The position numbers and the translations under genes were made by a program. A model generated the notes under the pieces. The model worked only from the letters and a program-made list of their open reading frames with translations. It was not told the origin of the DNA and ran no database searches. From sequence record MW749003.1: DNA of 64,000 bases; one strand, given 5' to 3'. Below, in pieces: positions 1 to 64,000 of this stretch. How positions within the stretch are numbered: position 1 is the stretch's first letter; each line of letters opens with the position of its first letter.

Positions 1-246
1 TCCAAACTCTTCTGCTAAATTACTAGTAAAACCAATAAGTATCTCAATATCCCTTTTTAATTCTCGAATATCAATATAATATGAATTATTTTTTTCTTGA
101 TCCCCCAATTGATAATTACTACCTTTATGTCTCAATGTCCTATTAGTATCATCAATAACAATGGGTCTCAATTTACCAAATATATTTGCATCATTTAACT
201 CCTTTACTAAATTCTCTAATGCTTCTAATGTAATATCTTTTCCCAA
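1..246 (-). CDS. Hypothetical protein, runs off window start
   Basis: GGAGG RBS then TTG at 246; frame open to base 1 (MGKDITLEALENLVKELND...); early-type motif at 285-300 upstream. Confidence 0.6.
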   Translation of the reverse strand, partial: MGKDITLEALENLVKELNDANIFGKLRPIVIDDTNRTLRHKGSNYQLGDQEKNNSYYIDIRELKRDIEILIGFTSNLAEEFG

Positions 247-284
247 GTGAAAAACCTCCATAATAATAAAACTTTATCATTAAT

Positions 285-300
285 ATAATATATATTTAAA
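285..300 (-). promoter_or_regulatory. Putative phage early promoter (TATATTAT class)
   Basis: Minus strand TTTAAATATATATTAT upstream of an operon start; same motif found at 8 other positions. Confidence 0.6.
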
Positions 301-322
301 ATTTATATTTACATTTACTATG

Positions 323-334
323 AACAATAGAATA
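323..334 (+). promoter_or_regulatory. Putative phage late promoter AACA-N6-TA
   Basis: AACA ATAGAA TA 32 nt before the RNAP subunit gene; matches the AR9 late consensus AACA-N6-T(A/G) as I recall it. Confidence 0.6.
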
Positions 335-365
335 GAGACATATTGAGATATGGAGGTTGAATTAA

Positions 366-1571
366 TTGGAAAAAGTACAAAAACCAATATCTATTTCAGA
401 TAAAGATAAAGACTTTTTATTTTCTCTTTCTGAGGAAGATATTACATTAGAAATGCTAGAAAAACTTTTCGCTAATAAAAAGAATACAAAAGCTATGTTC
501 AAGCCAAATGATATATTTGTATTACCAAAGGGTAGATTATACAATGATAAGAGTATGACAACAACTGTTGGAAGATATATCTTTAATTTATTCATGTTAT
601 CTCCTAAAATTATTCAATTAGTAGGATATCAAAATATTTCATTTGATGATGGTAATATTGGTGGATTGGAAAATACTCTTTCTGAATATTTGATTGAAGA
701 TAAAATTACAGTGCAAGAATTTGCAGATTATATTGACAAATTACAATGGCTTGGATTTATTACTGCAAAATTCTTAAATGCGTCACTAACTTATGATCTA
801 TTAGAGATACCTAAAGAAACGGATGCTTTGAAAAAGAAATTAATTCAAGAGCATAAAAAAGCATTGGAATCTGGTGATTTAATTGCTATTAATAAAATTG
901 AAAAACAGTTAGTAGCTGATGCAAAAGGAAGAGTATCTGATATTCCTGACTATCAAATTTATGCTAGTGGTGCTCGTGGAAGTTTTGGTAACAACTATAA
1001 GAATACTACATTACTTCGTGGAGCTATTAAAAATTTAGCAAATCCTGATCAAGTTCATATTTCAGATGCGTCATTAATGGAAGGAATACCACCAGAAGAA
1101 ATTCAATACTATTCAGATATTATCACCCAAGCATCATACAGTCGTGCTGTTGGTACTAGGGAAGGTGGATATGAATCCAAGAAGCTTAGTGCTGCTTTCC
1201 AAAACATTGTTTTAGATGATGAAGGTTCTGATTGTCATACTAAAAAGACTGTAACAGTTGAACTTAATAAGGGTAATGCAAATATGTTTATGTATAGATA
1301 TATTGTAGAAAATAATAAACTAGTATTATTAACTTCGGATAATATCAATAATTATATTGGTAAAATAGTTAAAGTCAGAAGTCCTCTATACTGCTTAAGT
1401 AAACAATACTGTAGTAAATGTGCTGGCGAACTCTACTATCGTTTAGGTATTAGGAACGTTGGAATTATTTCCAACCGTATTGGGACTTCTTTACTTAATT
1501 CTTCATTAAAGGCGTTTCATGACATGACTTTAAAAGTTGTAAATCTTGATATAGACAAATATATTGAGTGA
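366..1571 (+). CDS. rpoC: Phage multisubunit RNA polymerase beta'-like subunit, C-terminal part (probably virion RNAP)
   Basis: SGARGS, bridge-helix-like SRAVGTREGGYESKKL, DCHT, VRSPLYC..CSKCAG Zn site, trigger-loop-like IGTSLLNSSLKAFH; TTG start with GGAGG; virion assignment inferred from the late-type promoter. Confidence 0.92.
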   Translation: MEKVQKPISISDKDKDFLFSLSEEDITLEMLEKLFANKKNTKAMFKPNDIFVLPKGRLYNDKSMTTTVGRYIFNLFMLSPKIIQLVGYQNISFDDGNIGGLENTLSEYLIEDKITVQEFADYIDKLQWLGFITAKFLNASLTYDLLEIPKETDALKKKLIQEHKKALESGDLIAINKIEKQLVADAKGRVSDIPDYQIYASGARGSFGNNYKNTTLLRGAIKNLANPDQVHISDASLMEGIPPEEIQYYSDIITQASYSRAVGTREGGYESKKLSAAFQNIVLDDEGSDCHTKKTVTVELNKGNANMFMYRYIVENNKLVLLTSDNINNYIGKIVKVRSPLYCLSKQYCSKCAGELYYRLGIRNVGIISNRIGTSLLNSSLKAFHDMTLKVVNLDIDKYIE

Positions 1572-1599
1572 TTTTTAGAAATAAATTAAAAAAATACAC

Positions 1600-1639
1600 A
1601 GGTTCCTAACATTAGATTATTAACTAATGTTAGGAGCTT
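1600..1639 (+). promoter_or_regulatory. RBS-sequestering hairpin containing a late promoter
   Basis: TCCTAACATTAG (1604-1615) pairs perfectly with CTAATGTTAGGA (1624-1635), covering the AGGAG RBS; AACA-TTAGAT-TA at 1608-1619. Confidence 0.75.
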
Positions 1640-1643
1640 ATTA

Positions 1644-3416
1644 ATGCCAAGAAAAAATAAATATATTCCCAAATCCAATGATAAGATTAATAAATACAAT
1701 TACAATGACTTATTAAAATTAGAAACTGATGGAAAATATGAATTTCTTGAAAATTATATTAAATCAACAACACCAATAGAATGTAAACATTTAGATTGTG
1801 GAAATATCTGGAGAGTAGCACCTTATGAAATAATTAAAAGAGGATCAAGATGTCCTTTATGCGCTAATAAAATTAGGGCAGAAAAAGAGAAGTCAAATAT
1901 TGACGAATTGAATAATTTGCTTTTTGAATCATATGGTTATTATCCATATAATTTTATAGGAGAATATATTAACCATTCAACACCTATAAGAGTAAAATGT
2001 AATATATGTAATAATGAAAGCAATATCACACCTGGAAATATAAAAAATAATATTAGATTAAAAAGAAAACCATTATGTAAACAGTGTAATATTAATAGAA
2101 TGAAAGATAATAAAGCTAGTAATGAAGAATATGAAATAAAATTATTGAAATTATTTAATAAAAAGGAATATGAGATATTAGAAGATTATAAAGGGGTAAA
2201 AGAATCAATAAAGCATAAATGTATTGATTGTGATTTAGAATTTAATGTTAAACCACAAAATATTATTTATGCTAAAACAAAACACAATAGAAAATATTGC
2301 CCTAGATGCAATAATATGGAAAGAGATATTAGAAGTTATGAAGAAAGATTAAAAGATTCTAATCCAAATATTATAGCATTAGAAGAGTTTAAAGGTAGAC
2401 GTACCCCAATTATGCATAAATGTTTAAAATGTAAAAATCAATGGTTAAGCGCACCTAATAATAGACTCAATGGAGAAGGATGCCCAAAATGTTCTAATAT
2501 ATTCACACAATCCAAAGGAGAAAAAGAAATTATAGATTTTATTACAGAGAATTATAAAGGTGAAATAATTCTTAGAAATAGATCAATATTAAATGGCAAA
2601 GAGTTAGATATTTATTTACCAGAATTGAAAATAGCCATTGAATATGATGGTTTATATTGGCACAATGAAAAACATAAAGGAAAGAATTATCATATCGATA
2701 AGACTAGAAAATGCAAAGAACATGGAGTAAGACTTATTCATGTATTTGAAGATGAATGGGTTAACAAAAATGAGTTAGTTAAATTCAAACTTCTTCATAT
2801 TCTTGGAATAAATAATCAAGAAAAAATATATGCAAGAAAATGTTATATTGAGGAAATTGATAGTTCTCTTAAAAATGAATTCTTAGAACGGAATCATATC
2901 CAAGGAAAAGATAATGCTAGTATTAAATTAGGATTATGGCTTCCAAAAGAAGATGGTGATGAATTAATTGCTATTATGACATTTGTTAAAAGAAGATTAG
3001 CACTAGGTTCAAAACATAAAGGAGAATTTGATTATGAACTTAGTAGATTTGCAACTGATAGGGACTATCGTGCTATAGGTGCATTTGGAAAGTTATTTAA
3101 ATATTTTATTGAAAATTATGAACATGATAGTATTATAACATATGCTGATATTAGATGGTCTGAAGGAAATGTATACATCAAAAATAATTTTGAATATACA
3201 CATGATAGTAGACCAAATTACTGGTATGTGGATAGAAATGATGGTACTAAACGAATTCATAGATTTAATTTTAGAAAACAAGAACTCAAAAATAAATTTC
3301 CTGAGATATATGATAGCGGTTTAACGGAGTTTGAAATAATGGATAATACAAATTTTTACAGAATATGGGATTGTGGTAATATGGTATTTAAATATGAAAA
3401 AAAAAATAAAGGTTGA
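1644..3416 (+). CDS. Free-standing homing-endonuclease-like protein (Hef-like): CxxC Zn-ribbon repeats + Vsr/EDxHD nuclease + C-terminal GNAT/Mom-like domain
   Basis: Repeated C-x-x-C motifs; LDIYLPELKIAIEYDGLYWH; C-terminal YELSRFA and IITYADIRWSEGNVYIKNNFEY. Confidence 0.8.
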   Translation: MPRKNKYIPKSNDKINKYNYNDLLKLETDGKYEFLENYIKSTTPIECKHLDCGNIWRVAPYEIIKRGSRCPLCANKIRAEKEKSNIDELNNLLFESYGYYPYNFIGEYINHSTPIRVKCNICNNESNITPGNIKNNIRLKRKPLCKQCNINRMKDNKASNEEYEIKLLKLFNKKEYEILEDYKGVKESIKHKCIDCDLEFNVKPQNIIYAKTKHNRKYCPRCNNMERDIRSYEERLKDSNPNIIALEEFKGRRTPIMHKCLKCKNQWLSAPNNRLNGEGCPKCSNIFTQSKGEKEIIDFITENYKGEIILRNRSILNGKELDIYLPELKIAIEYDGLYWHNEKHKGKNYHIDKTRKCKEHGVRLIHVFEDEWVNKNELVKFKLLHILGINNQEKIYARKCYIEEIDSSLKNEFLERNHIQGKDNASIKLGLWLPKEDGDELIAIMTFVKRRLALGSKHKGEFDYELSRFATDRDYRAIGAFGKLFKYFIENYEHDSIITYADIRWSEGNVYIKNNFEYTHDSRPNYWYVDRNDGTKRIHRFNFRKQELKNKFPEIYDSGLTEFEIMDNTNFYRIWDCGNMVFKYEKKNKG

Positions 3417-3441
3417 TTAATTTCAACCTTTATTTTTTTTT
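3398..3441. terminator. Bidirectional intrinsic terminator
   Basis: A-tract-TAAAGGTTGA / loop TTAATT / TCAACCTTTA-T-tract between convergent genes. Confidence 0.85.
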
Positions 3442-3694
3442 AGTCATACAATCCCTCATTAACAATCTCTAACATTTCATATTTTGTAAGTGGTCTTCCT
3501 AATCCATTAATATTAGGTATCTTGTAATTCTTTTCCCAACCCTTAAATCTAGCTCTTATTCTAGCAATGAATTGTATTTTCTTTTTAGTCTTTTCTGAAC
3601 CATCTTTAATCATCAATTCAGCAATCATGAAATCCATATCAATAATAGATTTTGCACGCAACAATTTTAATATGTCTAATGTCTTAGTTGTCAT
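3440..3694 (-). CDS. Hypothetical protein
   Basis: 84-aa ORF with AGGAG RBS in a tightly packed minus-strand operon. Confidence 0.65.
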   Translation of the reverse strand: MTTKTLDILKLLRAKSIIDMDFMIAELMIKDGSEKTKKKIQFIARIRARFKGWEKNYKIPNINGLGRPLTKYEMLEIVNEGLYD

Positions 3695-3706
3695 AACTTC
3701 TCCTAA

Positions 3707-4042
3707 TTAATTTAAGAATTTTATTTCTCTAATATAATCTTCCTCATCATAAGATACATTAATTTTGTCGCCCTTCTTGAGTGATTTAAAAACCTCTTCA
3801 CTTCCTGCATATAATTCTCTATTATTTCCTGAATCAGATAAAATAATCTTAAATGTATCTCTTGAATTTTTTCCTTTTCTTTCTATTTTTACCTTATCAA
3901 TTATTGTTGAATTATCTATAGTTGAATATTCTTTATATGTGTTAGTTGATGGTTTTTTATTATCTATAGTAGTATTGGTGCTTACTTGATTGCATCCTAC
4001 TAATAAGGCTGATAATAATCCTACAATAACTAATTTTTTCAA
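3707..4042 (-). CDS. Putative lipoprotein
   Basis: MKK + hydrophobic stretch + lipobox LLVGC. Confidence 0.7.
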   Translation of the reverse strand: MKKLVIVGLLSALLVGCNQVSTNTTIDNKKPSTNTYKEYSTIDNSTIIDKVKIERKGKNSRDTFKIILSDSGNNRELYAGSEEVFKSLKKGDKINVSYDEEDYIREIKFLN

Positions 4043-4072
4043 AAGAATTACCTCACAATCATCAAGTATCTC

Positions 4073-4255
4073 TTATTTATTTTCTGACTTACTTAACTCA
4101 TACATCTCATCAAGTAAGTTCATAGAATAATCAAACATTTCACTATATATACTATAGTTTATTTCCCCTGTTGAGTTTAAACCATTTAGAAAATCAGCCA
4201 TTTCAGATTTTAGTTTTTCTTTTTTTGTTGCATTAGGTGATATCCCCCACGCCAT
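4073..4255 (-). CDS. Hypothetical protein
   Basis: 60-aa ORF, GAGGTG RBS, operon packing. Confidence 0.6.
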   Translation of the reverse strand: MAWGISPNATKKEKLKSEMADFLNGLNSTGEINYSIYSEMFDYSMNLLDEMYELSKSENK

Positions 4256-4267
4256 TTATTTCACCTC

Positions 4268-4591
4268 TTAAATTTTATTTGGATTCCATCTTAAATAATT
4301 ATCTTCTATAACTTCAGCTCTACTTTTTTCGTAGCTTCTTATTAATTCTGTCACTGCATGAATCAAATGATTATTGTCTGTTAAACAATAATCTCCTATT
4401 TCATAGTATTTATTTGTCTCTTTACTTACTAAAACCTTATATTTTCTAAATATCTTACCTTCTACTTTTTTGTATAAAGTGATCCTCCATTTAAATTGAT
4501 CTCCTAATGTTTTCCTAACTACGTTAACATAATAAGTACCTTTATCTGTTTTAATTTCCTTTAAATCCTTTTTATTAATCAATTTTACCAT
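4268..4591 (-). CDS. Hypothetical protein (probable paralog of 4575..4916)
   Basis: KWRITLYK motif and C-terminal YLRWN resemble the neighbour. Confidence 0.6.
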   Translation of the reverse strand: MVKLINKKDLKEIKTDKGTYYVNVVRKTLGDQFKWRITLYKKVEGKIFRKYKVLVSKETNKYYEIGDYCLTDNNHLIHAVTELIRSYEKSRAEVIEDNYLRWNPNKI

Positions 4592-4916
4592 CCCACTTAT
4601 TGTAATTTTCTTTTATCTTTTTAACTTTGGTACTACTTTTTTCCTTTTTGAATTCTATAGATTCAATATGTTCAATTTCATCTTTTATAAATTCAATAAG
4701 CATGTTGTCTGGCTCTAAACTTGGTGTGAACCAATCTGTTTCAACTTCTCTAATATGCTTAAGATTGTATCCAAACCACCATTTTCTTTTATTTGCAGTA
4801 TATAAATTGACTAACCATTTATGCTGAAGTTCATTAAATGGAGGAGAATATCTTGATGTTTTTGTTACTATAACACCATATTTTCTTAGTTTTGATTCAA
4901 CTATTTTAATATCCAT
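4575..4916 (-). CDS. Hypothetical protein
   Basis: 113-aa ORF, AAGGAG RBS. Confidence 0.65.
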   Translation of the reverse strand: MDIKIVESKLRKYGVIVTKTSRYSPPFNELQHKWLVNLYTANKRKWWFGYNLKHIREVETDWFTPSLEPDNMLIEFIKDEIEHIESIEFKKEKSSTKVKKIKENYNKWDGKID

Positions 4917-4931
4917 TTTTAATCTCCTTTA

Positions 4932-4968
4932 AAAATATAAAGGATAATTAAATTATCCTTTATATTTT
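4932..4968 (-). terminator. Intrinsic terminator after RNAP beta' N gene
   Basis: AAAATATAAAGGATAATT / AATTATCCTTTATATTTT inverted repeat just past the exon-2 stop. Confidence 0.7.
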
Positions 4969-4975
4969 CTTCTCT

Positions 4976-6592
4976 TTAGTTATTTAGAATAAAGATTCCC
5001 AAAATCTGATCTTTCTGTAGATCAAAATCTCCATTAAACCGCCCGTTATTTCTGTCTACTAAGAAATTCTGTGGTGATAATAATGAGAAATGTTCTTTCA
5101 TCTTATTATCAAATACTGGAATGATATTCAGTACGTCCATTCAGTTTATATAAGAGCGCAACCTCTCATACCATTGAGCTAACATTTCTGTTAGAATCAG
5201 ACTATATCTTAACTATTAATTCTATTACCAAATTAATAGTTCCTCCCTTTTCCATTTAAAGCTTTCGCTACCTCATTAGCTTAGGCTGTACTCTACTCAC
5301 TTCCAGATACCGTATTTCTCGAATATCCGTGTTTTCGATAGTCGTTGAACCTTACTATACATTGCTCCACTTAAATGTATTTAAAACCTGTATAGTCTTG
5401 GCTGCTGGTTGGCATATCTTAAATGACTTAGCTTCCCAGACAATTAAAGAGGTTTAAAGACGGCAATCGCCTTACCGTCATAGTCACCCGATAATGCAGA
5501 TAATAAGTTATTGCTGATCCCAAGTGTTAAGTCTTTATAATCTTTTTTAATAAGACCAATTTTTAGGTATAAAATACTACCAATACTAATAGTAGGGTTA
5601 CGGTTAAGTAAAAATGTACAACCGCCTTTAGTTTTTGTAATTAGTTCTTCCATATAGTTATATAACTCTTGATTAAATCCTAGTATGCCTTTTTCCCAAA
5701 ATTTTAGTGCTTCATTATAATTTATACCTTTTACTTTACTGATAAGATTGATAAGCTGAAACTTATAAAGTTCTGCAAATGTTTTATAAGGCATAGCAAC
5801 TTCATCAATAGGATGACCAATTAATGGTGTAATAACATTTCTAGCACTAAAGTTGATTCTAGAACCCATAATATTCTTTCTTAGAAATCCTTTTTTACCT
5901 CGAAGGTATTCACTAATAATTCTTGTTAGGATATTATTGGCATAGAATTGCATATTATAAAGTAATGGTAATAATAGTAAATCAATGCTGTCATCAGATA
6001 CTACACCCTCATTAATCTGGTTTATGTACTCAATAACAAAGTTGTAGTAATTATTAATCTCATCAAATGCTAATACTTTTCCTTTACTCCCTGTTAATAA
6101 TGTGGCTGGTCTAAGTTTGTGTGAAAATACTGGTAGTTTATTAATAAAAATCTTATCATGATTTTCAATTAAGAAATCATATTCTTTTTGATATTTCTTT
6201 TTATCAGTGTATTTTTCAAGGAGATCATCAAAATTATCCTTAAACTTTACTAACCCGATATAATCATCTTCCCCAATTTCTTCTGTTAGATCAATATTCT
6301 CACCGTTTTGATCAATAGACTGTTGGTAGTTAATAATTTTATTAATACTTGGAATACATTTTTTGATGATAGTAAATAAGATTGGGTTGATAATATAATA
6401 AGGTTCAATATTAATCCATCCAATAGTATCTATATCCTTATCATCATCGTCTTCATTATAACTACCAAATATCCTTTCTGAGTAAATACCGTCATCAGAG
6501 AATTCATGATTTTCAATTGGATTAGCTCTTGTAATTAAATTCTCTTCATTGTAAATCTCATTAAAATCGATTAAGGATAGTTTCTTCCCCAT
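4976..6592 (-). CDS. rpoC: Phage RNA polymerase beta'-like subunit, N-terminal part with catalytic DxDGD (probably non-virion RNAP); spliced join(6592..5474, 5137..4976), 426 aa
   Basis: SERIFG, LPV..LRP, GKKGFLRKNIMGSRINFSAR, NRNPT; exon 1 ends SGDYDG and exon 2 (53 aa, absent from the ORF track) reads DVLNIIPVFD...QKDQILGIFILNN, completing DYDGD. Confidence 0.93.
5138..5473 (-). mobile_element. Group I intron (ORF-less, 336 nt) in RNAP beta' N gene
   Basis: P1 GACGGU|..GCCGUC with U-G at the splice site; core elements CAGCAGCCAAG, GGTTCAACGACTA, AAGATATAGTC; terminal G at 5138; removal restores frame. Confidence 0.92.
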
Positions 6593-6759
6593 ATTCTGTT
6601 TTCCCCCTATTTTATCTTTCTAATACACTTGAAAATTTTCTTTTTTGTAAATCTAAAATACACTATCTCTATTATAACTGTTTTCTATTCTCTGCGCAAG
6701 TAAAATTTTTTAAATTTTGTCAACAATCTTCTCTCCTTCCTAAAACTATAATCATAAAA

Positions 6760-6774
6760 ATAATATATATTTAA
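6760..6774 (-). promoter_or_regulatory. Putative phage early promoter
   Basis: Minus strand TTAAATATATATTAT upstream of the beta' N gene. Confidence 0.6.
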
Positions 6775-6785
6775 TTTTATAATAG

Positions 6786-6820
6786 AATAAGCAAAGACTT
6801 TCTTATAGTCTTTGCTTATT
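6786..6820 (-). terminator. Intrinsic terminator
   Basis: 14-bp stem AATAAGCAAAGACT / AGTCTTTGCTTATT at the end of the structural operon. Confidence 0.8.
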
Positions 6821-8030
6821 TAAATAATTGCTTCGCTGTAGAATCATTTATAATCCCATCAGCTTTCATTCCCTTAGATGATTGAAATTTAATAACTGCT
6901 TGCATAGTAGTCTCATCAAACCATCCGGTAGGTTCTAATATATAGCCTAAGTCATTTAAACGTTGCTGTACTAAACGAACATCATCACCAAATAACATAG
7001 GTGTAGTATACATAAGTGTCCTTTTTATAAAAGTAAAACTTGTGTCAGTAATTTGACTCCATGTAATTGGTCCAACTTTTCCATCTACAGTTAATGAATG
7101 TGATTCCTGAAAATTTTTAACCGCAGATTCAGTACTACTATCATAAAAACCATTAGAGTTACATTCATAACCTAAAAGCTGTAATCTATTCTGTAATCGC
7201 TTAATATCATTTCCATATAACTGATTATTGTTATCAAAGTATAATATTCTAGAAAAGGTCATTCTATTTTCAAAAAATTTTAATGATAATTTCTTTATAA
7301 GACTAAAAGTCTCGTCATTAACTATTCCATCTGGAATTAAGTTATAGCTTTTTTGGAAATTAAGTACTGCTAACATGGTAGTATTGTCAAAATATCCATT
7401 AGTATCACAGTTGAATCCAAATAGATTTAACATTGTTTGTAATTCTGTTACATCATTACCAGTGACAGGTTTTTTTGAATCAAAGTATAGTGTTCTGTTA
7501 CCAAATGCATATCTCAATAACCCATTAGGTGCTTTTCTTACAGGCTCAATTGACACATTAAGTACATTGGCTATAATCTCATTCAATGGAAAGAATATTC
7601 CCGGATTGCTTTTATCAGTAAGAATCTCATCTAAAGCGTATATAGTCTTTAAAGTAGAATTATTATTTCTTAAGTATTGTATGAGTAAAACAATTGAATT
7701 CTTTTGTATAGTTGGCATTAATTCGGATGTATAATCACCTTCTACGCAAATTCCAATACTATTTCTATTGAAGTCCATTCCTGTTTGATCATCATGAGCA
7801 AATTCGCCAATTGTATCCAAAGATCTTCCTCTAAAAATAACACCTTCTTTTGAGATAAAAAAATGACCTCTAAACATAGTCTTTCCATTCTCATATTTAT
7901 CTTCTCTATCTAAATCATAAATGGAACAACCTGATCTTTCAGAACTAAAAAGAATGAGGAACAGTGGTCTGTTCCCCTTTCTTGGTTCTCCATTAGGAGT
8001 TAGATATGTCTCTATGATATTTAATGACAT
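6816..8030 (-). CDS. Amidase_2/PGRP-fold protein with three peptidoglycan-binding (PG_binding_1) domains; probably catalytically inactive
   Basis: GHFFISKEGVIFRGR, NSIGICVEGDY, NPG.FFP; three DV..LQ..L...G..G.F...T..AV..FQ....L..DG repeats; Zn ligands appear substituted. Confidence 0.8.
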   Translation of the reverse strand: MSLNIIETYLTPNGEPRKGNRPLFLILFSSERSGCSIYDLDREDKYENGKTMFRGHFFISKEGVIFRGRSLDTIGEFAHDDQTGMDFNRNSIGICVEGDYTSELMPTIQKNSIVLLIQYLRNNNSTLKTIYALDEILTDKSNPGIFFPLNEIIANVLNVSIEPVRKAPNGLLRYAFGNRTLYFDSKKPVTGNDVTELQTMLNLFGFNCDTNGYFDNTTMLAVLNFQKSYNLIPDGIVNDETFSLIKKLSLKFFENRMTFSRILYFDNNNQLYGNDIKRLQNRLQLLGYECNSNGFYDSSTESAVKNFQESHSLTVDGKVGPITWSQITDTSFTFIKRTLMYTTPMLFGDDVRLVQQRLNDLGYILEPTGWFDETTMQAVIKFQSSKGMKADGIINDSTAKQLFK

Positions 8031-8036
8031 ATTATC

Positions 8037-8579
8037 CTAACCTTCCTTTTTGTAGGTATTATAAAGAGATGTTATAATATTAAATTCATTATCAACATAA
8101 GCTAAATCACCTATATCATCTATTGCTTTTTTAGCATCAACTTCATAATCATCCATCCAACCAACTTGAAGGTCATTAGCTTTTTCTAAATTAAGAATTA
8201 TTTTCTTAATTCTTTCAATTTTCTTTGCAGTACCTTTATCTAGTTGGTCAAGATATTTTATTTTTAAAAGTATCTTTTTACCAAACTCATAGGTTTTATT
8301 TTGAGCCTCAACTGCATCCTCAAAATCCCCTTTTAAGAATGTTTCAATATCTTCTAATAAGTTAAGAATAACATCTGTTTGTTCATCAACGTCATGTTTT
8401 AATTCATTAATATCTTCAAGTTTGTCTTCTATTTCTTTAGTTTTACTAACAATTATACCATTCTTATTGGCAGATATATGACCATCAAATCGATTCATTA
8501 TCAACTGTCCGGGCTGAGAGTCTTTTGCAAATTCTTCAGAAAGAGGTTGATATGCGAATCTTCCATTATAAGCCATCAA
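8037..8579 (-). CDS. Putative virion coiled-coil protein
   Basis: N-terminal PL..GQ....DGH....G..SKTKE module then heptad-rich helix; shared with neighbours. Confidence 0.65.
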   Translation of the reverse strand: MMAYNGRFAYQPLSEEFAKDSQPGQLIMNRFDGHISANKNGIIVSKTKEIEDKLEDINELKHDVDEQTDVILNLLEDIETFLKGDFEDAVEAQNKTYEFGKKILLKIKYLDQLDKGTAKKIERIKKIILNLEKANDLQVGWMDDYEVDAKKAIDDIGDLAYVDNEFNIITSLYNTYKKEG

Positions 8580-9112
8580 TATCCACCTCCAATTTGATCT
8601 AAACCAGATTTGTTACTTATTTTTTGATTAGTTATATCATTAGCCAAGAATTTCATTTCATCTATAGTTGCTTTTAGTTTAAGAATATCTTTCAGATTAT
8701 CAACTATAGGATCAAGAAAAGGACGAATTTCTTTATATTGAAAATCCTTCAATTCTTTACAAAAATTATCTATTAGTGTCATTAAACTCTCAACATCTGC
8801 ATCCAATTCTGTTAAGCTGACATATAATTCTTCTGCCCTATCTCTAACCTTTTTAGTATCATCTTTTAATACATCTATAGAGTTTAGTAATCTTTCAATT
8901 TCTTCAGCTAATTCAATAAACTTTTTAACAAGCTTATTTTTATAACTGAGGAGGGCATTTGCCCTAGCCTCAAGTTCTTTTGTTTTACTTTTATACTTAC
9001 CATTATGCTTAATTGTTACATGCCCAGTCTTCTTATCAAGGATGATTTCTCCTTCTTTAGCATTAAACATATTTTTCTCAAGCAATGGTCTTATTACAAT
9101 TCTCCAATCCAT
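8576..9112 (-). CDS. Putative virion coiled-coil protein
   Basis: PL..GE..D..TGH....G..SKTKELE module then coiled coil. Confidence 0.65.
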   Translation of the reverse strand: MDWRIVIRPLLEKNMFNAKEGEIILDKKTGHVTIKHNGKYKSKTKELEARANALLSYKNKLVKKFIELAEEIERLLNSIDVLKDDTKKVRDRAEELYVSLTELDADVESLMTLIDNFCKELKDFQYKEIRPFLDPIVDNLKDILKLKATIDEMKFLANDITNQKISNKSGLDQIGGGY

Positions 9113-9126
9113 TGATTATCACCCAA

Positions 9127-12100
9127 TCAAGTGTTATTTTTATACCAAATTGTCTCACCAATAAGGCTTGAGTTGTTCTGAAGACCATCCATTATTTGAA
9201 GAGCTAATTCTGTCTTTCCAGTGGTAGTATTTCTAAGTTCTTCAATTCTAACTCGTATACCACTAGTAACAGTACCGATTTCTTCTAATGAATTTTTAAA
9301 TTGATCGATAACGCTTAAATCAGTAAAGTCTAAATAAGATAAGATGGATTTAATTGTATTTACATCATTTTCAATTTCATAATTTCTTTTTTGTAGATCA
9401 GTTACTTTTTCCCTTAATACATCTTTCATAATTTTAAGGTCATTGATTCTCTGTTCATTATTTTGCAGAGAGATATCAATTGCAACTGCTCTTTTTTCTG
9501 ACAATGCTAGTAATTCCTCTAATTCCTTAGTTTTACTAATTAGATATCCATCATCATAAATTGAAATATGTCCTGTATCACGATCAACTACCATCTCACC
9601 ATCAATTGCCTTTACTTTGTTTTGTTCAGTTAATGGTTCTAAGCTGATTCTTAGCGGTCCAATTGGTTCTGGTATCTTATCAATAATTGTAAATACCACA
9701 TATGAAGTGGCTCTTAGACCATTAATCTTCTTAATTGCTATTACTGATAATTGATAACTATTAGGATCATTTAACAGAGTACCTAGTTTAAATGTTCTAC
9801 CGTTAAGTTTAGCTTCAAATTCATTATCTTCTTTATAAGATGGATTATCTTCATAAGAATCAATATCTGGTCTTGCTGATTCCTGAATAACTTCAGGTAA
9901 TACGCCAACAATTTTTGGAGGCTCAGGAGGAACTGAATCTAATGTAAATTTAACTATAGTTGTAGCAGTTAAACCATTAAGACGTTTTTTAGCAGTAACA
10001 ACTAAAGTATAATCTCTTATCTCAGCTACTTCATTATATATTGGACTTCCAATTTCATATGGTTCTCCATTTAAGGTTGCAGTAAAATCAACACCATAAA
10101 CATACTGGACAGTTGGTGAAACTGTTAAATATGTTGATACACCTTCTTTAAAGCCCATAACAACAGGTGGGTCTGGTGGTAATTTATCAATATTTGTTAT
10201 TGCTTTAGTGTCTTCAACAAAATAACCATTAGGATCTTTGTATCTAGCATGAATAATACAGTTATCAGTTACATCAAACGGTTCATTATATGATTTCCAT
10301 TCTTCAGCACTATCAATTTTATATTCAAATTCTGAACCGTAATTTGGATATCTAATTGTAATAGTATCTTTAATGCTTGGTATATACTCTGGATCTGCTA
10401 GTATTAATGGCTTTTGTTCTTCATCAGGATTAAATACGATAAAATTAACATCAGACATTGAAACCATAAAATTAGATTTCTTTCTCCGAACAACAAGTAA
10501 ATTATAATCTCCTGAGTCTATAATAGGTGTTCCCATAATATACGGAAGACCATTTAAATATGCATCCTCATTTTCATTACCATCAACATCAAGATCATTT
10601 GTTAATGAAAATGTAAGAGATATTTCAATTTTATTTTCAGGATAGTTTGGATCAGTAGCCGTTACAACTAATCTATATGCGCCCTTGTCTCTAATTGTAT
10701 CTTCACGTTTAAAAGAACTTAGAAGGGTTCCATTTAAATATAATTTGTGCTCATACTTTAACCCTGCAAAAATATCCCAAGTAGGTTGAACTGCCACATC
10801 TTTTCCTCTAAAGACCTGCCCTTCTTCAATAATAGAACCTGTTAATTTATTCTTAATAATAAGTTCTTTCCCAGTTATATCAATAGATCCAGGCATTAAT
10901 TTAAAATTTCTAACTACCATTTTATAATTTGTCGGGAAGTTATGATCTGAAATTTTAACTTCTACTACATAATCTCCATATTCAATTAAAATATCTTCAT
11001 CATCCGTTGGATCATATGTCCTTCTAGTACCATTATAAGTAATCCATGACTCATAATCTAGATTAGATGGAAGCTGTCCTGTATACCAAAATGGTTTAAC
11101 TTGAATCCCTTTATAGACATCGTTATTTTGAATAGGTATATCTGTAATAGCGTTAACAATTACAAGAGCAATTTCATTCATATCAACTTTTTTATCAACA
11201 ATTGAGAAGTGTCTCACTACAGTTGTAGTGTTGGTAGGATTATCTATCTCTGTGATAATTAGTTCTAACTCATAGTCACCCTTATTTGATAACACTGTGA
11301 GATCTTTCATAAAATCAAAATCTTCTCCATCATATCGCAATGTATAATCTACATCACAATCTTCTGGCTCATCCCAAGTTGGCAACACTAATTCATCTTC
11401 AAAGATTCGTCCTTCATTGATTTCAGTCTCATCAAAATCATTATAAATTTCAATATCAAGATTAGTGTTAATTGGAGCTATAATAAAATTACGAATAAAA
11501 GTCTTATTCTCTCCAGCACCATTTTCTAAGACAACAGTAATAGAATAATTACCATAATCAGTATAAACATCATTATTTGGCGTAAAAGGAACTGTAGATT
11601 CATCTCGCTCTAATGTATAACTTATTATAGTACAATCCGCTGGAATTGGTTGCCAATATGGTTTAACTTCTTGATCTTTAAATATTTTCCCTTCAGAAAT
11701 GATAGTGTTTGGTGATTCAGGAAGATTTACATCAATAAATTCCATTTCATAAGTATCAAGATCAGTTATCTTTTCTATAACCTCGAAATTTACATTAATT
11801 TCCTTTTTATTATCTGGATAATTCTTATCGGTCAGATTAAATTTAATTGTATATTGACCAATATTAGTTAATGTATCTCCCTTTTTATATGAAATTAAAC
11901 TATTATTATACGTAACAGTTATTCCATATGTTATATTAGAATCTTCTTTCCAAGTTGGTTGAACTTTAGCCTCAAATTGAGATCCTTCGCTAATAGGTTT
12001 AGTAGTAATTGCATCTCTAAGATCTAAGACAAGATCATTCCAGTCTTCAGGAGCGGCAGTAACTTCAAAGTTTATAATACCTGTAGATTGGTTGTCTGGA

Positions 12101-13443
12101 TAATTCTTATCAGTAATAAGATAACTAACTTGATAAAGACCAGCTTGACTATAGGTATTAGATTTAACTAGAGATCCTTTAGGAGCACTATTAACATTAT
12201 AGTTAACAGTAATATTTGTACCATCTATTTCATCCCAATATGGTTGAAATTTACCAACAAATTTAGAACCTTCAACTATTTGAGAGGATGTTAATAGATC
12301 CTTCAGAGTAAAGTTAATATTATCTAAATCTTTTTTAGGAGGAAGTACATAGAATGTAAATTCATTTGAATCTCTAGTATTAGTCGGATAAGCTTTATCT
12401 TTTGCTGTGATAATAGCTGAATATTTACCATTTTCAGATAAAGATTGAAGCCTACTGTAAGGTATTTCAATTCCATTTTTTTTTAATTTAATAGTATAGG
12501 CAATAGAACTGTCATCTGCATTCCAATCTAATTTAACTGAATTTGAAAATCTATTTTCAGTCGTAATATTAGTATTAGTATTTTTATCAGTGAGTGTAAA
12601 TTTTATACCACTTAAATCTTTAGGAGATGAACCTTCAAAAGCAAGAACATAAACTCCATCTGTATCTTGGTGAGAAATAGTAGAATTGGAATCCAAGTTA
12701 AGTGCTGGAGCAACACCAATTGTATCGTTATCTGCAACAGACTGAGCAAATGCGCCATTTATGTTAATACGATAAACAATATGACCAAAATCAGGATAAG
12801 CAGAACGTAACCAGTAATAATAGTTTGAACTAGAATTTAATGATGAATGTTGATATTTACTTTGTGTAACGGCTTCATCAGTTGGTTTAAGAATACGATT
12901 AGATGAAGAATTTAAATATGGAATTGTTGTTCCTTCTTTTCCACTTGATCCTGCTAATCCCATTTCTGTCATACTAAATAGGAATACATTATCTTGAACA
13001 GTCTCTACTCCACCACCGTCAACTGTTGGAACAATTGTTTTCAAATTAGTTTTTAAAATTCTATTTGCAAAATCACTACTAAAATTAGTTAAGAATCCAT
13101 CTTCTGTATCATAGCTATTTCCATTAGAACCAGAAGAAGGAGGTGTATCAGAAGAATTAGTTGCTGTAAACCAAGGTGATGGTTTTGTTGAATTCAACCA
13201 TTGACGCATATTGGAATAAAGCCATCTGTTGTTTCCTGATGTTTGCCTATTTGTATTACTATTACTAGGTTCCTTAGCGTCAAATGTCTTAATAGAGATG
13301 ATATTATTAGTCATCAAAGTAGCACTATTTGCTGGATAACCTGCTAAATCTTTACCAACCAATTTCCAAACAATTGGTTTTCCATTATATTTAGTATTAG
13401 GATCCTTTACTAAGGATCCTAATGGTAAGTCTTTAATTATCAT
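9127..13443 (-). CDS. Large tail fibre/receptor-binding protein: N-terminal DUF6273-like (CLec-type) domain, Ig-like repeats, C-terminal coiled coil
   Basis: SNMRQWLNS, VFLFSMTEMG, YYWLRS...GVAPALNL; repeated ~95-aa P.W...Y....G.Y beta modules; 1438 aa. Confidence 0.7.
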   Translation of the reverse strand: MIIKDLPLGSLVKDPNTKYNGKPIVWKLVGKDLAGYPANSATLMTNNIISIKTFDAKEPSNSNTNRQTSGNNRWLYSNMRQWLNSTKPSPWFTATNSSDTPPSSGSNGNSYDTEDGFLTNFSSDFANRILKTNLKTIVPTVDGGGVETVQDNVFLFSMTEMGLAGSSGKEGTTIPYLNSSSNRILKPTDEAVTQSKYQHSSLNSSSNYYYWLRSAYPDFGHIVYRININGAFAQSVADNDTIGVAPALNLDSNSTISHQDTDGVYVLAFEGSSPKDLSGIKFTLTDKNTNTNITTENRFSNSVKLDWNADDSSIAYTIKLKKNGIEIPYSRLQSLSENGKYSAIITAKDKAYPTNTRDSNEFTFYVLPPKKDLDNINFTLKDLLTSSQIVEGSKFVGKFQPYWDEIDGTNITVNYNVNSAPKGSLVKSNTYSQAGLYQVSYLITDKNYPDNQSTGIINFEVTAAPEDWNDLVLDLRDAITTKPISEGSQFEAKVQPTWKEDSNITYGITVTYNNSLISYKKGDTLTNIGQYTIKFNLTDKNYPDNKKEINVNFEVIEKITDLDTYEMEFIDVNLPESPNTIISEGKIFKDQEVKPYWQPIPADCTIISYTLERDESTVPFTPNNDVYTDYGNYSITVVLENGAGENKTFIRNFIIAPINTNLDIEIYNDFDETEINEGRIFEDELVLPTWDEPEDCDVDYTLRYDGEDFDFMKDLTVLSNKGDYELELIITEIDNPTNTTTVVRHFSIVDKKVDMNEIALVIVNAITDIPIQNNDVYKGIQVKPFWYTGQLPSNLDYESWITYNGTRRTYDPTDDEDILIEYGDYVVEVKISDHNFPTNYKMVVRNFKLMPGSIDITGKELIIKNKLTGSIIEEGQVFRGKDVAVQPTWDIFAGLKYEHKLYLNGTLLSSFKREDTIRDKGAYRLVVTATDPNYPENKIEISLTFSLTNDLDVDGNENEDAYLNGLPYIMGTPIIDSGDYNLLVVRRKKSNFMVSMSDVNFIVFNPDEEQKPLILADPEYIPSIKDTITIRYPNYGSEFEYKIDSAEEWKSYNEPFDVTDNCIIHARYKDPNGYFVEDTKAITNIDKLPPDPPVVMGFKEGVSTYLTVSPTVQYVYGVDFTATLNGEPYEIGSPIYNEVAEIRDYTLVVTAKKRLNGLTATTIVKFTLDSVPPEPPKIVGVLPEVIQESARPDIDSYEDNPSYKEDNEFEAKLNGRTFKLGTLLNDPNSYQLSVIAIKKINGLRATSYVVFTIIDKIPEPIGPLRISLEPLTEQNKVKAIDGEMVVDRDTGHISIYDDGYLISKTKELEELLALSEKRAVAIDISLQNNEQRINDLKIMKDVLREKVTDLQKRNYEIENDVNTIKSILSYLDFTDLSVIDQFKNSLEEIGTVTSGIRVRIEELRNTTTGKTELALQIMDGLQNNSSLIGETIWYKNNT

Positions 13444-13461
13444 AATTTCACTCCCTTATTA

Positions 13462-15261
13462 TTAACCTTCAATAGTTGGGATAACTGTTGATTTAGCATC
13501 TCCTTCAGATACTCCCCCAATAACTGGAGTGTCAGGTGGTGTAGTATCAATAATATCAACTATTTTGGATGTAATATAGCTTTCATAGTCATCATCGCCA
13601 TCTAAACTTCGTACATAGATTATACAATTTTTATAGATTTTAACTGGATCTCTGTACCAACGCCAATCACCGTCATCAATCCGATATTGAAATTTCATTG
13701 TAGGATCTTTCGGGAAATTAACAGTAGCTATAGTTCTATAACATAATTCATTTGGATCCAAAGTGATTGTATATCTATATTTTATTTTCTTATAGAATTC
13801 TACAGTCGTATATTCTGAATATAGACCATTTGAAAGTTTATGTGCTTTAGATTCAATACGATATATACCTTTTTTAGAGTATGTTTGTTCCTCTGGTATT
13901 TGCACCCATTGAGTGTCATTTAAATCTTTTTTATAATAAACTTTTGTTACAGGTACACAACCAGATTGTACAATTATTCTTGGTGAAACAGGGTTAGGGA
14001 ATCTACCTATGAGTCCGTAATCTTTACCTTGATAATCTTTATCAATTCTAATAATTGGTGGATCAGGTGGATCATTGTCAATAGTAAATACACCTTTTTT
14101 AGTAAGTGTTTTATGGTTAGTATTTTTTCTAATTGTAACAACAATTGTATAAGTACCATTTTCTACTAATGGAGTACCTAGAGTATATGCTTTACCATTA
14201 ATCTTTGCTTCATATAATGTGCAACCACTAGGAACATTAATAGTTGGATAACACGCCGCTAAATATACTTTGTTATATTCATCATATATTCTTGATGTAA
14301 CAGCTTTATCAAAAATTTTAAAATCAGGAGCAGGTGTTGGATCTTCATATATAATTCTTGAAGTTGCAAAATCCATTAATGATGGTGTATCTTTATTAGT
14401 ACATCTTACTGCAACTTCATAAGTACCATACTTATTAATTTTATAATAATTAGTAAAAGTAAAGTTACTAGTATTACCATCAATATCAGTGTATCTTTGA
14501 GAAGTTATATCATATTTAAATTTAGATGTATCTTCTTTCCAAAAAACAGTAATAGGTTTGTAAACTTTATAAGTTTCTGGTGTATTCGGAATCAAGATAT
14601 TTTTATTAGATCTCTTGTCATACAGATCAATATTAGGTTTTGTTTTATCTGCAATTGATCTAATACCTGTAACATTTACTGTTGCAGAACTAGGGATTTT
14701 TTCTGGTGATTTTAATTTTACTTTAAATTTAATTGGTCTTCTATAAGTATTATGAACAGCTAGATACCAAGAACCTTTATACCAGCCACTCCAATCTCCA
14801 TTACTAGTGCTATTAGCCCACTGATATGTTCCAGGAATAGAAACCCATTTCTTTGGTGTCCATTTTTTAGATAAGTCAGTAGCATCAAATAATTGTGCAT
14901 TAGTTTGAGACTTAGGAGCTGCTTTAGATCCTTTTGATATTTTGGTATAAGGTTTTGTACCATAGTTCATGATACCATCATACTTATTCCCATACCAATA
15001 CCATGCTGGATTAATCCATTGCTCTTTGTAGTCATATTTTACTGTAGTTAGAGTCACTTTCATATTTTTCTTAATTGTAACATAACTACTTCCAATAGAG
15101 GTTCTTTTTCCTCCTGCAAGTGTATAGTATTTTTCATTTCCCTTTGGAACTACACATTGAACTTTTATATCTCCATTGGAAAGAACTTGTTTTACAATTA
15201 AATAGAAACCGGATTTAGAACCCTTAATTCTATCTCCAACTTTATAACTAGTTTTAGCCAT
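13462..15261 (-). CDS. Putative virion protein with Ig-like modules
   Basis: A.ING..YTLGTP...G.Y and D..PP.PP.I modules shared with 9127..13443. Confidence 0.65.
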   Translation of the reverse strand: MAKTSYKVGDRIKGSKSGFYLIVKQVLSNGDIKVQCVVPKGNEKYYTLAGGKRTSIGSSYVTIKKNMKVTLTTVKYDYKEQWINPAWYWYGNKYDGIMNYGTKPYTKISKGSKAAPKSQTNAQLFDATDLSKKWTPKKWVSIPGTYQWANSTSNGDWSGWYKGSWYLAVHNTYRRPIKFKVKLKSPEKIPSSATVNVTGIRSIADKTKPNIDLYDKRSNKNILIPNTPETYKVYKPITVFWKEDTSKFKYDITSQRYTDIDGNTSNFTFTNYYKINKYGTYEVAVRCTNKDTPSLMDFATSRIIYEDPTPAPDFKIFDKAVTSRIYDEYNKVYLAACYPTINVPSGCTLYEAKINGKAYTLGTPLVENGTYTIVVTIRKNTNHKTLTKKGVFTIDNDPPDPPIIRIDKDYQGKDYGLIGRFPNPVSPRIIVQSGCVPVTKVYYKKDLNDTQWVQIPEEQTYSKKGIYRIESKAHKLSNGLYSEYTTVEFYKKIKYRYTITLDPNELCYRTIATVNFPKDPTMKFQYRIDDGDWRWYRDPVKIYKNCIIYVRSLDGDDDYESYITSKIVDIIDTTPPDTPVIGGVSEGDAKSTVIPTIEG

Positions 15262-15272
15262 TTATTTACCTC

Positions 15273-15872
15273 CTAACCTATAACTATTACTTTGTATTGA
15301 TTTGATGATGGTGCAGATAAGAAATTTATTCTTATTGTGTTTGCATCCTCAATAGAAACATTAGTCATAACTAAATCTTTTGTTTCTTCATCCCATACAC
15401 TTACATTAATGTCATTAGTTCCCAAATTATGTCTTATAACAAAGCTATGGTTACTACTATTACCAATTAGTTCTGAATATTTTAAGACTCCAATTAAGCT
15501 ACCATCTTCACTTTCTCTTATATCATTTAGCTTTCTACGAACATCCCCATCTAAATCACTTTCGGGAATCCCATTAATGGGTTTAGAATATTTAGAATCC
15601 CAATCTAATACTTTAATATCGTTTAAATGACGTTTACTATCTTCTACATGATTTTTTACATATTCAATGTTTGCCTTACTCTGAATATCTTTTATTAAAT
15701 TAGTTAATTGAGACAACTCTATTCCTGAAGAATTTATGACAGAAAGGAGGTTAAATAACTGTTCCATATTCTTTTCCATATATGACAATCTATTATTTAA
15801 TTCTTTATAAATGTAACCATTCTGTACATCATTTGATTCTATCCGCATCTCGTTAGGCATAATAACTCTCAC
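15273..15872 (-). CDS. Putative tail-fibre-associated protein
   Basis: One copy of the KY.KP..GIP..DL repeat plus C-terminal HNLGT...F..AP...V.VIG domain similar to the end of 15983..18814. Confidence 0.65.
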   Translation of the reverse strand: MRVIMPNEMRIESNDVQNGYIYKELNNRLSYMEKNMEQLFNLLSVINSSGIELSQLTNLIKDIQSKANIEYVKNHVEDSKRHLNDIKVLDWDSKYSKPINGIPESDLDGDVRRKLNDIRESEDGSLIGVLKYSELIGNSSNHSFVIRHNLGTNDINVSVWDEETKDLVMTNVSIEDANTIRINFLSAPSSNQYKVIVIG

Positions 15873-15893
15873 CTTCTTTAATAATTTTCTACT

Positions 15894-15905
15894 TATCTAT
15901 ATGTT
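15894..15905 (-). promoter_or_regulatory. Putative late promoter
   Basis: Minus strand AACA TATAGA TA. Confidence 0.55.
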
Positions 15906-15932
15906 CTTTTCATCTTAAGAACTAGAAATAAT

Positions 15933-15975
15933 AATGTAAATGAAGATAGACAAATAGCCTATCTTCATTTACATT
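15933..15975 (-). terminator. Intrinsic terminator
   Basis: 17-bp stem AATGTAAATGAAGATAG / CTATCTTCATTTACATT. Confidence 0.8.
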
Positions 15976-15982
15976 TATTTTA

Positions 15983-18814
15983 TTAGCGGATCACTACTTT
16001 ACCAATAAAGGCAGTAGGAAATTGTACTTCAATATCTTTTGTTGTATCATTGACACGAACAAGAGATGGTTGAACAGTTTCCCAGAATTCTGCATTTTGT
16101 GTATAAGCCACAACGGAATATTCAAATGGCTCTTTAGTGATTCCATGCTCAGTAGCAAGAATTGAAACGGTAGTAGCTTCTTCAGTTACAGTTTTAGTGT
16201 AAGGCATAGAAACACTATTAAGTTTGTTTTGCAATTCTACTACTAGGTCAGTCACTGGAATACCTTCAGCTGGTTTAGCATACTTAGCAGACCACTCAGT
16301 TTTCTGTTCATTAGTTACGTGAACAGTTTCATCAGCGATATGATTTGCACTATTAGTAAGAGCAGTAGATACAGATGCTTCAAGGTCAGTAACAGGAATT
16401 CCTGTTTCTGGTTTAGCATACTTAGCAGACCACTCAGTTTTCTGTGTCGCTGTTACATGGATAGTACCATCAGCAACATGGTCAGCAAAGCCATCTACAG
16501 TTGTAACAAAACCACTTTCGAGATCAGTCACTGGAATACCTTCAGCTGGTTTATCATATTTAGCATTCCATTTAGAGCGTTCAGCATCTGTAATGTGAAC
16601 AGTAGTATCACCAGTATGATTAGAAAGATCAGCAACAGAAGCCGCACCATCAATCTTACCTTTAAGAGCATCGGACAGATCAGTTTCTGGAATACCAGTA
16701 TTAGGTTTAGCATACTTAGCGTTCCAGCTAGCTCTTTCTGAAGCGGTTACGTGTTTAACTGTATCAGTAGCATGAGCATTAAAGTCTGTGTTTGATACCA
16801 TACCATTTACTTTAGAAATAAATGACTGTGCCATATCAGACTCAGGAATACCAGTTGATGGTTTAGCATACTTACCATTCCAGATAGTACGCTCTTCAGC
16901 TGTAATGTGAACAGTAGTATTATCTACGTGAGTAGTTAAATCTGCCGCTGAAGCTGAACCATTAATTTTAGCCTCTAGTTCTGCTTCCAAATCTGCCGCT
17001 GGAATTCCCTCTTCTGGTTTAGCATACTTACCATTCCAAGCAATTCTTTCGTCAGCAGTGATGTGTTTAACAGCATCAGTAGCATGTGCATTTAGATTTG
17101 CCTGTGTTGCCATTCCAGCTACTTTATCACGGAAAGCAAGGGTAAGATCAGTTTCAGGGATACCATCAGTTGGTTTGACATATTTGGCATTCCAGTTACT
17201 ACGCTCAACAGTTGTAATATGTTTAACAGTATCATTGGCATGAGCCGCAAGATCAGCAGAAGTAGCCGCACTATTAATTTTAGTTTTGAGATCTTTTTCA
17301 AGATCTTCTTCAGGAATTCCTGTTAATGGTTTATCATACTTAGCATTCCATTTATCACGTTCTGATTGAGCTAAGTGACGTACACTATCAGTTTCGTGTT
17401 CTAAGAAATTTGCATTAGTAACCATTCCATTAATCTTTGTCTGTAAGCCAGAAGCAAGATCAGTTTCAGGGATACCAGTTGATGGTTTGTCATATTTAAC
17501 GTTCCATTTAGAACGTTCTGTTTCTGTAATATGGATTGTACCATCAGCCTTGTGGTTATTCCAATTTTCACGTTCTTTTTCACTAATATGGACAGTAGTA
17601 TTTGAAGCATGATCAGTAAGTTCTTTCTTAGTAGCCGCACTACCAATTTTACTCTGTACACTAGAATCCAAATCAGCCATTGGAACACCAGTTGATGGTT
17701 TTACATATTTTCCATTCCAAGAAAGACGTTCAGCATTAGTAATGTGAGCAACTGAATCATTTTTGTGATCGGTTAGAGCTGTAGCTGTAGCCGCACCATT
17801 AATTTTATCTTGGACAGGTAATTCTAAATCTTTCATTGGAACGCCGTTAGCTGGTTTATCATACTTAGCGTTCCATTTATCACGTTCTTCACCTGTGATA
17901 TGTTTAATAACATCATCCTCGTGATCTTGAAGATCAACTGCTTTAGCCGCACTATTGATACTATTTTGAACAATTTCAGAGAAATCAGTCATTGGAATAC
18001 CAGTAGCAGGTTTATCATACTTAGCATTCCATTTAGCACGCTCAGTAGATGATGTATGAATATCAAGATTATTAGTATGATTAGAAAGATCAGAATTTAA
18101 GGCAGATGCTTTAATACGATCAGAAACAACTGGATCTAGATCTTTCATTGGAATACCAGTAGCAGGTTTATCATACTTATTATTCCATGCTCCACGTTCA
18201 GTTCCAGTAATATGTCGAACTGAATCATTGAAGTGAGGATCAAACTCAGTATGACGAACAATATCTTTATCAATGAATTCAGAATAAATTTTTTTATCTG
18301 CATTGAAAAGATCAGACTTTGCAATTTTTGCAGATAATAGACTATCTACTTCTGATTTAATATAAAAACGAGAAGTATCTAGTGTTAATTTATTAAGATC
18401 TTCAATGTTTTCCAATTTAATTTTACCAGTAAAGTGTCCATCTTCAGTAATAAGAGCCTTAATAACACCTTGAGAAATAAAAGCAGCAATATTACCAGTG
18501 CTTGTATTTTCCAATACAGTGCTACCAATATTTTTAAGCATAGAGTCAGTGTTTCTAGCATGCTTTTTCTCAATAGCATCTTTAAGTTCATCATTCATAG
18601 TGACTCCAACACTGGATTCATAAATTGGGCGTCCTGTTTCTGTGTAGCCAATAGGGTCAGTATTAGCATTACCAGAAGAATAGTTAGTACCATTCAAGGT
18701 AATTTTGGAGACAGAACTAAAGCGATTATCAGCCATTAATTGGTCGATAATTGTCTTACTCAAGCTATTTGAGCTTAATGTGTTTGTATAGAAAGAACTC
18801 AAATCATAAGCCAT
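15983..18814 (-). CDS. Repeat-containing putative tail fibre protein
   Basis: 943 aa with 13 repeats of 46-52 aa, H-x6-H[IV]T..ER..WN.KY.KP..GIP..DL. Confidence 0.75.
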   Translation of the reverse strand: MAYDLSSFYTNTLSSNSLSKTIIDQLMADNRFSSVSKITLNGTNYSSGNANTDPIGYTETGRPIYESSVGVTMNDELKDAIEKKHARNTDSMLKNIGSTVLENTSTGNIAAFISQGVIKALITEDGHFTGKIKLENIEDLNKLTLDTSRFYIKSEVDSLLSAKIAKSDLFNADKKIYSEFIDKDIVRHTEFDPHFNDSVRHITGTERGAWNNKYDKPATGIPMKDLDPVVSDRIKASALNSDLSNHTNNLDIHTSSTERAKWNAKYDKPATGIPMTDFSEIVQNSINSAAKAVDLQDHEDDVIKHITGEERDKWNAKYDKPANGVPMKDLELPVQDKINGAATATALTDHKNDSVAHITNAERLSWNGKYVKPSTGVPMADLDSSVQSKIGSAATKKELTDHASNTTVHISEKERENWNNHKADGTIHITETERSKWNVKYDKPSTGIPETDLASGLQTKINGMVTNANFLEHETDSVRHLAQSERDKWNAKYDKPLTGIPEEDLEKDLKTKINSAATSADLAAHANDTVKHITTVERSNWNAKYVKPTDGIPETDLTLAFRDKVAGMATQANLNAHATDAVKHITADERIAWNGKYAKPEEGIPAADLEAELEAKINGSASAADLTTHVDNTTVHITAEERTIWNGKYAKPSTGIPESDMAQSFISKVNGMVSNTDFNAHATDTVKHVTASERASWNAKYAKPNTGIPETDLSDALKGKIDGAASVADLSNHTGDTTVHITDAERSKWNAKYDKPAEGIPVTDLESGFVTTVDGFADHVADGTIHVTATQKTEWSAKYAKPETGIPVTDLEASVSTALTNSANHIADETVHVTNEQKTEWSAKYAKPAEGIPVTDLVVELQNKLNSVSMPYTKTVTEEATTVSILATEHGITKEPFEYSVVAYTQNAEFWETVQPSLVRVNDTTKDIEVQFPTAFIGKVVIR
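16220..18235 (-). repeat. Coding tandem repeat, ~156-nt period (13 full units + one 19-aa partial)
   Basis: Counted directly in the translated protein; degenerate at DNA level. Confidence 0.85.
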
Positions 18815-18837
18815 TAGAGTCTACACATCCTTTTCTG

Positions 18838-21171
18838 TTATTTTAATCCTTTGTAATTTACCTTATCATACGGTTCATTACAATCGATTAATATATTGTT
18901 ATTTAAGTAAGGCAACACTAGTGATAAATTTTCGTTCAAATAAGTTAAAAACTCAATACTACCAATTTCATTGCAGTCAAAATCACAATCTTTATCCTGT
19001 ATAAATTGTCTATCTACTTTTGTATTAATAAGATAAGACCTGCCAGGATTAAATAAGGAAATATTATCCTCAAATCTCCGTTCATTATAGGATCTGTTAC
19101 AGTTAACACTTATATCATGATTGAAATAGGTAGGTAATTTTTTCATATAATCCATAACTACTGGACTTTCTTTTAAACCAGTAAAAAGATTATTGTTATT
19201 TGAATCTAATTCGGGAGCAATATTATTTTTAATCATATTAAATAGTTGCTCAAAATATTGATATTTATCTTTCAATTGATAAATGTATTTAAGTCCAATA
19301 TATTTATCTTGATCAGTTTCTTCTATAGCTTCACTTGAATGAGTTTTTAACCATTCTTCAATGAATTGATCTTGACCGATTCTCTTTGACTTGATATCAT
19401 CTTTTGAAGGATATTTTTTATAGAGTTCTATTAGTCTTATAAGAAGATCATCTTCTTGATAATGAAAAGTAATCATTATATTTTTTCTGGTTCCAATATT
19501 TTTTAAAATAAGTGATTTAGAGTTTATGATATCATATTGTGTACTATTTAACTTCTTATTGTTGGCATAAATAGTAAAAGTTCCATCTATTAAAGGATAA
19601 GAATCATCTTGTAGAGTTATTATTGCCCTGTTATCCTCTCTCTTTGGAACTTCACTAAAGAAAAAGTATGAATTTTTCATATAATCTCTAAAAGTTAATT
19701 CAATTTTAGAACCAAAATGAGTCATATCTTTAAAAAGAATCATACTTGGAATTTGATTATGAAGTTGCATATTAATTAATGCAAAATCATCATTGGGAGT
19801 TAACCGATATCCATTAACAAATACCTCTACATTTTCTATATCTTCCATAAATTCTGTAACTACTTCACCATTACTTGTCACATGAGAAACAGGAACAAAA
19901 TAACATGGAACTTGATAGTAATTTGCCATTAAGTTAAAAGCATCAGTCTTAAAGAACATTGATTCAGTGATATTATTGGAAACTACCATAATCTCATTCC
20001 CAATTTTCGGAATGTAATTATCTTTTATAATTACCTCTAGAGAAAAACGATCTTCTGTAAAGTAATTAACAATAATTTTAGTTCTTTTAGGATTAACACG
20101 TTTCCATGAGTTACTATTTTTGAATCGAACATAAACTGAAAAATCTCTATGAGAGAAATATTTTCCAATTCCATCTGTTTTAACAGTAATTCCCTTTGTA
20201 TATAGATTCTCAACATCTTCTTTTGTTTGAATAATATAAGTACATTTAATTTCTTCGTAATCAATTAATGGGTTTCTAAAAGTTTCCAATTCTATAGTTG
20301 AATCATCTTTTATATCACCCTCTTTTAAATACGAACGGCTTATTCCATCTAACTTATTTTGAGAATTATTGTCTCGGTGAAATATCTTTTTACCATCAAC
20401 ATACGCATTTAATTTATGTCTATCAGATATAAAATGATTTATATCTTTCATAGTAAATTGATACTTTTCACCATTTACCCCAAAATTAGCCTCTTCGCTA
20501 TAAGCATCAAACTTATTAGTTAATAGATATTTTCCCTTAGTACCAGTAGTTAATTTAAATACTCTATTATTTACTGGATTACAAATAAGATTTATTAATT
20601 TTTTAATATAACTAGGATCAATATAATTTTTATTTGTTAATTTATCCATTAAAAATTTATTCATATAACGAATATCGCCATTGATAGTTATTTCTCTTAG
20701 TTCTTTATAATCTTTATCAATTTTAAATAATATCCCATCTCTATTTGGAAAATAACTGTCCCAAGCTTCATCAACACACCATACTCTTAAACGATAAAAA
20801 TATTCATCATTCTTATAAGTGATAGAAGGTAAATTATCTGTAAATAGTGTATCTGTAATACTGAGAGATTTTTTAAATTTTTCTCCTCTAGTGATTACAT
20901 CGCCGTTATTATCTATAATTTCTATTTGCATGTAGATCTCTAGTTTAGAATAGTTTTTAAAATTCCAAGAGAATTGATTTTTTTGCTTATCTAATTCTCC
21001 AATATAGAAAAGAGGGATTTCCTCATCTTTCTCAGTTGTTGCACCATTATCATCTCTCGCAGTTATAGAAAGGGTCAGATGGGTACTATCAAACCCATCT
21101 GTGTTATAACTGAGAAGTTCATCAATGTCAATAGGTGAATTTAAGAATTCGGATTGAAATCTAATTGACAT
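18838..21171 (-). CDS. Putative baseplate/tail structural protein
   Basis: 777 aa in late structural operon; N-terminus continues the ~200-aa repeat of 21179..23731. Confidence 0.6.
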   Translation of the reverse strand: MSIRFQSEFLNSPIDIDELLSYNTDGFDSTHLTLSITARDDNGATTEKDEEIPLFYIGELDKQKNQFSWNFKNYSKLEIYMQIEIIDNNGDVITRGEKFKKSLSITDTLFTDNLPSITYKNDEYFYRLRVWCVDEAWDSYFPNRDGILFKIDKDYKELREITINGDIRYMNKFLMDKLTNKNYIDPSYIKKLINLICNPVNNRVFKLTTGTKGKYLLTNKFDAYSEEANFGVNGEKYQFTMKDINHFISDRHKLNAYVDGKKIFHRDNNSQNKLDGISRSYLKEGDIKDDSTIELETFRNPLIDYEEIKCTYIIQTKEDVENLYTKGITVKTDGIGKYFSHRDFSVYVRFKNSNSWKRVNPKRTKIIVNYFTEDRFSLEVIIKDNYIPKIGNEIMVVSNNITESMFFKTDAFNLMANYYQVPCYFVPVSHVTSNGEVVTEFMEDIENVEVFVNGYRLTPNDDFALINMQLHNQIPSMILFKDMTHFGSKIELTFRDYMKNSYFFFSEVPKREDNRAIITLQDDSYPLIDGTFTIYANNKKLNSTQYDIINSKSLILKNIGTRKNIMITFHYQEDDLLIRLIELYKKYPSKDDIKSKRIGQDQFIEEWLKTHSSEAIEETDQDKYIGLKYIYQLKDKYQYFEQLFNMIKNNIAPELDSNNNNLFTGLKESPVVMDYMKKLPTYFNHDISVNCNRSYNERRFEDNISLFNPGRSYLINTKVDRQFIQDKDCDFDCNEIGSIEFLTYLNENLSLVLPYLNNNILIDCNEPYDKVNYKGLK

Positions 21172-21178
21172 AAATTTA

Positions 21179-23731
21179 TCACTCCTTGATATCGTCCCTT
21201 ATTGTATAATAAACCTTATTTCCATCTTTATCAGTTATAGTAGCTTTTATCGATACATCATAGTGGCTACTTCCAATTCTTTTAACATTGGTTGAATCTA
21301 CATTTATTATAGGGGCATTATTCTTAATCATTTCAAATGGTAAACCATTTATATTAGGATAGAAGGATGTCCACGTTTCTGAGGGCGTAGAAAGTCTAAT
21401 CCTAAAGAAATAATTACCTTCATCATAATCATCAAATTTGATACTTTCTAAGTATTCTCTATATTCTCTTTGATTTCCAACACTTATTTCTTTTCCTGCA
21501 CCCTCTAAATTACCTTCATCATCAAGTATTTCAACCTGCATTATAATTGGAATATTTGTGAAATTTCTAAATAACCAATAAAAATTATCATAATCTCTAT
21601 ATAAATTTTGAATATCAAAAAGATTGATAATTTCAGTTCTAGTATTTAATGCATCTCCTTCATCTAATGCATCCATATAAACTATTAATCTAGGTGATAA
21701 TAACTGTGACACATTGTAACCATAATTTATAGAAAAATCTAAAGGTGTTTTTTGAAAATCATTATCAAGTAATTTATTACCATATTGATCTTTTGCAGTT
21801 AATTTAACGAGATCTTCGTCAATATCTGTAACAGTTCCATTAATTGAAAGACCAAATTTATTATCTTCCTCTTTTTTTAGCTCTATCGAATGTACTTCAA
21901 TTTCTGGTTTATTGTTCTTTAATGCTGAAAATGCATATCCCTTTTCATTTGGATAATACGTAGTCCAGTCCTCATGTTCAGAATAAATCTTTAACCGATA
22001 ACGATAGGAGCCTTCAGGAAGTTTTGGATAAAGTCGTTGTTCAACAAATCTTGGTCTCACAGTACTTCCGATAGTTTGATAGTCACTCTCTCTATAGACG
22101 ATATAATCTTCTTCAGTTGTTTCTTCATTTTCTTTTAATATTTCAATGGAAAATTTTAAATTTTGAATTGAATAATTATCTACATACCATGAGAATATAT
22201 GACCTTTATCTTGTTTTAATCCATTAATTTGAAATGCAGGTGCTAAAACAGTTTGAATATTTTCTCCATTGTTATCATCTTGTATGGCTAGAGTAATATT
22301 GACATGTGTTCTATCTATTATATCATATACGGCTTTTATATCTAAATCATATGGTGTATCAATAAAATCTCTTGCTTTTCGTATAATATTACCATCTTCA
22401 TCAGATATGGTGAATAAGAATTGGTCATTCTCTGGATCATCTTTAATATTTGCTTTTAGTAATAAATATTTTATATTATCTAAATCTCGGTATATACGGC
22501 ATTCATTAATAGTAACTACAGGGTCTTTATGTTTTCTTACTGTAAATTGAATGCCATCTTCTAATCTTTTATCAAATGGATAGTATTCTTCCCAATCTTC
22601 TTCATCACACCATACTTTTAAGTGGTATTTATAGTAATCCCTATCAAGAATGAATTTAGTTTCATCTTCTAAGTCAATATAATTATTACTATTTCTATAT
22701 CTAATAACCTGACCAGATTTAATAATTTTACCGTCAAAATCAGTTACTTCTACTTGCATTGCTATACTCTTGTTTGAGTAATTTCGAAATTTCCATTTAA
22801 ACATATTTCTTTCACGATAAAAATCATATAGATCATAAAGCTTAATAGTATCTTGTTGTTGACTTTTACCGTATAATTTATCATTTACATCAACTGTTAG
22901 AGTGAGTTTACTTACATTAAAATAACTAAATGGATATTCATAATAGAGATGCTCTAATTTTGGGCTATAAGTATAGCTTCTTAGATTAACAATAGAACTC
23001 CCAATATTATCAGTTATCGTATAGATTATATCATCTTCTTCATCATCACTAATCAATATTCTTGATGATAAAGCAAAATGATCAGTTTCTCTTCTTATCT
23101 TGGTATCCTTTATCCTCAACCGAGGATTAGTATTATCTCTTAATGTTAATTTAAGACCAGATTCACTAGGATAAAACCTATTCCAATTTTCTTCTTTACT
23201 ATAATATTTTACTCTATAGTAATATTCACCTTCGGATGTATTCAAAAGATCATTACATACATACTTATATAGCGTATAATCAATACCATAAATTTTTTTA
23301 TACTCATTACTATTATAAATTATTTCACCTTCATTATTCAATACTTGAATAATTGAATAAATAGGAACCGTAGAGAAATTCCTTACACTCCATTGGAATT
23401 CCTCTACAGCTGATCTTGAAAGATTTTCTATATTAAATGTATCAATTTTTTTAGATATAGAGGATGTTGCACCACTCTCATCTTCCATATATAAAATAAA
23501 TTCAGTTTCAGTTCCTTGAAAATAATCCTTACTAATATAAAAAAATTTAGAGATATTGATTGGAGTAGCTACAAAGTTATCTATTCCATCTAGCACATTT
23601 CCTTTTTCATCTAAAATCTTAAATTTAACAGGATAGCCAGAATCATTGATAATTTCAGCAATAATTTGAACACTCATTGAATCTAAAGAACTTTTATTTA
23701 ATGAAATACTCTTTAGAGTAGCATTCAACAT
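21179..23731 (-). CDS. Putative structural protein with four ~200-aa beta-rich repeats
   Basis: F.W...N[YF][ST] ... Y..R...[YW]...E.W..[YF]YP...G repeated four times. Confidence 0.6.
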   Translation of the reverse strand: MLNATLKSISLNKSSLDSMSVQIIAEIINDSGYPVKFKILDEKGNVLDGIDNFVATPINISKFFYISKDYFQGTETEFILYMEDESGATSSISKKIDTFNIENLSRSAVEEFQWSVRNFSTVPIYSIIQVLNNEGEIIYNSNEYKKIYGIDYTLYKYVCNDLLNTSEGEYYYRVKYYSKEENWNRFYPSESGLKLTLRDNTNPRLRIKDTKIRRETDHFALSSRILISDDEEDDIIYTITDNIGSSIVNLRSYTYSPKLEHLYYEYPFSYFNVSKLTLTVDVNDKLYGKSQQQDTIKLYDLYDFYRERNMFKWKFRNYSNKSIAMQVEVTDFDGKIIKSGQVIRYRNSNNYIDLEDETKFILDRDYYKYHLKVWCDEEDWEEYYPFDKRLEDGIQFTVRKHKDPVVTINECRIYRDLDNIKYLLLKANIKDDPENDQFLFTISDEDGNIIRKARDFIDTPYDLDIKAVYDIIDRTHVNITLAIQDDNNGENIQTVLAPAFQINGLKQDKGHIFSWYVDNYSIQNLKFSIEILKENEETTEEDYIVYRESDYQTIGSTVRPRFVEQRLYPKLPEGSYRYRLKIYSEHEDWTTYYPNEKGYAFSALKNNKPEIEVHSIELKKEEDNKFGLSINGTVTDIDEDLVKLTAKDQYGNKLLDNDFQKTPLDFSINYGYNVSQLLSPRLIVYMDALDEGDALNTRTEIINLFDIQNLYRDYDNFYWLFRNFTNIPIIMQVEILDDEGNLEGAGKEISVGNQREYREYLESIKFDDYDEGNYFFRIRLSTPSETWTSFYPNINGLPFEMIKNNAPIINVDSTNVKRIGSSHYDVSIKATITDKDGNKVYYTIRDDIKE

Positions 23732-23747
23732 TCCAAATCACCTCTCT

Positions 23748-24680
23748 TTATTTTAGTAGTTTACTAAATTCTGTATAAATGCTATTAATAAATTTTCCAG
23801 CAACACTTTCAATAATATAATCTTTAGAGATATTACCATTTACTACAGCTCCAAAAATAGTTGAAAGGAAAGAAGGAAGATAGTCCAAGCCTAATAATGT
23901 AGTCTCACCATACATTCTTGCCCAGTTCTCTACAAAACTTCTAACATTTAAATCTTTCATTCCTTTGATATCTCTTAAATTATCAAATAATTTAAAAATA
24001 TCTTCATATGCATTATTATCAAAACGCATTTCTTCCTCTTTAATAAGTTTAAGGGATGACTTATTAAAACAAGCATGATAAGCAATATTATCTACAGTAT
24101 CATTATTAGTTTTTCCACATAAATTAATAAGGAAGAATTTAGCTAAAAAGAAGTTAATGAGATCTAATTTATAGTCATCAATATTAATAGCAAATAATTT
24201 ATCCATTACTTTACCAACTAGTTTTGAATAGACAATTGCTCCATTTTTAAGGATTGTCATATTGTTAGTAAAACGATTCCAGTTATTGACTAATTCTAAC
24301 AATATTGTTCCATTCTGCATAAGGTTAAAGAGTGTTTTTGGATAGATATCATACATTCCTGTTGTTTTATTTACAGTTGAATAATATCCAATGTCAACTA
24401 AAGCAACAATTTTTCCACCTTCAACTTTACCAAAGGTACTTAGATATTTTGGTAATTTAATAGTTGGATTATTGATAAGAATGATATCCCCCTTATTTAC
24501 ATATTGCATAGTCTTTCCTTTAGTTGGAAAAGTAATTCTTCGACTAATAATATTTAATGATTCATCTAATTTAGTTATATCCACTCTATCTCTAGACACA
24601 TGAATATTTTTAATACTTTTTACAACACTTTCATTGGCAACTACTTGTCTAAATAGCGCACTATCAGTAATTTTTTTCAT
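23748..24680 (-). CDS. Hypothetical protein (first gene of late structural operon)
   Basis: 310-aa ORF, AGGAGG RBS, late motif upstream. Confidence 0.7.
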   Translation of the reverse strand: MKKITDSALFRQVVANESVVKSIKNIHVSRDRVDITKLDESLNIISRRITFPTKGKTMQYVNKGDIILINNPTIKLPKYLSTFGKVEGGKIVALVDIGYYSTVNKTTGMYDIYPKTLFNLMQNGTILLELVNNWNRFTNNMTILKNGAIVYSKLVGKVMDKLFAINIDDYKLDLINFFLAKFFLINLCGKTNNDTVDNIAYHACFNKSSLKLIKEEEMRFDNNAYEDIFKLFDNLRDIKGMKDLNVRSFVENWARMYGETTLLGLDYLPSFLSTIFGAVVNGNISKDYIIESVAGKFINSIYTEFSKLLK

Positions 24681-24705
24681 ATTAATCCTCCTAAATTAAG
24701 TATCT

Positions 24706-24717
24706 TATTTATTTGTT
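24706..24717 (-). promoter_or_regulatory. Putative late promoter
   Basis: Minus strand AACA AATAAA TA. Confidence 0.55.
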
Positions 24718-24741
24718 CAGGATTACCATAATATATTCATG

Positions 24742-25119
24742 TTATGATAATAATGATGAAAGTAACCCTTTTTTAGTTTCAGTAGTATAAATATTTGTAT
24801 TTATTTTTTCACTACTATTACTTACACCATTGTTATTACTTACATATCTTATGAAAACATGGTATGTAACGCATCCAGCTCGTAATAATACTGAATCCAA
24901 ATAACGATATTTAGAAACATCAATATTAATATTTTCCTCATCGCTATATAATTTTACTTCTATTTCCTCTAATTTATCCTCATTGGGATTAACTAATGTA
25001 AATAAGGCTATATTATCCTGTTGACTCTTTACAGATACTATATCACAGTTTTTTGGCATCAATACTATTTGTTCACTTTGAAGATATATTGGAAATCGTC
25101 TAATTTGCTTTGTAGACAT
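24742..25119 (-). CDS. Conserved phage protein (DUF7352-like)
   Basis: KQIRRFPI...MPKN.DIVSV..Q...LF.LVNP...YL.SV.....YHVF pattern; family assignment from memory. Confidence 0.55.
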   Translation of the reverse strand: MSTKQIRRFPIYLQSEQIVLMPKNCDIVSVKSQQDNIALFTLVNPNEDKLEEIEVKLYSDEENINIDVSKYRYLDSVLLRAGCVTYHVFIRYVSNNNGVSNSSEKINTNIYTTETKKGLLSSLLS

Positions 25120-25147
25120 AATAAAACACCATCCTATTCTATATCTA

Positions 25148-25159
25148 TAGCTATTTGTT
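25148..25159 (-). promoter_or_regulatory. Putative late promoter
   Basis: Minus strand AACA AATAGC TA. Confidence 0.5.
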
Positions 25160-25191
25160 TTGGAAAAAATAGAAAAAAAAAATAAGGGCTA

Positions 25192-25377
25192 TTAAGCCCC
25201 TTTATTCATAGTTAAACCAGTAATTGCATCTGGTTTAACTATGAATTTTCTACCTTTCTTATCACATAAAGCAATAAGATTTCCATAAATATCCATAATT
25301 TCTGCGTCAACATATTCTTGATGAAATCCTTTAATTACATGGATTACCACCCACTGTCCAATTTTATAATTATTCAT
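25192..25377 (-). CDS. Hypothetical protein (small beta-barrel-like)
   Basis: 61-aa ORF, YKIGQWV start; GGGCT/AGCCC hairpin with U-tract follows. Confidence 0.6.
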   Translation of the reverse strand: MNNYKIGQWVVIHVIKGFHQEYVDAEIMDIYGNLIALCDKKGRKFIVKPDAITGLTMNKGA

Positions 25378-25468
25378 AATTCAGCACCATCCTAATTTTT
25401 ATTTTTTACTATTCGTATTCGATTGAAATTTTAAATACCTTAATCATTTAGTAATGTCCTCCTAAAGA

Positions 25469-25909
25469 TTAACTTATTTCATCTATTATATCCCTCGTCT
25501 TAAATACAGATTTTTCAATGGCAATTAAATCATTTATATATCTATTTGGTAATAGTTTTGATGAAATTATTTTATATAGCTTTCTGGCATCAGCTATACC
25601 TATAAGTTCATTGTAATCCTGTATTTTAGAATATATACCTAAGTTAAAACTTTTCATAAGACTCTTACCTTCTACTGGTATATAAATCTTTCTATTTTCT
25701 TTATTGTTTTCATACTCAATTAATACGTTATCTGATGAATTTATACACATTGAAATAATGGTATTACGTCTAAGATTACTAATATTCTTTTGTATGGTAT
25801 CATCAGTAACAAGTATCACTTTTCTTATTCCATTTCTTTCAGTCAACATATATGGAATATGACTCAACATAGAATTAAGCCTGTGACTGAAGGATACCTT
25901 TTTCATCAT
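25469..25909 (-). CDS. Hypothetical protein
   Basis: ORF in operon; start position uncertain. Confidence 0.6.
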   Translation of the reverse strand: MMKKVSFSHRLNSMLSHIPYMLTERNGIRKVILVTDDTIQKNISNLRRNTIISMCINSSDNVLIEYENNKENRKIYIPVEGKSLMKSFNLGIYSKIQDYNELIGIADARKLYKIISSKLLPNRYINDLIAIEKSVFKTRDIIDEIS

Positions 25910-26276
25910 TGGTAAGTAAATCCTCCACTACATCCTTTATAGTTGTATAGAATAGATTTCTTCCTTTTGGTAATAGCAATTTACTGTCAATTATAGTATT
26001 TTCATGATTTAAATCAATAGTTAAAGCCTCTCTGTAATCAAGAGGCTTTTCAATTATTGTGGTATAACATGCAAGATCTAAATAATCCGCATTACAGACT
26101 TTTATTGGCATATATAAACTAATATTATTAACTGAATATCTAATCATTAAATTACTGGATGTCTTTACAAGCCTGTAAGAAGGAAGATTTAAAATCAATA
26201 CATCTTTTAGGTCTTCCCAGTTATTTCTTAATCCAAGAATAAACTGGTCATTGAACAGTTGAACAAGTATATTCAT
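25875..26276 (-). CDS. Hypothetical protein
   Basis: 133-aa ORF with AAGGA RBS. Confidence 0.6.
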   Translation of the reverse strand: MNILVQLFNDQFILGLRNNWEDLKDVLILNLPSYRLVKTSSNLMIRYSVNNISLYMPIKVCNADYLDLACYTTIIEKPLDYREALTIDLNHENTIIDSKLLLPKGRNLFYTTIKDVVEDLLTNDEKGILQSQA

Positions 26277-26387
26277 CTTAAATTTCCTTTTCCTTTCTTT
26301 AGATTTTTATTCTAAATGTTGAAAATACTTTTTTACTATGGTATTTGCAAATGACTCAGATTTTCTCTTTAACATTATTATTTCTCC

Positions 26388-27062
26388 TCACGACATAAAT
26401 GTATTTACAATAAATTCTCTTAAACTGTCATCCTTTTTATGTGTCTGCCTTTTGATATAAGATACAATATAATCTAAGGCTTCTGTTGCAGTAATTTCTT
26501 TTATAACTCCACCTGTATTTAAACAGAAAGAATTTTCTTCAATTCTAAGACTAGATTTAGGAATTAACTCATCTCCTCTGTGAACAACTTCTACTATAAT
26601 TTCTTCTCCTTTTTGAAGGGATTCAATAATAGAGGTTACATCATGAATCTTTTTAAATTTCTTCCAGAATCGTCTACGTTCAATTTTGATAATTTCTTTT
26701 CTTACTCTTTTGAAGAAGTCAGATTTGGAAATAACGATGAGGGTTTTACCAAATATGTCCTCTAGATCTTTATTACTAACACTCTTTTGATTTAATCCTA
26801 GAGCTTGGTAAAACTTACTTTCGGGGAGAGACATTGGTTTACCATTTTTTAACGTTGTAATAGAAAATGTATTTTCTTCTCCTTTGTTGTTAATTACATA
26901 ATAAGCATCTCTAAATTTTTCTTTGCTAATTAGATCAAAGAATGCAAGACTCTTTTCACGATACTTTTGATCAAAAACATTTTCATTAACGTTAATTACC
27001 TTCACCTTTTCAACAATCCTTTCAGTTTTCAAAATGAAGGAGATAAAGAATATCTCCTTCAT
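26388..27062 (-). CDS. Hypothetical protein
   Basis: 224-aa ORF, GGGAGG RBS. Confidence 0.65.
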   Translation of the reverse strand: MKEIFFISFILKTERIVEKVKVINVNENVFDQKYREKSLAFFDLISKEKFRDAYYVINNKGEENTFSITTLKNGKPMSLPESKFYQALGLNQKSVSNKDLEDIFGKTLIVISKSDFFKRVRKEIIKIERRRFWKKFKKIHDVTSIIESLQKGEEIIVEVVHRGDELIPKSSLRIEENSFCLNTGGVIKEITATEALDYIVSYIKRQTHKKDDSLREFIVNTFMS

Positions 27063-27082
27063 CCTCCCTATTTATATTAATA

Positions 27083-27847
27083 TTACTTTTCAGATTTTTC
27101 CTTTTCTTTTTTCTTATTCTTACTTTCAGTCTTTTCTTTCTTTGTAGCGTTTGTTTTCTTTACTGGTTTTTTTGTAGTTTCCTTATCTTTACTTGCAATT
27201 TCTTCATAAAATGGTTTTTTATTTTCTTTACTAGATGCAATTTCTTTTGCTTTATCGGCATTAGACTTCTTGTCAGATTTTTTATCTTCTTTTAATGCCT
27301 CTAAAGTTTCTTCAGCTTTTTCAAGTAATTCTTCCGTCTCTCCAACTTCTTCATCAAAGAAACTATTCATTTCTTCTTCACTAACTTCAATGTCTTCCTC
27401 ATCTTCAATTTCAATATTAGATTGAAAGTTAATTTCCTCATCTTCATTTATTTTAACAGTATCACGAACCAATGTCTCTCTATGTGGATCAATAGCTTCT
27501 CTCATACCAACATTTTGGGAAGAATATATGCCATTATCCTTTTCAAATCTTTCTGTTTCTGGTAAATGTACTTTCATTTCAGATTCAGTATATTCTTCAT
27601 TACTGCTTTTATTAAACTTATCTTTAACAAATCCTACTGGATTTACTTTCTTAATATTACCCATTTTCACATAATTACTCGGAGACAATTTAGTTTTTAC
27701 ACTTTCAGGTAATTTTTCAGAGAGTTTCTTACCAATAATAGCACTTGCAATTCCCCCACCAACAATAGCCGCTCCATAAGTAATAGCCTTCTTAGTTCCT
27801 TCTTTAACTGCGTTTTCTACGATTAATCTCATTTTATTCTCCTCCAA
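27083..27847 (-). CDS. Membrane-anchored acidic/basic low-complexity protein
   Basis: One hydrophobic helix (AITYGAAIVGGGIASAIIG), Glu-rich middle, Lys-rich tail. Confidence 0.65.
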   Translation of the reverse strand: MEENKMRLIVENAVKEGTKKAITYGAAIVGGGIASAIIGKKLSEKLPESVKTKLSPSNYVKMGNIKKVNPVGFVKDKFNKSSNEEYTESEMKVHLPETERFEKDNGIYSSQNVGMREAIDPHRETLVRDTVKINEDEEINFQSNIEIEDEEDIEVSEEEMNSFFDEEVGETEELLEKAEETLEALKEDKKSDKKSNADKAKEIASSKENKKPFYEEIASKDKETTKKPVKKTNATKKEKTESKNKKKEKEKSEK

Positions 27848-27864
27848 ATTTTCTTTTTTTATTT

Positions 27865-28197
27865 TTATTTTAAATATTCATCAATATCATGTGTTTCAAC
27901 ATTCTCAAAATACCATTCATCTTTGTCTGGATCGTATCTAGCATCAATACTATACATTATCGTTGCTATTTTTCTAGGTTCTCTTACTTTGAACATTCCT
28001 AATACTCTAAACATATTTTCTTTAAGTTCTTTGACTTCAACATTTTCTTTATTAAATTCTAAAAGGTCATCTCCATAATATTCTGTAATAAATGATTCTA
28101 CCTGCTTATGTGCTTCTTCCTCATTTGGTTTCCCACAAGCTGAAAGTAAAAAGAGTAAATTAATTGTGATAAATAATACTATAATTTTATTAGTCAT
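27865..28197 (-). CDS. Putative lipoprotein
   Basis: Signal peptide with lipobox LLSAC. Confidence 0.7.
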   Translation of the reverse strand: MTNKIIVLFITINLLFLLSACGKPNEEEAHKQVESFITEYYGDDLLEFNKENVEVKELKENMFRVLGMFKVREPRKIATIMYSIDARYDPDKDEWYFENVETHDIDEYLK

Positions 28198-28209
28198 TAT
28201 TTATCACCT

Positions 28210-28770
28210 TTATATTGCCTTTAATTTTACATCCATATCATCAAAATATATTGTAGACGATACTTTAGTGTTTACCCATTCAATATATGGTCTTCCTTGA
28301 TCATCAAAACCATACGATTTAACAACTACATCTTCATTGTAATCATTTGTATACTTAATAAGACGCTGAATGGCATTTTCAATTTCTTTCTTTTTAATGT
28401 CATCAAGTACATTTAGATTTGGTACTTTCTCTTTAACCAAGATATTAAGAGACTTTATTAATTGATTAATTTTTTCTTTTGGTATTCCATAGTCATAATT
28501 TGATAAGATTTCCATAAAGGAATCAAAAACCTCACTTTCTCTATAAATCTTCATAAAGTCAGATAAATATTTATTAATAAATTCTAATTCCTCATGTGTA
28601 ATCTCTTCTAAAGAATCAATATTTCCTAGTTTTATAATCATATTAGTATTTTTATCATCTTGTAACAAATTATCAAGATGATTACCAATCTTAGATGAAA
28701 ATACACTTACAACATGATTTTCTTCTAGTTCGTCATTAGCATATGCTAAAATATCCATAAAAATATTCAT
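28210..28770 (-). CDS. Hypothetical protein
   Basis: 186-aa ORF, 1-nt overlap with upstream gene. Confidence 0.65.
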   Translation of the reverse strand: MNIFMDILAYANDELEENHVVSVFSSKIGNHLDNLLQDDKNTNMIIKLGNIDSLEEITHEELEFINKYLSDFMKIYRESEVFDSFMEILSNYDYGIPKEKINQLIKSLNILVKEKVPNLNVLDDIKKKEIENAIQRLIKYTNDYNEDVVVKSYGFDDQGRPYIEWVNTKVSSTIYFDDMDVKLKAI

Positions 28771-28964
28771 TATTTATTCCCCCAAATGTCCTTTTTATTT
28801 TTCTTAACTACACTAACCTCAATATTATTGTGATTCTTTTTAATCATTTTACTAGAAGTTTCATTTCTCCCTACAACTTTATTTACACGTTTATTGAAAA
28901 GATTACCTGCTGTTCTACCAAGCTTACGAGCAAAAGTAACTTTTTCTCCATTAAAATTTTCCAT
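28770..28964 (-). CDS. Hypothetical protein
   Basis: 64-aa ORF, GGAGG RBS. Confidence 0.55.
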   Translation of the reverse strand: MENFNGEKVTFARKLGRTAGNLFNKRVNKVVGRNETSSKMIKKNHNNIEVSVVKKNKKDIWGNK

Positions 28965-28980
28965 AATGTTCCTCCACTTT

Positions 28981-29688
28981 TTATTTGAAGTTTCTTATTG
29001 TTCTTCCAATTCTCATTGGATCTAATACAGCGGGAGAAATTAATAAATCAATTGCTATATTTTTTGTAAATGAAATATTATAACCATTATAACCTTTTTG
29101 AAAATTCCCTTTTAAAACTTTCTTACCAAATTTACTTTTTGCTGTTTGTTTTCTAATAAAGCAAATAATTGGTTGAATTAAGAGATGAAAGTTAATTAAA
29201 GATAATAAAACTAGTAAAAGAATATTAATAAAAATATTCAATTTTGTTACTCTTCCTTCTTTAACTGTTAAATATTTTAAATCATTGATTCCCTTTTGTT
29301 TATCTCTTCTAACATAATTGCTAACTGTTGATATAATTGGTGTTTTATTAATTTCTTTCATTTCTTCATTAGTCATTGTATCTAAATTTTCTTCTACAGT
29401 TTCAAAGAAACCTTGAATAAATTCATTTTTAAAACTTTTTCTTTCTTTTGCTTCTAATTTACCAATCTCTAAACCAATATAATATTCAGTTGCTATTTCT
29501 GGTCCAATTCCATACTCAATTATACTTCTAAAATTATAATGTAAGATAATTCCTTTCTTCCCATGTTGCATACCTAACTCAAATGTGTATGTAAGTAGTT
29601 TATGACCAAGTTTTGTACTTTTAGTTATCTTCATCATAATATTAGGTAAAATATGGACTGCTAATCCAATTACTAAAAATTCTATCAT
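28981..29688 (-). CDS. Putative membrane protein
   Basis: Hydrophobic segments at the N-terminus and near residue 150-175. Confidence 0.6.
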   Translation of the reverse strand: MIEFLVIGLAVHILPNIMMKITKSTKLGHKLLTYTFELGMQHGKKGIILHYNFRSIIEYGIGPEIATEYYIGLEIGKLEAKERKSFKNEFIQGFFETVEENLDTMTNEEMKEINKTPIISTVSNYVRRDKQKGINDLKYLTVKEGRVTKLNIFINILLLVLLSLINFHLLIQPIICFIRKQTAKSKFGKKVLKGNFQKGYNGYNISFTKNIAIDLLISPAVLDPMRIGRTIRNFK

Positions 29689-29775
29689 TTTTTTGTTTCC
29701 TCCTCTCTTTTAACGGATCATAGAAATATCCTATTTTAGATAATATAGAATTAAATATTCATTATTATCACAATT

Positions 29776-29847
29776 ATAATATATATTTGATTATATTTTT
29801 TGATACGGTTAATAATATTATTAATTCATTTTTCAATTATATATTAT
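29776..29847. promoter_or_regulatory. Back-to-back divergent early promoters
   Basis: Minus TCAAATATATATTAT (29776-29790) and plus TCAATTATATATTAT (29833-29847) between divergent operons. Confidence 0.65.
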
Positions 29848-29886
29848 AAAGATGTAAGTAAATTTCTAAATAGGAGGATAATTATA

Positions 29887-30090
29887 ATGTCAGAAAAACA
29901 GCCAGTAACTATTACTTTTACTGAATTTAGTGAAGAAGATTCAACAAAAACATTACTAGTAGGAGTAACAAGTGAAGGAAAAAGAGAAAGTGAGATTTTT
30001 AATAGTCTTATTTTTCCCACATTTAACAGAATGAGAGCTGAAAAGAAAATTATTAATAAATTAAAATTTAGAAGAAAGTTTATGCTATAA
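29887..30090 (+). CDS. Hypothetical protein
   Basis: Start reassigned to ATG 29887 after AGGAGG (MSEKQPVTI...). Confidence 0.6.
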   Translation: MSEKQPVTITFTEFSEEDSTKTLLVGVTSEGKRESEIFNSLIFPTFNRMRAEKKIINKLKFRRKFML

Positions 30091-30196
30091 TATAAATATT
30101 AATTCTCATTAAAATAAAAGAAATCAACTAATAAATAATTAAGGGTAAAAGGAGAGATACTTTTATTAAAAGGAATTATGGAGAGGGGAAAGTCTC

Positions 30197-31309
30197 TTGA
30201 AGAATAATGAATTATATGGTTTAGAAATAGCAGATATTCATTTTGGGAAAAAAGATGATGTTAAATTATATGAAGAATTAAAAAAATATTTTATAGGTAA
30301 GATAAATAAAGAAAAAGAAGACATTGATTATATTATTATAGCTGGGGATTTATTTGATAGAATTCTTAGAATGAATGAAATAGGAAGTACTTTATGTATC
30401 AAATTTATTTTAGAATTAGTTGATTTATCATTAAAATATGATTTTAAATTAAGATTACTAAAAGGAACTAAGACACATGATTTCAATCAATTAAGTAACT
30501 TTAAATACATTGAAGCTAAACATTATCCAAGATTCAGAATTATAGAAACAGTTGAAGAGGAAGAAATTTTTCCAGATACATTCTTCTTATATATGCCTGA
30601 AGAATACGTAGAGAACCAAGAAGAATACTATGATAAATATTTTAATCTAGAAGAAGATGCTAAATATGATATGATTTTCTTTCATGGTACATTTGATTTT
30701 GTAGGATTTATCCCAGACATCGAATCTGAAAGACATGTTAAAAATGCACCTGTTTATGATTCAGATAGAATTGCAGATTTAGTATATGGGAAAGCAATTG
30801 GTGGTCATATTCATACTCGTAATATATACAAAAATAAAATTGAATATACTAGTTCATTTAGCAGATTCTGCTTTGGAGAAGAAAAACCAAAAGGATTTGT
30901 AGAGATATTTTATAATCAAGAAACATTAGAGTGTAGAACCAAATTTATTGAGAATGAAGATGCTCCTACATACGTCACATTTAATATGGATGACATTAAG
31001 GGAGATAATTTAGAAGATAAATTAAAAATTATTGGGGAACTAAAGAAAGAGTATGACCATGTTAGAATCATAGCAAAAGACATTAATGATGAAGATGTAT
31101 CAGCCATGAAAAGTTTAGTAAGTCAGGATAGTGATGTTAAGCTTGATATTAAGAGAAAAGATATTGAAGATAAAGTTGACGAAGAATATATGTTTATTAT
31201 TAATAGAGAATATGATCTAACAACTACTACTCAAAAATATATTCAGTTAAAATATGGTGTTAATCTCACTCTTGATACTATCAATAAAGCCATCATGGAG
31301 GAAAAATAA
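30197..31309 (+). CDS. sbcD: SbcD/Mre11-family nuclease
   Basis: Metallophosphoesterase motifs ADIHFG, AGDLFD, GTKTHD, FHGT, GHIH; 370 aa. Confidence 0.88.
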   Translation: MKNNELYGLEIADIHFGKKDDVKLYEELKKYFIGKINKEKEDIDYIIIAGDLFDRILRMNEIGSTLCIKFILELVDLSLKYDFKLRLLKGTKTHDFNQLSNFKYIEAKHYPRFRIIETVEEEEIFPDTFFLYMPEEYVENQEEYYDKYFNLEEDAKYDMIFFHGTFDFVGFIPDIESERHVKNAPVYDSDRIADLVYGKAIGGHIHTRNIYKNKIEYTSSFSRFCFGEEKPKGFVEIFYNQETLECRTKFIENEDAPTYVTFNMDDIKGDNLEDKLKIIGELKKEYDHVRIIAKDINDEDVSAMKSLVSQDSDVKLDIKRKDIEDKVDEEYMFIINREYDLTTTTQKYIQLKYGVNLTLDTINKAIMEEK

Positions 31310-31803
31310 TGAAAAAATCTAAAATGAATAAACTGTTAAATGAAATTGAAAAAGAAGGATTATTGATTAAAGGTTTTCATAATGGAATCCCAAGTGATAT
31401 TGCTACAACTACAAAACATGCAGAAAAATTTTTAGATGAATATCTAGATATGCAAAAATATATTCTAATGAGTGTCCCTCACTCATTAGAACTTATTGAG
31501 AGTTTAGATTATAATATTGTATTTACTGCTATTGAAAGCGTTGCTTTTAAAATGGATATTGATATGCAAAGAAAAATTCATAAGTATGCATTTCAAATAT
31601 TAGTAAGTGATGGGGATGTTGACGCTAAATATTTTATTAAGGAAGTTAAAAAATGGAATATTCCTAGACATATTAAAACAGAATTATTTAGTGAAATTGA
31701 TGACTGGAAAATAAGTATTATTAATGAGCTTAAAAATATTATAAAAACGCTCAATACTTTTAAAAATGAAATATTAGAGAGAGAAAAAATCTATGGAAAT
31801 TAA
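31309..31803 (+). CDS. Hypothetical protein
   Basis: 164-aa ORF overlapping neighbours. Confidence 0.65.
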   Translation: MKKSKMNKLLNEIEKEGLLIKGFHNGIPSDIATTTKHAEKFLDEYLDMQKYILMSVPHSLELIESLDYNIVFTAIESVAFKMDIDMQRKIHKYAFQILVSDGDVDAKYFIKEVKKWNIPRHIKTELFSEIDDWKISIINELKNIIKTLNTFKNEILEREKIYGN

Positions 31804-32341
31804 TAAGGAAAAAACTGTTTGTTTTACTGCTCATAGACCACATCTATTGTATGGGTATAATAAAAAAACCTCTGGTAATCAAAAGATTATCAGAGTTTTA
31901 TATAATGAAATTGTTAGACATATTAAAGAATATGGAATAGATACCTTTATATCAGGAATGGCTCTAGGTGGGGATACTTGGGCGGCAGAGATAGTTTTAA
32001 AACTTAAAAGTGAATATCCGAATATAAAACTAGTATGTGCAATTCCTTGTTTTCGTCAGGAAATAAAATGGAAAGAATATGATCGAATGTTTTATCATGC
32101 TATATTAGATAGAAGTGATTATGTTCACTATGTGTCTAAAAAGGAATATACTAAAAAATGCATGTGGAATAGAGATAAATGGATGGTTAATAATTCTAAA
32201 TATGTAATAGCAGTATATAATGGCGAACCTTGGACTGGAACTGGACTTACATATAATTATGCTGTTAAAAAGAATAGAATTATTACTAGAATAGATCCTT
32301 ATAAACTAGGAGGTTTCTTTAATGGATACAAAAATTATTGA
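31793..32341 (+). CDS. YspA-like SLOG-family protein (DUF1273)
   Basis: CFTAHRP, FISGMALGGDTWAAE, CAIP..QE.KW, RDKWMV, TGLTYNYA. Confidence 0.8.
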   Translation: MEINKEKTVCFTAHRPHLLYGYNKKTSGNQKIIRVLYNEIVRHIKEYGIDTFISGMALGGDTWAAEIVLKLKSEYPNIKLVCAIPCFRQEIKWKEYDRMFYHAILDRSDYVHYVSKKEYTKKCMWNRDKWMVNNSKYVIAVYNGEPWTGTGLTYNYAVKKNRIITRIDPYKLGGFFNGYKNY

Positions 32342-33014
32342 TAAAATTAAAAAAGCGCTTGCATTAGCCAATGATGCTCCAAATGACGAAGAAGCACAAG
32401 CCGCAATGCTTGCAGTACAAAGATTAATGGTAAAACATAATATTTCCATGAAAGATGTAGAATTAAAAGATAATTCTGAGAAGAAAGTAGTACAAGATGA
32501 TAAAGTGATTGAACCTACAGGTAGAATTTCTTGGTGGAAAAAACAATTATCTGCTATTATAGCTAAGAATTTTAAGTGTGAAGCATTGATATCAAAATAT
32601 GCAAAAAATAAATCATCTATAACATTTCTAGGTTTAGAGGAAGATGTTATTATCGCTAAAAGTGTATTTCAATATGCAGAAAAAGTTATTGATAAATTTG
32701 CTAAAAGTTATGTTGGAAAAGTATATAGGTCAGGTAAAAGCACTGTAGGTGTTAGAAATATATTTATCAATGGTTTCTTAGTAGGTTTAAATGAAAAATT
32801 CGAAGAACAAAAGAATGAAAATAATTGGGGATTAGTTCTAGTAAAAGATTCTCTAGTAGTTCAAACACTTGAGAAGATGAATTTAAGGAAACATTCAAGT
32901 TCTGGTATTAAACCTAAGTTTGCTAATGATAGCGAAGCATGGGAAGCTGGAAATAAAAAAGGTAAGAGTTTTGCAGATACACAAAAAAGAAAAGGAATTG
33001 AGAGTAATGAGTAA
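32322..33014 (+). CDS. DUF2786-domain protein
   Basis: KIIDKIKKALALA...EEAQAAMLAVQRLMVKHNI. Confidence 0.75.
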   Translation: MDTKIIDKIKKALALANDAPNDEEAQAAMLAVQRLMVKHNISMKDVELKDNSEKKVVQDDKVIEPTGRISWWKKQLSAIIAKNFKCEALISKYAKNKSSITFLGLEEDVIIAKSVFQYAEKVIDKFAKSYVGKVYRSGKSTVGVRNIFINGFLVGLNEKFEEQKNENNWGLVLVKDSLVVQTLEKMNLRKHSSSGIKPKFANDSEAWEAGNKKGKSFADTQKRKGIESNE

Positions 33015-33276
33015 AGAGGAAATACTTCAACTTGTAGCTAGAGATACATTAGATATCTATAAGGGTAATAATCCTAATTATGCTTTGAAGATAGTTACTA
33101 AGAATGTTGTAACTCATATTCTATTAATTAATAAAGAAACAGCAGAAATATATAGAGAATTCTTAACGAATTCAGGAATGATCACATCACTTATTGATCT
33201 TAGTGAATATAATTGGGAAGATAATCCGAATAATTATACTATGAGTCAACCAATACAATTAAATAATTTAGGTTAA
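33007..33276 (+). CDS. Hypothetical protein
   Basis: Start reassigned to ATG 33007 overlapping the upstream stop. Confidence 0.55.
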   Translation: MSKEEILQLVARDTLDIYKGNNPNYALKIVTKNVVTHILLINKETAEIYREFLTNSGMITSLIDLSEYNWEDNPNNYTMSQPIQLNNLG

Positions 33277-33373
33277 TATTCCTATCAAATTTTATTATCA
33301 GAAATAAAAAAGAGAAAATAACAACAGATGAACATACAAGTGTATAACACCGAGCGTAGAGGAGAATGGTAGG

Positions 33374-36300
33374 ATGTATATCAAGAAGAAAAATGGTAAA
33401 AAGAAAGATATAGAAGTTGTTGAACTTCCTATTAATATAGAGATGTTTGATTCTATTATTCAATATACATTGTCTGATAATCCATTAATTACTAAGAAAT
33501 CTCTTATCAATTTAAGAAAATTAATTAATTTTATTGATATCAGATCCTATAGTGAAGATTTTTCAAGAATGTTAAGAATAGAATTACTTAAGAAGATTTT
33601 AGAAGGGGAATTGGATCAAAATATTTATAGAGATGCACTTCTTAAAGAATATTGCATAAAAGAATTACCTCATTACTCAAAGGATTTACTTGAATTATTT
33701 GAGTCTGGTTATTTTGATGAACCTCTATCTAATGATGATATTACGTTTATTAATAAATTTGTAGAAGAAAATTTAACGTATATCCATCTAAGAAGACATT
33801 CACCTGACTTAGAAATGGCTTTACAGCAATTAAGAGCTAGTGATTCTAGTAATCTTCGGTCAATTAATAATACATTAGAGAGAATTGTTGGGGAATTAAA
33901 TAAAGATATTAAATCTGCCAAGGCTGTTAATCAATATGCCGCAATGGATTTTAATATTAACGGAAATACTGCTGATTCAGTAGTAAGGGCAACTATTGAG
34001 GAATATAAGAAACCAAATAACCATTTAAAATTAGGTATTAAAAATCTTAATAAGATGCTTGATGGTGGAGTTGAGAATGGTCGAGTTTATTTAATCTTTG
34101 GTCTGCCTAAAGGGTTGATTTGAGCCCCTTCATACAGTAATGTATGTCGAAAACCTCTTTAACTGCTGGAAGTTCCAATATGTTAATTGGATAATCAGCA
34201 TCCAAGACTCTTAATGAGTAAGGTTCAACGACTATCCGAAAGCAATCTTAGGATTGTGAGTAGCCTTGAAATAGGCAATAGGAGTACGGCTCAAGTGATT
34301 GGAGTGGGTGAGAATCCCTTAAATGGAAATGGGAGGTATCCTATTAATTAATAGGATAATGATATAGTCTCGACTTCTACGTATATATAAAGGTAGAGCA
34401 GTTCATAAGAGAACGCAGTAGATGTAGCGAATCTACTGGAAGACACCGTTAAATCTGGAACTTTATTAAATATCGCAATATGGATTTGTAAATATAATAG
34501 AGAGATTGTTACAAAAGATAAAACTAAAAAACCATGTGTTTTATATGTAACACAAGAAAATAGTATTCGAGAAACTCTTCAAAGAATATTTGTTCATAGC
34601 ACTGGTAGTAATATTGAGAACTATACTGAAGAAGAGGCTCTGCGAATTATTAGAGAAGAAGTGATCGGTATAGACGAAAATGGTGAAGCACCTATTGATC
34701 TCTTTATTAAATACCGTCCTAATAAATCAATTAGTACTTCTGATTTAGATACTATGTGTGATGATTTAGAATTAGAAGGATATGAAGTAGTTTGTCTTAT
34801 TCAAGATTATACTAAGCGTATTAGATCATCAAGCTATAATCCTTCTGATCTTCGACTTGAACTCGGTTCGGTGGTTGATGACTTCACGGTTGCTTAGTAG
34901 TATTATCAACATTGTTTTCTCATTAAATAACGATAGGAGTGTTATAAAATGGGAAAAACAACAAAGAAAACTATTGATAGTGTAAAAGAGGAAATAAAAC
35001 TACTCTCTAATGGGGAATATGAGGTAGTATCTGATGTTTATAAAAATAATGAAGGTGAGTTAATTATTCGCCATCATATGAAAGATGGGACTTTTCATGA
35101 CTACAAAAGTAGTAGAAAAGCATTTGTCAATAGAAATAATAGATGTCCACAATGTAATACAAAAAGATTGAAAACAATTAATCCTAATTTTAAATCCTTT
35201 GATTTAATAAAAGAAGAATTTAAAAATATAGTAGGAAATGAATATGAAATCTTAACAGAATCATCTGAATATAGGAATAATAAACAAAAATTATTAATTC
35301 GTCATTTTATAAATGATTCATTTCATGATTTTGAAATGCGTTATAATGATATTACAAATGGTCATCGTTGTTCAATTTGTAGTGGTCGTAAGAAAAAGAC
35401 ACAAAAAGAATTTGAACAAGAAGTGGAAAAGTTAGGCAAAGGTGAATATAAAGTTAATGGAAAGTATAAAAATAATCGCACTCATATTGAATTAATCCAT
35501 CTAAAATGTAATAAAATATGGAATGTAAGACCAGATGACTTCACAAATGGTTTTAATAGATGTCCATATTGTACTGGAAGTAATGGTGAGCAGATTATTA
35601 TGAGATATTTAGAAGAGAAAAATTATAATTATACTTTTCAATATATTTATCAAGATTGTAAAAATATTAGACCATTGCCATTTGACTTTAAAGTTAATCT
35701 AAATAATGTACCAATAATTATTGAATATGATGGAAAAATGCATTTTGAACCTATTTATGGTGAAGAAAAATTTATTCAACAATTAAAAAATGATGAAATA
35801 AAAAATAATTATTGTAAAGATAATAATATTCCCCTTTTAAGAATTAAATACACTGATATCAAGAATATAGACACTTTAATAGAAAACTTTGTTGATAAAC
35901 TCAATAGCTGTGATTAAACTCCTTTAACTGCTGGGAACTCCTAAAGTCTTTAGTACCAAAGTGTAAAAATCTAAAGAATGTTACAATGGACAATCAGCAA
36001 CCAAGACTTTGTAAGGTTCAACGACTATCGAAACCACTTTATCAGATCGTTGTGAAACGCTAGATAGAGATAAGGGAGTAGAGTACAGCCAAGCGGTAAG
36101 GTTTGATCGTAATAAGATCTGTAATTCCTTTTAAATGGAAATGGGGAGCGCCATATTTAGGCGAAGATATAGTCTCATCTCTATGGAAACATAGAGCAGT
36201 TCATAAGAGAACGCATTAGATGTAGCGAATCTAATGGAAGATAATGTATAGCAAAAACTAGAAATATTCCTGTTATTTCAGCAGGACAGTTGAATAGGGA

Positions 36301-36748
36301 AGCATATCGTATTCTAGAAACTTCATTAGAAAAAGGTAAAAGCAATATTGGTAAGAATCTGAATGCATCACATATTGGAGAATCTGCTTTAATGCAGGAA
36401 AATACTGATTATGGTGTAATTGTTAATAAAGAGGAATTTGAAGGTGTTGAGTACCTTACATTTAAATTGATAGCATCTCGTGCTAAGAAACCATCAATAA
36501 CTTATTTTGCACATCCATTTGAAAAAGGTAATGGATTACGATTAATGGATGATATTCATTTAGCAAAATCATTATCAGAAGATAAAATTGGTGGAGATAA
36601 ATTTAAAGAGTTTAATCCCAATAAGGCAAGGGAAAATAAGGGATCATTCTTTAATAATAACAATAGTAATCAACCAGAATTTCCTCCAGTAGATTTAAAA
36701 GTTGAAGCAAATAATGGTATTGAAAAGGATAGTGGAATTCCATTCTAA
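33374..36748 (+). CDS. dnaB: DnaB-like replicative helicase, spliced join(33374..34115, 34449..34890, 36247..36748), 561 aa
   Basis: Spliced Walker A FGLPKG-F-KSGTLL; VLYVTQENS; LIQDYTKR; DDFT-V-IAKTRNIPVISAGQLNR; exons total 1686 nt, in frame. Confidence 0.9.
34116..34448 (+). mobile_element. Group I intron (ORF-less, 333 nt) in dnaB Walker A
   Basis: Core AACTGCTGGAA, AATCAGCA, GGTTCAACGACTA, GATATAGTC; P1 AAGGGU/GCCCCUU with one mismatch; terminal G at 34448. Confidence 0.88.
34891..36246 (+). mobile_element. Group I intron (1356 nt) with endonuclease ORF in the P1 loop
   Basis: Exon CACGGU pairs with IGS GCUGUG located at the ORF 3' end; full core at 35918-36246; terminal G at 36246. 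Confidence 0.9.
34949..35917 (+). CDS. Intron-encoded homing endonuclease (Zn-ribbon repeats + Vsr/EDxHD-like domain)
   Basis: Three RCxxC repeats; LPFDF..IIIEYDGKMH..NDEIKNNYCKDNNIPLLRI. Confidence 0.85.
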   Translation: MGKTTKKTIDSVKEEIKLLSNGEYEVVSDVYKNNEGELIIRHHMKDGTFHDYKSSRKAFVNRNNRCPQCNTKRLKTINPNFKSFDLIKEEFKNIVGNEYEILTESSEYRNNKQKLLIRHFINDSFHDFEMRYNDITNGHRCSICSGRKKKTQKEFEQEVEKLGKGEYKVNGKYKNNRTHIELIHLKCNKIWNVRPDDFTNGFNRCPYCTGSNGEQIIMRYLEEKNYNYTFQYIYQDCKNIRPLPFDFKVNLNNVPIIIEYDGKMHFEPIYGEEKFIQQLKNDEIKNNYCKDNNIPLLRIKYTDIKNIDTLIENFVDKLNSCD

Positions 36749-36758
36749 AGGAGAAAAT

Positions 36759-36989
36759 ATGCCACTACTACCTAAATTATTTCTTAAAATATCTATTCTT
36801 ATACCTCTTTTAACTTCATCAATAGTAAGTACTGAAACTGTGTTAACTAAGTATTTTCCCAATTTGAGTATTAATACTCAAATTGGGATATTTATAATTA
36901 ACGTTATATTATCCATGACTGTAAATATTTTAATATTAGAAGAATATGTTAAAAAAAAAGATTACAGGACTTGCATTCTAGTAAAATAA
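36759..36989 (+). CDS. Small two-TM membrane protein
   Basis: Start reassigned to ATG 36759 after AAGGAG; two hydrophobic helices and a basic tail. Confidence 0.55.
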   Translation: MPLLPKLFLKISILIPLLTSSIVSTETVLTKYFPNLSINTQIGIFIINVILSMTVNILILEEYVKKKDYRTCILVK

Positions 36990-37017
36990 CCATAGACATT
37001 ATGTCTATGGTTATTTT
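36983..37017. terminator. Bidirectional terminator (17-bp inverted repeat, 1-nt spacer)
   Basis: AAAATAACCATAGACAT-T-ATGTCTATGGTTATTTT between convergent genes. Confidence 0.85.
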
Positions 37018-37024
37018 TTTTTTT

Positions 37025-39571
37025 TCAATAAGAAATTTCAATATCTGTATATTCAACATCTGATTGATCAAAGATACTGAATCCAAAACTACCTTCCAAT
37101 AATGGAGAATCAGTATCAGTAAAATCTATAATTGGATATCCACCAACTCTGTCATAAACTCTAATTCTATTATGGTACATCATAATAAAAATACAATTAT
37201 TTTCATCACTTAGATAAGTCTGTTCAGTAGTTGATAATAATTTTCCTCTTACTTTATGCAATCCATCTGATGAAATATCCATCTCAGAATATTTAGGAGA
37301 GATTTTATATAAACCAGATAACATAGGATAAACTATTCCTTTGTCTATATTTTTTCTTCTTATAGTATATAGATAATATTCATCCTCACCTTGCATTCTA
37401 AAGATTACTCCTAAATTTCCTTGATGATATTTACTTCCTTTTACCATAACTTTTAAACGATAATCAGATAAATCTCTATCATCACCAGTAAAATAATAAT
37501 TATTTAGACCTGAAGAGTAATCATTTAAAATAACACTATTAGTTGTTCCTTTCCAATCAGTGGAAGAAGGAATTAAAATAGATCCTTTATTATCTATTAA
37601 TCCCCAGTCTGGATTATTATATTTATCTGGTAATGATTTTATATTAAAGAATGCTTTTCCATTTCCATTAAAATGTTTATATACGACTAATAGATCTACA
37701 ATCTCTTCCTTAGTAGCAATAATATCTTTAGTATAAATATCATCAATACCAGATGATTTCTCAAGAATTAGTTCATCGTTCATATAAATTTGTATAACAT
37801 CATCTCTATTTCCCTGAATCATATATTTAGTATTTGGAACTAATTTTAATTTAGAATATTGTCTAATTGTATAATTTATTCCTTGTGGGATGAAACCATT
37901 AATTGGATTTATATCATCATAAGAAAAATTATTATCGTTTAAATATTCTTGAGTAAAAATAAACTCTTCATTAATGTCATAAAAAACATTTAAAATGGTA
38001 TTCTTTTGTTCATTTTTACTTAAATTACCATCAGGAGAAAATGCAAATAAAGATTCATTAATATTTTTATATTGTGTATCATTTGAGCCTTTAAATAATA
38101 ATTGTAGATAAGATGACGGTTGCTCAATCATGTCATATTGAAGTTTAAATTTATGCCATCTATTTCCTGATAACTTAATCTTTGCTGAATCATATAAAAC
38201 AGGTTGGACTTTTAGTTGAGAAATATTCACTTCACCATTCAATAGTTCATTATACATTGGTTTTCTCTCAACTGGAAAATCAATAGTGATATTTTTAAGA
38301 GTCTTACCTTTAATAAATGTAACAATTATAACAGAGTCTGTAAAATTAGCATTATTATTAAAATAAGCATACTCTTTATTATTTTCAAATACAATTTTAG
38401 TATTATCCGTATATTCAACTGTTACTGATGCACCTGAAAATAATAAGTTTCCATTATCAATTGATTTATAAGTTGTTGTAATAGCTAGATCTCTATATGT
38501 CTTAATTAATGAAACATCAATATTAACTTTAGCAATATTAGAACCCTTTTCTTGTTTTTCATATACTTTTTTTAGAATATTTTTACCTTCATTGTCCTTG
38601 ATTAACTCTCCATCCAATACATCCCAACCATCAGTACTACCAGTTTTGAAATCTGAATTTTTTGTTTGTGTTTCAAAAATATTCTCATTAATTGTAAAAT
38701 TTTCACCAAGAGTATTGATTACTTGTTTATCATCAATATTTAATTTACAGTTACCCATTACAATGGGTTTAAACTCATATTCATCTTCATTATCAATAAA
38801 AATATAACCTTCAAAGAGTTGTCGATAATTTTTTCCAAAACTTATAGGAAAACCTGTATCACAATTATCATCCAATCTTAATTTATTAGACACAATTGTA
38901 TTGGTTAACATTGCGTATTTGCCAGTATTATCTGTTATCTTATAGATTTTCTTTAATAATTTACCTCTCATAATTGGAGAATATATATCTTTAAAATTAT
39001 TAACAAAGTCGGTAATAGTAGTAAGTTTCTTTGGTTTTTCAGGTGGATTTAATGGACTAATCTTTTTATCATATCGACTTGATAAAATTCTTTTACTTGG
39101 TTGATTTAAATCTCTGACAGTCTCTCTTTCCAATACTGTTGGATTAGACATATTATTTATTGAATTTTTTTCTTTTTCAATAATATCATTAAACACACTT
39201 AAATAAGATGGATCAAATATAATAATATTATTTTTATTAAATTCATCAGGATGAGTCATATTGTTAATAAATAACAATAAGTACCATAGATCAGTTGTTT
39301 CATACAATAAATAGCTTATATATTCTGGTCTATAAAAGTATTTATCTTCAATAGTATATGTCATATAATACTGCTTGAAAATATGTTCATATTTTCTTAA
39401 AAAATTCATTCCAAATTTAATCTTATTATCAAATACATAATAACTGCTGATGTTATCAAGGGTAATTTTATTACCCTTGGAATGTGTAATAGACGTTCTC
39501 ATGTCAGCGGCAGAACTACTGTTTATTGAATTATCATCCATTAGAATTAGTAAGTCATTATCTACTATCAT
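37025..39571 (-). CDS. Baseplate wedge-like protein (T4 gp53/LysM-like N-terminus) with PA14- and lectin-like domains
   Basis: YRPEYISYLLYETTDLWYLLLFINNM; later beta-sandwich motifs; C-terminal LGVIFR....YYLY and GSFGF. Confidence 0.65.
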   Translation of the reverse strand: MIVDNDLLILMDDNSINSSSAADMRTSITHSKGNKITLDNISSYYVFDNKIKFGMNFLRKYEHIFKQYYMTYTIEDKYFYRPEYISYLLYETTDLWYLLLFINNMTHPDEFNKNNIIIFDPSYLSVFNDIIEKEKNSINNMSNPTVLERETVRDLNQPSKRILSSRYDKKISPLNPPEKPKKLTTITDFVNNFKDIYSPIMRGKLLKKIYKITDNTGKYAMLTNTIVSNKLRLDDNCDTGFPISFGKNYRQLFEGYIFIDNEDEYEFKPIVMGNCKLNIDDKQVINTLGENFTINENIFETQTKNSDFKTGSTDGWDVLDGELIKDNEGKNILKKVYEKQEKGSNIAKVNIDVSLIKTYRDLAITTTYKSIDNGNLLFSGASVTVEYTDNTKIVFENNKEYAYFNNNANFTDSVIIVTFIKGKTLKNITIDFPVERKPMYNELLNGEVNISQLKVQPVLYDSAKIKLSGNRWHKFKLQYDMIEQPSSYLQLLFKGSNDTQYKNINESLFAFSPDGNLSKNEQKNTILNVFYDINEEFIFTQEYLNDNNFSYDDINPINGFIPQGINYTIRQYSKLKLVPNTKYMIQGNRDDVIQIYMNDELILEKSSGIDDIYTKDIIATKEEIVDLLVVYKHFNGNGKAFFNIKSLPDKYNNPDWGLIDNKGSILIPSSTDWKGTTNSVILNDYSSGLNNYYFTGDDRDLSDYRLKVMVKGSKYHQGNLGVIFRMQGEDEYYLYTIRRKNIDKGIVYPMLSGLYKISPKYSEMDISSDGLHKVRGKLLSTTEQTYLSDENNCIFIMMYHNRIRVYDRVGGYPIIDFTDTDSPLLEGSFGFSIFDQSDVEYTDIEISY

Positions 39572-39582
39572 TAATTACACCT

Positions 39583-40155
39583 CTATTTCTTTTTGTATTT
39601 ATCAATATTGCTTTTAATTGTCTGAAAGTCAAAATATTTTGCTTTCACATACTTATATTCAAGTGTTGAATATTTTAAGTTTTCTTCCCATGATTCTTCA
39701 AGACAATCATCTATATATTTTACTCTAGTAAAATCTAACTCATAAGTCCTTAAAAGAGGTGTAATGACTTTATCGCATAGATGTTCAGCTAGTCTATTTT
39801 CAATAGTATTGACTGAAAAATCATCCCCAATAACAATCAATATACTATTTAAATACTTATACTCAATAACTCCTGCTGATACTAAGTCCTCAATAAAATA
39901 ACTAGGTTGAAAATCTGCAATTCCCTTAAATACTGCATAATCTCTATCTAAATATTCTTCAAAATAATGGCAAGGTAATGCTGGTTTCTTTAAGTCCTCA
40001 ATAAAATATTTTTGCCAAATTCCCCAAGTATACTTATTAGTACTTTGGATTACAGAGGGATCAATATAAACTTTTTCCATTAAATTTCTTGCATGAGTTA
40101 TAATAATATATTCAGTCTTACGTCTAAATCTCCTATAGTTACGAATAATATACAC
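39583..40155 (-). CDS. Degenerate Amidase_2-like protein in baseplate operon
   Basis: YIIITHA, CHYF, NSILIVIGDDF, L.PLL..YEL pattern; weak. Confidence 0.45.
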   Translation of the reverse strand: MYIIRNYRRFRRKTEYIIITHARNLMEKVYIDPSVIQSTNKYTWGIWQKYFIEDLKKPALPCHYFEEYLDRDYAVFKGIADFQPSYFIEDLVSAGVIEYKYLNSILIVIGDDFSVNTIENRLAEHLCDKVITPLLRTYELDFTRVKYIDDCLEESWEENLKYSTLEYKYVKAKYFDFQTIKSNIDKYKKK

Positions 40156-40170
40156 TTAAATATCCTCCTA

Positions 40171-42126
40171 TCAAGCAATCGTTCCTGTAGAATCTCTCCA
40201 ATTTTTTCCATCATACCATAATGGTTTCTTTAGATTCTTATCATAAATCTGCATACCTATAAATAGATTTTTTGTTGGGCGATTACTTGTATCATATGAA
40301 TCATTATTTCTTCCTGAAATTATTAATTTAATTCCATTAACATTTGTGTAAAATAATTTTCTTGTCTGTAAATTAATGAGAAATTTACCTACTCCAAAAT
40401 CTTTTATTGTACTTCTACTAGTTTGTATGATCCATTTATAATTCACAAATTTCCAAACATCATTATTTCTAATATCATAAATAAGATTATTATTAACTGC
40501 AAAATATAAATCACTAAATGTTGTTTCATTTTGGGAATAACATGAGAATCCATATTGTTGTGCGCCTATAAATTTTTTAAGAAAATCCAATGATGTTAAC
40601 TCAATTTCTAAAATAGATTCCTCAAGTAGAGTTTTACTATTAAATAAAGATGTTAATGCCTGAATTTTATTTCCTTCACGTCTAATACTTATTTTAGTAC
40701 CATTCGGTATATCTTTCCATGCTCCAGTGGTATCATTGATATTCTTAAAGGCAAGTACCTTTTCATCTGATCTTCCATAATTATAAACTAATGCCCATTG
40801 GTAATTTACTCCATTAACTTGGACGTGTCCTTGGTCATTGTTTCTTACTCTTATTGCCGATATTGTATACTCTCTTCCACTAGAATCAGTTGTAAATGCA
40901 GCAATTAAACCAATAGTATCATCATCTCCATTAGTTGATGAGAGTACTGCTTCATGAACAAAGTTATCATATTTTTCATGACTAACAAAACCTATATATG
41001 TGCTAGAATTTATAGTACATTTAATACTATCACTAGCGTCACTATAACTCCATTTAGTGATTTCATCAGTAGACGCTGGCTGATCTTCTGATTTCTTAGA
41101 ATGAGAAAATCTTTGCCATTCATTGTATATTTCTTTAAAAGTAACTTCCTTTCCTTTAGCATCAATTAATTCTTGATCATTTTCAATAAAATTTCCTTCA
41201 TGTAATGTATAATCCAAGGCAACATCACTAGAGTTGTTAGATGAAATAAAATAAGATTGACCTTCTTTTCCAATAGGCTTATTTTCTAAATCATCCCAAG
41301 TTCTAGGATCTCCCTTTTCTCCTTTTTCACCTCGTTCGCCTTGTTCACCCTTTTCTCCTTGTTCACCTTTCTCTCCGGGAATTCCGTCCATTCCTGCTGG
41401 TCCTGGTTCTCCCCTTGGACCAGGATCACCTCTCTCACCTTTTTCACCCCTTTTTCCTTGCTCTCCTTTTTCACCTCGTTCGCCGTGTTCACCTTTCTCT
41501 CCTGTTTCTCCCTTCTCACCTTTCTCTCCCTGTTCCCCTTTTTCGCCTTTCTCTCCTCGCTCACCATCTTTTCCTTTCATATCAATTTCATCTCCATCTT
41601 TAAGGAATGTTATTCCTTCAGGACAGATTCTAATTTGATATGAATCGTTAGTAATATAGAAGCATTTATTGCTCTTATTATATATGAGAGAAAATTCATC
41701 AATAATATTTAAAATATTAAATTTATTGCTTTCTTCTCTGAGAGATTTGGTAAATTTATTATCGCTGATATCCCCATAAATATTATAGTTAAGATAGTAT
41801 GCTCTTTGAGGATCACCATCTAAAAATACAACAACAACATGTTCTCCTTTTTCTGGTATTATAAGTTGTTGATTTTTAATTAATGGCTTACATACAATCC
41901 CATTAATAGTTTTAACAGATGTTTTTGTTATATCATTTCCAATTATATTTGTATTCTTTATATTCTCATTTGCAATTAATATATTATCTTTTTCATTTAT
42001 ACTTATAAATAGTTTAGGTATATATACAATAATTGAGTTATCGTCATTACTTTCCATAACGATTCCATCAAAAACTCCTTCAAAATTTGCATTTGTTAAT
42101 AAGTTATTCTCAAATACATCTAGCAT
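40171..42126 (-). CDS. Gp5/VgrG OB-fold-like N-terminus + collagen-like segment + lectin-like domain (baseplate spike/fibre)
   Basis: PEKGEHVVVVFLDGDPQRAYY; 30 G-X-Y triplets; DDDTIGLIAAF. Confidence 0.7.
   Translation of the reverse strand: MLDVFENNLLTNANFEGVFDGIVMESNDDNSIIVYIPKLFISINEKDNILIANENIKNTNIIGNDITKTSVKTINGIVCKPLIKNQQLIIPEKGEHVVVVFLDGDPQRAYYLNYNIYGDISDNKFTKSLREESNKFNILNIIDEFSLIYNKSNKCFYITNDSYQIRICPEGITFLKDGDEIDMKGKDGERGEKGEKGEQGEKGEKGETGEKGEHGERGEKGEQGKRGEKGERGDPGPRGEPGPAGMDGIPGEKGEQGEKGEQGERGEKGEKGDPRTWDDLENKPIGKEGQSYFISSNNSSDVALDYTLHEGNFIENDQELIDAKGKEVTFKEIYNEWQRFSHSKKSEDQPASTDEITKWSYSDASDSIKCTINSSTYIGFVSHEKYDNFVHEAVLSSTNGDDDTIGLIAAFTTDSSGREYTISAIRVRNNDQGHVQVNGVNYQWALVYNYGRSDEKVLAFKNINDTTGAWKDIPNGTKISIRREGNKIQALTSLFNSKTLLEESILEIELTSLDFLKKFIGAQQYGFSCYSQNETTFSDLYFAVNNNLIYDIRNNDVWKFVNYKWIIQTSRSTIKDFGVGKFLINLQTRKLFYTNVNGIKLIISGRNNDSYDTSNRPTKNLFIGMQIYDKNLKKPLWYDGKNWRDSTGTIA
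41306..41577 (-). repeat. Collagen-like (G-X-Y)30 coding repeat
   Basis: GKD GER GEK ... GDP counted in translation. Confidence 0.9.
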
Positions 42127-42145
42127 TATTAAATTCCTCCTTCTC

Positions 42146-42157
42146 TAAGTAATTGTT
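42146..42157 (-). promoter_or_regulatory. Putative late promoter
   Basis: Minus strand AACA ATTACT TA ahead of the baseplate operon. Confidence 0.55.
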
Positions 42158-42175
42158 CAAAGTTTATTTAAAAAA

Positions 42176-42190
42176 TGAAATTTATATTAT
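42176..42190 (+). promoter_or_regulatory. Putative early promoter
   Basis: TGAAATTTATATTAT. Confidence 0.55.
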
Positions 42191-42230
42191 AATAAAGATA
42201 AAAATATAATAAATAAATGGAGGAAGAACA

Positions 42231-42866
42231 ATGATTTGTGTAATTGACAAGGTTGATAGTGAATGGAGTAAAAAAGCAAAATATGCAATCTTTCATTGTT
42301 TGAGAACTTTACAAAAAAATAAAATGATAGATTATCTTTATATGAAAAAGGTAGATTCTGTTATTTTAAGAAATAGAATGGATAATGAAAAAGAAACTTT
42401 ACAGGGATACTATGAATTTCATAAAAAAAGAATCACAATTATTCTGGATAGTAAATTTTTACTTACAGAAGGTGATATAATATATACATTCCTTCATGAA
42501 TTAGGGCATCATTTTTGTGGTGAACATACTTTCTTTAACCAAGATTACAACCCAAATAAAATGAATATAGAATATTGTGAAGAAGAATTAAAAGCTGATA
42601 GTTTGGCAAGAATATTATTAGTTAAGTTCTTTGATAGAAACATTTTTAAGGATATTATTGAAAATGTAGATAATAGAATAAGCTTCTTTAAAAGAAAGTA
42701 TAAATCGCTTAAGAACCCAAATATATGGAAAAAAGTTATATCAAATGATCCTTGGGTTTCTTTTACAATGAATTATAGTGTTAAGAAAGAAAATCCAACA
42801 TATAGTATTAGTTTTGACAATAGGAATATTAATCCAACTTCATTTTCAACGAGACTTATATCTTAA
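42231..42866 (+). CDS. HExxH zinc metallopeptidase-like protein (ImmA/IrrE-like)
   Basis: FLHELGHH and downstream EELKAD. Confidence 0.7.
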   Translation: MICVIDKVDSEWSKKAKYAIFHCLRTLQKNKMIDYLYMKKVDSVILRNRMDNEKETLQGYYEFHKKRITIILDSKFLLTEGDIIYTFLHELGHHFCGEHTFFNQDYNPNKMNIEYCEEELKADSLARILLVKFFDRNIFKDIIENVDNRISFFKRKYKSLKNPNIWKKVISNDPWVSFTMNYSVKKENPTYSISFDNRNINPTSFSTRLIS

Positions 42867-42878
42867 AGGAGAAGTATT

Positions 42879-43043
42879 ATGATTAGATTAACAAAAGGAA
42901 AGTTGCAAAAAGTAATCAATCATCATCCTAGTTGGACAATAAATGAAATAGCAGATGAACTAGATGTAAGTGAATCAACTATTAGGAGATGTATTAAGAG
43001 TTTTAATATCGATTATAAGAATAAGAGAAGAGGTAGTCTATGA
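42879..43043 (+). CDS. Small HTH protein (54 aa, not in ORF track)
   Basis: AAGGAG RBS; MIRLTKGKLQKVINHHPSWTINEIADELDVSESTIRRCIKSFNIDYKNKRRGSL; ATGA overlap with next gene. Confidence 0.75.
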   Translation: MIRLTKGKLQKVINHHPSWTINEIADELDVSESTIRRCIKSFNIDYKNKRRGSL

Positions 43044-43489
43044 CAGAAGAATATTCACATCATACTCTTTATCGGGAATCACATCTTTCATTTTCATTAC
43101 TTAAAGAGATTCTATCAGAAAATGATGAAACATTAGAACTAAAAGATGATAAAATACTCCTTTCAGGAATACCATTAAGAGATAATTATGATAAGATGCT
43201 CCTAGTATATAGTGACTCTTCTAAAAAGTTAAGAAGAAAAAATAAAAAGAAATATGACTATTTTAATGCCTTTAAAAATCAAGAACATAATGAATATATT
43301 ATTCACTTTCTAACCTTAGCAGATAATAATATTGATTGTATCGAAATTGAAGAGATGAATGATAAATTTTCAGTAAAATTTAAAAATATTGATAACAAGG
43401 TATTGAAAGAAAGGGTATCTGAATGTAATATAAATGATAAAAATAAAATAATAATGGATATGTTACTTAAATATTATAATATTATCTAA
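43040..43489 (+). CDS. Hypothetical protein
   Basis: 149-aa ORF coupled to upstream gene. Confidence 0.6.
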   Translation: MTEEYSHHTLYRESHLSFSLLKEILSENDETLELKDDKILLSGIPLRDNYDKMLLVYSDSSKKLRRKNKKKYDYFNAFKNQEHNEYIIHFLTLADNNIDCIEIEEMNDKFSVKFKNIDNKVLKERVSECNINDKNKIIMDMLLKYYNII

Positions 43490-43518
43490 GATTAGATAGA
43501 GAGAAGAGGAGAGACAAA

Positions 43519-46062
43519 TTGGCTGATATAACTCTTACGGATAAACAGAATAAAGCTAAAAATGAATGTCTTGATTGGTACTTTGGTAGGGAGACCAACG
43601 GTAAAGATCCAGACAGAATATTCACTATTGCAGGATTAGCAGGTACAGGAAAATCAACATTAGTTAAATTTATAATTGAAGAGATAGGTTTAGATGTTGA
43701 TGAGGTAGTATTTATTGCATATACAGGAATGGCGGCAAATGTTCTAACACGAAAGGGAAATGTAGGCGCTAGCACTATTCACAAATTTATCTATCATGCT
43801 ATTCCTGTTAAAGATCCAGAAACAGGTGAAATCCTTAAATTTATATTCAGGTTAAAAGAAAAAGATGAAATGGATGATAAAATTAAATTAGTTGTAATTG
43901 ATGAAGTATCAATGGTAGATACAGGAATGCTTAACGAAGTACACTCTTTTGGTATTAGGACAATGGCTCTTGGAGACCCAGGTTATAAATTGGCTTGGGT
44001 ATAAAACTTCTTTAATTGCTGGAATACCCTTAGAGCTTTTTAAACTACAGCATAATTGGAAACAATAAGTGCGATAGTTTTAAAAATTAAAAAGATTGGG
44101 CGATCAGCAGCTAATCTCCTTAACATTAGAAAAGGCGTATCTCCTAACTATTTAAATATATATTATAATGTTAGGAGAGGAGAATTAAAATGCCAAAAAA
44201 GAAAACATTAGAAGAATTTAAGATTGATGTTCTTAATAAATTAGGAAAAGAATATGAAGTTACTGGTGATTATGTTAATAATAAAACAAAAATAGAGATG
44301 AAACATTCTTGTGGTTATATCTATTATTCACGCCCTCATGATATCTTGGTCAAAGGTAATGGTTGTCCTAAATGCAATGGCGGCGTTCCAAAAAATCTAG
44401 ATGATTTATTAAAAGAGATCCCATTAGGCTATAAATATTTATCTGGATTTGAAGGATATAAGAAAAAAGCTAGATTTATTCATACTGAATGTAATTTTAA
44501 GTTTGAAATGGAACCATCTAAACTAATTTTAGGAAGAAGATGTCCTAGATGTGGTGGAACCAAGAAAAAAACACATGATGAATTTATAAAAGAAATAGAA
44601 AAGTTTAATGATTCTCATGAGTATGAATTTACTGAAAGTTATATTAATGATAGAACTAAAATAGGTATAATTCATAAAGAATGTAATCATGAATATAAAG
44701 TAACTCCATCTCACTTTTTAAGAGGAAGAAGATGTCCAATGTGTTCTAAAATAAATTCTAAAGGCATTAGAATAATTAAAGAATTTTTAAATTCTAATAG
44801 CATAACTTATATTCAGGAATATCAAAATCCTTTATTTATTGCTAAGAACAATCGTCCTTATAGATTTGATTTATATTTACCTGAATATGAATTGATAATA
44901 GAATTTGATGGAGAACAACATTTTTCTAGTAAAAATTTTGGGTATGAGGCATTTATACAATGCAAGAAAAATGACATAATAAAAAACCAGTGGATCAAAA
45001 ACAATGATTTATCTTTATTAAGAATTAATTTTAATCATCAATCTAATTTATCAATTATTCTAAAATCTCTTTTTCTAGATGAAGGAGAAAGTTCAGAGAC
45101 TATCGAAAAATATGGATTATATTATATTTCTCACGATTCTTATATAATGAATGAAGAGGAATATTACTCCATAATTGAGTAGAGTACTCTACAAGCGATT
45201 GGTAGGGGAAACGGGAAGCACAGAAGATATAGTCCGATCTTTATCGAAAGATAAAGCAGTTCTTAATGAACGGTATGAATTTAGCGAATTCATATGAACA
45301 TAATAGCAATTACCACCTGTAGGTAATAAAGGCAATACTCTATTACAAAATCCAGATGTTTTTCTTGATGAGATTATGAGACAAGCATTAGATAACCCAA
45401 TTATTTATTTATCAATGTTGGCAAGGGAGGGAAAATTTATATCATATGGAACTCATGGAGATAGGGTACAGGTAATTAGAAGGCATGAGTTATATAAAGA
45501 CATGTTTTTAGGTGCAGATCAAATAATTGCTGGTTATAATAAGACTGTACAAAGTATTAATGCTTATCATAGACGATTTATATTGGGAATAGAAAATCCA
45601 TTTCCTGTAGAGGGAGATAAGATTATTTGTGGAAAAAATCAATGGGAACACACTATTTATGAAGATAATTTAGAAGTTTCATTAGTAAATGGTCTTATAG
45701 GTAGAATAGAATCTATTGAAAATCAAAAAAGATCTGCTACATATAAGATAAGTTTTAGACCAGAATTCTTTAAAGAAGAAAAATTCCCTAAATTATATAT
45801 GAATAAAATTCCTTTTATGAATGAAAAGGTAAGGGACTCATTTGATGAAAAATCTCTTTATGTATTTAGAAAGAAAATTATTGAAACTTACGGTATTAGT
45901 GAGTTTAAATTTGGTTATGCTATTAGTTGTCATAAAAGCCAAGGTTCTGAATTTGATAATGTACTATTGTTTGAAGAAAAATTACCTAATAGAAAGTTTC
46001 ATAAAAATTGGCTATATACAGGAATTACTAGGGCAAAAGAAAAATTAATTTTAGTTAAATAG
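43519..46062 (+). CDS. RecD/Dda-like SF1B helicase, spliced join(43519..43983, 45307..46062), 406 aa
   Basis: GLAGTGKS, STIHKF, IDEVSM, spliced LGDPG-QLPPV, MRQA, YAISCHKSQGSEF, YTGITRAK. Confidence 0.9.
44151..44166 (+). promoter_or_regulatory. Early-type promoter internal to intron, upstream of endonuclease
   Basis: TTTAAATATATATTAT, identical to the copy at 285-300. Confidence 0.6.
44190..45182 (+). CDS. Intron-encoded homing endonuclease (Zn-ribbon repeats + Vsr/EDxHD-like domain)
   Basis: Three CPxC repeats; YRFDLYLPEYELIIEFDGEQH..NDIIKN..LLRI; C-terminus overlaps intron core. Confidence 0.85.
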   Translation: MPKKKTLEEFKIDVLNKLGKEYEVTGDYVNNKTKIEMKHSCGYIYYSRPHDILVKGNGCPKCNGGVPKNLDDLLKEIPLGYKYLSGFEGYKKKARFIHTECNFKFEMEPSKLILGRRCPRCGGTKKKTHDEFIKEIEKFNDSHEYEFTESYINDRTKIGIIHKECNHEYKVTPSHFLRGRRCPMCSKINSKGIRIIKEFLNSNSITYIQEYQNPLFIAKNNRPYRFDLYLPEYELIIEFDGEQHFSSKNFGYEAFIQCKKNDIIKNQWIKNNDLSLLRINFNHQSNLSIILKSLFLDEGESSETIEKYGLYYISHDSYIMNEEEYYSIIE

Positions 46063-46075
46063 GGGAGAATCTATA

Positions 46076-46810
46076 ATGACTAATTGGGTGATCAGTGATC
46101 CACATTTTGGACACAAAGGTATTTTAAAATATGAGGAAATTAGAGATTTCAATAATACTGATGAAATGGATGAAGCTATTATCAAAAATTTCAATGATAC
46201 TGTATCTGAAGGTGATACAGTATTTTGGCTTGGGGATATGTTCTTCTGTAAAACAGAAAGAATGAAATATATTGTAGATAAACTTAAGAAGACTAGAAAT
46301 ATTCTTGTTCTTGGTAATCATGATAATGGTGTTTCAAAAACTAAATTTAAACGTTTTGGATTTATGCCTTATAGAATGTATCAATATAAAGATCTTATTC
46401 TTACTCATAAACCACTCAGTGAAGTTAATCTTAGGATTCTTTCTGATTACGGTATTACTAAAAATATCCATGGATATGTTCATAGTAATATTGAAGGTAT
46501 GAATCAAGATAAATATAAATGTGTAAGTATTGAATGTACGGATCTGAAGCCAATTAATATTGATAGTCTATCTAGTATTAATCCATTCTTTGAATATAAT
46601 ATTAAATTTAATGTCACTAATGCATTTGGAATGATTTGTCTTCCACTTTACAAAATACCTTCTGAAAAAGAATTAAGTATTGATGAAGTTAAAGAAATGG
46701 CAATAAATCTTCTTAATAAACAAGAGAATGACTATGTTATTAATGAGATTAAGATTACGAAGAAAGTACTATTAGATACTGAAATTACTCTACTAAGAGG
46801 AGCTAGATAA
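46076..46810 (+). CDS. Calcineurin-like metallophosphoesterase
   Basis: SDPHFGH, LGD, GNHD, THKP, NIHGYVH. Confidence 0.82.
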   Translation: MTNWVISDPHFGHKGILKYEEIRDFNNTDEMDEAIIKNFNDTVSEGDTVFWLGDMFFCKTERMKYIVDKLKKTRNILVLGNHDNGVSKTKFKRFGFMPYRMYQYKDLILTHKPLSEVNLRILSDYGITKNIHGYVHSNIEGMNQDKYKCVSIECTDLKPINIDSLSSINPFFEYNIKFNVTNAFGMICLPLYKIPSEKELSIDEVKEMAINLLNKQENDYVINEIKITKKVLLDTEITLLRGAR

Positions 46811-46833
46811 ACATGTATATCTTAAAATAGGTT

Positions 46834-46867
46834 AAATAACTCTCTTCAAATTTGAAGAGAGTTATTT
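46834..46867. terminator. Bidirectional terminator (34-bp perfect palindrome)
   Basis: AAATAACTCTCTTCAAA / TTTGAAGAGAGTTATTT between convergent genes. Confidence 0.85.
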
Positions 46868-46870
46868 TTT

Positions 46871-47524
46871 TTAACGTTTAAATACATGATGACCAATAAC
46901 TGTAACAGTTGGTCTATTATCTAACCATCTACTTGTTGCTGTTGAAGGATTATAAAAATAAAGTGAACCTTGTCCGTTTCCTCCAATATTAAATGCTTCA
47001 TTTACTGCTCTTACAGACTCGGAATCAGCTGACTTGTAAATAGAACCATTTGAAACTGGAGAAAATTGACCACTTTCATAAATAACTCCTTGAATAGAAT
47101 TCGGGAATTGATCATTATTTACACGATTTAAAACGACTTTAGCAACTTCTACTTTACCAGCATAAGGTTCACTTTCAGCTTCTGCTCTAACTAATCTAGC
47201 TAATAATTCTTTATCACTAGAAGGTGCTTTAACTGTTGATGAAGTAGTTTGCTTTGATTGTTCAGTATTTTTAACTGTAGGTTTAGAAACAGATTCACCT
47301 TTAGCTGGGATAATAATATTTTGACCAATCAAAATTAAATCATCCCATTTATTATTTGCTTTTCTTAGTTCATAAAGTGTGATACCATTTGTTTGACTAA
47401 TTCCCCAAAGCGTTTCTCCTTTTTGAACTGTATGATTTGTAGCCGCATATGCTTTATTTGCCAATAATACGGGGATGGCTAATAAGAATGCTAAAACTAT
47501 TAAAGCCTTCTTCATGTATATCAT
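46871..47524 (-). CDS. Secreted LysM + SleB/CwlJ-type (Hydrolase_2) cell wall hydrolase
   Basis: Signal peptide (AYA); HTVQKGETLWGIS LysM; LLARLVRAEAESEP..GK..VA.VVLNRV; QFSPV; IGHHVF. Confidence 0.9.
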   Translation of the reverse strand: MIYMKKALIVLAFLLAIPVLLANKAYAATNHTVQKGETLWGISQTNGITLYELRKANNKWDDLILIGQNIIIPAKGESVSKPTVKNTEQSKQTTSSTVKAPSSDKELLARLVRAEAESEPYAGKVEVAKVVLNRVNNDQFPNSIQGVIYESGQFSPVSNGSIYKSADSESVRAVNEAFNIGGNGQGSLYFYNPSTATSRWLDNRPTVTVIGHHVFKR

Positions 47525-47550
47525 CTCCTTAATTATTATGATATTTTGTT

Positions 47551-47562
47551 TAATTCAATGTT
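47551..47562 (-). promoter_or_regulatory. Putative late promoter
   Basis: Minus strand AACA TTGAAT TA. Confidence 0.5.
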
Positions 47563-47611
47563 ATAAAAACTATTCATTTTATATGGATCTTAGAAATTTT
47601 TAAGAAGGGAT

Positions 47612-47782
47612 ATGAAGAAATTGAATTACTTTTCAAATAGAAATATTGATGATATTATAAATGAAAACAACACAAGTAAAAAAATATTTTTAAGTGATAA
47701 AGAAAAGATATTAATGAAAGCAGGGAAAAATCCTGTAAAAATTAATTATAGAAAAATTAAGAAGAAAAAAAGAAAAGGTTAA
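47612..47782 (+). CDS. Small basic hypothetical protein (56 aa, not in ORF track)
   Basis: AAGGGA RBS, MKKLNYFSNR...KKKKRKG; fills the intergenic gap. Confidence 0.4.
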   Translation: MKKLNYFSNRNIDDIINENNTSKKIFLSDKEKILMKAGKNPVKINYRKIKKKKRKG

Positions 47783-47820
47783 CAGTAAATTAAGATATAA
47801 AATTATAAGGAGAAAACATT

Positions 47821-48543
47821 ATGCTTAATTTTATTGGTACTGGAAGTGCATTTAATACTAAACTTGGAAATAATTCTGCTTTTATTAAAAAGGACAAAAC
47901 CTTATTTCTAATTGATTGTGGTAGTACAACATTTAGTCGAATGCAAGAAGCTAAATTATTAGATGATGTTGAAAAGATAGCTGTACTCTTAACTCATACG
48001 CATCCTGATCATGTAGGTTCTCTGGGCGACTTAATCTTATATGGTTACTATTCAATGGGAAAATTAGGAGAACCAAATGTTACTGTTTATACCCCTAATC
48101 TCTTAAGAATTGAGAACCTACTTTGGTCACAGGGAGTTTCAACAAAAACATATAATTTAGTTCAATTTTTTGATAAACGTTTTATAAGATTCGGTGCTCA
48201 AGAAATAGGTTTAATTGCATTAGAAGTTGAACATGTTTTAGAATTGAATTGCTTTAGTTATATTATCAACTATGATGATAAAACAATATATTACAGTGGA
48301 GATTCAAATGAAATTCCCGCTCAGATCATTAAAATGCTAGAGAATGGTAAGATTGATATATTCTATCAAGATACATGTAAGGCAGATTATTCTGGAAATG
48401 TTCACCTATCATTAAAGAAATTAGAATCACTTATAAAACCAGAATATAGAGATAAAGTGTATTGTATGCATCTTGATAACGATTTTATTGAAGAAGAAGC
48501 ATGGGATTTAGGTTTTAAGGTAGTTGAATCGATAATTAATTAG
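47821..48543 (+). CDS. MBL-fold metallo-hydrolase, Apyc1-like
   Basis: GTGSAF..NNSA, LIDCG, THTHPDH, EHV, YSGD, VHLSL..L, CMH. Confidence 0.8.
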   Translation: MLNFIGTGSAFNTKLGNNSAFIKKDKTLFLIDCGSTTFSRMQEAKLLDDVEKIAVLLTHTHPDHVGSLGDLILYGYYSMGKLGEPNVTVYTPNLLRIENLLWSQGVSTKTYNLVQFFDKRFIRFGAQEIGLIALEVEHVLELNCFSYIINYDDKTIYYSGDSNEIPAQIIKMLENGKIDIFYQDTCKADYSGNVHLSLKKLESLIKPEYRDKVYCMHLDNDFIEEEAWDLGFKVVESIIN

Positions 48544-48555
48544 GAGGAATATATT

Positions 48556-48819
48556 ATGACAGTAGATGCAATTAATAAATATATTAAACCATATCTTGCA
48601 GAAAATATTGAAAAGGATGCAGTATTCCATATTCAAACGACTAGTGTAAACTATTTTTATACATCACGAATGGAAGATATTCAATTTGATGATACAACTG
48701 AAATTATGTCATTTAGAGATGTTGATAGTCGAGTGCTTTTTCACATAGATTATAGTGATATTAATATTGTTGCTAGAAAAGATAAAGCAAATGATTTTAA
48801 CTTAGCAATTTATTCATAA
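48556..48819 (+). CDS. Hypothetical protein
   Basis: 87-aa ORF, AGGAGG RBS. Confidence 0.6.
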   Translation: MTVDAINKYIKPYLAENIEKDAVFHIQTTSVNYFYTSRMEDIQFDDTTEIMSFRDVDSRVLFHIDYSDINIVARKDKANDFNLAIYS

Positions 48820-48823
48820 TTAT

Positions 48824-48851
48824 AATACCATAAGGGAAACCTTATGGTATT
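48824..48851 (+). terminator. Intrinsic terminator
   Basis: AATACCATAAGG-GAAA-CCTTATGGTATT. Confidence 0.8.
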
Positions 48852-48911
48852 ATTTATTTAACTAAAATTGAAAATGAATAACAAAAATATGATTGAAATT
48901 TGACCTATTTT

Positions 48912-48926
48912 ATAAATTTATATTAT
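48912..48926 (+). promoter_or_regulatory. Putative early promoter
   Basis: ATAAATTTATATTAT upstream of gyrB. Confidence 0.55.
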
Positions 48927-49012
48927 TATATAGATTAAAATATTTAAAATAGGAGATGAAAAATGGTTAAAATTTTTGTTCCAATAGTTGAAAATAAATA
49001 AACTTATATTAG

Positions 49013-51741
49013 ATGAAAATGGGGGAATATTTGATGGTAACGACAAAAGTAAACAATCAATATAGTGATGAATCAATTGATCTTTTGGAAGGTTTAGAAG
49101 GTATCAGAACACGTTTTGACATGTATGTAGGTGGAAAGGATTCAGCGGCATTTCATCTTGTAAAAGAAGTAGTGGACAACTCTATTGATGAAGCGATTAA
49201 TGGATATTGCACTAATATTAATATTACATATGATGAAAAACTAAATCAAATTTCAATTGAAGATAATGGTCGTGGTCTTCCTACTGGTATTAATAAGAAG
49301 ACTAAAAAACCTACAATTGAAGTACTTTTTACTTATATGCATGCAGGTGGAAAATTTAATAAGGATAGCTTTAAAGTATCAGGCGGTAAGAATGGTATTG
49401 GTTTAAAAGCAGTTAATGCTCTTTCAAGCTTCCTATTGGTTGAGTCATTTCATAATGGCGAACACTATTCAATGGAATTTTCTAAAGGAAAAATCGTCAA
49501 ATCATTAAATAAACTTGGAAATACTACAAAACGTGGTACAAAAATTACATTTATACCTGATGATGAAATTTTAAAACAATTTGCCAAAATTGATCAATCT
49601 CTATTAAAAGAGGAATTAAACAAGAGAGCATATATCAATGCTGGTCTTGAAATTAATTTAAAAATTGGTAAAGAGAAAACTACTTTTAAACATGATAACG
49701 GAATTATTGACTATCTTAATGATATTAATACAGATCAAATTAATGAACCAATCAATTTTGAATTTACTGATAAAAAGGGAAATATTTATGAAGTAGTATT
49801 TAACTATGCTAATGAATCAGGAGAAAATATTAAATCATTTGTTAATGGTATCTCAACAAGTAAAGGTACTCATGAACAAGGTTTTAAAACAGGACTAACA
49901 GTGGCATTACTTGAATTTATTAAAGAAAATAATCTATTACCTAAAAAGTTAGAAAAACTAGAAATTAAGGGTGATGATATTCGAGAAGGCTTATATTCTA
50001 TTATTAGTCTTAAACTCTTAGAACCAGAATTCCGAGGACAAGTAAAAGATGAATTAAGTAATAGTGAAGTACTTGGGGAATTAAAAAAGGCTACTCATGA
50101 AAAGACAAAAGATTGGCTATCAAAAAATATTGATATTGGTAAAAAGATTGCAAATCGTATTATTGCATTTGCAAAGGGTAGAAAAGAAGCTAATGCAATT
50201 AAAGACAAAATTGTAAAAGTAAATGGTAATTCTTCTGGTTTATCATTTAAATCTGATTTCCCTGATTGTGATAGTAGAGATATTACAAAAAACGAAATTA
50301 TTGTTATTGAGGGAAATTCAGCTGGAGGTAGTGTACGTAATGCTAGAATTTCAGAAATTCAAGCTGTATTCCCATTACGTGGTAAACCATTAAATGCATA
50401 TGGGTTAACTCATGCTAGAATCCTAGCAAACAAAGAATTTAAAGAACTAATTAAAGTAATTTTTGGAACAACTGATATTAAGAATATTAGTTATGATAAT
50501 ATTAGATATGGTAAAATTATTATTTTGGCAGATGCCGATGATGACGGTGAAATGATTTGATAGCTGTCAAAAAACCTGATTAATTGCTGGAACATCCTTA
50601 GAGTTTCTATTACTAACTTATTATAGTGATATAATAAGGGCTGAGTATTATCCTCAGATATAGTAATAATATAGAAAATTGGACAATCAGCAGCCAAGTA
50701 TCCATTAAATTATGGATAAAGGTTCAACGACTATCGAAACCACTTTATCAGATCGTTGTGAAATGCTAGATAAAGACAAGGGAGTAGAGTACAGCCAAGT
50801 GGTAGAGGTGTAGAGTAATAATCTAATAATTCCTCTTTAAATGGAAATGTCAGGCGCTGTATTTAAGCGAAGATATAGTCTCATCTCTATAGAAATATAG
50901 AGCAGTTCATAAGAGAACGGTATGGAATTAACGACTCCATATGAAGATTGTGTATCATATTACTATGTTGCTTCTTGCATTTTTATATGAGCATTTTCCT
51001 AAATTAATTGAGGATGGAAGAGTATATATTGCACTCTCCCCATTATATCGTGTTAGAAAAAATAAATCCGATAAATATCTTTATTTCAAGAATGATAAAG
51101 AGTATGATAAATTTGTAATTAAAGAGATTGGAAAGAAATATAAACTTGATCCAATTTCTCTTAGTAAATTCATTACAAACGGAAAGAAATATACAAGTTT
51201 ATTTGATAGTATTAGACATAGATATAATATTGACATTGATGTATTAAATATTATTGAAAATCATATGAGTGTAAATAATGATATTCGCACTAAAGATATT
51301 GTCTCAGATCTAAAAGATATTGATCTAGCAGTTACAAAAGAAGGAAAAGATCTTAAAGTAGAAGGTTTATACAGAGATACTTGGCATAAACTCATTATTA
51401 ATGATGAATTTGCTAAACATATTGAAGAACTTTCAGCGGTATTTAATGATTTAGACGTAGTAACAATTGAAGATGCAAAAGACGGTCATATTGTAAAAGA
51501 AGATGAATATATTTATAATGCATTAAACTTTTTAAATAATTCAATTACTTTTGTCAGAAACCGTTTTAAAGGATTAGGAGAAGCAGATGCTAATGAGTTA
51601 TTTGAGACTACTCTTGATCCAAAGAAAAGAGATTTAGTTCAAGTCAATATTAATGATTTTGAATCTACAGATGAGATCAATAAGATTCTATTTGGGAATA
51701 ATGCTGATTTACGTAAAATGTTTATTGATAAATATTTGTAA
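49013..51741 (+). CDS. gyrB: Type II topoisomerase B subunit (GyrB-like), spliced join(49013 or 49034..50548, 50953..51741)
   Basis: EVVDNSIDE, DNGRG, HAGGKF, GGKNGIG, EGNSAGG, PLRGK, spliced ADADDDG-YHITMLL, RFKGLGE. Confidence 0.93.
50549..50952 (+). mobile_element. Group I intron (ORF-less, 404 nt) in gyrB TOPRIM motif
   Basis: P1 UGACGGU/GCUGUCA; P10 UGAUA/UAUCA; canonical core; terminal G at 50952. Confidence 0.92.
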
Positions 51742-51770
51742 AATTACTATTTCATTTAGGAGGAGAAATA

Positions 51771-52415
51771 ATGGCAGATATTAAATTAGTTGATAAAGAT
51801 ACTGATTTATCTAATTTAAAACCAATTGGTTGGGATTTGAAGATTAATGGAGTAGATTTTGACGTATATCGAATTAATGGATATAATCATTCTATTGGTG
51901 GTAAATGGGGAAAAAATTGTTATTGGGCTTGTCCTTCCAATGAGAAACCAACTTATGAAAATCTTATTCAATTTAGTGGTGATGCTCCTACTTGGGGTGT
52001 TACATTTGACAGAATCAATTATGTTAAAACTAAATGGGATGAAACATCAGTTAATGCTAATGGTAATTGTTGGATAACTCGTAATGGTCAAAAATTTTAT
52101 AGAATAAATGCACGTTATTTAGATTATGGATTAGCAACTGCACAGCATGTACTAGTAAAACTATTAGAAGATTGTCCACTTGATTTGCATATGAGAAACT
52201 GGAAAGAAAAAGCTATTGGTTATAAGATTTGGTATAATAATCAACCAGCCAAAATAACTGATATTACTAGTAACAATGAACTTTGGATTGTACCAGATGG
52301 TATTTCAAAATTTGAAGCACCCAAACATTATAAAGATCCTGAAGATTATTTGGATTATGAAGATGGAATGCTTGTTGATTTACTATCACCAAATATTTAT
52401 TGGTTTAGAGATTAA
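51771..52415 (+). CDS. Hypothetical protein (Trp-rich)
   Basis: 214-aa ORF, AGGAGG RBS. Confidence 0.7.
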   Translation: MADIKLVDKDTDLSNLKPIGWDLKINGVDFDVYRINGYNHSIGGKWGKNCYWACPSNEKPTYENLIQFSGDAPTWGVTFDRINYVKTKWDETSVNANGNCWITRNGQKFYRINARYLDYGLATAQHVLVKLLEDCPLDLHMRNWKEKAIGYKIWYNNQPAKITDITSNNELWIVPDGISKFEAPKHYKDPEDYLDYEDGMLVDLLSPNIYWFRD

Positions 52416-52419
52416 AAAT

Positions 52420-52456
52420 AATAACAACCTTACCTACTATTGGTAAGGTTGTTATT
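52420..52456 (+). terminator. Intrinsic terminator
   Basis: 15-bp stem AATAACAACCTTACC / GGTAAGGTTGTTATT. Confidence 0.8.
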
Positions 52457-52476
52457 TCTATTAACAGGAGGTTATT

Positions 52477-53274
52477 ATGAATAATATTAATAAAGCTAAA
52501 GTAATTGCCGCAGGTTCATCAATTCTTATTGCCATTAGCCTTACTACATCAACAGTTACATATAACTATATGAATAAAAAGATTGAAACAAAAGAAAGTG
52601 AAGTTACTGAATTAAGAGATAGTTTTAAAAATCTGAAAAAAGAAAAAGTTAATTTAGAAAAAGAAAATAAAGATTTTTCAAGTAATAATAAAAATCTTGA
52701 TAATAAAATTAAAGAATTAAAGAAATCAAAAGAAGAACTAGATAAAAAGAATACTGAGATTTCAGAAGAAAATAAAGAATTAAAGAAGTTTATTGAACAT
52801 GTACAAAAATTGCCTCAATGGACTGAACAAGATGTAACTCAAACATCTAATACTAGTAAGGTTGGATTGAAAATTGCTCTAAAAGATACTGGGTTAGATG
52901 GTCTTGAAGAATCATTTATTGAAGCTGAAAATAAGTATGGCATTAATGCTATCTTTTTAACATCATTAGTAGCACAAGAGAGTGGTTGGGGAACTTCAGA
53001 TAGAGCAAAGAGAGATAATAATCTTTCTGGTTATGCAGTTTATAGTGATTCAAGTAAAGGAAAGTCATTTGCTAGTAAACATGATAGTATTATGAGTACA
53101 GCAAAATTATTAAAGGAAAATTATGTAAAAGAAGGAAGAAAAGACATTTATTCAATAAATGATAAATATACACCCGTAAATGGTCATGATTGGGCGAATA
53201 ATATAATTAGAATTGCTAATAAATTAGTTAAAAAAGCAGACGTTAACCAATATATTAAAGGACAAAAAATTTAA
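52477..53274 (+). CDS. Membrane-anchored coiled-coil + glucosaminidase (GH73-like) peptidoglycan hydrolase
   Basis: N-terminal hydrophobic helix, coiled coil, AENKYGINAIFL...AQESGWGTS, NNLSGY. Confidence 0.82.
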   Translation: MNNINKAKVIAAGSSILIAISLTTSTVTYNYMNKKIETKESEVTELRDSFKNLKKEKVNLEKENKDFSSNNKNLDNKIKELKKSKEELDKKNTEISEENKELKKFIEHVQKLPQWTEQDVTQTSNTSKVGLKIALKDTGLDGLEESFIEAENKYGINAIFLTSLVAQESGWGTSDRAKRDNNLSGYAVYSDSSKGKSFASKHDSIMSTAKLLKENYVKEGRKDIYSINDKYTPVNGHDWANNIIRIANKLVKKADVNQYIKGQKI

Positions 53275-53287
53275 GGGGATTTTAATT

Positions 53288-53650
53288 ATGAATAAAAGAT
53301 ATAATAAGAGATATAATAAAAATGAACAACTTGCAAATGAGTTAAGAGACTTTATTATTGAAAATGAATTTACAAATGTTCGAATCTACTTTAATAATAA
53401 AGTATATGACTGGTATAGTTCTAGTAAAGAACCAATTTTAATTAATAATATTAGACCAACAGAATATTTTCCGACTGCAAATAATAAAACTGTTTCAATG
53501 AGTTTTGAAGGAAATCTATATTATCCTATGAACTTCGGTGATAATGATAATGACTTTACTACTTATAATACAATTAAAAGTATTTTTAAAAAATATGGTT
53601 ATTATTTTGAATTTGGAAATGCATGGAATATAACTGCCTATGATTTATAA
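53288..53650 (+). CDS. Hypothetical protein
   Basis: 120-aa ORF in operon. Confidence 0.65.
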   Translation: MNKRYNKRYNKNEQLANELRDFIIENEFTNVRIYFNNKVYDWYSSSKEPILINNIRPTEYFPTANNKTVSMSFEGNLYYPMNFGDNDNDFTTYNTIKSIFKKYGYYFEFGNAWNITAYDL

Positions 53651-53667
53651 AAGGAGAAAGAATAATA

Positions 53668-54609
53668 ATGGGTAAAAAGATTAATAAAGAAATATTAGAA
53701 AAAATAATTAAAGAAAATCCTGATTGGTCGCAAAAACAAATAGCTGATCATTTAAATTTATCTATATCTTATATTGGACAATTAATAAAAAAATATAATA
53801 TTGATTATAAAGATAAAAATATAAATTACACCATAAAAGAGGAATTAACAAAAATTATAAATGAACATCCTGATTGGTCGCAAAGAGAAATAGCTGAACA
53901 CTTAGGGACGGAAAAATCTCATGTGAGTCAATTAATTAAAAAGTATAATATTGATTATACTATAAAAAAGAAGAATAAAAAAATAATTATTTCAAAAGAA
54001 AAATTAATTGAAATTATTAATGAACACCCTGATTGGACACAAAAACAAATAGCTGACCATTTAGGAGTTGTAGAATCCTATATCGGTAGGTTAATAAAAA
54101 AGTATGATATACTATATGTTAAAAAAGGAAATCAAAGCAGGAATAAATTTATGGAAAAAAATTTAATTTCACAGTATTTTATGAATGAAGAAGTTATGGC
54201 AGATTTATTATTTTCAGTAATTAAGAATAATGAATTAAATCAAAAAGAAATAGCTGATCTATTAGTAAAAAGATTAATTAATGAATATGATCTAAATTAT
54301 AAATTAAAAACTATAACTAAAGATGATTTATTGGATGTAATTAAAGAGCATCCTGACTGGACACAAAAACAAATAGCTGATCATTTCCTAGCTCTTCCAA
54401 ATACAATTAATTCTATACTAGTAAGAAATAACATCAATCAAAAAGAAATTAGAGAAGAATATATGGTTGAAAAATTAAAAGAATTAATTAAAGAGCATCC
54501 TGACTGGACACAAGCTCAATTAGCTGAACCACTAGGAATTACAAAAACATATGTAAGGAATTTAATTATTAAATATAAATTAGAATATAATAAGAAGAAA
54601 TTAAAATAA
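53668..54609 (+). CDS. Multi-HTH repeat DNA-binding protein
   Basis: Five E[HN]PDW[ST]Q..[IL]A repeats plus one degenerate copy. Confidence 0.75.
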   Translation: MGKKINKEILEKIIKENPDWSQKQIADHLNLSISYIGQLIKKYNIDYKDKNINYTIKEELTKIINEHPDWSQREIAEHLGTEKSHVSQLIKKYNIDYTIKKKNKKIIISKEKLIEIINEHPDWTQKQIADHLGVVESYIGRLIKKYDILYVKKGNQSRNKFMEKNLISQYFMNEEVMADLLFSVIKNNELNQKEIADLLVKRLINEYDLNYKLKTITKDDLLDVIKEHPDWTQKQIADHFLALPNTINSILVRNNINQKEIREEYMVEKLKELIKEHPDWTQAQLAEPLGITKTYVRNLIIKYKLEYNKKKLK

Positions 54610-54612
54610 TTT

Positions 54613-54627
54613 TAAAGTTTATATTAT
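54613..54627 (+). promoter_or_regulatory. Putative early promoter
   Basis: TAAAGTTTATATTAT upstream of the MoxR gene. Confidence 0.55.
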
Positions 54628-54653
54628 AAAAATGTAACAAACTAGATAAATAA

Positions 54654-55883
54654 TTGGGAATAGAAATGGAGAGAGAAATTATTATGAAAATGTCAAATCT
54701 AATCAAAGCAATCGATATTACAGTTCAATCAGGTTCAGTGCCTATGGTTATGGGTCACAGTGGTATTGGAAAATCAAGTATTGCAAAAATCTATGCAGAT
54801 TTAATTCAAGAAAGAGAAAATAAAGATGTAGTATATGTTGAGTTATTTGGTTCTGTCCTTAAAGAAGGTGAATTAACTGGTATGCCAATTAATGTCACTA
54901 AAAACTATAGCGGAGAAGAATTAAATGTAACAACATATACTATTCATACTGCAATTAGAAAACTATGGGAAGCAAATGAGGCAGGTAAAATTCCACTATT
55001 ATTCTTAGATGAATTAAACCGTTCTGATATTGCAGTACAACAAGAGTTAATGCAATTAATTCTTACGAAGCAAATTAATGGAAATCCATTACCAGAAAAT
55101 ACTATTATGATTGCGGCAGGAAATCCAGATTCTGAAGATGATGATGGAATTGACTATCAAGTAAATACTATGAACTATGCTTTAAGAGATCGTTTTACTG
55201 ATCTTCATTTAGAAGTAGACTCTGACGAATGGATTAAATGGGCATTACAACAAGTATCATTTTATGATAATGATGACAATCTAATTAAGACAGATTCTAT
55301 GATCCACAAGAATATTATTGAATTTATCACAAATGATCCTCTTCAGTTACATATCATTAATGCTGAAAATGAAGGTAAAAATCCAACTCCTCGTGCTTGG
55401 GAAAGAACTTCTGATGCATATAGATATTTTGAAGAGAACTATGATATGGAAGACAGTGATAATAAAAGAGCTTTCTGGGGAGTAGTAGAAGGAAATCTTG
55501 GGAAAAATACTGCTATTGCATTTAGAAGTTTTATTGAAGAAAATTCCAAACCAATGATTAATCCAAAGACTATTATTAATAATAAAGATTTATCTAAAGA
55601 TACAAAGCTAATCGAAAAAATTAAAAATGAAACTATGGCAAGACAAAATCTATTAACTCGCTATGTATATATTCATATTGGTAATAATATCGATAAATTT
55701 AAAGAAAAAGAGTTAAATAACTTTATTACTTATCTTGATATTATTCCTGAAGAACTGCTAATGATGGCAATTAGTGAGATTAAGAGAAATCCTAATGATA
55801 ACATTAGTTCTATTTTTGAAATTTTAAAAACTAATCAAACTTTTATTCAAAAGTTTGTTAATATCATTCAAAATTTAAAATAA
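54654..55883 (+). CDS. MoxR-like AAA+ ATPase
   Basis: GHSGIGKS, LFLDELNR, AAGNP, ALRDRF, TPRAWER; true start may be a downstream ATG. Confidence 0.88.
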   Translation: MGIEMEREIIMKMSNLIKAIDITVQSGSVPMVMGHSGIGKSSIAKIYADLIQERENKDVVYVELFGSVLKEGELTGMPINVTKNYSGEELNVTTYTIHTAIRKLWEANEAGKIPLLFLDELNRSDIAVQQELMQLILTKQINGNPLPENTIMIAAGNPDSEDDDGIDYQVNTMNYALRDRFTDLHLEVDSDEWIKWALQQVSFYDNDDNLIKTDSMIHKNIIEFITNDPLQLHIINAENEGKNPTPRAWERTSDAYRYFEENYDMEDSDNKRAFWGVVEGNLGKNTAIAFRSFIEENSKPMINPKTIINNKDLSKDTKLIEKIKNETMARQNLLTRYVYIHIGNNIDKFKEKELNNFITYLDIIPEELLMMAISEIKRNPNDNISSIFEILKTNQTFIQKFVNIIQNLK

Positions 55884-55909
55884 TAGAGATGTAAAAAGGG
55901 GAAGTAAAA

Positions 55910-57325
55910 ATGTCTATTCTTAATAGTGATAATAAAAATGAAATTTATAAGTATCTAAGATCAGTATATATTAAAGCAGATGCTCCTTCAGTTCAAGTCT
56001 CAGAAAATAATCAAAAGTTAATAGAGAGATATTTCTCTCTATTAACTACTTCCTTGATCTTAAATGATCGGGATGGAGATAGTAGATTCTATGCTTATTT
56101 TTTGTCCTCTGTTAAAAGAACTATTATTCATGATCAGTATTTTGCTCCTGCCGCAGTATATTATGATGATAATAGAATGACATTCGTGTTATTATTAAAT
56201 CCATATAAATTATTCTTATTTGAACAAGATGAGATCATTGCTGTACTAATGCATGAATTACTTCATGTTGCAAATAGCCATATCTATAGACACAAAGTTT
56301 TATCCACTAAATATAATAAACTTGACATGCAAAAAGTTAACATTGCAATGGATTGTGCAATTAATCAGTTTATTAAAAATTTACCTAATGGTACAATTAC
56401 ACTTAAATCAGTTAAAGAAATGACCGGAGTAAAGAATATTAGATCTAAGGCAAATTTTGAATATTACCTAGAATTATTATTAAAGAGTAAGAAAGCCAAT
56501 AAAAATAATAAATCTAATGGTCAAAGTTCAAAAGATCCTAATGAATTAAATGATAATGATGTTGATTCTGATGGAAATCTAACCGAAAGTGGTAAAGAAA
56601 AAAGATTATCACAATCAAGAAATCATGCTCATGATAAATGGGATGAAATTGAATCTAGTAAAACAGTAGAGAAAGAGATGTCAGAGAAATTAAAAGATAT
56701 CCTTCAAGATATTAAAAATAGAAATAGAGGTAATCTTCCTAATAATATGGAAAGTATCTTGCAATCATTATTAGGTAAGCAAGAAATTGCATGGCAGAAA
56801 ATTTTTAAGAATATGATTGGTGGTTTAAAAGTTCCATTTAAGAGAACTCCTATGCGTAGAAGTAGAAGACAACCTGATAGACCTGATGTTCTAGGAAGGA
56901 TCTCGGACAGAGAATGTAAAGTTGCAGTTGCTTTGGATATGTCAGGATCAATGTCAAATGAGGAACTAGCATGGTCGCTTAATGAAGTAATTGGTTTATT
57001 AAAAGGAAAGAAATCAACCGTTACCATCATTCACTTTGATTCAGAAGTTGGAACAGTCTATGATGTTAGAAAAAAGAATGATATTAAATTTAAAAGAGAC
57101 AAAAATGGTGGTACAGAATTTTCACCTGTTATTAGCTATGTAAATAAGAATTTACCAAAAACAGATGTACTAGTAGTCTTTACTGATGGCTTTGGTGAAT
57201 ATGAATTACTAGAAAAACCAAATTGTCAAATGTTATGGATTATTACAAGAGGAAATAACTTATCCGTTCGAAAACCATATGGCAAAGTAAGACGTAATAA
57301 TTATAAGGAGGATAAAAATGAATAA
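55910..57325 (+). CDS. Metallopeptidase-like (HExxH) + vWA domain protein (DUF2201-like)
   Basis: MHELLH, NIAMDCAINQ; MIDAS ALDMSGSMS, GGTEF, VFTDG. Confidence 0.88.
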   Translation: MSILNSDNKNEIYKYLRSVYIKADAPSVQVSENNQKLIERYFSLLTTSLILNDRDGDSRFYAYFLSSVKRTIIHDQYFAPAAVYYDDNRMTFVLLLNPYKLFLFEQDEIIAVLMHELLHVANSHIYRHKVLSTKYNKLDMQKVNIAMDCAINQFIKNLPNGTITLKSVKEMTGVKNIRSKANFEYYLELLLKSKKANKNNKSNGQSSKDPNELNDNDVDSDGNLTESGKEKRLSQSRNHAHDKWDEIESSKTVEKEMSEKLKDILQDIKNRNRGNLPNNMESILQSLLGKQEIAWQKIFKNMIGGLKVPFKRTPMRRSRRQPDRPDVLGRISDRECKVAVALDMSGSMSNEELAWSLNEVIGLLKGKKSTVTIIHFDSEVGTVYDVRKKNDIKFKRDKNGGTEFSPVISYVNKNLPKTDVLVVFTDGFGEYELLEKPNCQMLWIITRGNNLSVRKPYGKVRRNNYKEDKNE

Positions 57326-57515
57326 AGAAATAAAAATTAATTGTTTTAATTTATTATACAGTGATTACATAAAAAGAGGGAATTCTGGAATTAAATATAA
57401 TGATTCTAAAGATATAGCTGATAAACTAACCAGTTATCATACAAAATTAGTGCGTATTATTGGGACAGGACAATTTGGATGGAGTTTTAAATTCTTAAGG
57501 AGAAAGCTAATATGA
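57318..57515 (+). CDS. Hypothetical protein
   Basis: 65-aa ORF overlapping both neighbours, GGAGG RBS. Confidence 0.5.
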   Translation: MNKEIKINCFNLLYSDYIKRGNSGIKYNDSKDIADKLTSYHTKLVRIIGTGQFGWSFKFLRRKLI

Positions 57516-58735
57516 TTGATAAATTAAATAAACTTGGATTTAAGTTAGATATAGACAATGAAGCTTTATTAATAGAAGATGATTTTGTACAAAATCATCT
57601 TCCATCACATATTTATGATGTATATAAAGAGTTAGATAAAGGCTATCGCTACCAACCAAATAAAGTTATAGATTATATTAATATACGTATGTTTTGTTTA
57701 AGAGACGATCAATTAATCTATAATTGGTATTTTCATGAGAAGCTTTGTGCTTTTCCTAGAGGATCAAGTTGGATTACTGAAAGATATGAACCAAGAATTA
57801 CTATAATTAGTTTAATAATATTAAATAAATTAATTGAAAATAATATAAAATTTAAGATAAATTTTCCTAAATCCCTTAGACAAACTGATACAGGTAAAAT
57901 TATACATGAGTGTTATTATAAGATTTGCAATATTAATACTATAAAAGCAATGAAATCAAGTATAGACTATAAACTTATTTTTAAACAAGATCTCGCACCA
58001 ATATATCGTAAAGTATTAGTATATTTATTTAATAATAAAGAGAATAGAGATTACTTTTATAATTACTATGATGTTCAAATCCCAACTAGAAATAATTCAA
58101 TTTATACTAGTTTTTCTAAAACTCATTTATTATTTGGATTTAACAGACCTGATATTGATATTTTAAATATTAAATTCTTAATGCAAGATTCACTTGTTGA
58201 TGGTGGAATTACTCTTGATCTTAAAACTGATTATGACATATTTTATGATGATGAGGAGTTAAATAATAAAGAAAAAATTAATTCTTATTTTCAAGAATTA
58301 TATGATGATTTTAAAATAAGAATGAAATCTAATTTCTATACGGCTTATAATCCAATAGATAGTTCTTTTTTATCTAAATATACTTTTAATATTAACAATA
58401 GTTCATTACATTTATTATTAAATAAAGAAGATTATAGAAATTTTTTACTAAGTTTCAAGTTCATTAATCGACATGAAAAGTCTTTAGAGAATATTTCATA
58501 TTTTGATTATAAATTTAAAGAAACTATATGTCGTATAATAATTTATATTATGGAATATCAAAGGGAAAATAAAAATACAATATTATTAAATAGGATTGAA
58601 AAATTCTTAGCAAATGATGCATTTGAGAAATATTTACACTTTAAACACTTTAAAGAAAAATTAGGTTGGCAGAATGAAGAAAGTGAAAGAAGAATAATAG
58701 AATATAATGCAATTGATAAATTAGAATCATTGTAG
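57512..58735 (+). CDS. Paralog-array protein 1 (unknown function)
   Basis: RPDIDIL, DY..FYD, I.SYFQEL.DD, YFDYKFKE, C-terminal YNAIDKLESL. Confidence 0.75.
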   Translation: MIDKLNKLGFKLDIDNEALLIEDDFVQNHLPSHIYDVYKELDKGYRYQPNKVIDYINIRMFCLRDDQLIYNWYFHEKLCAFPRGSSWITERYEPRITIISLIILNKLIENNIKFKINFPKSLRQTDTGKIIHECYYKICNINTIKAMKSSIDYKLIFKQDLAPIYRKVLVYLFNNKENRDYFYNYYDVQIPTRNNSIYTSFSKTHLLFGFNRPDIDILNIKFLMQDSLVDGGITLDLKTDYDIFYDDEELNNKEKINSYFQELYDDFKIRMKSNFYTAYNPIDSSFLSKYTFNINNSSLHLLLNKEDYRNFLLSFKFINRHEKSLENISYFDYKFKETICRIIIYIMEYQRENKNTILLNRIEKFLANDAFEKYLHFKHFKEKLGWQNEESERRIIEYNAIDKLESL

Positions 58736-58747
58736 GAGGTTATTGTA

Positions 58748-59881
58748 TTGAGTGTTATTGAGTATCTAAAAGAATTATTATTAGACGTTGATGAAGATAA
58801 TAATATAATTATAATGGAGGATAATGATCTAGTTAGCAATGAATGTATAGTTAGTATGCTAAATGATATAAATAAAGAAAGAAAATTTCTTTTTGTAGAA
58901 AATGATATCGTATACTTTGATGCATCATTTATAATATATAATGTTTGGTCTTATAAGAAAAATCAAGCAATTAATAGTTATTTTCATTTTAATCATACTG
59001 AATTTGCTAATTATGTTGTTAGTAGCATTGTTAAGAGATTAATAGATAGCGATCATATTACTTTAGATATCATTTCAGATAAATTAGATCAAATGACCTT
59101 ATTAAAATCAGGATTAAGAGTATATCCAGAGTTAAAAACTATTTATAGTGTTGAATATGAGTTAGCAAGTTATATTTATGATCATGAATTTATCAAGAGA
59201 TCTCTTGATAAATCACTCATAGATGATGGTTATAGATCGGCTGATCAATCAGTATTTAGTAAACCCACAATACATGAATCTAAGTTAAACTTAATTAGAC
59301 CGGATTTAGATATTCTTTATTTTCCTTTAATTAAAGATTTTAAGACAAACTCAGCATCTATAACTTTAATGCAAGATTATAGATTATTATTTAATGATCC
59401 AAAATTAGAAAAAGAAGAATTAATTAATGAATACTTTAAAGATATTCTAGAAGATACTAAAAAGAGATTAACAGTTGTTAAAGAACAAAGAGTATATAAA
59501 CATAATCTAAATTCATTTTATATTCATTTAATTCAATTAGTTAGAGGTAAAGTTACTAAAACTAGAAAAAATAAAATAAATAAACAATTATCAACTTCTA
59601 GAGCAAGATTCCTTGGGAAAAAAGAGAATTATTTTGAGGGAAAATTTAGGGAAACAATTTTTAAAATAATACTCTTTATGATTGAATATTTTGAAAAAGA
59701 AAATTTGGAGAAACAATTAGAATCAATTGAAAAAGTATTTTCTTTAAAAATATTTAAGAATTATATTGGTTATTATGAATATGATGATATTCGAATAAGT
59801 TATTTGAATGATGATAAATTTGCTAAAAGCAGAGAAAGAATATCTAGATATGAAGCAGAAGAACTCTTAGAACAACTTTAA
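58748..59881 (+). CDS. Paralog-array protein 2
   Basis: RPDLDIL, DY.LLFND, YFEGKFRE, NYIGY, YEAEELLEQL. Confidence 0.75.
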   Translation: MSVIEYLKELLLDVDEDNNIIIMEDNDLVSNECIVSMLNDINKERKFLFVENDIVYFDASFIIYNVWSYKKNQAINSYFHFNHTEFANYVVSSIVKRLIDSDHITLDIISDKLDQMTLLKSGLRVYPELKTIYSVEYELASYIYDHEFIKRSLDKSLIDDGYRSADQSVFSKPTIHESKLNLIRPDLDILYFPLIKDFKTNSASITLMQDYRLLFNDPKLEKEELINEYFKDILEDTKKRLTVVKEQRVYKHNLNSFYIHLIQLVRGKVTKTRKNKINKQLSTSRARFLGKKENYFEGKFRETIFKIILFMIEYFEKENLEKQLESIEKVFSLKIFKNYIGYYEYDDIRISYLNDDKFAKSRERISRYEAEELLEQL

Positions 59882-59883
59882 TT

Positions 59884-59917
59884 TAGAATGATATCCTTTT
59901 TATAGGATATCATTCTA
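59884..59917. terminator. Bidirectional terminator
   Basis: 14-bp stem TAGAATGATATCCT / AGGATATCATTCTA between convergent genes. Confidence 0.8.
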
Positions 59918-59924
59918 ATAATTA

Positions 59925-60371
59925 TTATACTGCATCTTCGTCAATAACTACTTCTCTGTCAGTCTTAGTCACTTTTTGTAATATCCAAGTAGGAAAAGTA
60001 AGTTCATGAATACCAGTAAAAGTTTGTCTATGATGTTTTAAACATAATACAATTAAATTTCTAATATCATCTACAGTTGTAATAGGTACTTCATTTAATT
60101 TTTTTCCATATCCGTAAATATCAAACAACTCTACGAGTTCTTTTAATTTATCATAGTCACAGACATTTTTCATAGACCAACTACATAGGAAATGATGAAC
60201 TTCTAAATGCTCAGTGTTTTCACATATCCAACATTTATAATGGCCATCTTCTTTTAATCTTTTTTTAGATTTTCTAAACATAGATGATTCTTTTCTTTCT
60301 TCATGTTCAGGAATTAAAACACTTTCTTTTAATGTAGTTCTATCAATATGTTCTGCGATTATTTTACTCAT
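59925..60371 (-). CDS. HNH-like endonuclease
   Basis: CWIC...HLEVHH...NLIVLCLKHH. Confidence 0.75.
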   Translation of the reverse strand: MSKIIAEHIDRTTLKESVLIPEHEERKESSMFRKSKKRLKEDGHYKCWICENTEHLEVHHFLCSWSMKNVCDYDKLKELVELFDIYGYGKKLNEVPITTVDDIRNLIVLCLKHHRQTFTGIHELTFPTWILQKVTKTDREVVIDEDAV

Positions 60372-60391
60372 ATTACCACTCCTTCTAGCTA

Positions 60392-60429
60392 TATTATTAT
60401 GTTTAAAAAAATTTAAAAATATATATTAT
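60392..60429. promoter_or_regulatory. Divergent late (minus) and early (plus) promoters
   Basis: Minus AACA TAATAA TA (60392-60403); plus AAAAATATATATTAT (60415-60429). Confidence 0.55.
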
Positions 60430-60476
60430 ACTTTTGATACTAAATAATTTGAGAAATAATATTAGGAGGACTATTT

Positions 60477-60646
60477 ATAACAGATACTCAAAAACTAATT
60501 GAATTAGGTTTTGACTTTGATTCACAAGGAATATTTATTTTTGATGAATCTAAAGAGTCAAAGATATAATTAATAGTAATGAGTTTTCTAGAAGTATGAA
60601 GAAAATTAAAGAATATGAGGCAATTAATATAATGGAATCATTATAA
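60477..60646 (+). pseudogene. Internally deleted remnant of a paralog-array gene
   Basis: AGGAGG RBS, ATA-initiated 30 codons resembling family N-termini; out-of-frame tail NSNEFSRSMKKIKEYEAINIMESL matching the family C-terminus. Confidence 0.65.
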
Positions 60647-60662
60647 ATATGGAGGATGAGAA

Positions 60663-61892
60663 ATGGATATAAAAAAAGAATTAGAAAAATTAGGAATTGT
60701 ATTAAAAAAGGATGAAACTTCTTCAAAAAATAGTTATAATTTATATATGACTAAGGATGCAGAAGAAAAACTTATCCCATATCATGAAAGACTTATTATA
60801 GAGAGATTAAATACTCCTTTTACTCTTTATCAAACTGATTCAGGGCAACATATATTTAAGCTACACTTATTTAAGTTAATTGATAATAAAATAATAATAG
60901 ATATTGAAAAATTATCTATACAAACAGAATATTCTAATTTAGAATATATGGAGATTCTTATATTTCTCTCTGTAACAGAAAAATTATTAGACTATAATTT
61001 TCCTTTGTCATTTGGAAATAATTTATTTCGTAATTATGTCTTAAACTCATATTGTATGAGCGAGAATCTAATTGAAGAAAATTTAAATAATATCATTAAG
61101 TATCAAAGTAATGATTTATTTAATGATAATGATGACGCAACACTAGAATACTATATTGACATGCGTGTATCTATAATTAGATCTAAAGTTGTTAGAAGAT
61201 GTTATAACCTAGATTATTGTACTAATAATAGATTTATTTCAAATCCAGTTTATAGATATTTTAATGATATAAATGATGAAAAAATAAATTTATATCGTCT
61301 TGATTTAAATCTTTTTTATGTTCCATTTGCTAATGTTAATTTTGGAAATTCTCATATTTCAGGGTTATTATTAGATTACATCATTTTAAATAATGATCAA
61401 AAATTTGAAGCTAAAGATAAGATTGATAAGTATTTTGATGAGTTAGTAGATGATTTTAAAAAAAGATTAGAATTAGATCCATTAGAATTATTTAAAAATT
61501 CGTCAACTCGTAGTCGTGGTCCATATTATAATATAGCATTTAGTCTTACTTATGAAGCTAATTTTATTAAAACAAAATTAAATTTTTCTCCCTCTCATCA
61601 ACATCCTTTAAACAAAAAAAGAAATAAAAAAGGCGTTTATGGTATTGATTATTTTGATAGTAAACTGAGGGAATCTTTATTTAAAGTTATTACAATCTTA
61701 ATAAAACATTTTGAAACTTTAAATCAAAACTCATTTTTAGAGAAAATGGAAAAGACATTAGCTACTAATGAAATACAAAATTATATTGGTTATAATGTTT
61801 ATCCAGAATTATATCTTAATAATCCACAATTCAAAAATAGTTTAAAAAGAGTTAGACAATATGAAGCATTAAGAATATTAGATTCTATTTAA
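60663..61892 (+). CDS. Paralog-array protein 3
   Basis: RLDLNL, DY..LNND, IDKYFDEL.DD, YFDSKLRE, NYIGY, YEALRILDSI. Confidence 0.75.
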   Translation: MDIKKELEKLGIVLKKDETSSKNSYNLYMTKDAEEKLIPYHERLIIERLNTPFTLYQTDSGQHIFKLHLFKLIDNKIIIDIEKLSIQTEYSNLEYMEILIFLSVTEKLLDYNFPLSFGNNLFRNYVLNSYCMSENLIEENLNNIIKYQSNDLFNDNDDATLEYYIDMRVSIIRSKVVRRCYNLDYCTNNRFISNPVYRYFNDINDEKINLYRLDLNLFYVPFANVNFGNSHISGLLLDYIILNNDQKFEAKDKIDKYFDELVDDFKKRLELDPLELFKNSSTRSRGPYYNIAFSLTYEANFIKTKLNFSPSHQHPLNKKRNKKGVYGIDYFDSKLRESLFKVITILIKHFETLNQNSFLEKMEKTLATNEIQNYIGYNVYPELYLNNPQFKNSLKRVRQYEALRILDSI

Positions 61893-61903
61893 GGGGGATA
61901 AAT

Positions 61904-63136
61904 ATGATTAAAATTGAAGAAAGATTAAAACAGTATAAAATTAATATTAGAAATAATCAACTTTATTTGAGTGAAGATAGCGCTAAATATATTTTAGATA
62001 GAAAATTATTAGATTATTATAATTATATATTAAATGAATCTAATAAAAGTGAATATTTATTTAAATATAGTCTTACTGCCCGTGGAATAAGAATTGATAA
62101 TGATAATAAAATAATTGTTGAACCTAATCTCATGGTATATCAGATACACTGGGGATGGACAAATCCACCTGAAATTAATACAATAATTAAAGTACTCATT
62201 ATAAGTGAATTAATAAATAAATTGATGGATGAAGGTTATGAAGTATTTTTAGGTAATAATACATCAAAGGAAAGAAATCTTGAATTATTTAGGTGGATGC
62301 AAAGTCAATATAATAAAAAGCACATATTATCTAGTATTGATAATTCTTTAAATGCTAGAGAAGTATTTAAAGACATATCTGAGTATTTACATATTTCAAC
62401 TAGAATGCTAAGTGATAGAATTCTCAGGAATAGTTATACTAAGGAATATGTAATTAATGCGAGACCCGCTAAGGCTTTTAGACCACCATATACATTATTC
62501 AATATCTGCTTTCATGATTTGGAGCTAGATTCTAAATTGAATAGATTAGATCTTGACTTATACTATATGCCTTTTATTAAAGATATTGTTAATAATCAAT
62601 TTGGTATTGCATTAATGAAAGACTATGTTCTTTTAAATAATGATAGAGAGCTTGAAAATTTTGATAATATAGATAAATATTTTGATGAACTATTACAAGA
62701 TGCAGAAACAAGATTACCGATAATATCTAATATTGAAATTAAAACTAAATCTACAGCAAGTGTATATTTTCAGCTAATTGATATTAAAGATATAAGACAA
62801 GTTACAATTATTAAAAGAATAAAATCAAAATATAAAGTAACTTCTAGGAACAAACATCCATTATCAAAATATAAAACCTTAAAAGGTTCTCAATATTTTA
62901 GTGCAAAATTGAGAGAATCACAATTTAAAGCACTATTATTAATGATAAAATACTTTGAAGAACATTGTAATAAAAATGATTTAGCTAGAGCAGAAAAAAT
63001 ATTATCACTTAAAGAAGTTCAAAATTATCTTGGCTATGAACACTATAAGCATTTATATGAAAATAATCCAAAATTTAAAGATAGTTTTAAGAGAGTAAAA
63101 GATTTAGAAGCTATTGAATTATTAGAGAATTTATAA
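61904..63136 (+). CDS. Paralog-array protein 4
   Basis: RLDLDL, DY.LLNND, IDKYFDEL.QD, YFSAKLRE, NYLGY, LEAIELLENL. Confidence 0.75.
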   Translation: MIKIEERLKQYKINIRNNQLYLSEDSAKYILDRKLLDYYNYILNESNKSEYLFKYSLTARGIRIDNDNKIIVEPNLMVYQIHWGWTNPPEINTIIKVLIISELINKLMDEGYEVFLGNNTSKERNLELFRWMQSQYNKKHILSSIDNSLNAREVFKDISEYLHISTRMLSDRILRNSYTKEYVINARPAKAFRPPYTLFNICFHDLELDSKLNRLDLDLYYMPFIKDIVNNQFGIALMKDYVLLNNDRELENFDNIDKYFDELLQDAETRLPIISNIEIKTKSTASVYFQLIDIKDIRQVTIIKRIKSKYKVTSRNKHPLSKYKTLKGSQYFSAKLRESQFKALLLMIKYFEEHCNKNDLARAEKILSLKEVQNYLGYEHYKHLYENNPKFKDSFKRVKDLEAIELLENL

Positions 63137-63150
63137 TTGGGGGATTTAAA

Positions 63151-64000
63151 ATGCCTGAATTTAATTTAATGGAAAATGTAATTGAAGTAATAGAGGTTCC
63201 AAGTGGTAGTAAATCTGGTTTATTCCCAAGAAAGAGAGAATCTGGTTTTGATAAAATATTAAGGCAAGAAATTGTACCAGCTCAAAAGAATCATCTTGAT
63301 ACAATTATAAAACGAATGAAAGCAATAGGCTATGATAAAATTGCTGTACTTAACACAAATATTCAATTTTATTGGGAGATAACTACAGTCGAATATCCTT
63401 TTAATAATGATAATCAGCTACATATAACATTAGTTAATAAAGAAAATACTATTGAATATTTAAGTTTAGTAAATCTTAAATCTGGATTTTTTTCAGATAG
63501 AAAATTTAATAACCTAACAAAGAGACTCCAAGATTCGGGAGAAGATATTGGAAAGATTATGAGAGCATATATAGAATATAATTTACCATATTACTTTTCG
63601 AGAAATTATGAGAAATATGAAAAGGAGAATGAAGAAATGAAAAAAGAAAATAATAAAGTTAACGATAAAATTAATAATAAAGAGGTAAATATTCTACTAG
63701 CCCCATTGGTAAAAGATTTCTTAGGAACAATTGGTAGTATTGCAATATTAAGAAATTTTAGTGAGTATTATGAAGACAAGTATATTGAGGATAAAGATAA
63801 AGTTGATAAATATTTTAATGAATTAATTGATGACGTAAAAATATTATTAAAAACCAAAAATGATATTACATTAATTGATCCTAATCCAAAAAATAATAAG
63901 TATATTAATCTTGTTAAGATTATGAAAGGAAAAGAATCAGTATTTAAGAATATTAAAAGAAGCCTATCAATTAATAAAAATAGTAAACATCCTTTATTAA
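63151..64000 (+). CDS. Paralog-array protein 5 (runs off window end)
   Basis: ATG 63151 after GGGGGA; frame open to end; NILLAPLVKDF, VDKYFNELIDD, KHPL. Confidence 0.7.
   Translation, partial: MPEFNLMENVIEVIEVPSGSKSGLFPRKRESGFDKILRQEIVPAQKNHLDTIIKRMKAIGYDKIAVLNTNIQFYWEITTVEYPFNNDNQLHITLVNKENTIEYLSLVNLKSGFFSDRKFNNLTKRLQDSGEDIGKIMRAYIEYNLPYYFSRNYEKYEKENEEMKKENNKVNDKINNKEVNILLAPLVKDFLGTIGSIAILRNFSEYYEDKYIEDKDKVDKYFNELIDDVKILLKTKNDITLIDPNPKNNKYINLVKIMKGKESVFKNIKRSLSINKNSKHPLL

Follow-up and report, generated by a model that had tools for sequence, protein, structure and literature searches.

Hef-like homing endonucleases, which include phage U5 Hef, AR9 g265 and the proteins of phrog_559 and phrog_3339, are encoded by free-standing genes that lie in intergenic regions beside a conserved essential gene, occur in multiple copies and are patchily distributed. 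Phage U5 hef was reported to cut nrdB (PMC2988022), and Hef-type enzymes were assigned to the Vsr-like nuclease family by Taylor et al. 2011 (PMC3239194). The intron-encoded I-Bth0305I, a homodimeric Vsr-like nuclease and the prototype of the EDxHD family of homing endonucleases (PMC3239194), carries NUMOD/HTH modules followed by a nuclease domain at its end.

Mom of phage Mu (PF25680; structure 8BV8) is a GNAT protein which stands alone with its regulator Com, modifies adenine N6 in double-stranded DNA with Gly-tRNA(Gly), not acyl-CoA, as donor (a finding of 2026), and protects against many restriction enzymes (PMC13219725). Mom forms a tight dimer via W48 and contains an essential HTH-like insertion (residues ~175-209), and roles have been assigned to its functional residues, including the essential R111, S124, D149 and R151 (PMC13219725). 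Fusions of Mom with restriction endonucleases (Mom-REase) were described in jumbo phages, with a proposed restrict-and-protect role, by Iyer, Anantharaman, Krishnan, Burroughs and Aravind (2021, Viruses 13:63; PMC7824862). In that report, the fusions were interpreted as restriction-like defence, an acyl-CoA donor was assumed, and the fusions were ascribed to "group 2" phages while PBS1/AR9 were not linked to them; the term "homing endonuclease" is found nowhere in the text (PMC7824862).

Here we analyzed INTERNEXUS_147, a member of the Hef-like endonucleases which shares with them the free-standing, intergenic, multi-copy and patchy mode of occurrence, and which has the same architecture as the fusions of Iyer et al. 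and would follow the same logic (nuclease attacks, momylation protects). The gene type and the fusion of a nuclease to a Mom-like domain are previously known, and the cut-and-protect idea has been proposed before; our comparisons indicate that the literature on "Hef homing endonucleases" and that on "momylating restriction-like enzymes" concern the same proteins.

Identity and domain architecture of INTERNEXUS_147

The 64,000-nucleotide stretch of DNA analyzed here (sequence record MW749003.1; hereafter the window) was a 100% match to Internexus, a Bacillus jumbo phage of the AR9/PBS1 group. The gene (1644..3416, + strand) encodes 590 aa from an ATG start, exactly as delimited in a first-pass annotation made from the letters alone, and the peptide strings quoted there were all present in its translation: FLERNHIQG, YELSRFA and IITYADIRWSEGNVYIKNNFEY, with the nuclease motif reading IEYDGLYWH. 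In the record the product is named "putative Hef-like homing endonuclease". The family profiles phrog_559 and phrog_3339 ("homing endonuclease") matched aa 214-589 (E 6.8e-145) and aa 27-586 (E 7.8e-105) respectively, and the C-terminal domain alone still matched both (8.4e-67 and 5.4e-64); the match to the Hef-like family is full-length and takes in the region C-terminal of the nuclease. INTERNEXUS_147 is almost certainly a Hef-type mobile endonuclease gene.

The N-terminal part (aa 1-285; 1644..2498, + strand) consists of four Cys4 zinc-ribbon units, which Pfam names DUF4379 (treble-clef Zn finger) and CapR, with three stretches matched by each. The zinc-ribbon repeats that had been noted N-terminal of the nuclease correspond to four C-x2/4-C...C-x2-C units. 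Presumed to be a sequence-specific DNA-binding module, this array is the part that varies among family members: i) the AR9/PBS1 allele has another zinc-ribbon array and another 5' region than the Internexus allele, the AR9 protein being ~30% identical in the zinc-ribbon region and ~98% identical from aa 250 on; ii) relatives carry NUMOD3, HNH_repeat or DUF7487 in place of the zinc ribbons, and NUMOD3 and HNH_repeat are also found in other homing endonucleases.

The central domain (aa 283-386; 2490..2801, + strand) is supported as a Vsr-like nuclease of the EDxHD PD-(D/E)XK type by sequence profile and by structure prediction. At the sequence level, I-Bth0305I (3R3P) was the best match in a profile search (hmmsearch) against PDB sequences (E 1e-6), while Pfam returned weak matches to MTES_1575, PvuRts1I_N and Vsr. 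At the structural level, the AF2 model of the domain (pLDDT 95.6) again retrieved 3R3P first in Foldseek (E 1.2e-4, TM 0.67-0.69, rmsd 3.2), with 1VSR (E 8.8e-3) and 3HRL among the further matches. The nuclease core residues E320, D322, E333, H340, H350, D370 and E371, candidate counterparts of the composite EDxHD motif, are all present in INTERNEXUS_147, and the full pattern is common to 178/246 relatives; the 3R3P chain has N and A at two positions aligned to it. Position 335, considered as a further motif residue, was rejected as variable (N in 98, D in 88 and C in 38 relatives). As in I-Bth0305I, N-terminal DNA-binding modules precede a Vsr-like catalytic domain; unlike I-Bth0305I, the protein is free-standing, uses zinc ribbons and continues into an extra domain of 200 aa.

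Fold and conserved residues of the C-terminal domain

For this C-terminal domain (aa 395-590; 2826..3413, + strand), single-sequence searches of Pfam, NCBIfam and PDB returned nothing useful, and the family profile found only marginal GNATs among PDB sequences (2fia, E 0.22; 2bsw, E 0.24) and missed 8BV8. The Pfam model of Mom, PF25680, which scores Mu Mom itself at 2.4e-75, did not match INTERNEXUS_147 (at E<=10 for the isolated domain and E<=1 for the full-length protein). It matched 26/60 close homologues (best E 7.8e-9), and precomputed PF25680 matches exist for many homologues. It took structure prediction and the comparison of profile with profile to place the domain.

The AF2 model of the domain was of high confidence (mean pLDDT 90.2, pTM 0.79). 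In the Foldseek search against PDB, Mu Mom 8BV8 was the best match (prob 1.00), its chains A and B ranking first (E 3.8e-7 and 4.2e-7, TM 0.52-0.55) and generic GNATs following at E ~2e-3. In BFVD, matches graded from Hef-like proteins (E 1e-21) to stand-alone phage Moms (E 1.3e-10, TM 0.63-0.66), and hhalign of 60 Hef C-terminal domains versus 42 Mom-family proteins gave Prob 94% and E 1.4e-7. We therefore assign the domain to the Mom-like GNAT fold with very high confidence, as the first-pass annotation had proposed from sequence motifs; the correspondences drawn there stand, while their wording was only approximate, since Mu Mom actually reads MELNRMW and SFADERCGRAGVVYQASNF. Mu Mom is the closest solved structure at an identity of only 14-17%, and it stands alone where the domain studied here is fused to a nuclease.

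The domain family is large, with at least 15,596 clusters of 50% identity at E<=1e-3. It includes all five PA5oct copies given as an example by Iyer et al. 2021, which were recovered with the C-terminal domain as query, and proteins named "nuclease/acetyltransferase" in some Acinetobacter phage records. The window contains only one copy of the domain.

Residues that line the Mom active site are conserved in the family: Mom H58, R111, D149, R151 and Y159 align with H418, R468, D502, R504 and Y511, and among 248 homologues H418, R468 and Y511 are invariant (248/248), while D502 and R504 are kept in 246/248 and 242/248 respectively. Among the residues essential for momylation, counterparts of R111, D149 and R151 are thus kept, but that of S124 is absent: depending on the hhalign run S124 aligns to Y475 or I478, and neither column holds a conserved serine. 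At position 482, close by, 157 homologues have S and 79 have G, as does INTERNEXUS_147. Mom Y59 aligns with I419, which is not conserved, and Mom W48 aligns with F413, a near-invariant aromatic (244/248). In the nuclease-seeded set of relatives, the exact Mom-type residue set was found in 82/120 and, when shifts were allowed, in 100/120; the spacing between D and R drifts in ~30% of this set.

Two further features bear on the comparison with Mom. The first is a possible likeness: in the model, helices at domain residues 161-187 lie between the last core strands and carry the invariant R540 and K545, a basic helical insertion that may correspond in position to the HTH-like insertion of Mom. Foldseek aligned 202-205 columns to Mom, while the hhalign alignment ended before that insertion. 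The second is a difference: Mu Mom lacks the glycine-containing beta4-alpha3 loop (invariant G479) of the domain.

Mobility of the locus and co-conversion-like tracts

Comparison with Goe21 by blastn, Goe21 annotation and junction alignments showed that the gene lies on a mobile cassette (1568..3397), an insertion relative to Goe21 that takes up the intergenic space where the virion-RNAP beta (C-terminal part) gene and INTERNEXUS_148 converge. Window positions 1-1567 correspond to Goe21 L002 1001-2562 and positions 3398-5137 to L002 2570-4313, and the Goe21 annotation has no gene at the cassette site. In AR9 the orthologue g265 occupies the same locus as INTERNEXUS_147.

Directly next to the cassette, the virion-RNAP beta gene ends in a divergent, mostly synonymous tract (1366..1567, + strand). 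Of the 33 differences between Internexus and Goe21 across 1206 nt, 20 fell in the final 206 nt (binomial p 2.6e-8), with just 3 aa altered; of the 74 between AR9 and Goe21, 72 fell in the final 606 nt (p 2e-19). Moreover, seven of the eight positions that are common to all genomes carrying the endonuclease gene and different in Goe21 fall at 1358-1568. The tract is a co-conversion signature and a candidate region for the site of cleavage. The idea that the protein is a weapon against competing genomes is supported in the homing-endonuclease sense, by absence at the Goe21 site and by co-conversion-like flanking tracts.

Across the family, 920 copies were counted across 374 phage records, as many as 11 of them in a single genome, and genomes hold several paralogues at different loci, each with different DNA-binding modules. 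AR9, PBS1 and Internexus have three copies each and Goe21 has none; thus the C-terminal domain is dispensable for this phage type. A scan of the whole window with Rfam at gathering thresholds found no group I intron and no other family, though three genes are interrupted.

Expression signals were found on both sides of the gene. Upstream, a 16-bp RNA hairpin (1600..1639, + strand) with a predicted fold of -21.4 kcal/mol (z -6.56; 0/200 shuffles folded as well) buries the Shine-Dalgarno AGGAG (1632-1636), which lies 7 nt upstream of the ATG; on this folding prediction the hairpin probably limits translation of the nuclease. Downstream, a hairpin with a T-run (3398..3441; 1 terminator found versus 0.3 expected in the scan) overlaps the ORF at its last codons, serves as terminator for both convergent genes and differs from the hairpin at the Goe21 empty site. 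The AR9 allele has an annotated early promoter while the Internexus allele has none, and no AR9-type early promoter core was present directly upstream of the latter; sigma-70-like sites were no commoner than in shuffles.

Pairing of the nuclease and the Mom-like domain

The nuclease and the Mom-like domain form a near-obligate pair, as both were present in 119/120 nuclease-seeded and 246/248 C-domain-seeded relatives. In 28/246 (11%) of the C-domain-seeded relatives a core nuclease residue (core defined as D322/E333/H340) was lost while the Mom-like motifs remained perfect. Set against only five relatives with altered Mom motifs, these 28 first suggested an antidote-like asymmetry; this was withdrawn, as 20/120 (17%) relatives in the reciprocal set have an intact nuclease but deviate from the Mom-type residues or have no such domain at all. 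Each set is biased towards its own seed domain. The reciprocal test thus revealed no excess of forms that kept the protector and lost the nuclease. Since an obligatory antidote should outlast the nuclease, the lack of such asymmetry counts against a protective role.

On the other hand, five intron-encoded Vsr-like nucleases lack the C-terminal domain, unlike the free-standing Hef types: I-Bth0305I, Moonbeam35 and Moonbeam37 (the two Moonbeam intron endonucleases, phrog_559 members from Bastillevirinae, 264-307 aa), INTERNEXUS_183 (34949..35917) and INTERNEXUS_193 (44190..45182), the last two being the intron-associated nucleases of the window for which this lack had already been noted. As insertion of an intron destroys the nuclease's own target, the fact that intron-encoded relatives have no such domain fits self-protection; the correlation is built on a handful of cases, which among Bastillevirinae genera come from Moonbeam only.

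Proposed mechanism and alternatives

The best explanation, to which we give an even chance, is a free-standing selfish cassette of Hef type, downstream of the virion RNAP beta gene, whose Mom-like domain most likely still acts on a nucleic acid and, in our preferred reading, would spare its own genome. The proposed steps are as follows: i) the four zinc ribbons would bind a specific DNA site; ii) in a co-infecting relative, the EDxHD nuclease would cut the allele that lacks the cassette, probably inside the final ~200 nt of the RNAP beta gene or close by; iii) repair by recombination from the cassette-bearing genome would copy the cassette and its flanking tract, leaving the presence/absence polymorphism and the tracts that are observed; iv) the predicted hairpin over the ribosome-binding site would probably throttle translation; v) on the carrier genome, the Mom-like domain would attach an acyl or aminoacyl group to a base that lies in the recognition site or close to it. 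As insertion of a free-standing endonuclease gene leaves its own target intact, such base modification would prevent self-cutting.

Enzymatic activity of the domain on nucleic acid appears somewhat more likely than not, while self-protection by DNA modification may apply but falls short of an even chance. The Mom active-site residues that are kept and the lack of the domain in intron-encoded nucleases would argue for protection, a reading at which Iyer et al. 2021 arrived independently; the lack of an S124 counterpart, the failure of INTERNEXUS_147 to match PF25680 and the missing asymmetry would argue against it. Protection is also disfavored by the work of Sandegren et al. 2005, in which Hef reportedly also cleaved DNA from its own phage in vitro, by other free-standing phage endonucleases, which are not known to need a modifying domain, and by the dispensability of the domain in Goe21. 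The donor specificity of Mu Mom, Gly-tRNA(Gly), makes absence of CoA binding, which the first-pass annotation had named among its grounds for refutation, outdated as a test.

A rather unlikely alternative, though the strongest of those considered, is that the Mom-like domain is structural (DNA-clamping, base-flipping or dimerisation) and not an enzyme, its conserved Arg, Asp and Tyr contacting DNA; dimerisation could then allow a double-strand break by two nickase-type Vsr domains. The domain is indeed a constant companion of the nuclease, in contrast to the variable specificity modules, and the lack of the serine that Mom requires, the D...R spacing drift and the absent asymmetry all suit such a role. 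Dimerisation in particular is suggested by the near-invariant aromatic F413 at the place of W48, through which Mom dimerises (PMC13219725), and by the homodimeric state of I-Bth0305I; however, the intron-encoded members of the family cut DNA without the domain (PMC3239194). Moreover, the invariant residues are the very ones that line the active site of Mom, which would be unusual for a scaffold, and the retention of perfect Mom-like motifs in 11% of relatives after loss of a nuclease residue suggests that the domain has value of its own.

It is improbable that the protein is a broad single-chain weapon of restriction-modification type, directed at host or superinfecting phage DNA, with genome-wide momylation marking the phage's own DNA and mobility being secondary. 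This was the prediction of Iyer et al. 2021 for the jumbo-phage Mom-REase fusions, including the five PA5oct copies (PMC7824862), and the protection that Mu Mom gives against many restriction enzymes would be in keeping with it (PMC13219725). Nevertheless, a single intergenic site, occupied or empty among near-identical genomes and flanked by co-conversion tracts, is the signature of site-specific homing. Paralogues with differing DNA-binding modules at differing loci of one genome also speak against such a weapon; the nuclease is most closely related to a homing endonuclease whose site is long and specific (PMC3239194), and Goe21 thrives with zero copies.

Equally improbable is acylation of a non-DNA target, such as tRNA (as by the GNAT toxin TacT) or a host or phage protein, with a benefit or addiction function that has nothing to do with protection of the target site: tRNA-acting GNATs such as TacT are among the weaker Foldseek matches, Mom binds tRNA as co-substrate (PMC13219725) and the motif set is intact in nuclease-dead relatives, but DNA-modifying Moms are the nearest relatives in both structure and profile, ahead of TacT-type and protein acetyltransferases, and near-obligate fusion with a DNA nuclease favors a DNA-linked role.

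Implications

The selfish cassette with a sparing Mom-like domain can be carried one step further: Hef-type endonucleases may be single-chain "cut and momylate" proteins, in which an active transferase of acyl or aminoacyl groups, directed to a DNA site and perhaps dependent on tRNA as Mu Mom is, would mark the target of the carrier. We regard this extended form as tentative and on balance unlikely. AR9, PBS1 and Internexus with three copies, as compared with Goe21 with none, offer a clean natural test system in a laboratory host. If the extended form is true, INTERNEXUS_147 and its relatives would represent the first homing endonucleases with built-in epigenetic self-immunity, and unrecognised site-specific adenine hypermodifications would exist in hundreds of sequenced phages, across at least ~15,600 protein clusters.

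Domain architecture of the Hef-like protein

The window was 100% identical to Bacillus phage vB_BspM_Internexus (MW749003.1), a Takahashivirus of the AR9/PBS1 group of jumbo phages, in whose DNA uracil replaces thymine. Its ORF 1644..3416 (+), INTERNEXUS_147 (590 aa), is annotated in the record as "putative Hef-like homing endonuclease", and over its whole length matched phrog_559 (E 6.8e-145) and phrog_3339 "homing endonuclease" (E 7.8e-105). On the + strand it encodes: i) a zinc-ribbon array of four Cys4 units (aa 1-285; Pfam DUF4379, a treble clef, and CapR); ii) a small nuclease domain (aa 283-386) with the motif IEYDGLYWH; iii) the C-domain (aa 395-590) flagged as Mom-like in the first-pass annotation. 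The proposed layout of zinc ribbons, nuclease and a distinct C-terminal domain is correct and well supported.

For the nuclease, a profile from 44 homologous domains gave the I-Bth0305I catalytic domain (PDB 3R3P) as top PDB sequence match (E 1e-6). The AF2 model (pLDDT 95.6) likewise matched 3R3P best (E 1.2e-4, TM 0.67-0.69), followed by E. coli Vsr and a DUF559 protein, and all seven core residues (E320, D322, E333, H340, H350, D370 and E371) are present. The authors who described I-Bth0305I, prototype of the Vsr-like "EDxHD" family of homing endonucleases, had already assigned the Hef-type enzymes to that family (PMC3239194).

The C-terminal domain is Mom-like

Single-sequence searches with the C-domain found nothing, and INTERNEXUS_147 itself did not match the Pfam Mom model PF25680. 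Four independent lines agree that the domain is Mom-like: i) the confident AF2 model built from 60 homologues (pLDDT 90.2) had Mu Mom (8BV8) as its top PDB match, through both chains (E 3.8e-7 and 4.2e-7, TM 0.52-0.55), with generic GNATs scoring about four orders of magnitude worse; ii) among predicted viral structures, matches ranged from other Hef-like proteins (E 1e-21) to stand-alone phage Moms such as that of Salmonella phage FSL SP-031 (E 1.3e-10, TM 0.63-0.66); iii) profile-profile comparison of Hef C-domains with 42 Mom-family proteins gave 94% probability (E 1.4e-7); iv) PF25680 was matched by 26 of 60 close homologues (best E 7.8e-9). The earlier identification of a Mom-like GNAT is therefore borne out, with 8BV8 ranking first structurally.

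Mutagenesis has defined functionally important residues of Mu Mom (Silva et al. 2026, PMC13219725). Among 248 homologues the counterparts of H58 (H418 in INTERNEXUS_147), R111 (R468) and Y159 (Y511) are kept in all, that of D149 (D502) in 246 and that of R151 (R504) in 242. On the other hand, no conserved serine in the homologues matches the essential S124, whose alignment differed between runs, and the beta4-alpha3 loop contains a glycine (G479) that is invariant across the family but lacking in Mu Mom. On these residues the family is a Mom-like sister group rather than a certified member of the Mom family. At position 482 (within aa 481-483, window 3085-3093), in the loop expected to hold S124, the family has Ser in 157 and Gly in 79 proteins; INTERNEXUS_147 has Gly.

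The nuclease domain was present in 246 of 248 relatives collected with the C-domain, and the C-domain in 119 of 120 collected with the nuclease. As judged from these reciprocal samples, the Hef-like family has this pair as its constant core.

Does the Mom-like domain protect?

Self-protection through DNA modification by the Mom-like domain is a tentative reading, favoured by the active-site-like conservation of the H58, R111, D149, R151 and Y159 counterparts. Also in its favour, free-standing Hef types carry the domain, unlike intron-encoded Vsr-like nucleases, of which all five examined (I-Bth0305I, Moonbeam35, Moonbeam37, INTERNEXUS_183 and INTERNEXUS_193) stop after the nuclease; the first-pass remark that the two intron-associated nucleases in the window lack it thus holds. 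An intron insertion breaks the target of its own endonuclease, while a free-standing gene leaves the target whole and so would need another immunity.

An antidote would be expected to outlast its poison, and the 28 of 246 C-domain-seeded relatives that lost nuclease residues, all with perfect Mom-like motifs, were at first taken as antidote-like. This asymmetry was rejected: among nuclease-seeded relatives, 20 of 120 combined an intact nuclease with a departed Mom-type residue set or a missing domain, which removes it once ascertainment is counted. The missing asymmetry and the missing S124 counterpart disfavour protection; moreover, Sandegren et al. in 2005 reportedly saw Hef cut the DNA of its own phage too in vitro, which counts against it. 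A purely structural domain, serving as DNA clamp or dimeriser, is somewhat less likely than self-protection, and other alternatives are less likely still. About ten proteins form a subclade, with the loop SYVYKAW or a variant of it, in which the Asp and Arg matching D149/R151 are replaced and the nuclease is intact.

The cut-and-protect reading of the first-pass annotation matches a prediction already published for jumbo-phage Mom-REase fusions (Iyer et al. 2021, PMC7824862), which counted five such enzymes in PA5oct, the same five recovered here, and neither used the term homing endonuclease nor tied the fusions to PBS1/AR9. Some GenBank records already read "nuclease/acetyltransferase". Since the Mom donor is Gly-tRNA(Gly), not acyl-CoA (Silva et al. 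2026, PMC13219725), the criterion of absent CoA binding set in the first-pass annotation would refute nothing. What we add is a link between the Hef homing-endonuclease and Mom-REase literatures, mobility evidence at the RNAP beta locus, a residue-by-residue comparison with the new Mom structure, and the negative result on antidote-like asymmetry.

Mobility and expression of the cassette

The close relative Goe21 lacks the gene: between the same convergent genes, 7 bp replace window 1568-3397 and sit inside a terminator hairpin different from that of Internexus. Differences in the neighbouring virion-RNAP beta gene cluster at the end bordering the cassette: between Internexus and Goe21, 20 of 33 lie within its final 206 nt (p 2.6e-8), and between AR9 and Goe21, 72 of 74 within its final 606 nt (p 2e-19), changing only three and six amino acids respectively. 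Such clustered, mostly silent differences are the trace expected from co-conversion in homing, and by this comparison the Hef-like cassette is a mobile element. Across 374 phage records we counted 920 occurrences of the C-domain: AR9, PBS1 and Internexus have three copies each, PA5oct has five, and Campylobacter phages have 10-11.

From aa 250 onward, the Internexus and AR9/PBS1 alleles share ~98% identity (93.7% at the DNA level over the 3' two-thirds), whereas the 5' regions and N-terminal zinc-ribbon arrays (window 1580-2293 versus AR9 locus L003 2575-3238) are unrelated DNA with ~30% aa identity. This suggests exchange of the DNA-binding module, possibly for another target. N-terminal modules also vary among relatives (zinc ribbons, DUF7487, NUMOD3 and "homing endonuclease associated repeat").

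The Shine-Dalgarno of the Hef-like ORF is buried in a predicted 16-bp hairpin (window 1600-1639; -21.4 kcal/mol, z -6.6). No AR9-type early promoter core was found just upstream of the Internexus allele; one is annotated upstream of its orthologue AR9 g265. The Internexus gene is probably transcribed by read-through, and its translation throttled. Translation of phage homing endonucleases is commonly limited through RNA structure, and Mu mom is likewise under RNA-hairpin control.

Other putative mobile elements

INTERNEXUS_193 (window 44190-45182; zinc ribbon and EFDG-type nuclease, ~1.3 kb extra DNA) splits a RecD/Dda-like helicase gene that is uninterrupted in Goe21, AR9 and PBS1, and is likely an intron-borne endonuclease unique to Internexus. 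INTERNEXUS_183 (34949-35917), a second ORF with zinc ribbon and EYDG-type nuclease, lies inside a DnaB-like helicase gene annotated as three pieces. The gene for the N-terminal part of non-virion RNAP beta' has a 336-nt insert (5138-5473), absent in Goe21; in AR9 and PBS1 the same insert carries an HNH endonuclease ORF (561 nt extra) that Internexus lacks. Scanning with Rfam at gathering thresholds gave no match to a group I intron model, either there or elsewhere in the window. Between AR9 and Goe21, a block 900-1400 nt right of the cassette (~window 4300-4800) is densely diverged (20-26 differences/100 nt); it adjoins the intron-bearing RNAP beta' gene, and co-conversion with the HNH/intron element may have produced it.

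Goe21 (OM728297.1) was absent from the tblastn matches of the Mom-like domain, and its rpoC_2 and recD2 are both uninterrupted. Goe21 thus seems to carry none of these elements, which makes it a natural "clean" recipient for homing.

Follow-up and report, generated by a model that had tools for sequence, protein, structure and literature searches.

The window, by which we mean the whole 64,000-nucleotide stretch of DNA analysed here (sequence record MW749003.1), was a 100% match to the giant (jumbo) Bacillus phage vB_BspM_Internexus, a Takahashivirus of the PBS1/AR9 group. Phages of the PBS1/AR9 type have a classic place in work on uracil-DNA, on transduction and on biology with two RNAPs; to our knowledge, most of their early genes are without known function. 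The locus at positions 54,613-64,000 is surrounded by replication and early genes, not by the structural module, and contains two AR9-type early promoter motifs, genes for an AAA_5/MoxR-like ATPase and a zincin-vWA protein, a 65-aa ORF, five paralogs of ~380-410 aa, one decayed remnant and one convergent HNH gene (Table 1). An original prediction, made from the sequence alone, had listed most of these elements, and all that it listed were found, in place or within a few bases. Its gene content and its remnant also held up against an HMM of the paralog family, which matched the five paralogs with E-values of 1e-46 to 6e-125 and detected no further members over the window, and against comparison with Goe21, AR9 and PBS1. 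The relatives compared included AR9, PBS1, Goe21, BpSp and one metagenome contig, with Staphylococcus phage SA1 as the nearest outgroup. Neither Rfam families nor tRNA genes were detected in scans of the window.

Table 1. Features of the Internexus locus, in window coordinates
Feature	Position	Strand	Remarks
Early (virion-RNAP) promoter motif 1	54615..54627	+	Identical to AR9 promoter upstream of g028
AAA+ ATPase, AAA_5/MoxR-like (INTERNEXUS_206, 399 aa)	54684..55883	+	Pfam AAA_5, phrog_1297
Zincin-like metallopeptidase (HExxH) with C-terminal vWA (INTERNEXUS_207, 471 aa)	55910..57325	+	PF13203, PF09967
65-aa ORF	57318..57515	+	Overlaps both neighbours; no Pfam/PHROG family match
Paralog slot D, 407 aa	57512..58735	+	Present in Goe21; fragment only in PBS1
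Paralog slot E, 377 aa	58748..59881	+	Present in all relatives
Hairpin, 15-bp stem	59883..59918	.	Between convergent genes
HNH endonuclease gene, 148 aa	59925..60371	-	phrog_8048 (E 3e-47); converges on array, between the two sub-arrays
Early (virion-RNAP) promoter motif 2	60417..60429	+	Exact copy of AR9 early consensus AAATATATATTAT
Slot F remnant	60477..60646	+	Intact in Goe21 (445 aa)
Paralog slot G, 409 aa	60663..61892	+	Family HMM
Paralog slot H, 410 aa	61904..63136	+	Family HMM; AF2 model
Paralog slot I	63151..64000, runs past window end	+	Full length 381 aa (L001 17539-18684)

Early promoters and the ATPase/zincin-vWA pair

Early promoters of the AR9 class are defined by the consensus AAATATATATTAT, with 6 nt separating it from a G start, and motif 1 departs from this consensus at two positions. 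Start sites are predicted, by homology to AR9, at ~54634 for motif 1 and ~60436 for motif 2. Primary transcription start sites have been mapped in AR9 upstream of g028 and g033 (PMC5312081, supplement file 3), and both promoter regions are near-identical between Internexus and AR9, the start-site mapping itself being AR9 data (PMC5312081). The predicted presence of two early motifs, with the array restarting at the second, is borne out by these promoter matches and mapped sites. Transcript levels in AR9 at 5, 20 and 40 min were 88, 464 and 378 for g028, 77, 595 and 465 for g029, 80, 147 and 152 for g031, and about 26-41, 131-252 and 121-142 for g034-g036 (PMC5312081). The hairpin downstream of slot E is likely the site where transcription of the first early unit terminates. 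The neighbouring HNH gene, which was missing from the original list, keeps its position in all four relatives and is late-expressed in AR9 (RNA-seq values of 14, 40 and 215 at 5, 20 and 40 min; PMC5312081).

The ATPase, for which in-frame alternative starts exist at 54666 and 54654, was matched by Pfam AAA_5 (30.1 bits, cut-off 22; model positions 4-139 of 139) and by phrog_1297 (E 9e-78). Its translation contains a Walker A motif (GHSGIGKS) and a Walker B motif (LLFLDE) that agree with the patterns taken to define an AAA+ core, GxxGxGK[ST] and hhhhDE, together with an ALRDRF-type motif. AR9, PBS1 and Goe21 encode the identical protein (100%), and identity to its BpSp counterpart is 61%. Neither Pfam AAA_3 nor, by phmmer, any PDB sequence matched it, and a profile built from four phage homologues found a weak partial match (E 0.012, from Walker B to the sensor 1 region) to 2r44, a structure whose entry reads 'uncharacterized protein' and which we take to be a MoxR-type ATPase. 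Database annotation as an NtrC-like 'transcription factor', that is, an enhancer-binding protein, was considered and rejected, as the Sigma54_activat match is limited to the P-loop region, with no stretch passing alone.

The gene for the zincin-vWA protein starts 27 nt past the ATPase stop codon, and the same pairing is found in BpSp, SA1 and A51.2. From N- to C-terminus the protein carries PF13203 (DUF2201_N; 56.1 bits, cut-off 23.2) and PF09967 (DUF2201 vWA; 60.6 bits, cut-off 26.4), the vWA domain occupying residues 338-460 of 471 with the N-terminal zincin domain as its sole fusion partner. Alignment with five distant homologues, encoded by phages of Bacillus, Staphylococcus, Vibrio and E. 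coli, revealed that the metal site (H115, E116 and H119 of HExxH, and H124) and the MIDAS (DxSGS/GT/D; D343, S345, S347, T402 and D426) are invariant; overall identity to the BpSp protein is 45%. The AAA_5, DUF2201_N and DUF2201 matches agree with the identification as a MoxR-like ATPase with an HExxH-vWA protein. The two probably constitute a remodelling/protease pair, predicted to be catalytically active. The module had been called undescribed, which does not hold for the pair, since MoxR plus metallopeptidase-vWA pairs in jumbo phages were already described by Iyer et al. 2021 (PMC7824862).

A paralog family with a shared C-terminal domain

Long members of the family are composed of a short shared N-terminal motif, a strongly diverged front and middle, and a conserved C-terminal domain of ~200 aa, which makes up most of the two short members. 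Similarity was detectable by BLAST for one of 55 pairs of N-halves versus 46 of 55 pairs of C-halves, the latter including all 21 Takahashivirus long-form pairs (25-40% identity). In the alignment all members terminate in register, with L-[E/D/N]-x-[L/I] as their last residues, and the C-terminal motifs quoted in the original prediction are all visible in the alignment, in full agreement with its picture of a variable front and a conserved back.

The C-domain was modelled as all-alpha, with pLDDT values of 85-94 over the last ~90 residues and a pTM of 0.71; the full-length and C-domain models are mediocre in mean pLDDT (64-65), so that an active site, or kinship at the level of the fold, may have escaped detection. 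Foldseek searches of the PDB with both models returned no match at E <= 0.001, a weak negative given a mean pLDDT of ~65, and a PDB profile search with the family returned SarA only, at a non-significant E-value of 0.22. A BFVD search retrieved the family's own members only, and no family in Pfam, NCBIfam or PADLOC matched the paralogs' C-domain. The paralogs lack a transmembrane segment, a consistent charge and a conserved Cys/His pattern. PHROGs 13583, 31241 and 38865 (E down to 3e-180 and 2e-190) are the paralog family itself, divided in three and with no function given. The ~200-aa C-domain is a new protein domain family without relatives in these searches.

Distribution of the family is narrow: a search of 1.84 billion representative proteins gave 11 matches, every one of which belongs to a PBS1-like phage, to BpSp or to a short contig from a phage of this kind, and eight of 50,697 phage records carry the family. 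A word-indexed protein search with slot H retrieved the AR9 orthologue only, and a pattern scan of IMG/VR for the family likewise found AR9 only. No relatives from beyond Takahashivirus were found for the N-halves of slots D, E and G, and of the seven front parts a single one has a relative that can be recognised. This is the N-domain of slot I, which is a full-length match to Pfam SPO1_gp41 (PF25749; E 2e-77, 258.5 bits, cut-off 27; model positions 1-140 of 140) and shares 37.6% identity with SPO1 Gp41, an early protein of host takeover under which the growth of B. subtilis is attenuated by 50% or more (PMC6873191). Slot I and SPO1 Gp41 are both early genes of B. subtilis phages; the SPO1 protein is stand-alone (154 aa), whereas the Gp41 module of slot I is fused to the family C-domain. 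A search with PF25749 gave no match in the other four paralogs, in Goe21 slots A, B, C and F or in the BpSp members. SPO1 gp38, gp39, gp40 and other takeover proteins were also considered as distant family members and set aside, no similarity to the other paralogs being found. The prediction that the N-halves are aimed at host targets receives support in one case, that of slot I as a homologue of SPO1 Gp41.

Goe21 carries nine members, the metagenome contig eight, and Internexus, AR9 and PBS1 five each, with deletion remnants beside the five in each of these three phages. Slots A, B, C, D and F (five of nine) have been lost in some strain, while E, G, H and I are retained in all strains. The 65-aa ORF occupies the site of three family genes in Goe21, shows weak similarity to slot C (E 0.003, small database) and matches slot B in seven of its first eight residues; it is probably a leftover of the lost slots A-C rather than an independent gene. 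The slot F remnant has one large internal deletion in common with AR9 and PBS1; in Internexus it carries, in addition, a single substitution in the start codon and one deletion of a single base. The array had been described as expanding, but the differences among these 96-97% identical phages are deletions with remnants (nine or eight members versus five). Orthologues have dN/dS values of 0.12-0.32 in both halves (versus 0.02 and 0.09, respectively, for the ATPase and vWA proteins), and the retained paralogs are under purifying selection. The BpSp members are closer to particular PBS1-type slots (E 1e-10 to 4e-8) than to each other (E 1e-4), and the duplications are therefore old. Both the dN/dS values and these slot-specific matches speak against a recent diversification.

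Proposed role of the array and competing explanations

We consider it somewhat probable that the array is a multigene family specific to the PBS1/AR9 and BpSp lineages of Bacillus jumbo phages, whose products are accessory proteins of the cytoplasm, made early and host-directed. Virion-RNAP early promoters drive the two transcription units in which the paralogs lie; the variable parts would bind different host (or host-defence) targets, and the shared C-domain might serve all members in the same non-enzymatic way, for instance in self-association, in localisation or in docking to a single partner. The ATPase and the zincin-vWA protein would be a separately conserved pair that shares the first early operon and has its own function, independent of the family. 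With one of the seven front parts having a recognisable relative, the term 'host-directed' is a generalisation from a single case; strain-level gain and loss of members is typical of host-interaction genes.

The original prediction proposed instead a three-part system, in which the vWA domain captures the C-domain or tail of the paralogs and the ATPase remodels and/or the zincin cleaves them, so that the effectors are activated, released or timed. We regard this as rather unlikely. One early promoter and one terminator hairpin are common to the pair and the first sub-array, and in Internexus, AR9 and Goe21 the stop codon of the vWA gene is overlapped by the next gene. The family adjoins the pair in every genome that carries it, at a distance of about 3 kb or less in both lineages, including BpSp, where the pair is already diverged; this constant proximity and the stop-codon overlap would fit a closer functional tie than our preferred explanation assumes. 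The acidic-hydrophobic C-terminal tail common to the paralogs is a type of peptide that a MIDAS could bind, the catalytic HExxH and MIDAS residues are invariant, and the third protein of bacterial MoxR-vWA ternary systems likewise has a conserved C-domain and variable regions (PMC7159879). The pair, however, was found in 313 phage records, of which eight carry the family, and in the nearest outgroup, the Staphylococcus jumbo phage SA1, it is present with no family member beside it and with unrelated genes downstream. (Three of these SA1 genes were considered as cryptic members or mutual paralogs and rejected, with hhalign giving short motif-like matches only, at E 0.14-0.44.) Linkage of family and pair is limited to the two Bacillus lineages, PBS1/AR9 and BpSp, which are syntenic anyway over the whole length of the gyrB-gyrA region, making it weak evidence. 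In BpSp the members are moreover separated from the pair, one lying upstream past two HTH genes and the next being parted from the vWA gene by three unrelated genes. The second sub-array has its own promoter, and the slot adjoining the vWA gene has been lost in PBS1 and in the metagenome relative. It is likewise rather doubtful that the pair is a phage hub acting through the C-terminal domain or tail of early effectors, so as to dock, remodel or cleave them as a set that can change, with the Gp41-type module as one payload. Such a hub would be the viral counterpart, on the offensive side, to the MoxR-vWA ternary conflict systems of bacteria.

A role of the pair as a virion-assembly chaperone/protease, as for group 2.2 jumbo phages, with the paralogs as cofactors or scaffolds, appears quite improbable, even though Iyer et al. 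2021 (PMC7824862) proposed it for MoxR plus metallopeptidase-vWA pairs and a 29%-identical ATPase homologue was reported in purified particles of the Staphylococcus jumbo phage DC4, a finding for which its authors ask confirmation (PMC10638138). The AR9 genes are under early promoters and transcribed from 5 min, they lie among replication and early genes and not in the structural module, none is listed as a virion protein in the AR9 annotation, and five of the nine members are dispensable across strains. Least credible of all is that the array is duplicated DNA decaying without current function, which we hold to be very improbable: remnants and deletions are frequent and array transcript levels are below those of the pair, but the retained copies are intact ORFs with the low dN/dS values given above, four slots are retained in every strain, and members are still recognisable in BpSp, where identity is down to 61% for the ATPase and to 45% for the vWA protein.

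To the early gene complement of these phages, the analysis adds a new domain family, its modular members and one member tied to the SPO1 host-takeover repertoire. Should the pair act on the paralogs, these would be the first known set of clients of a pair that is very widespread among phages and functionally blank; if it does not, the array would be an ordinary, though undescribed, accessory multigene family.

Comparison with known systems

RavA-ViaA, CbbQ-CbbO, NorQ-NorD and the MoxR-vWA proteins of the virus ATV likewise combine an AAA+ ATPase with an adjacent vWA partner, and the phage pair shares with them the Walker A and B motifs, AAA_5 and a complete MIDAS. It differs from these chaperone pairs in that a zincin HExxH domain forms the N-terminal part of its vWA protein, its genes are early phage genes, and its ATPase lacks a Pfam AAA_3 match and has a weak, partial match to a solved structure (2r44). 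The pairs of Iyer et al. 2021 (PMC7824862) have the same two-gene architecture, domain order and families (DUF2201_N/DUF2201, PHROGs 1297/1314). They were reported from 'group 2.2' jumbo phages with a proposed role in virion assembly, whereas the Internexus pair is transcribed early, at the head of an operon running on into the paralog array.

A similar logic is found in the bacterial MoxR-vWA 'ternary' VMAP conflict systems, in which a MoxR-vWA core is joined by one or more proteins whose C-terminal domain is conserved and whose remaining sequence is highly variable (PMC7159879). A Pfam search found no sequence relationship of the family to VMAP, and the family C-domain, modelled as all-alpha, is set apart by the published description of VMAP-C as a mixed alpha+beta domain of about seven strands (Kaur et al. 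2020, PMC7159879). A mark of VMAP-type systems is the fusion of variable effector domains to the C-terminal side of the vWA protein; in Internexus the vWA domain is itself C-terminal. In contrast to the VMAP systems, the array comprises many paralogs per pair, its effectors are separate from the vWA protein, and it is encoded by the phage rather than by the cell.

Organization and early transcription of the locus

Over 54613-64000 the sequence matches Bacillus phage vB_BspM_Internexus (MW749003.1; genus Takahashivirus; 252 kb; record coordinate = window coordinate + 124000) at 100% identity and AR9, PBS1 and vB_BsuM-Goe21 at 96-97%; annotated stretches of these four genomes were compared at the locus. 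An ORF map and profile scans confirmed all elements described in the original prediction, namely a MoxR-like AAA+ ATPase gene and an adjoining zincin (HExxH)-vWA gene (the pair), followed by a 65-aa ORF and an array of paralogs. The family HMM matched five paralogs with E-values of 1e-46 to 6e-125 and had no other significant match in the 64 kb.

Features of the pair and paralog array (window coordinates)
Feature	Position	Evidence or remark
First early motif	54615-54627	two deviations from AR9 early consensus; identical to AR9 promoter upstream of g028
ATPase gene	54684-55883	Pfam AAA_5, 30.1 bits (cut-off 22); phrog_1297, E 9e-78
Zincin-vWA gene	55910-57325	PF13203 (putative metallopeptidase, DUF2201_N); PF09967 (vWA-like, DUF2201)
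65-aa ORF	57318-57515	overlaps both neighbors
First paralog	57512-58735	ORF map, profile scans
Second paralog	58748-59881	ORF map, profile scans
Hairpin, 15-bp stem	59883-59918	between second and third paralogs
HNH endonuclease gene	59925-60371	minus strand, convergent with array; phrog_8048, E 3e-47; between second and third paralogs
Second early motif	60417-60429	exact match to AR9 early consensus; between second and third paralogs
Third paralog	60663-61892	ORF map, profile scans
Fourth paralog	61904-63136	ORF map, profile scans
Fifth paralog	63151 onward	truncated by window end; 381 aa in record

The early-promoter consensus of AR9 is AAATATATATTAT, 6 nt, G (PMC5312081). Its promoter upstream of g028 is annotated in the record and was mapped experimentally, and primary start sites upstream of g028 and g033 are listed in the supplementary tables of the same study (PMC5312081). 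Transcript values at 5/20/40 min are 88/464/378 for the ATPase, 77/595/465 for the zincin-vWA gene, 25/103/87 and 80/147/152 for the first sub-array, 161/1364/474 for the g033 remnant and about 26-41/131-252/121-142 for g034-g036 (PMC5312081). Together, these start sites and transcript levels establish that in this sister phage the locus comprises two early transcription units, the first containing the pair and the first sub-array. The free-standing HNH gene inside the array, 98-100% identical in all four relatives, rises late in AR9 (14/40/215), unlike its early neighbors (PMC5312081).

The DNA gyrase B gene gyrB (49013-51742) is present as two ORFs of 515 and 266 aa separated by ~405 bp that are missing from the single 768-aa gyrB of AR9; the interrupting stretch is possibly an intron or intervening element, although Rfam gave no match. 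A further ~646-bp stretch 3' of gyrB (51771-52415), likewise missing from AR9, holds an ORF of 214 aa for which Pfam gave no hit. gyrB is also split in Bacillus pumilus phage vB_BpuM-BpSp (BpSp). Directly upstream of the first early motif, a 313-aa protein (53668-54609) carries about five tandem helix-turn-helix (HTH) repeats, each holding an EHPDW[ST]Q..IA.HL-type stretch; the PBS1 copy is ~150 nt shorter, which suggests that repeat number varies, and two shorter HTH genes occupy the equivalent place in BpSp. The first gene 3' of the array, just past the window end (18726-19244 of the annotated Internexus stretch), is labeled 'putative sigma 70 sequence', contrary to the match of its product to Pfam Phage_ProQ_C_like (E 8e-11).

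Divergence, age and erosion of the paralog family

Overall identity of the Internexus paralogs to the first paralog is 21-28%. When the five, together with two Goe21-only long forms and four BpSp members, were split at the conserved R-x-D-[LI]-x-[IL] motif, BLAST detected 1 of 55 N-half pairs (slots G and H, in the naming of array positions as A to I) versus 46 of 55 C-half pairs, including all 21 PBS1-type long-form pairs at 25-40% identity, so that the predicted architecture of variable front and conserved back holds. By eye, several members share a short L-x-[EK]-L-G-[FI]-x-[LF]-D-type motif at the N-terminus, so the proteins are probably homologous end to end, with highly diverged front and middle parts. 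L-[E/D/N]-x-[L/I] closes every member at one common aligned position. The sequences show no membrane-type hydrophobic segments, consistent charge or conserved Cys/His pattern. Since the (near-)invariant columns across 14 family sequences are mostly aromatic or charged, we infer an interaction or structural role in preference to an enzymatic one.

AlphaFold2 models of slot H (family alignment; mean pLDDT 64, last ~90 residues 85-94) and of the short form AR9 g030 (mean pLDDT 65, pTM 0.71) both predict an all-alpha C-domain. Foldseek with these models found no PDB match at E <= 0.001 and, in BFVD, significant matches only to the family's own members (AR9, PBS1, BpSp); given the moderate quality of the models, these negatives are weak evidence. 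The family profile had no significant match among PDB sequences, no Pfam, NCBIfam or PADLOC model matched the family, and PHROGs splits it over three families of unknown function.

A full HMMER search of 1.84 billion representative proteins with the C-domain profile returned 11 hits, all from PBS1-type phages, short contigs thereof or BpSp, and 8 of 50,697 phage records contain the family by tblastn. In BpSp, whose ATPase and zincin-vWA protein are 61% and 45% identical to those of Internexus, the pair has at least four members around it: three lie downstream, and one lies upstream past two HTH genes. These match particular PBS1-type slots at E 1e-10 to 4e-8, versus about 1e-4 among themselves, indicating from sequence comparison that the duplications took place before the two lineages diverged. 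Another tandem family, of four paralogs (~245-294 aa, 28-43% identical) and unrelated to the first, lies a few kb downstream of this locus in BpSp (17487-20873 of the BpSp stretch).

An all-against-all comparison defined nine slots, of which A and B are short forms (226 and 232 aa, 41% mutual identity) and C to I long forms. All nine are present in Goe21, and a metagenome contig has eight plus a 31-aa leftover. Five each are retained in Internexus (D, E, G, H, I), AR9 (A, E, G, H, I) and PBS1 (B, E, G, H, I, with fragments of C and D). Slot F has one large internal deletion common to these three phages, to which the Internexus remnant adds a start-codon substitution and a single-base deletion. 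Because the 65-aa ORF occupies the place of Goe21 slots A-C and has only faint similarity to B and C, we read it as a probable leftover of lost slots. The array, predicted to be expanding, is thus eroding. Between orthologues, both halves give dN/dS values of 0.12-0.32 (except 0.74, from very few changes, for the slot D N-half), versus 0.02 for the ATPase and 0.09 for the zincin-vWA protein, which argues that retained paralogs have a function and are under somewhat weaker constraint than the pair; for the front halves, nothing in these values points to recent diversifying selection.

In slot I, the first 140 residues match the entire Pfam SPO1_gp41 model (E 2e-77) and share 36-40% identity with the gp41 proteins of Okubovirus phages, SPO1 among them. 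SPO1 Gp41, an early protein of 154 aa from the host-takeover module, lowers the growth of B. subtilis by 50% or more when expressed on its own; its target is not known (PMC6873191; PMC13401047). This homologue keeps alive the original suggestion that the variable halves are aimed at host or defense targets and is the sole concrete indication that they may be host-directed modules; the other front halves have no relative found outside the genus.

Relation of the pair to the family

In the ATPase, Walker A, Walker B and ALRDRF-type motifs are legible. In the zincin-vWA protein, the HExxH, additional His and MIDAS residues are invariant in an alignment with BpSp, Staphylococcus phage SA1, Vibrio phage phiKT1024 and Escherichia phage A51.2, consistent with a probably active protein. 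The labels 'putative transcription factor' (NtrC-like; ATPase, Internexus and PBS1 records) and 'HNH endonuclease' (vWA protease, RefSeq PBS1 and AR9 and phrog_1314) look like spread annotation errors, given the AAA_5 and DUF2201_N/DUF2201 matches. The pair is no undescribed module, as had been proposed: both proteins are already named in the AR9 record, and MoxR and metallopeptidase-vWA pairs in jumbo phages, with a proposed role in virion assembly, were described by Iyer et al. 2021 (PMC7824862).

That the pair acts on the paralogs through their conserved C-terminus, as originally envisaged, would fit its position beside the family in every family-bearing genome, the promoter that it has in common with the first sub-array, and the overlap of the vWA stop codon by the next gene in three phages. 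Against this, synteny between the two lineages extends across the whole gyrB-gyrA region, and the slot adjoining the vWA gene is itself dispensable; we therefore consider such action rather unlikely. The zincin-vWA protein occurs in 313 phage records (tblastn), including rV5-like, 121Q-like, N4-like, Vibrio and Staphylococcus jumbo phages; no comparable paralog array lies near the pair in the other phage contexts inspected, and the three genes 3' of the pair in SA1 are neither family members nor mutual paralogs. Thus, the pair does not require the family.

Comparison with known systems

The most fitting description of the family is that of an early multigene family, specific to its lineage and hitherto undescribed, in which one member contains a Gp41-type module. 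For a possible mode of action, the nearest concept is offered by bacterial ternary MoxR-vWA systems that include VMAP proteins (PMC7159879). The family lies outside that class, because VMAP-C is alpha+beta by description (PMC7159879) whereas the C-domain here is predicted to be all-alpha, the vWA protein here carries no C-terminal effectors, and many paralogs accompany a single pair.
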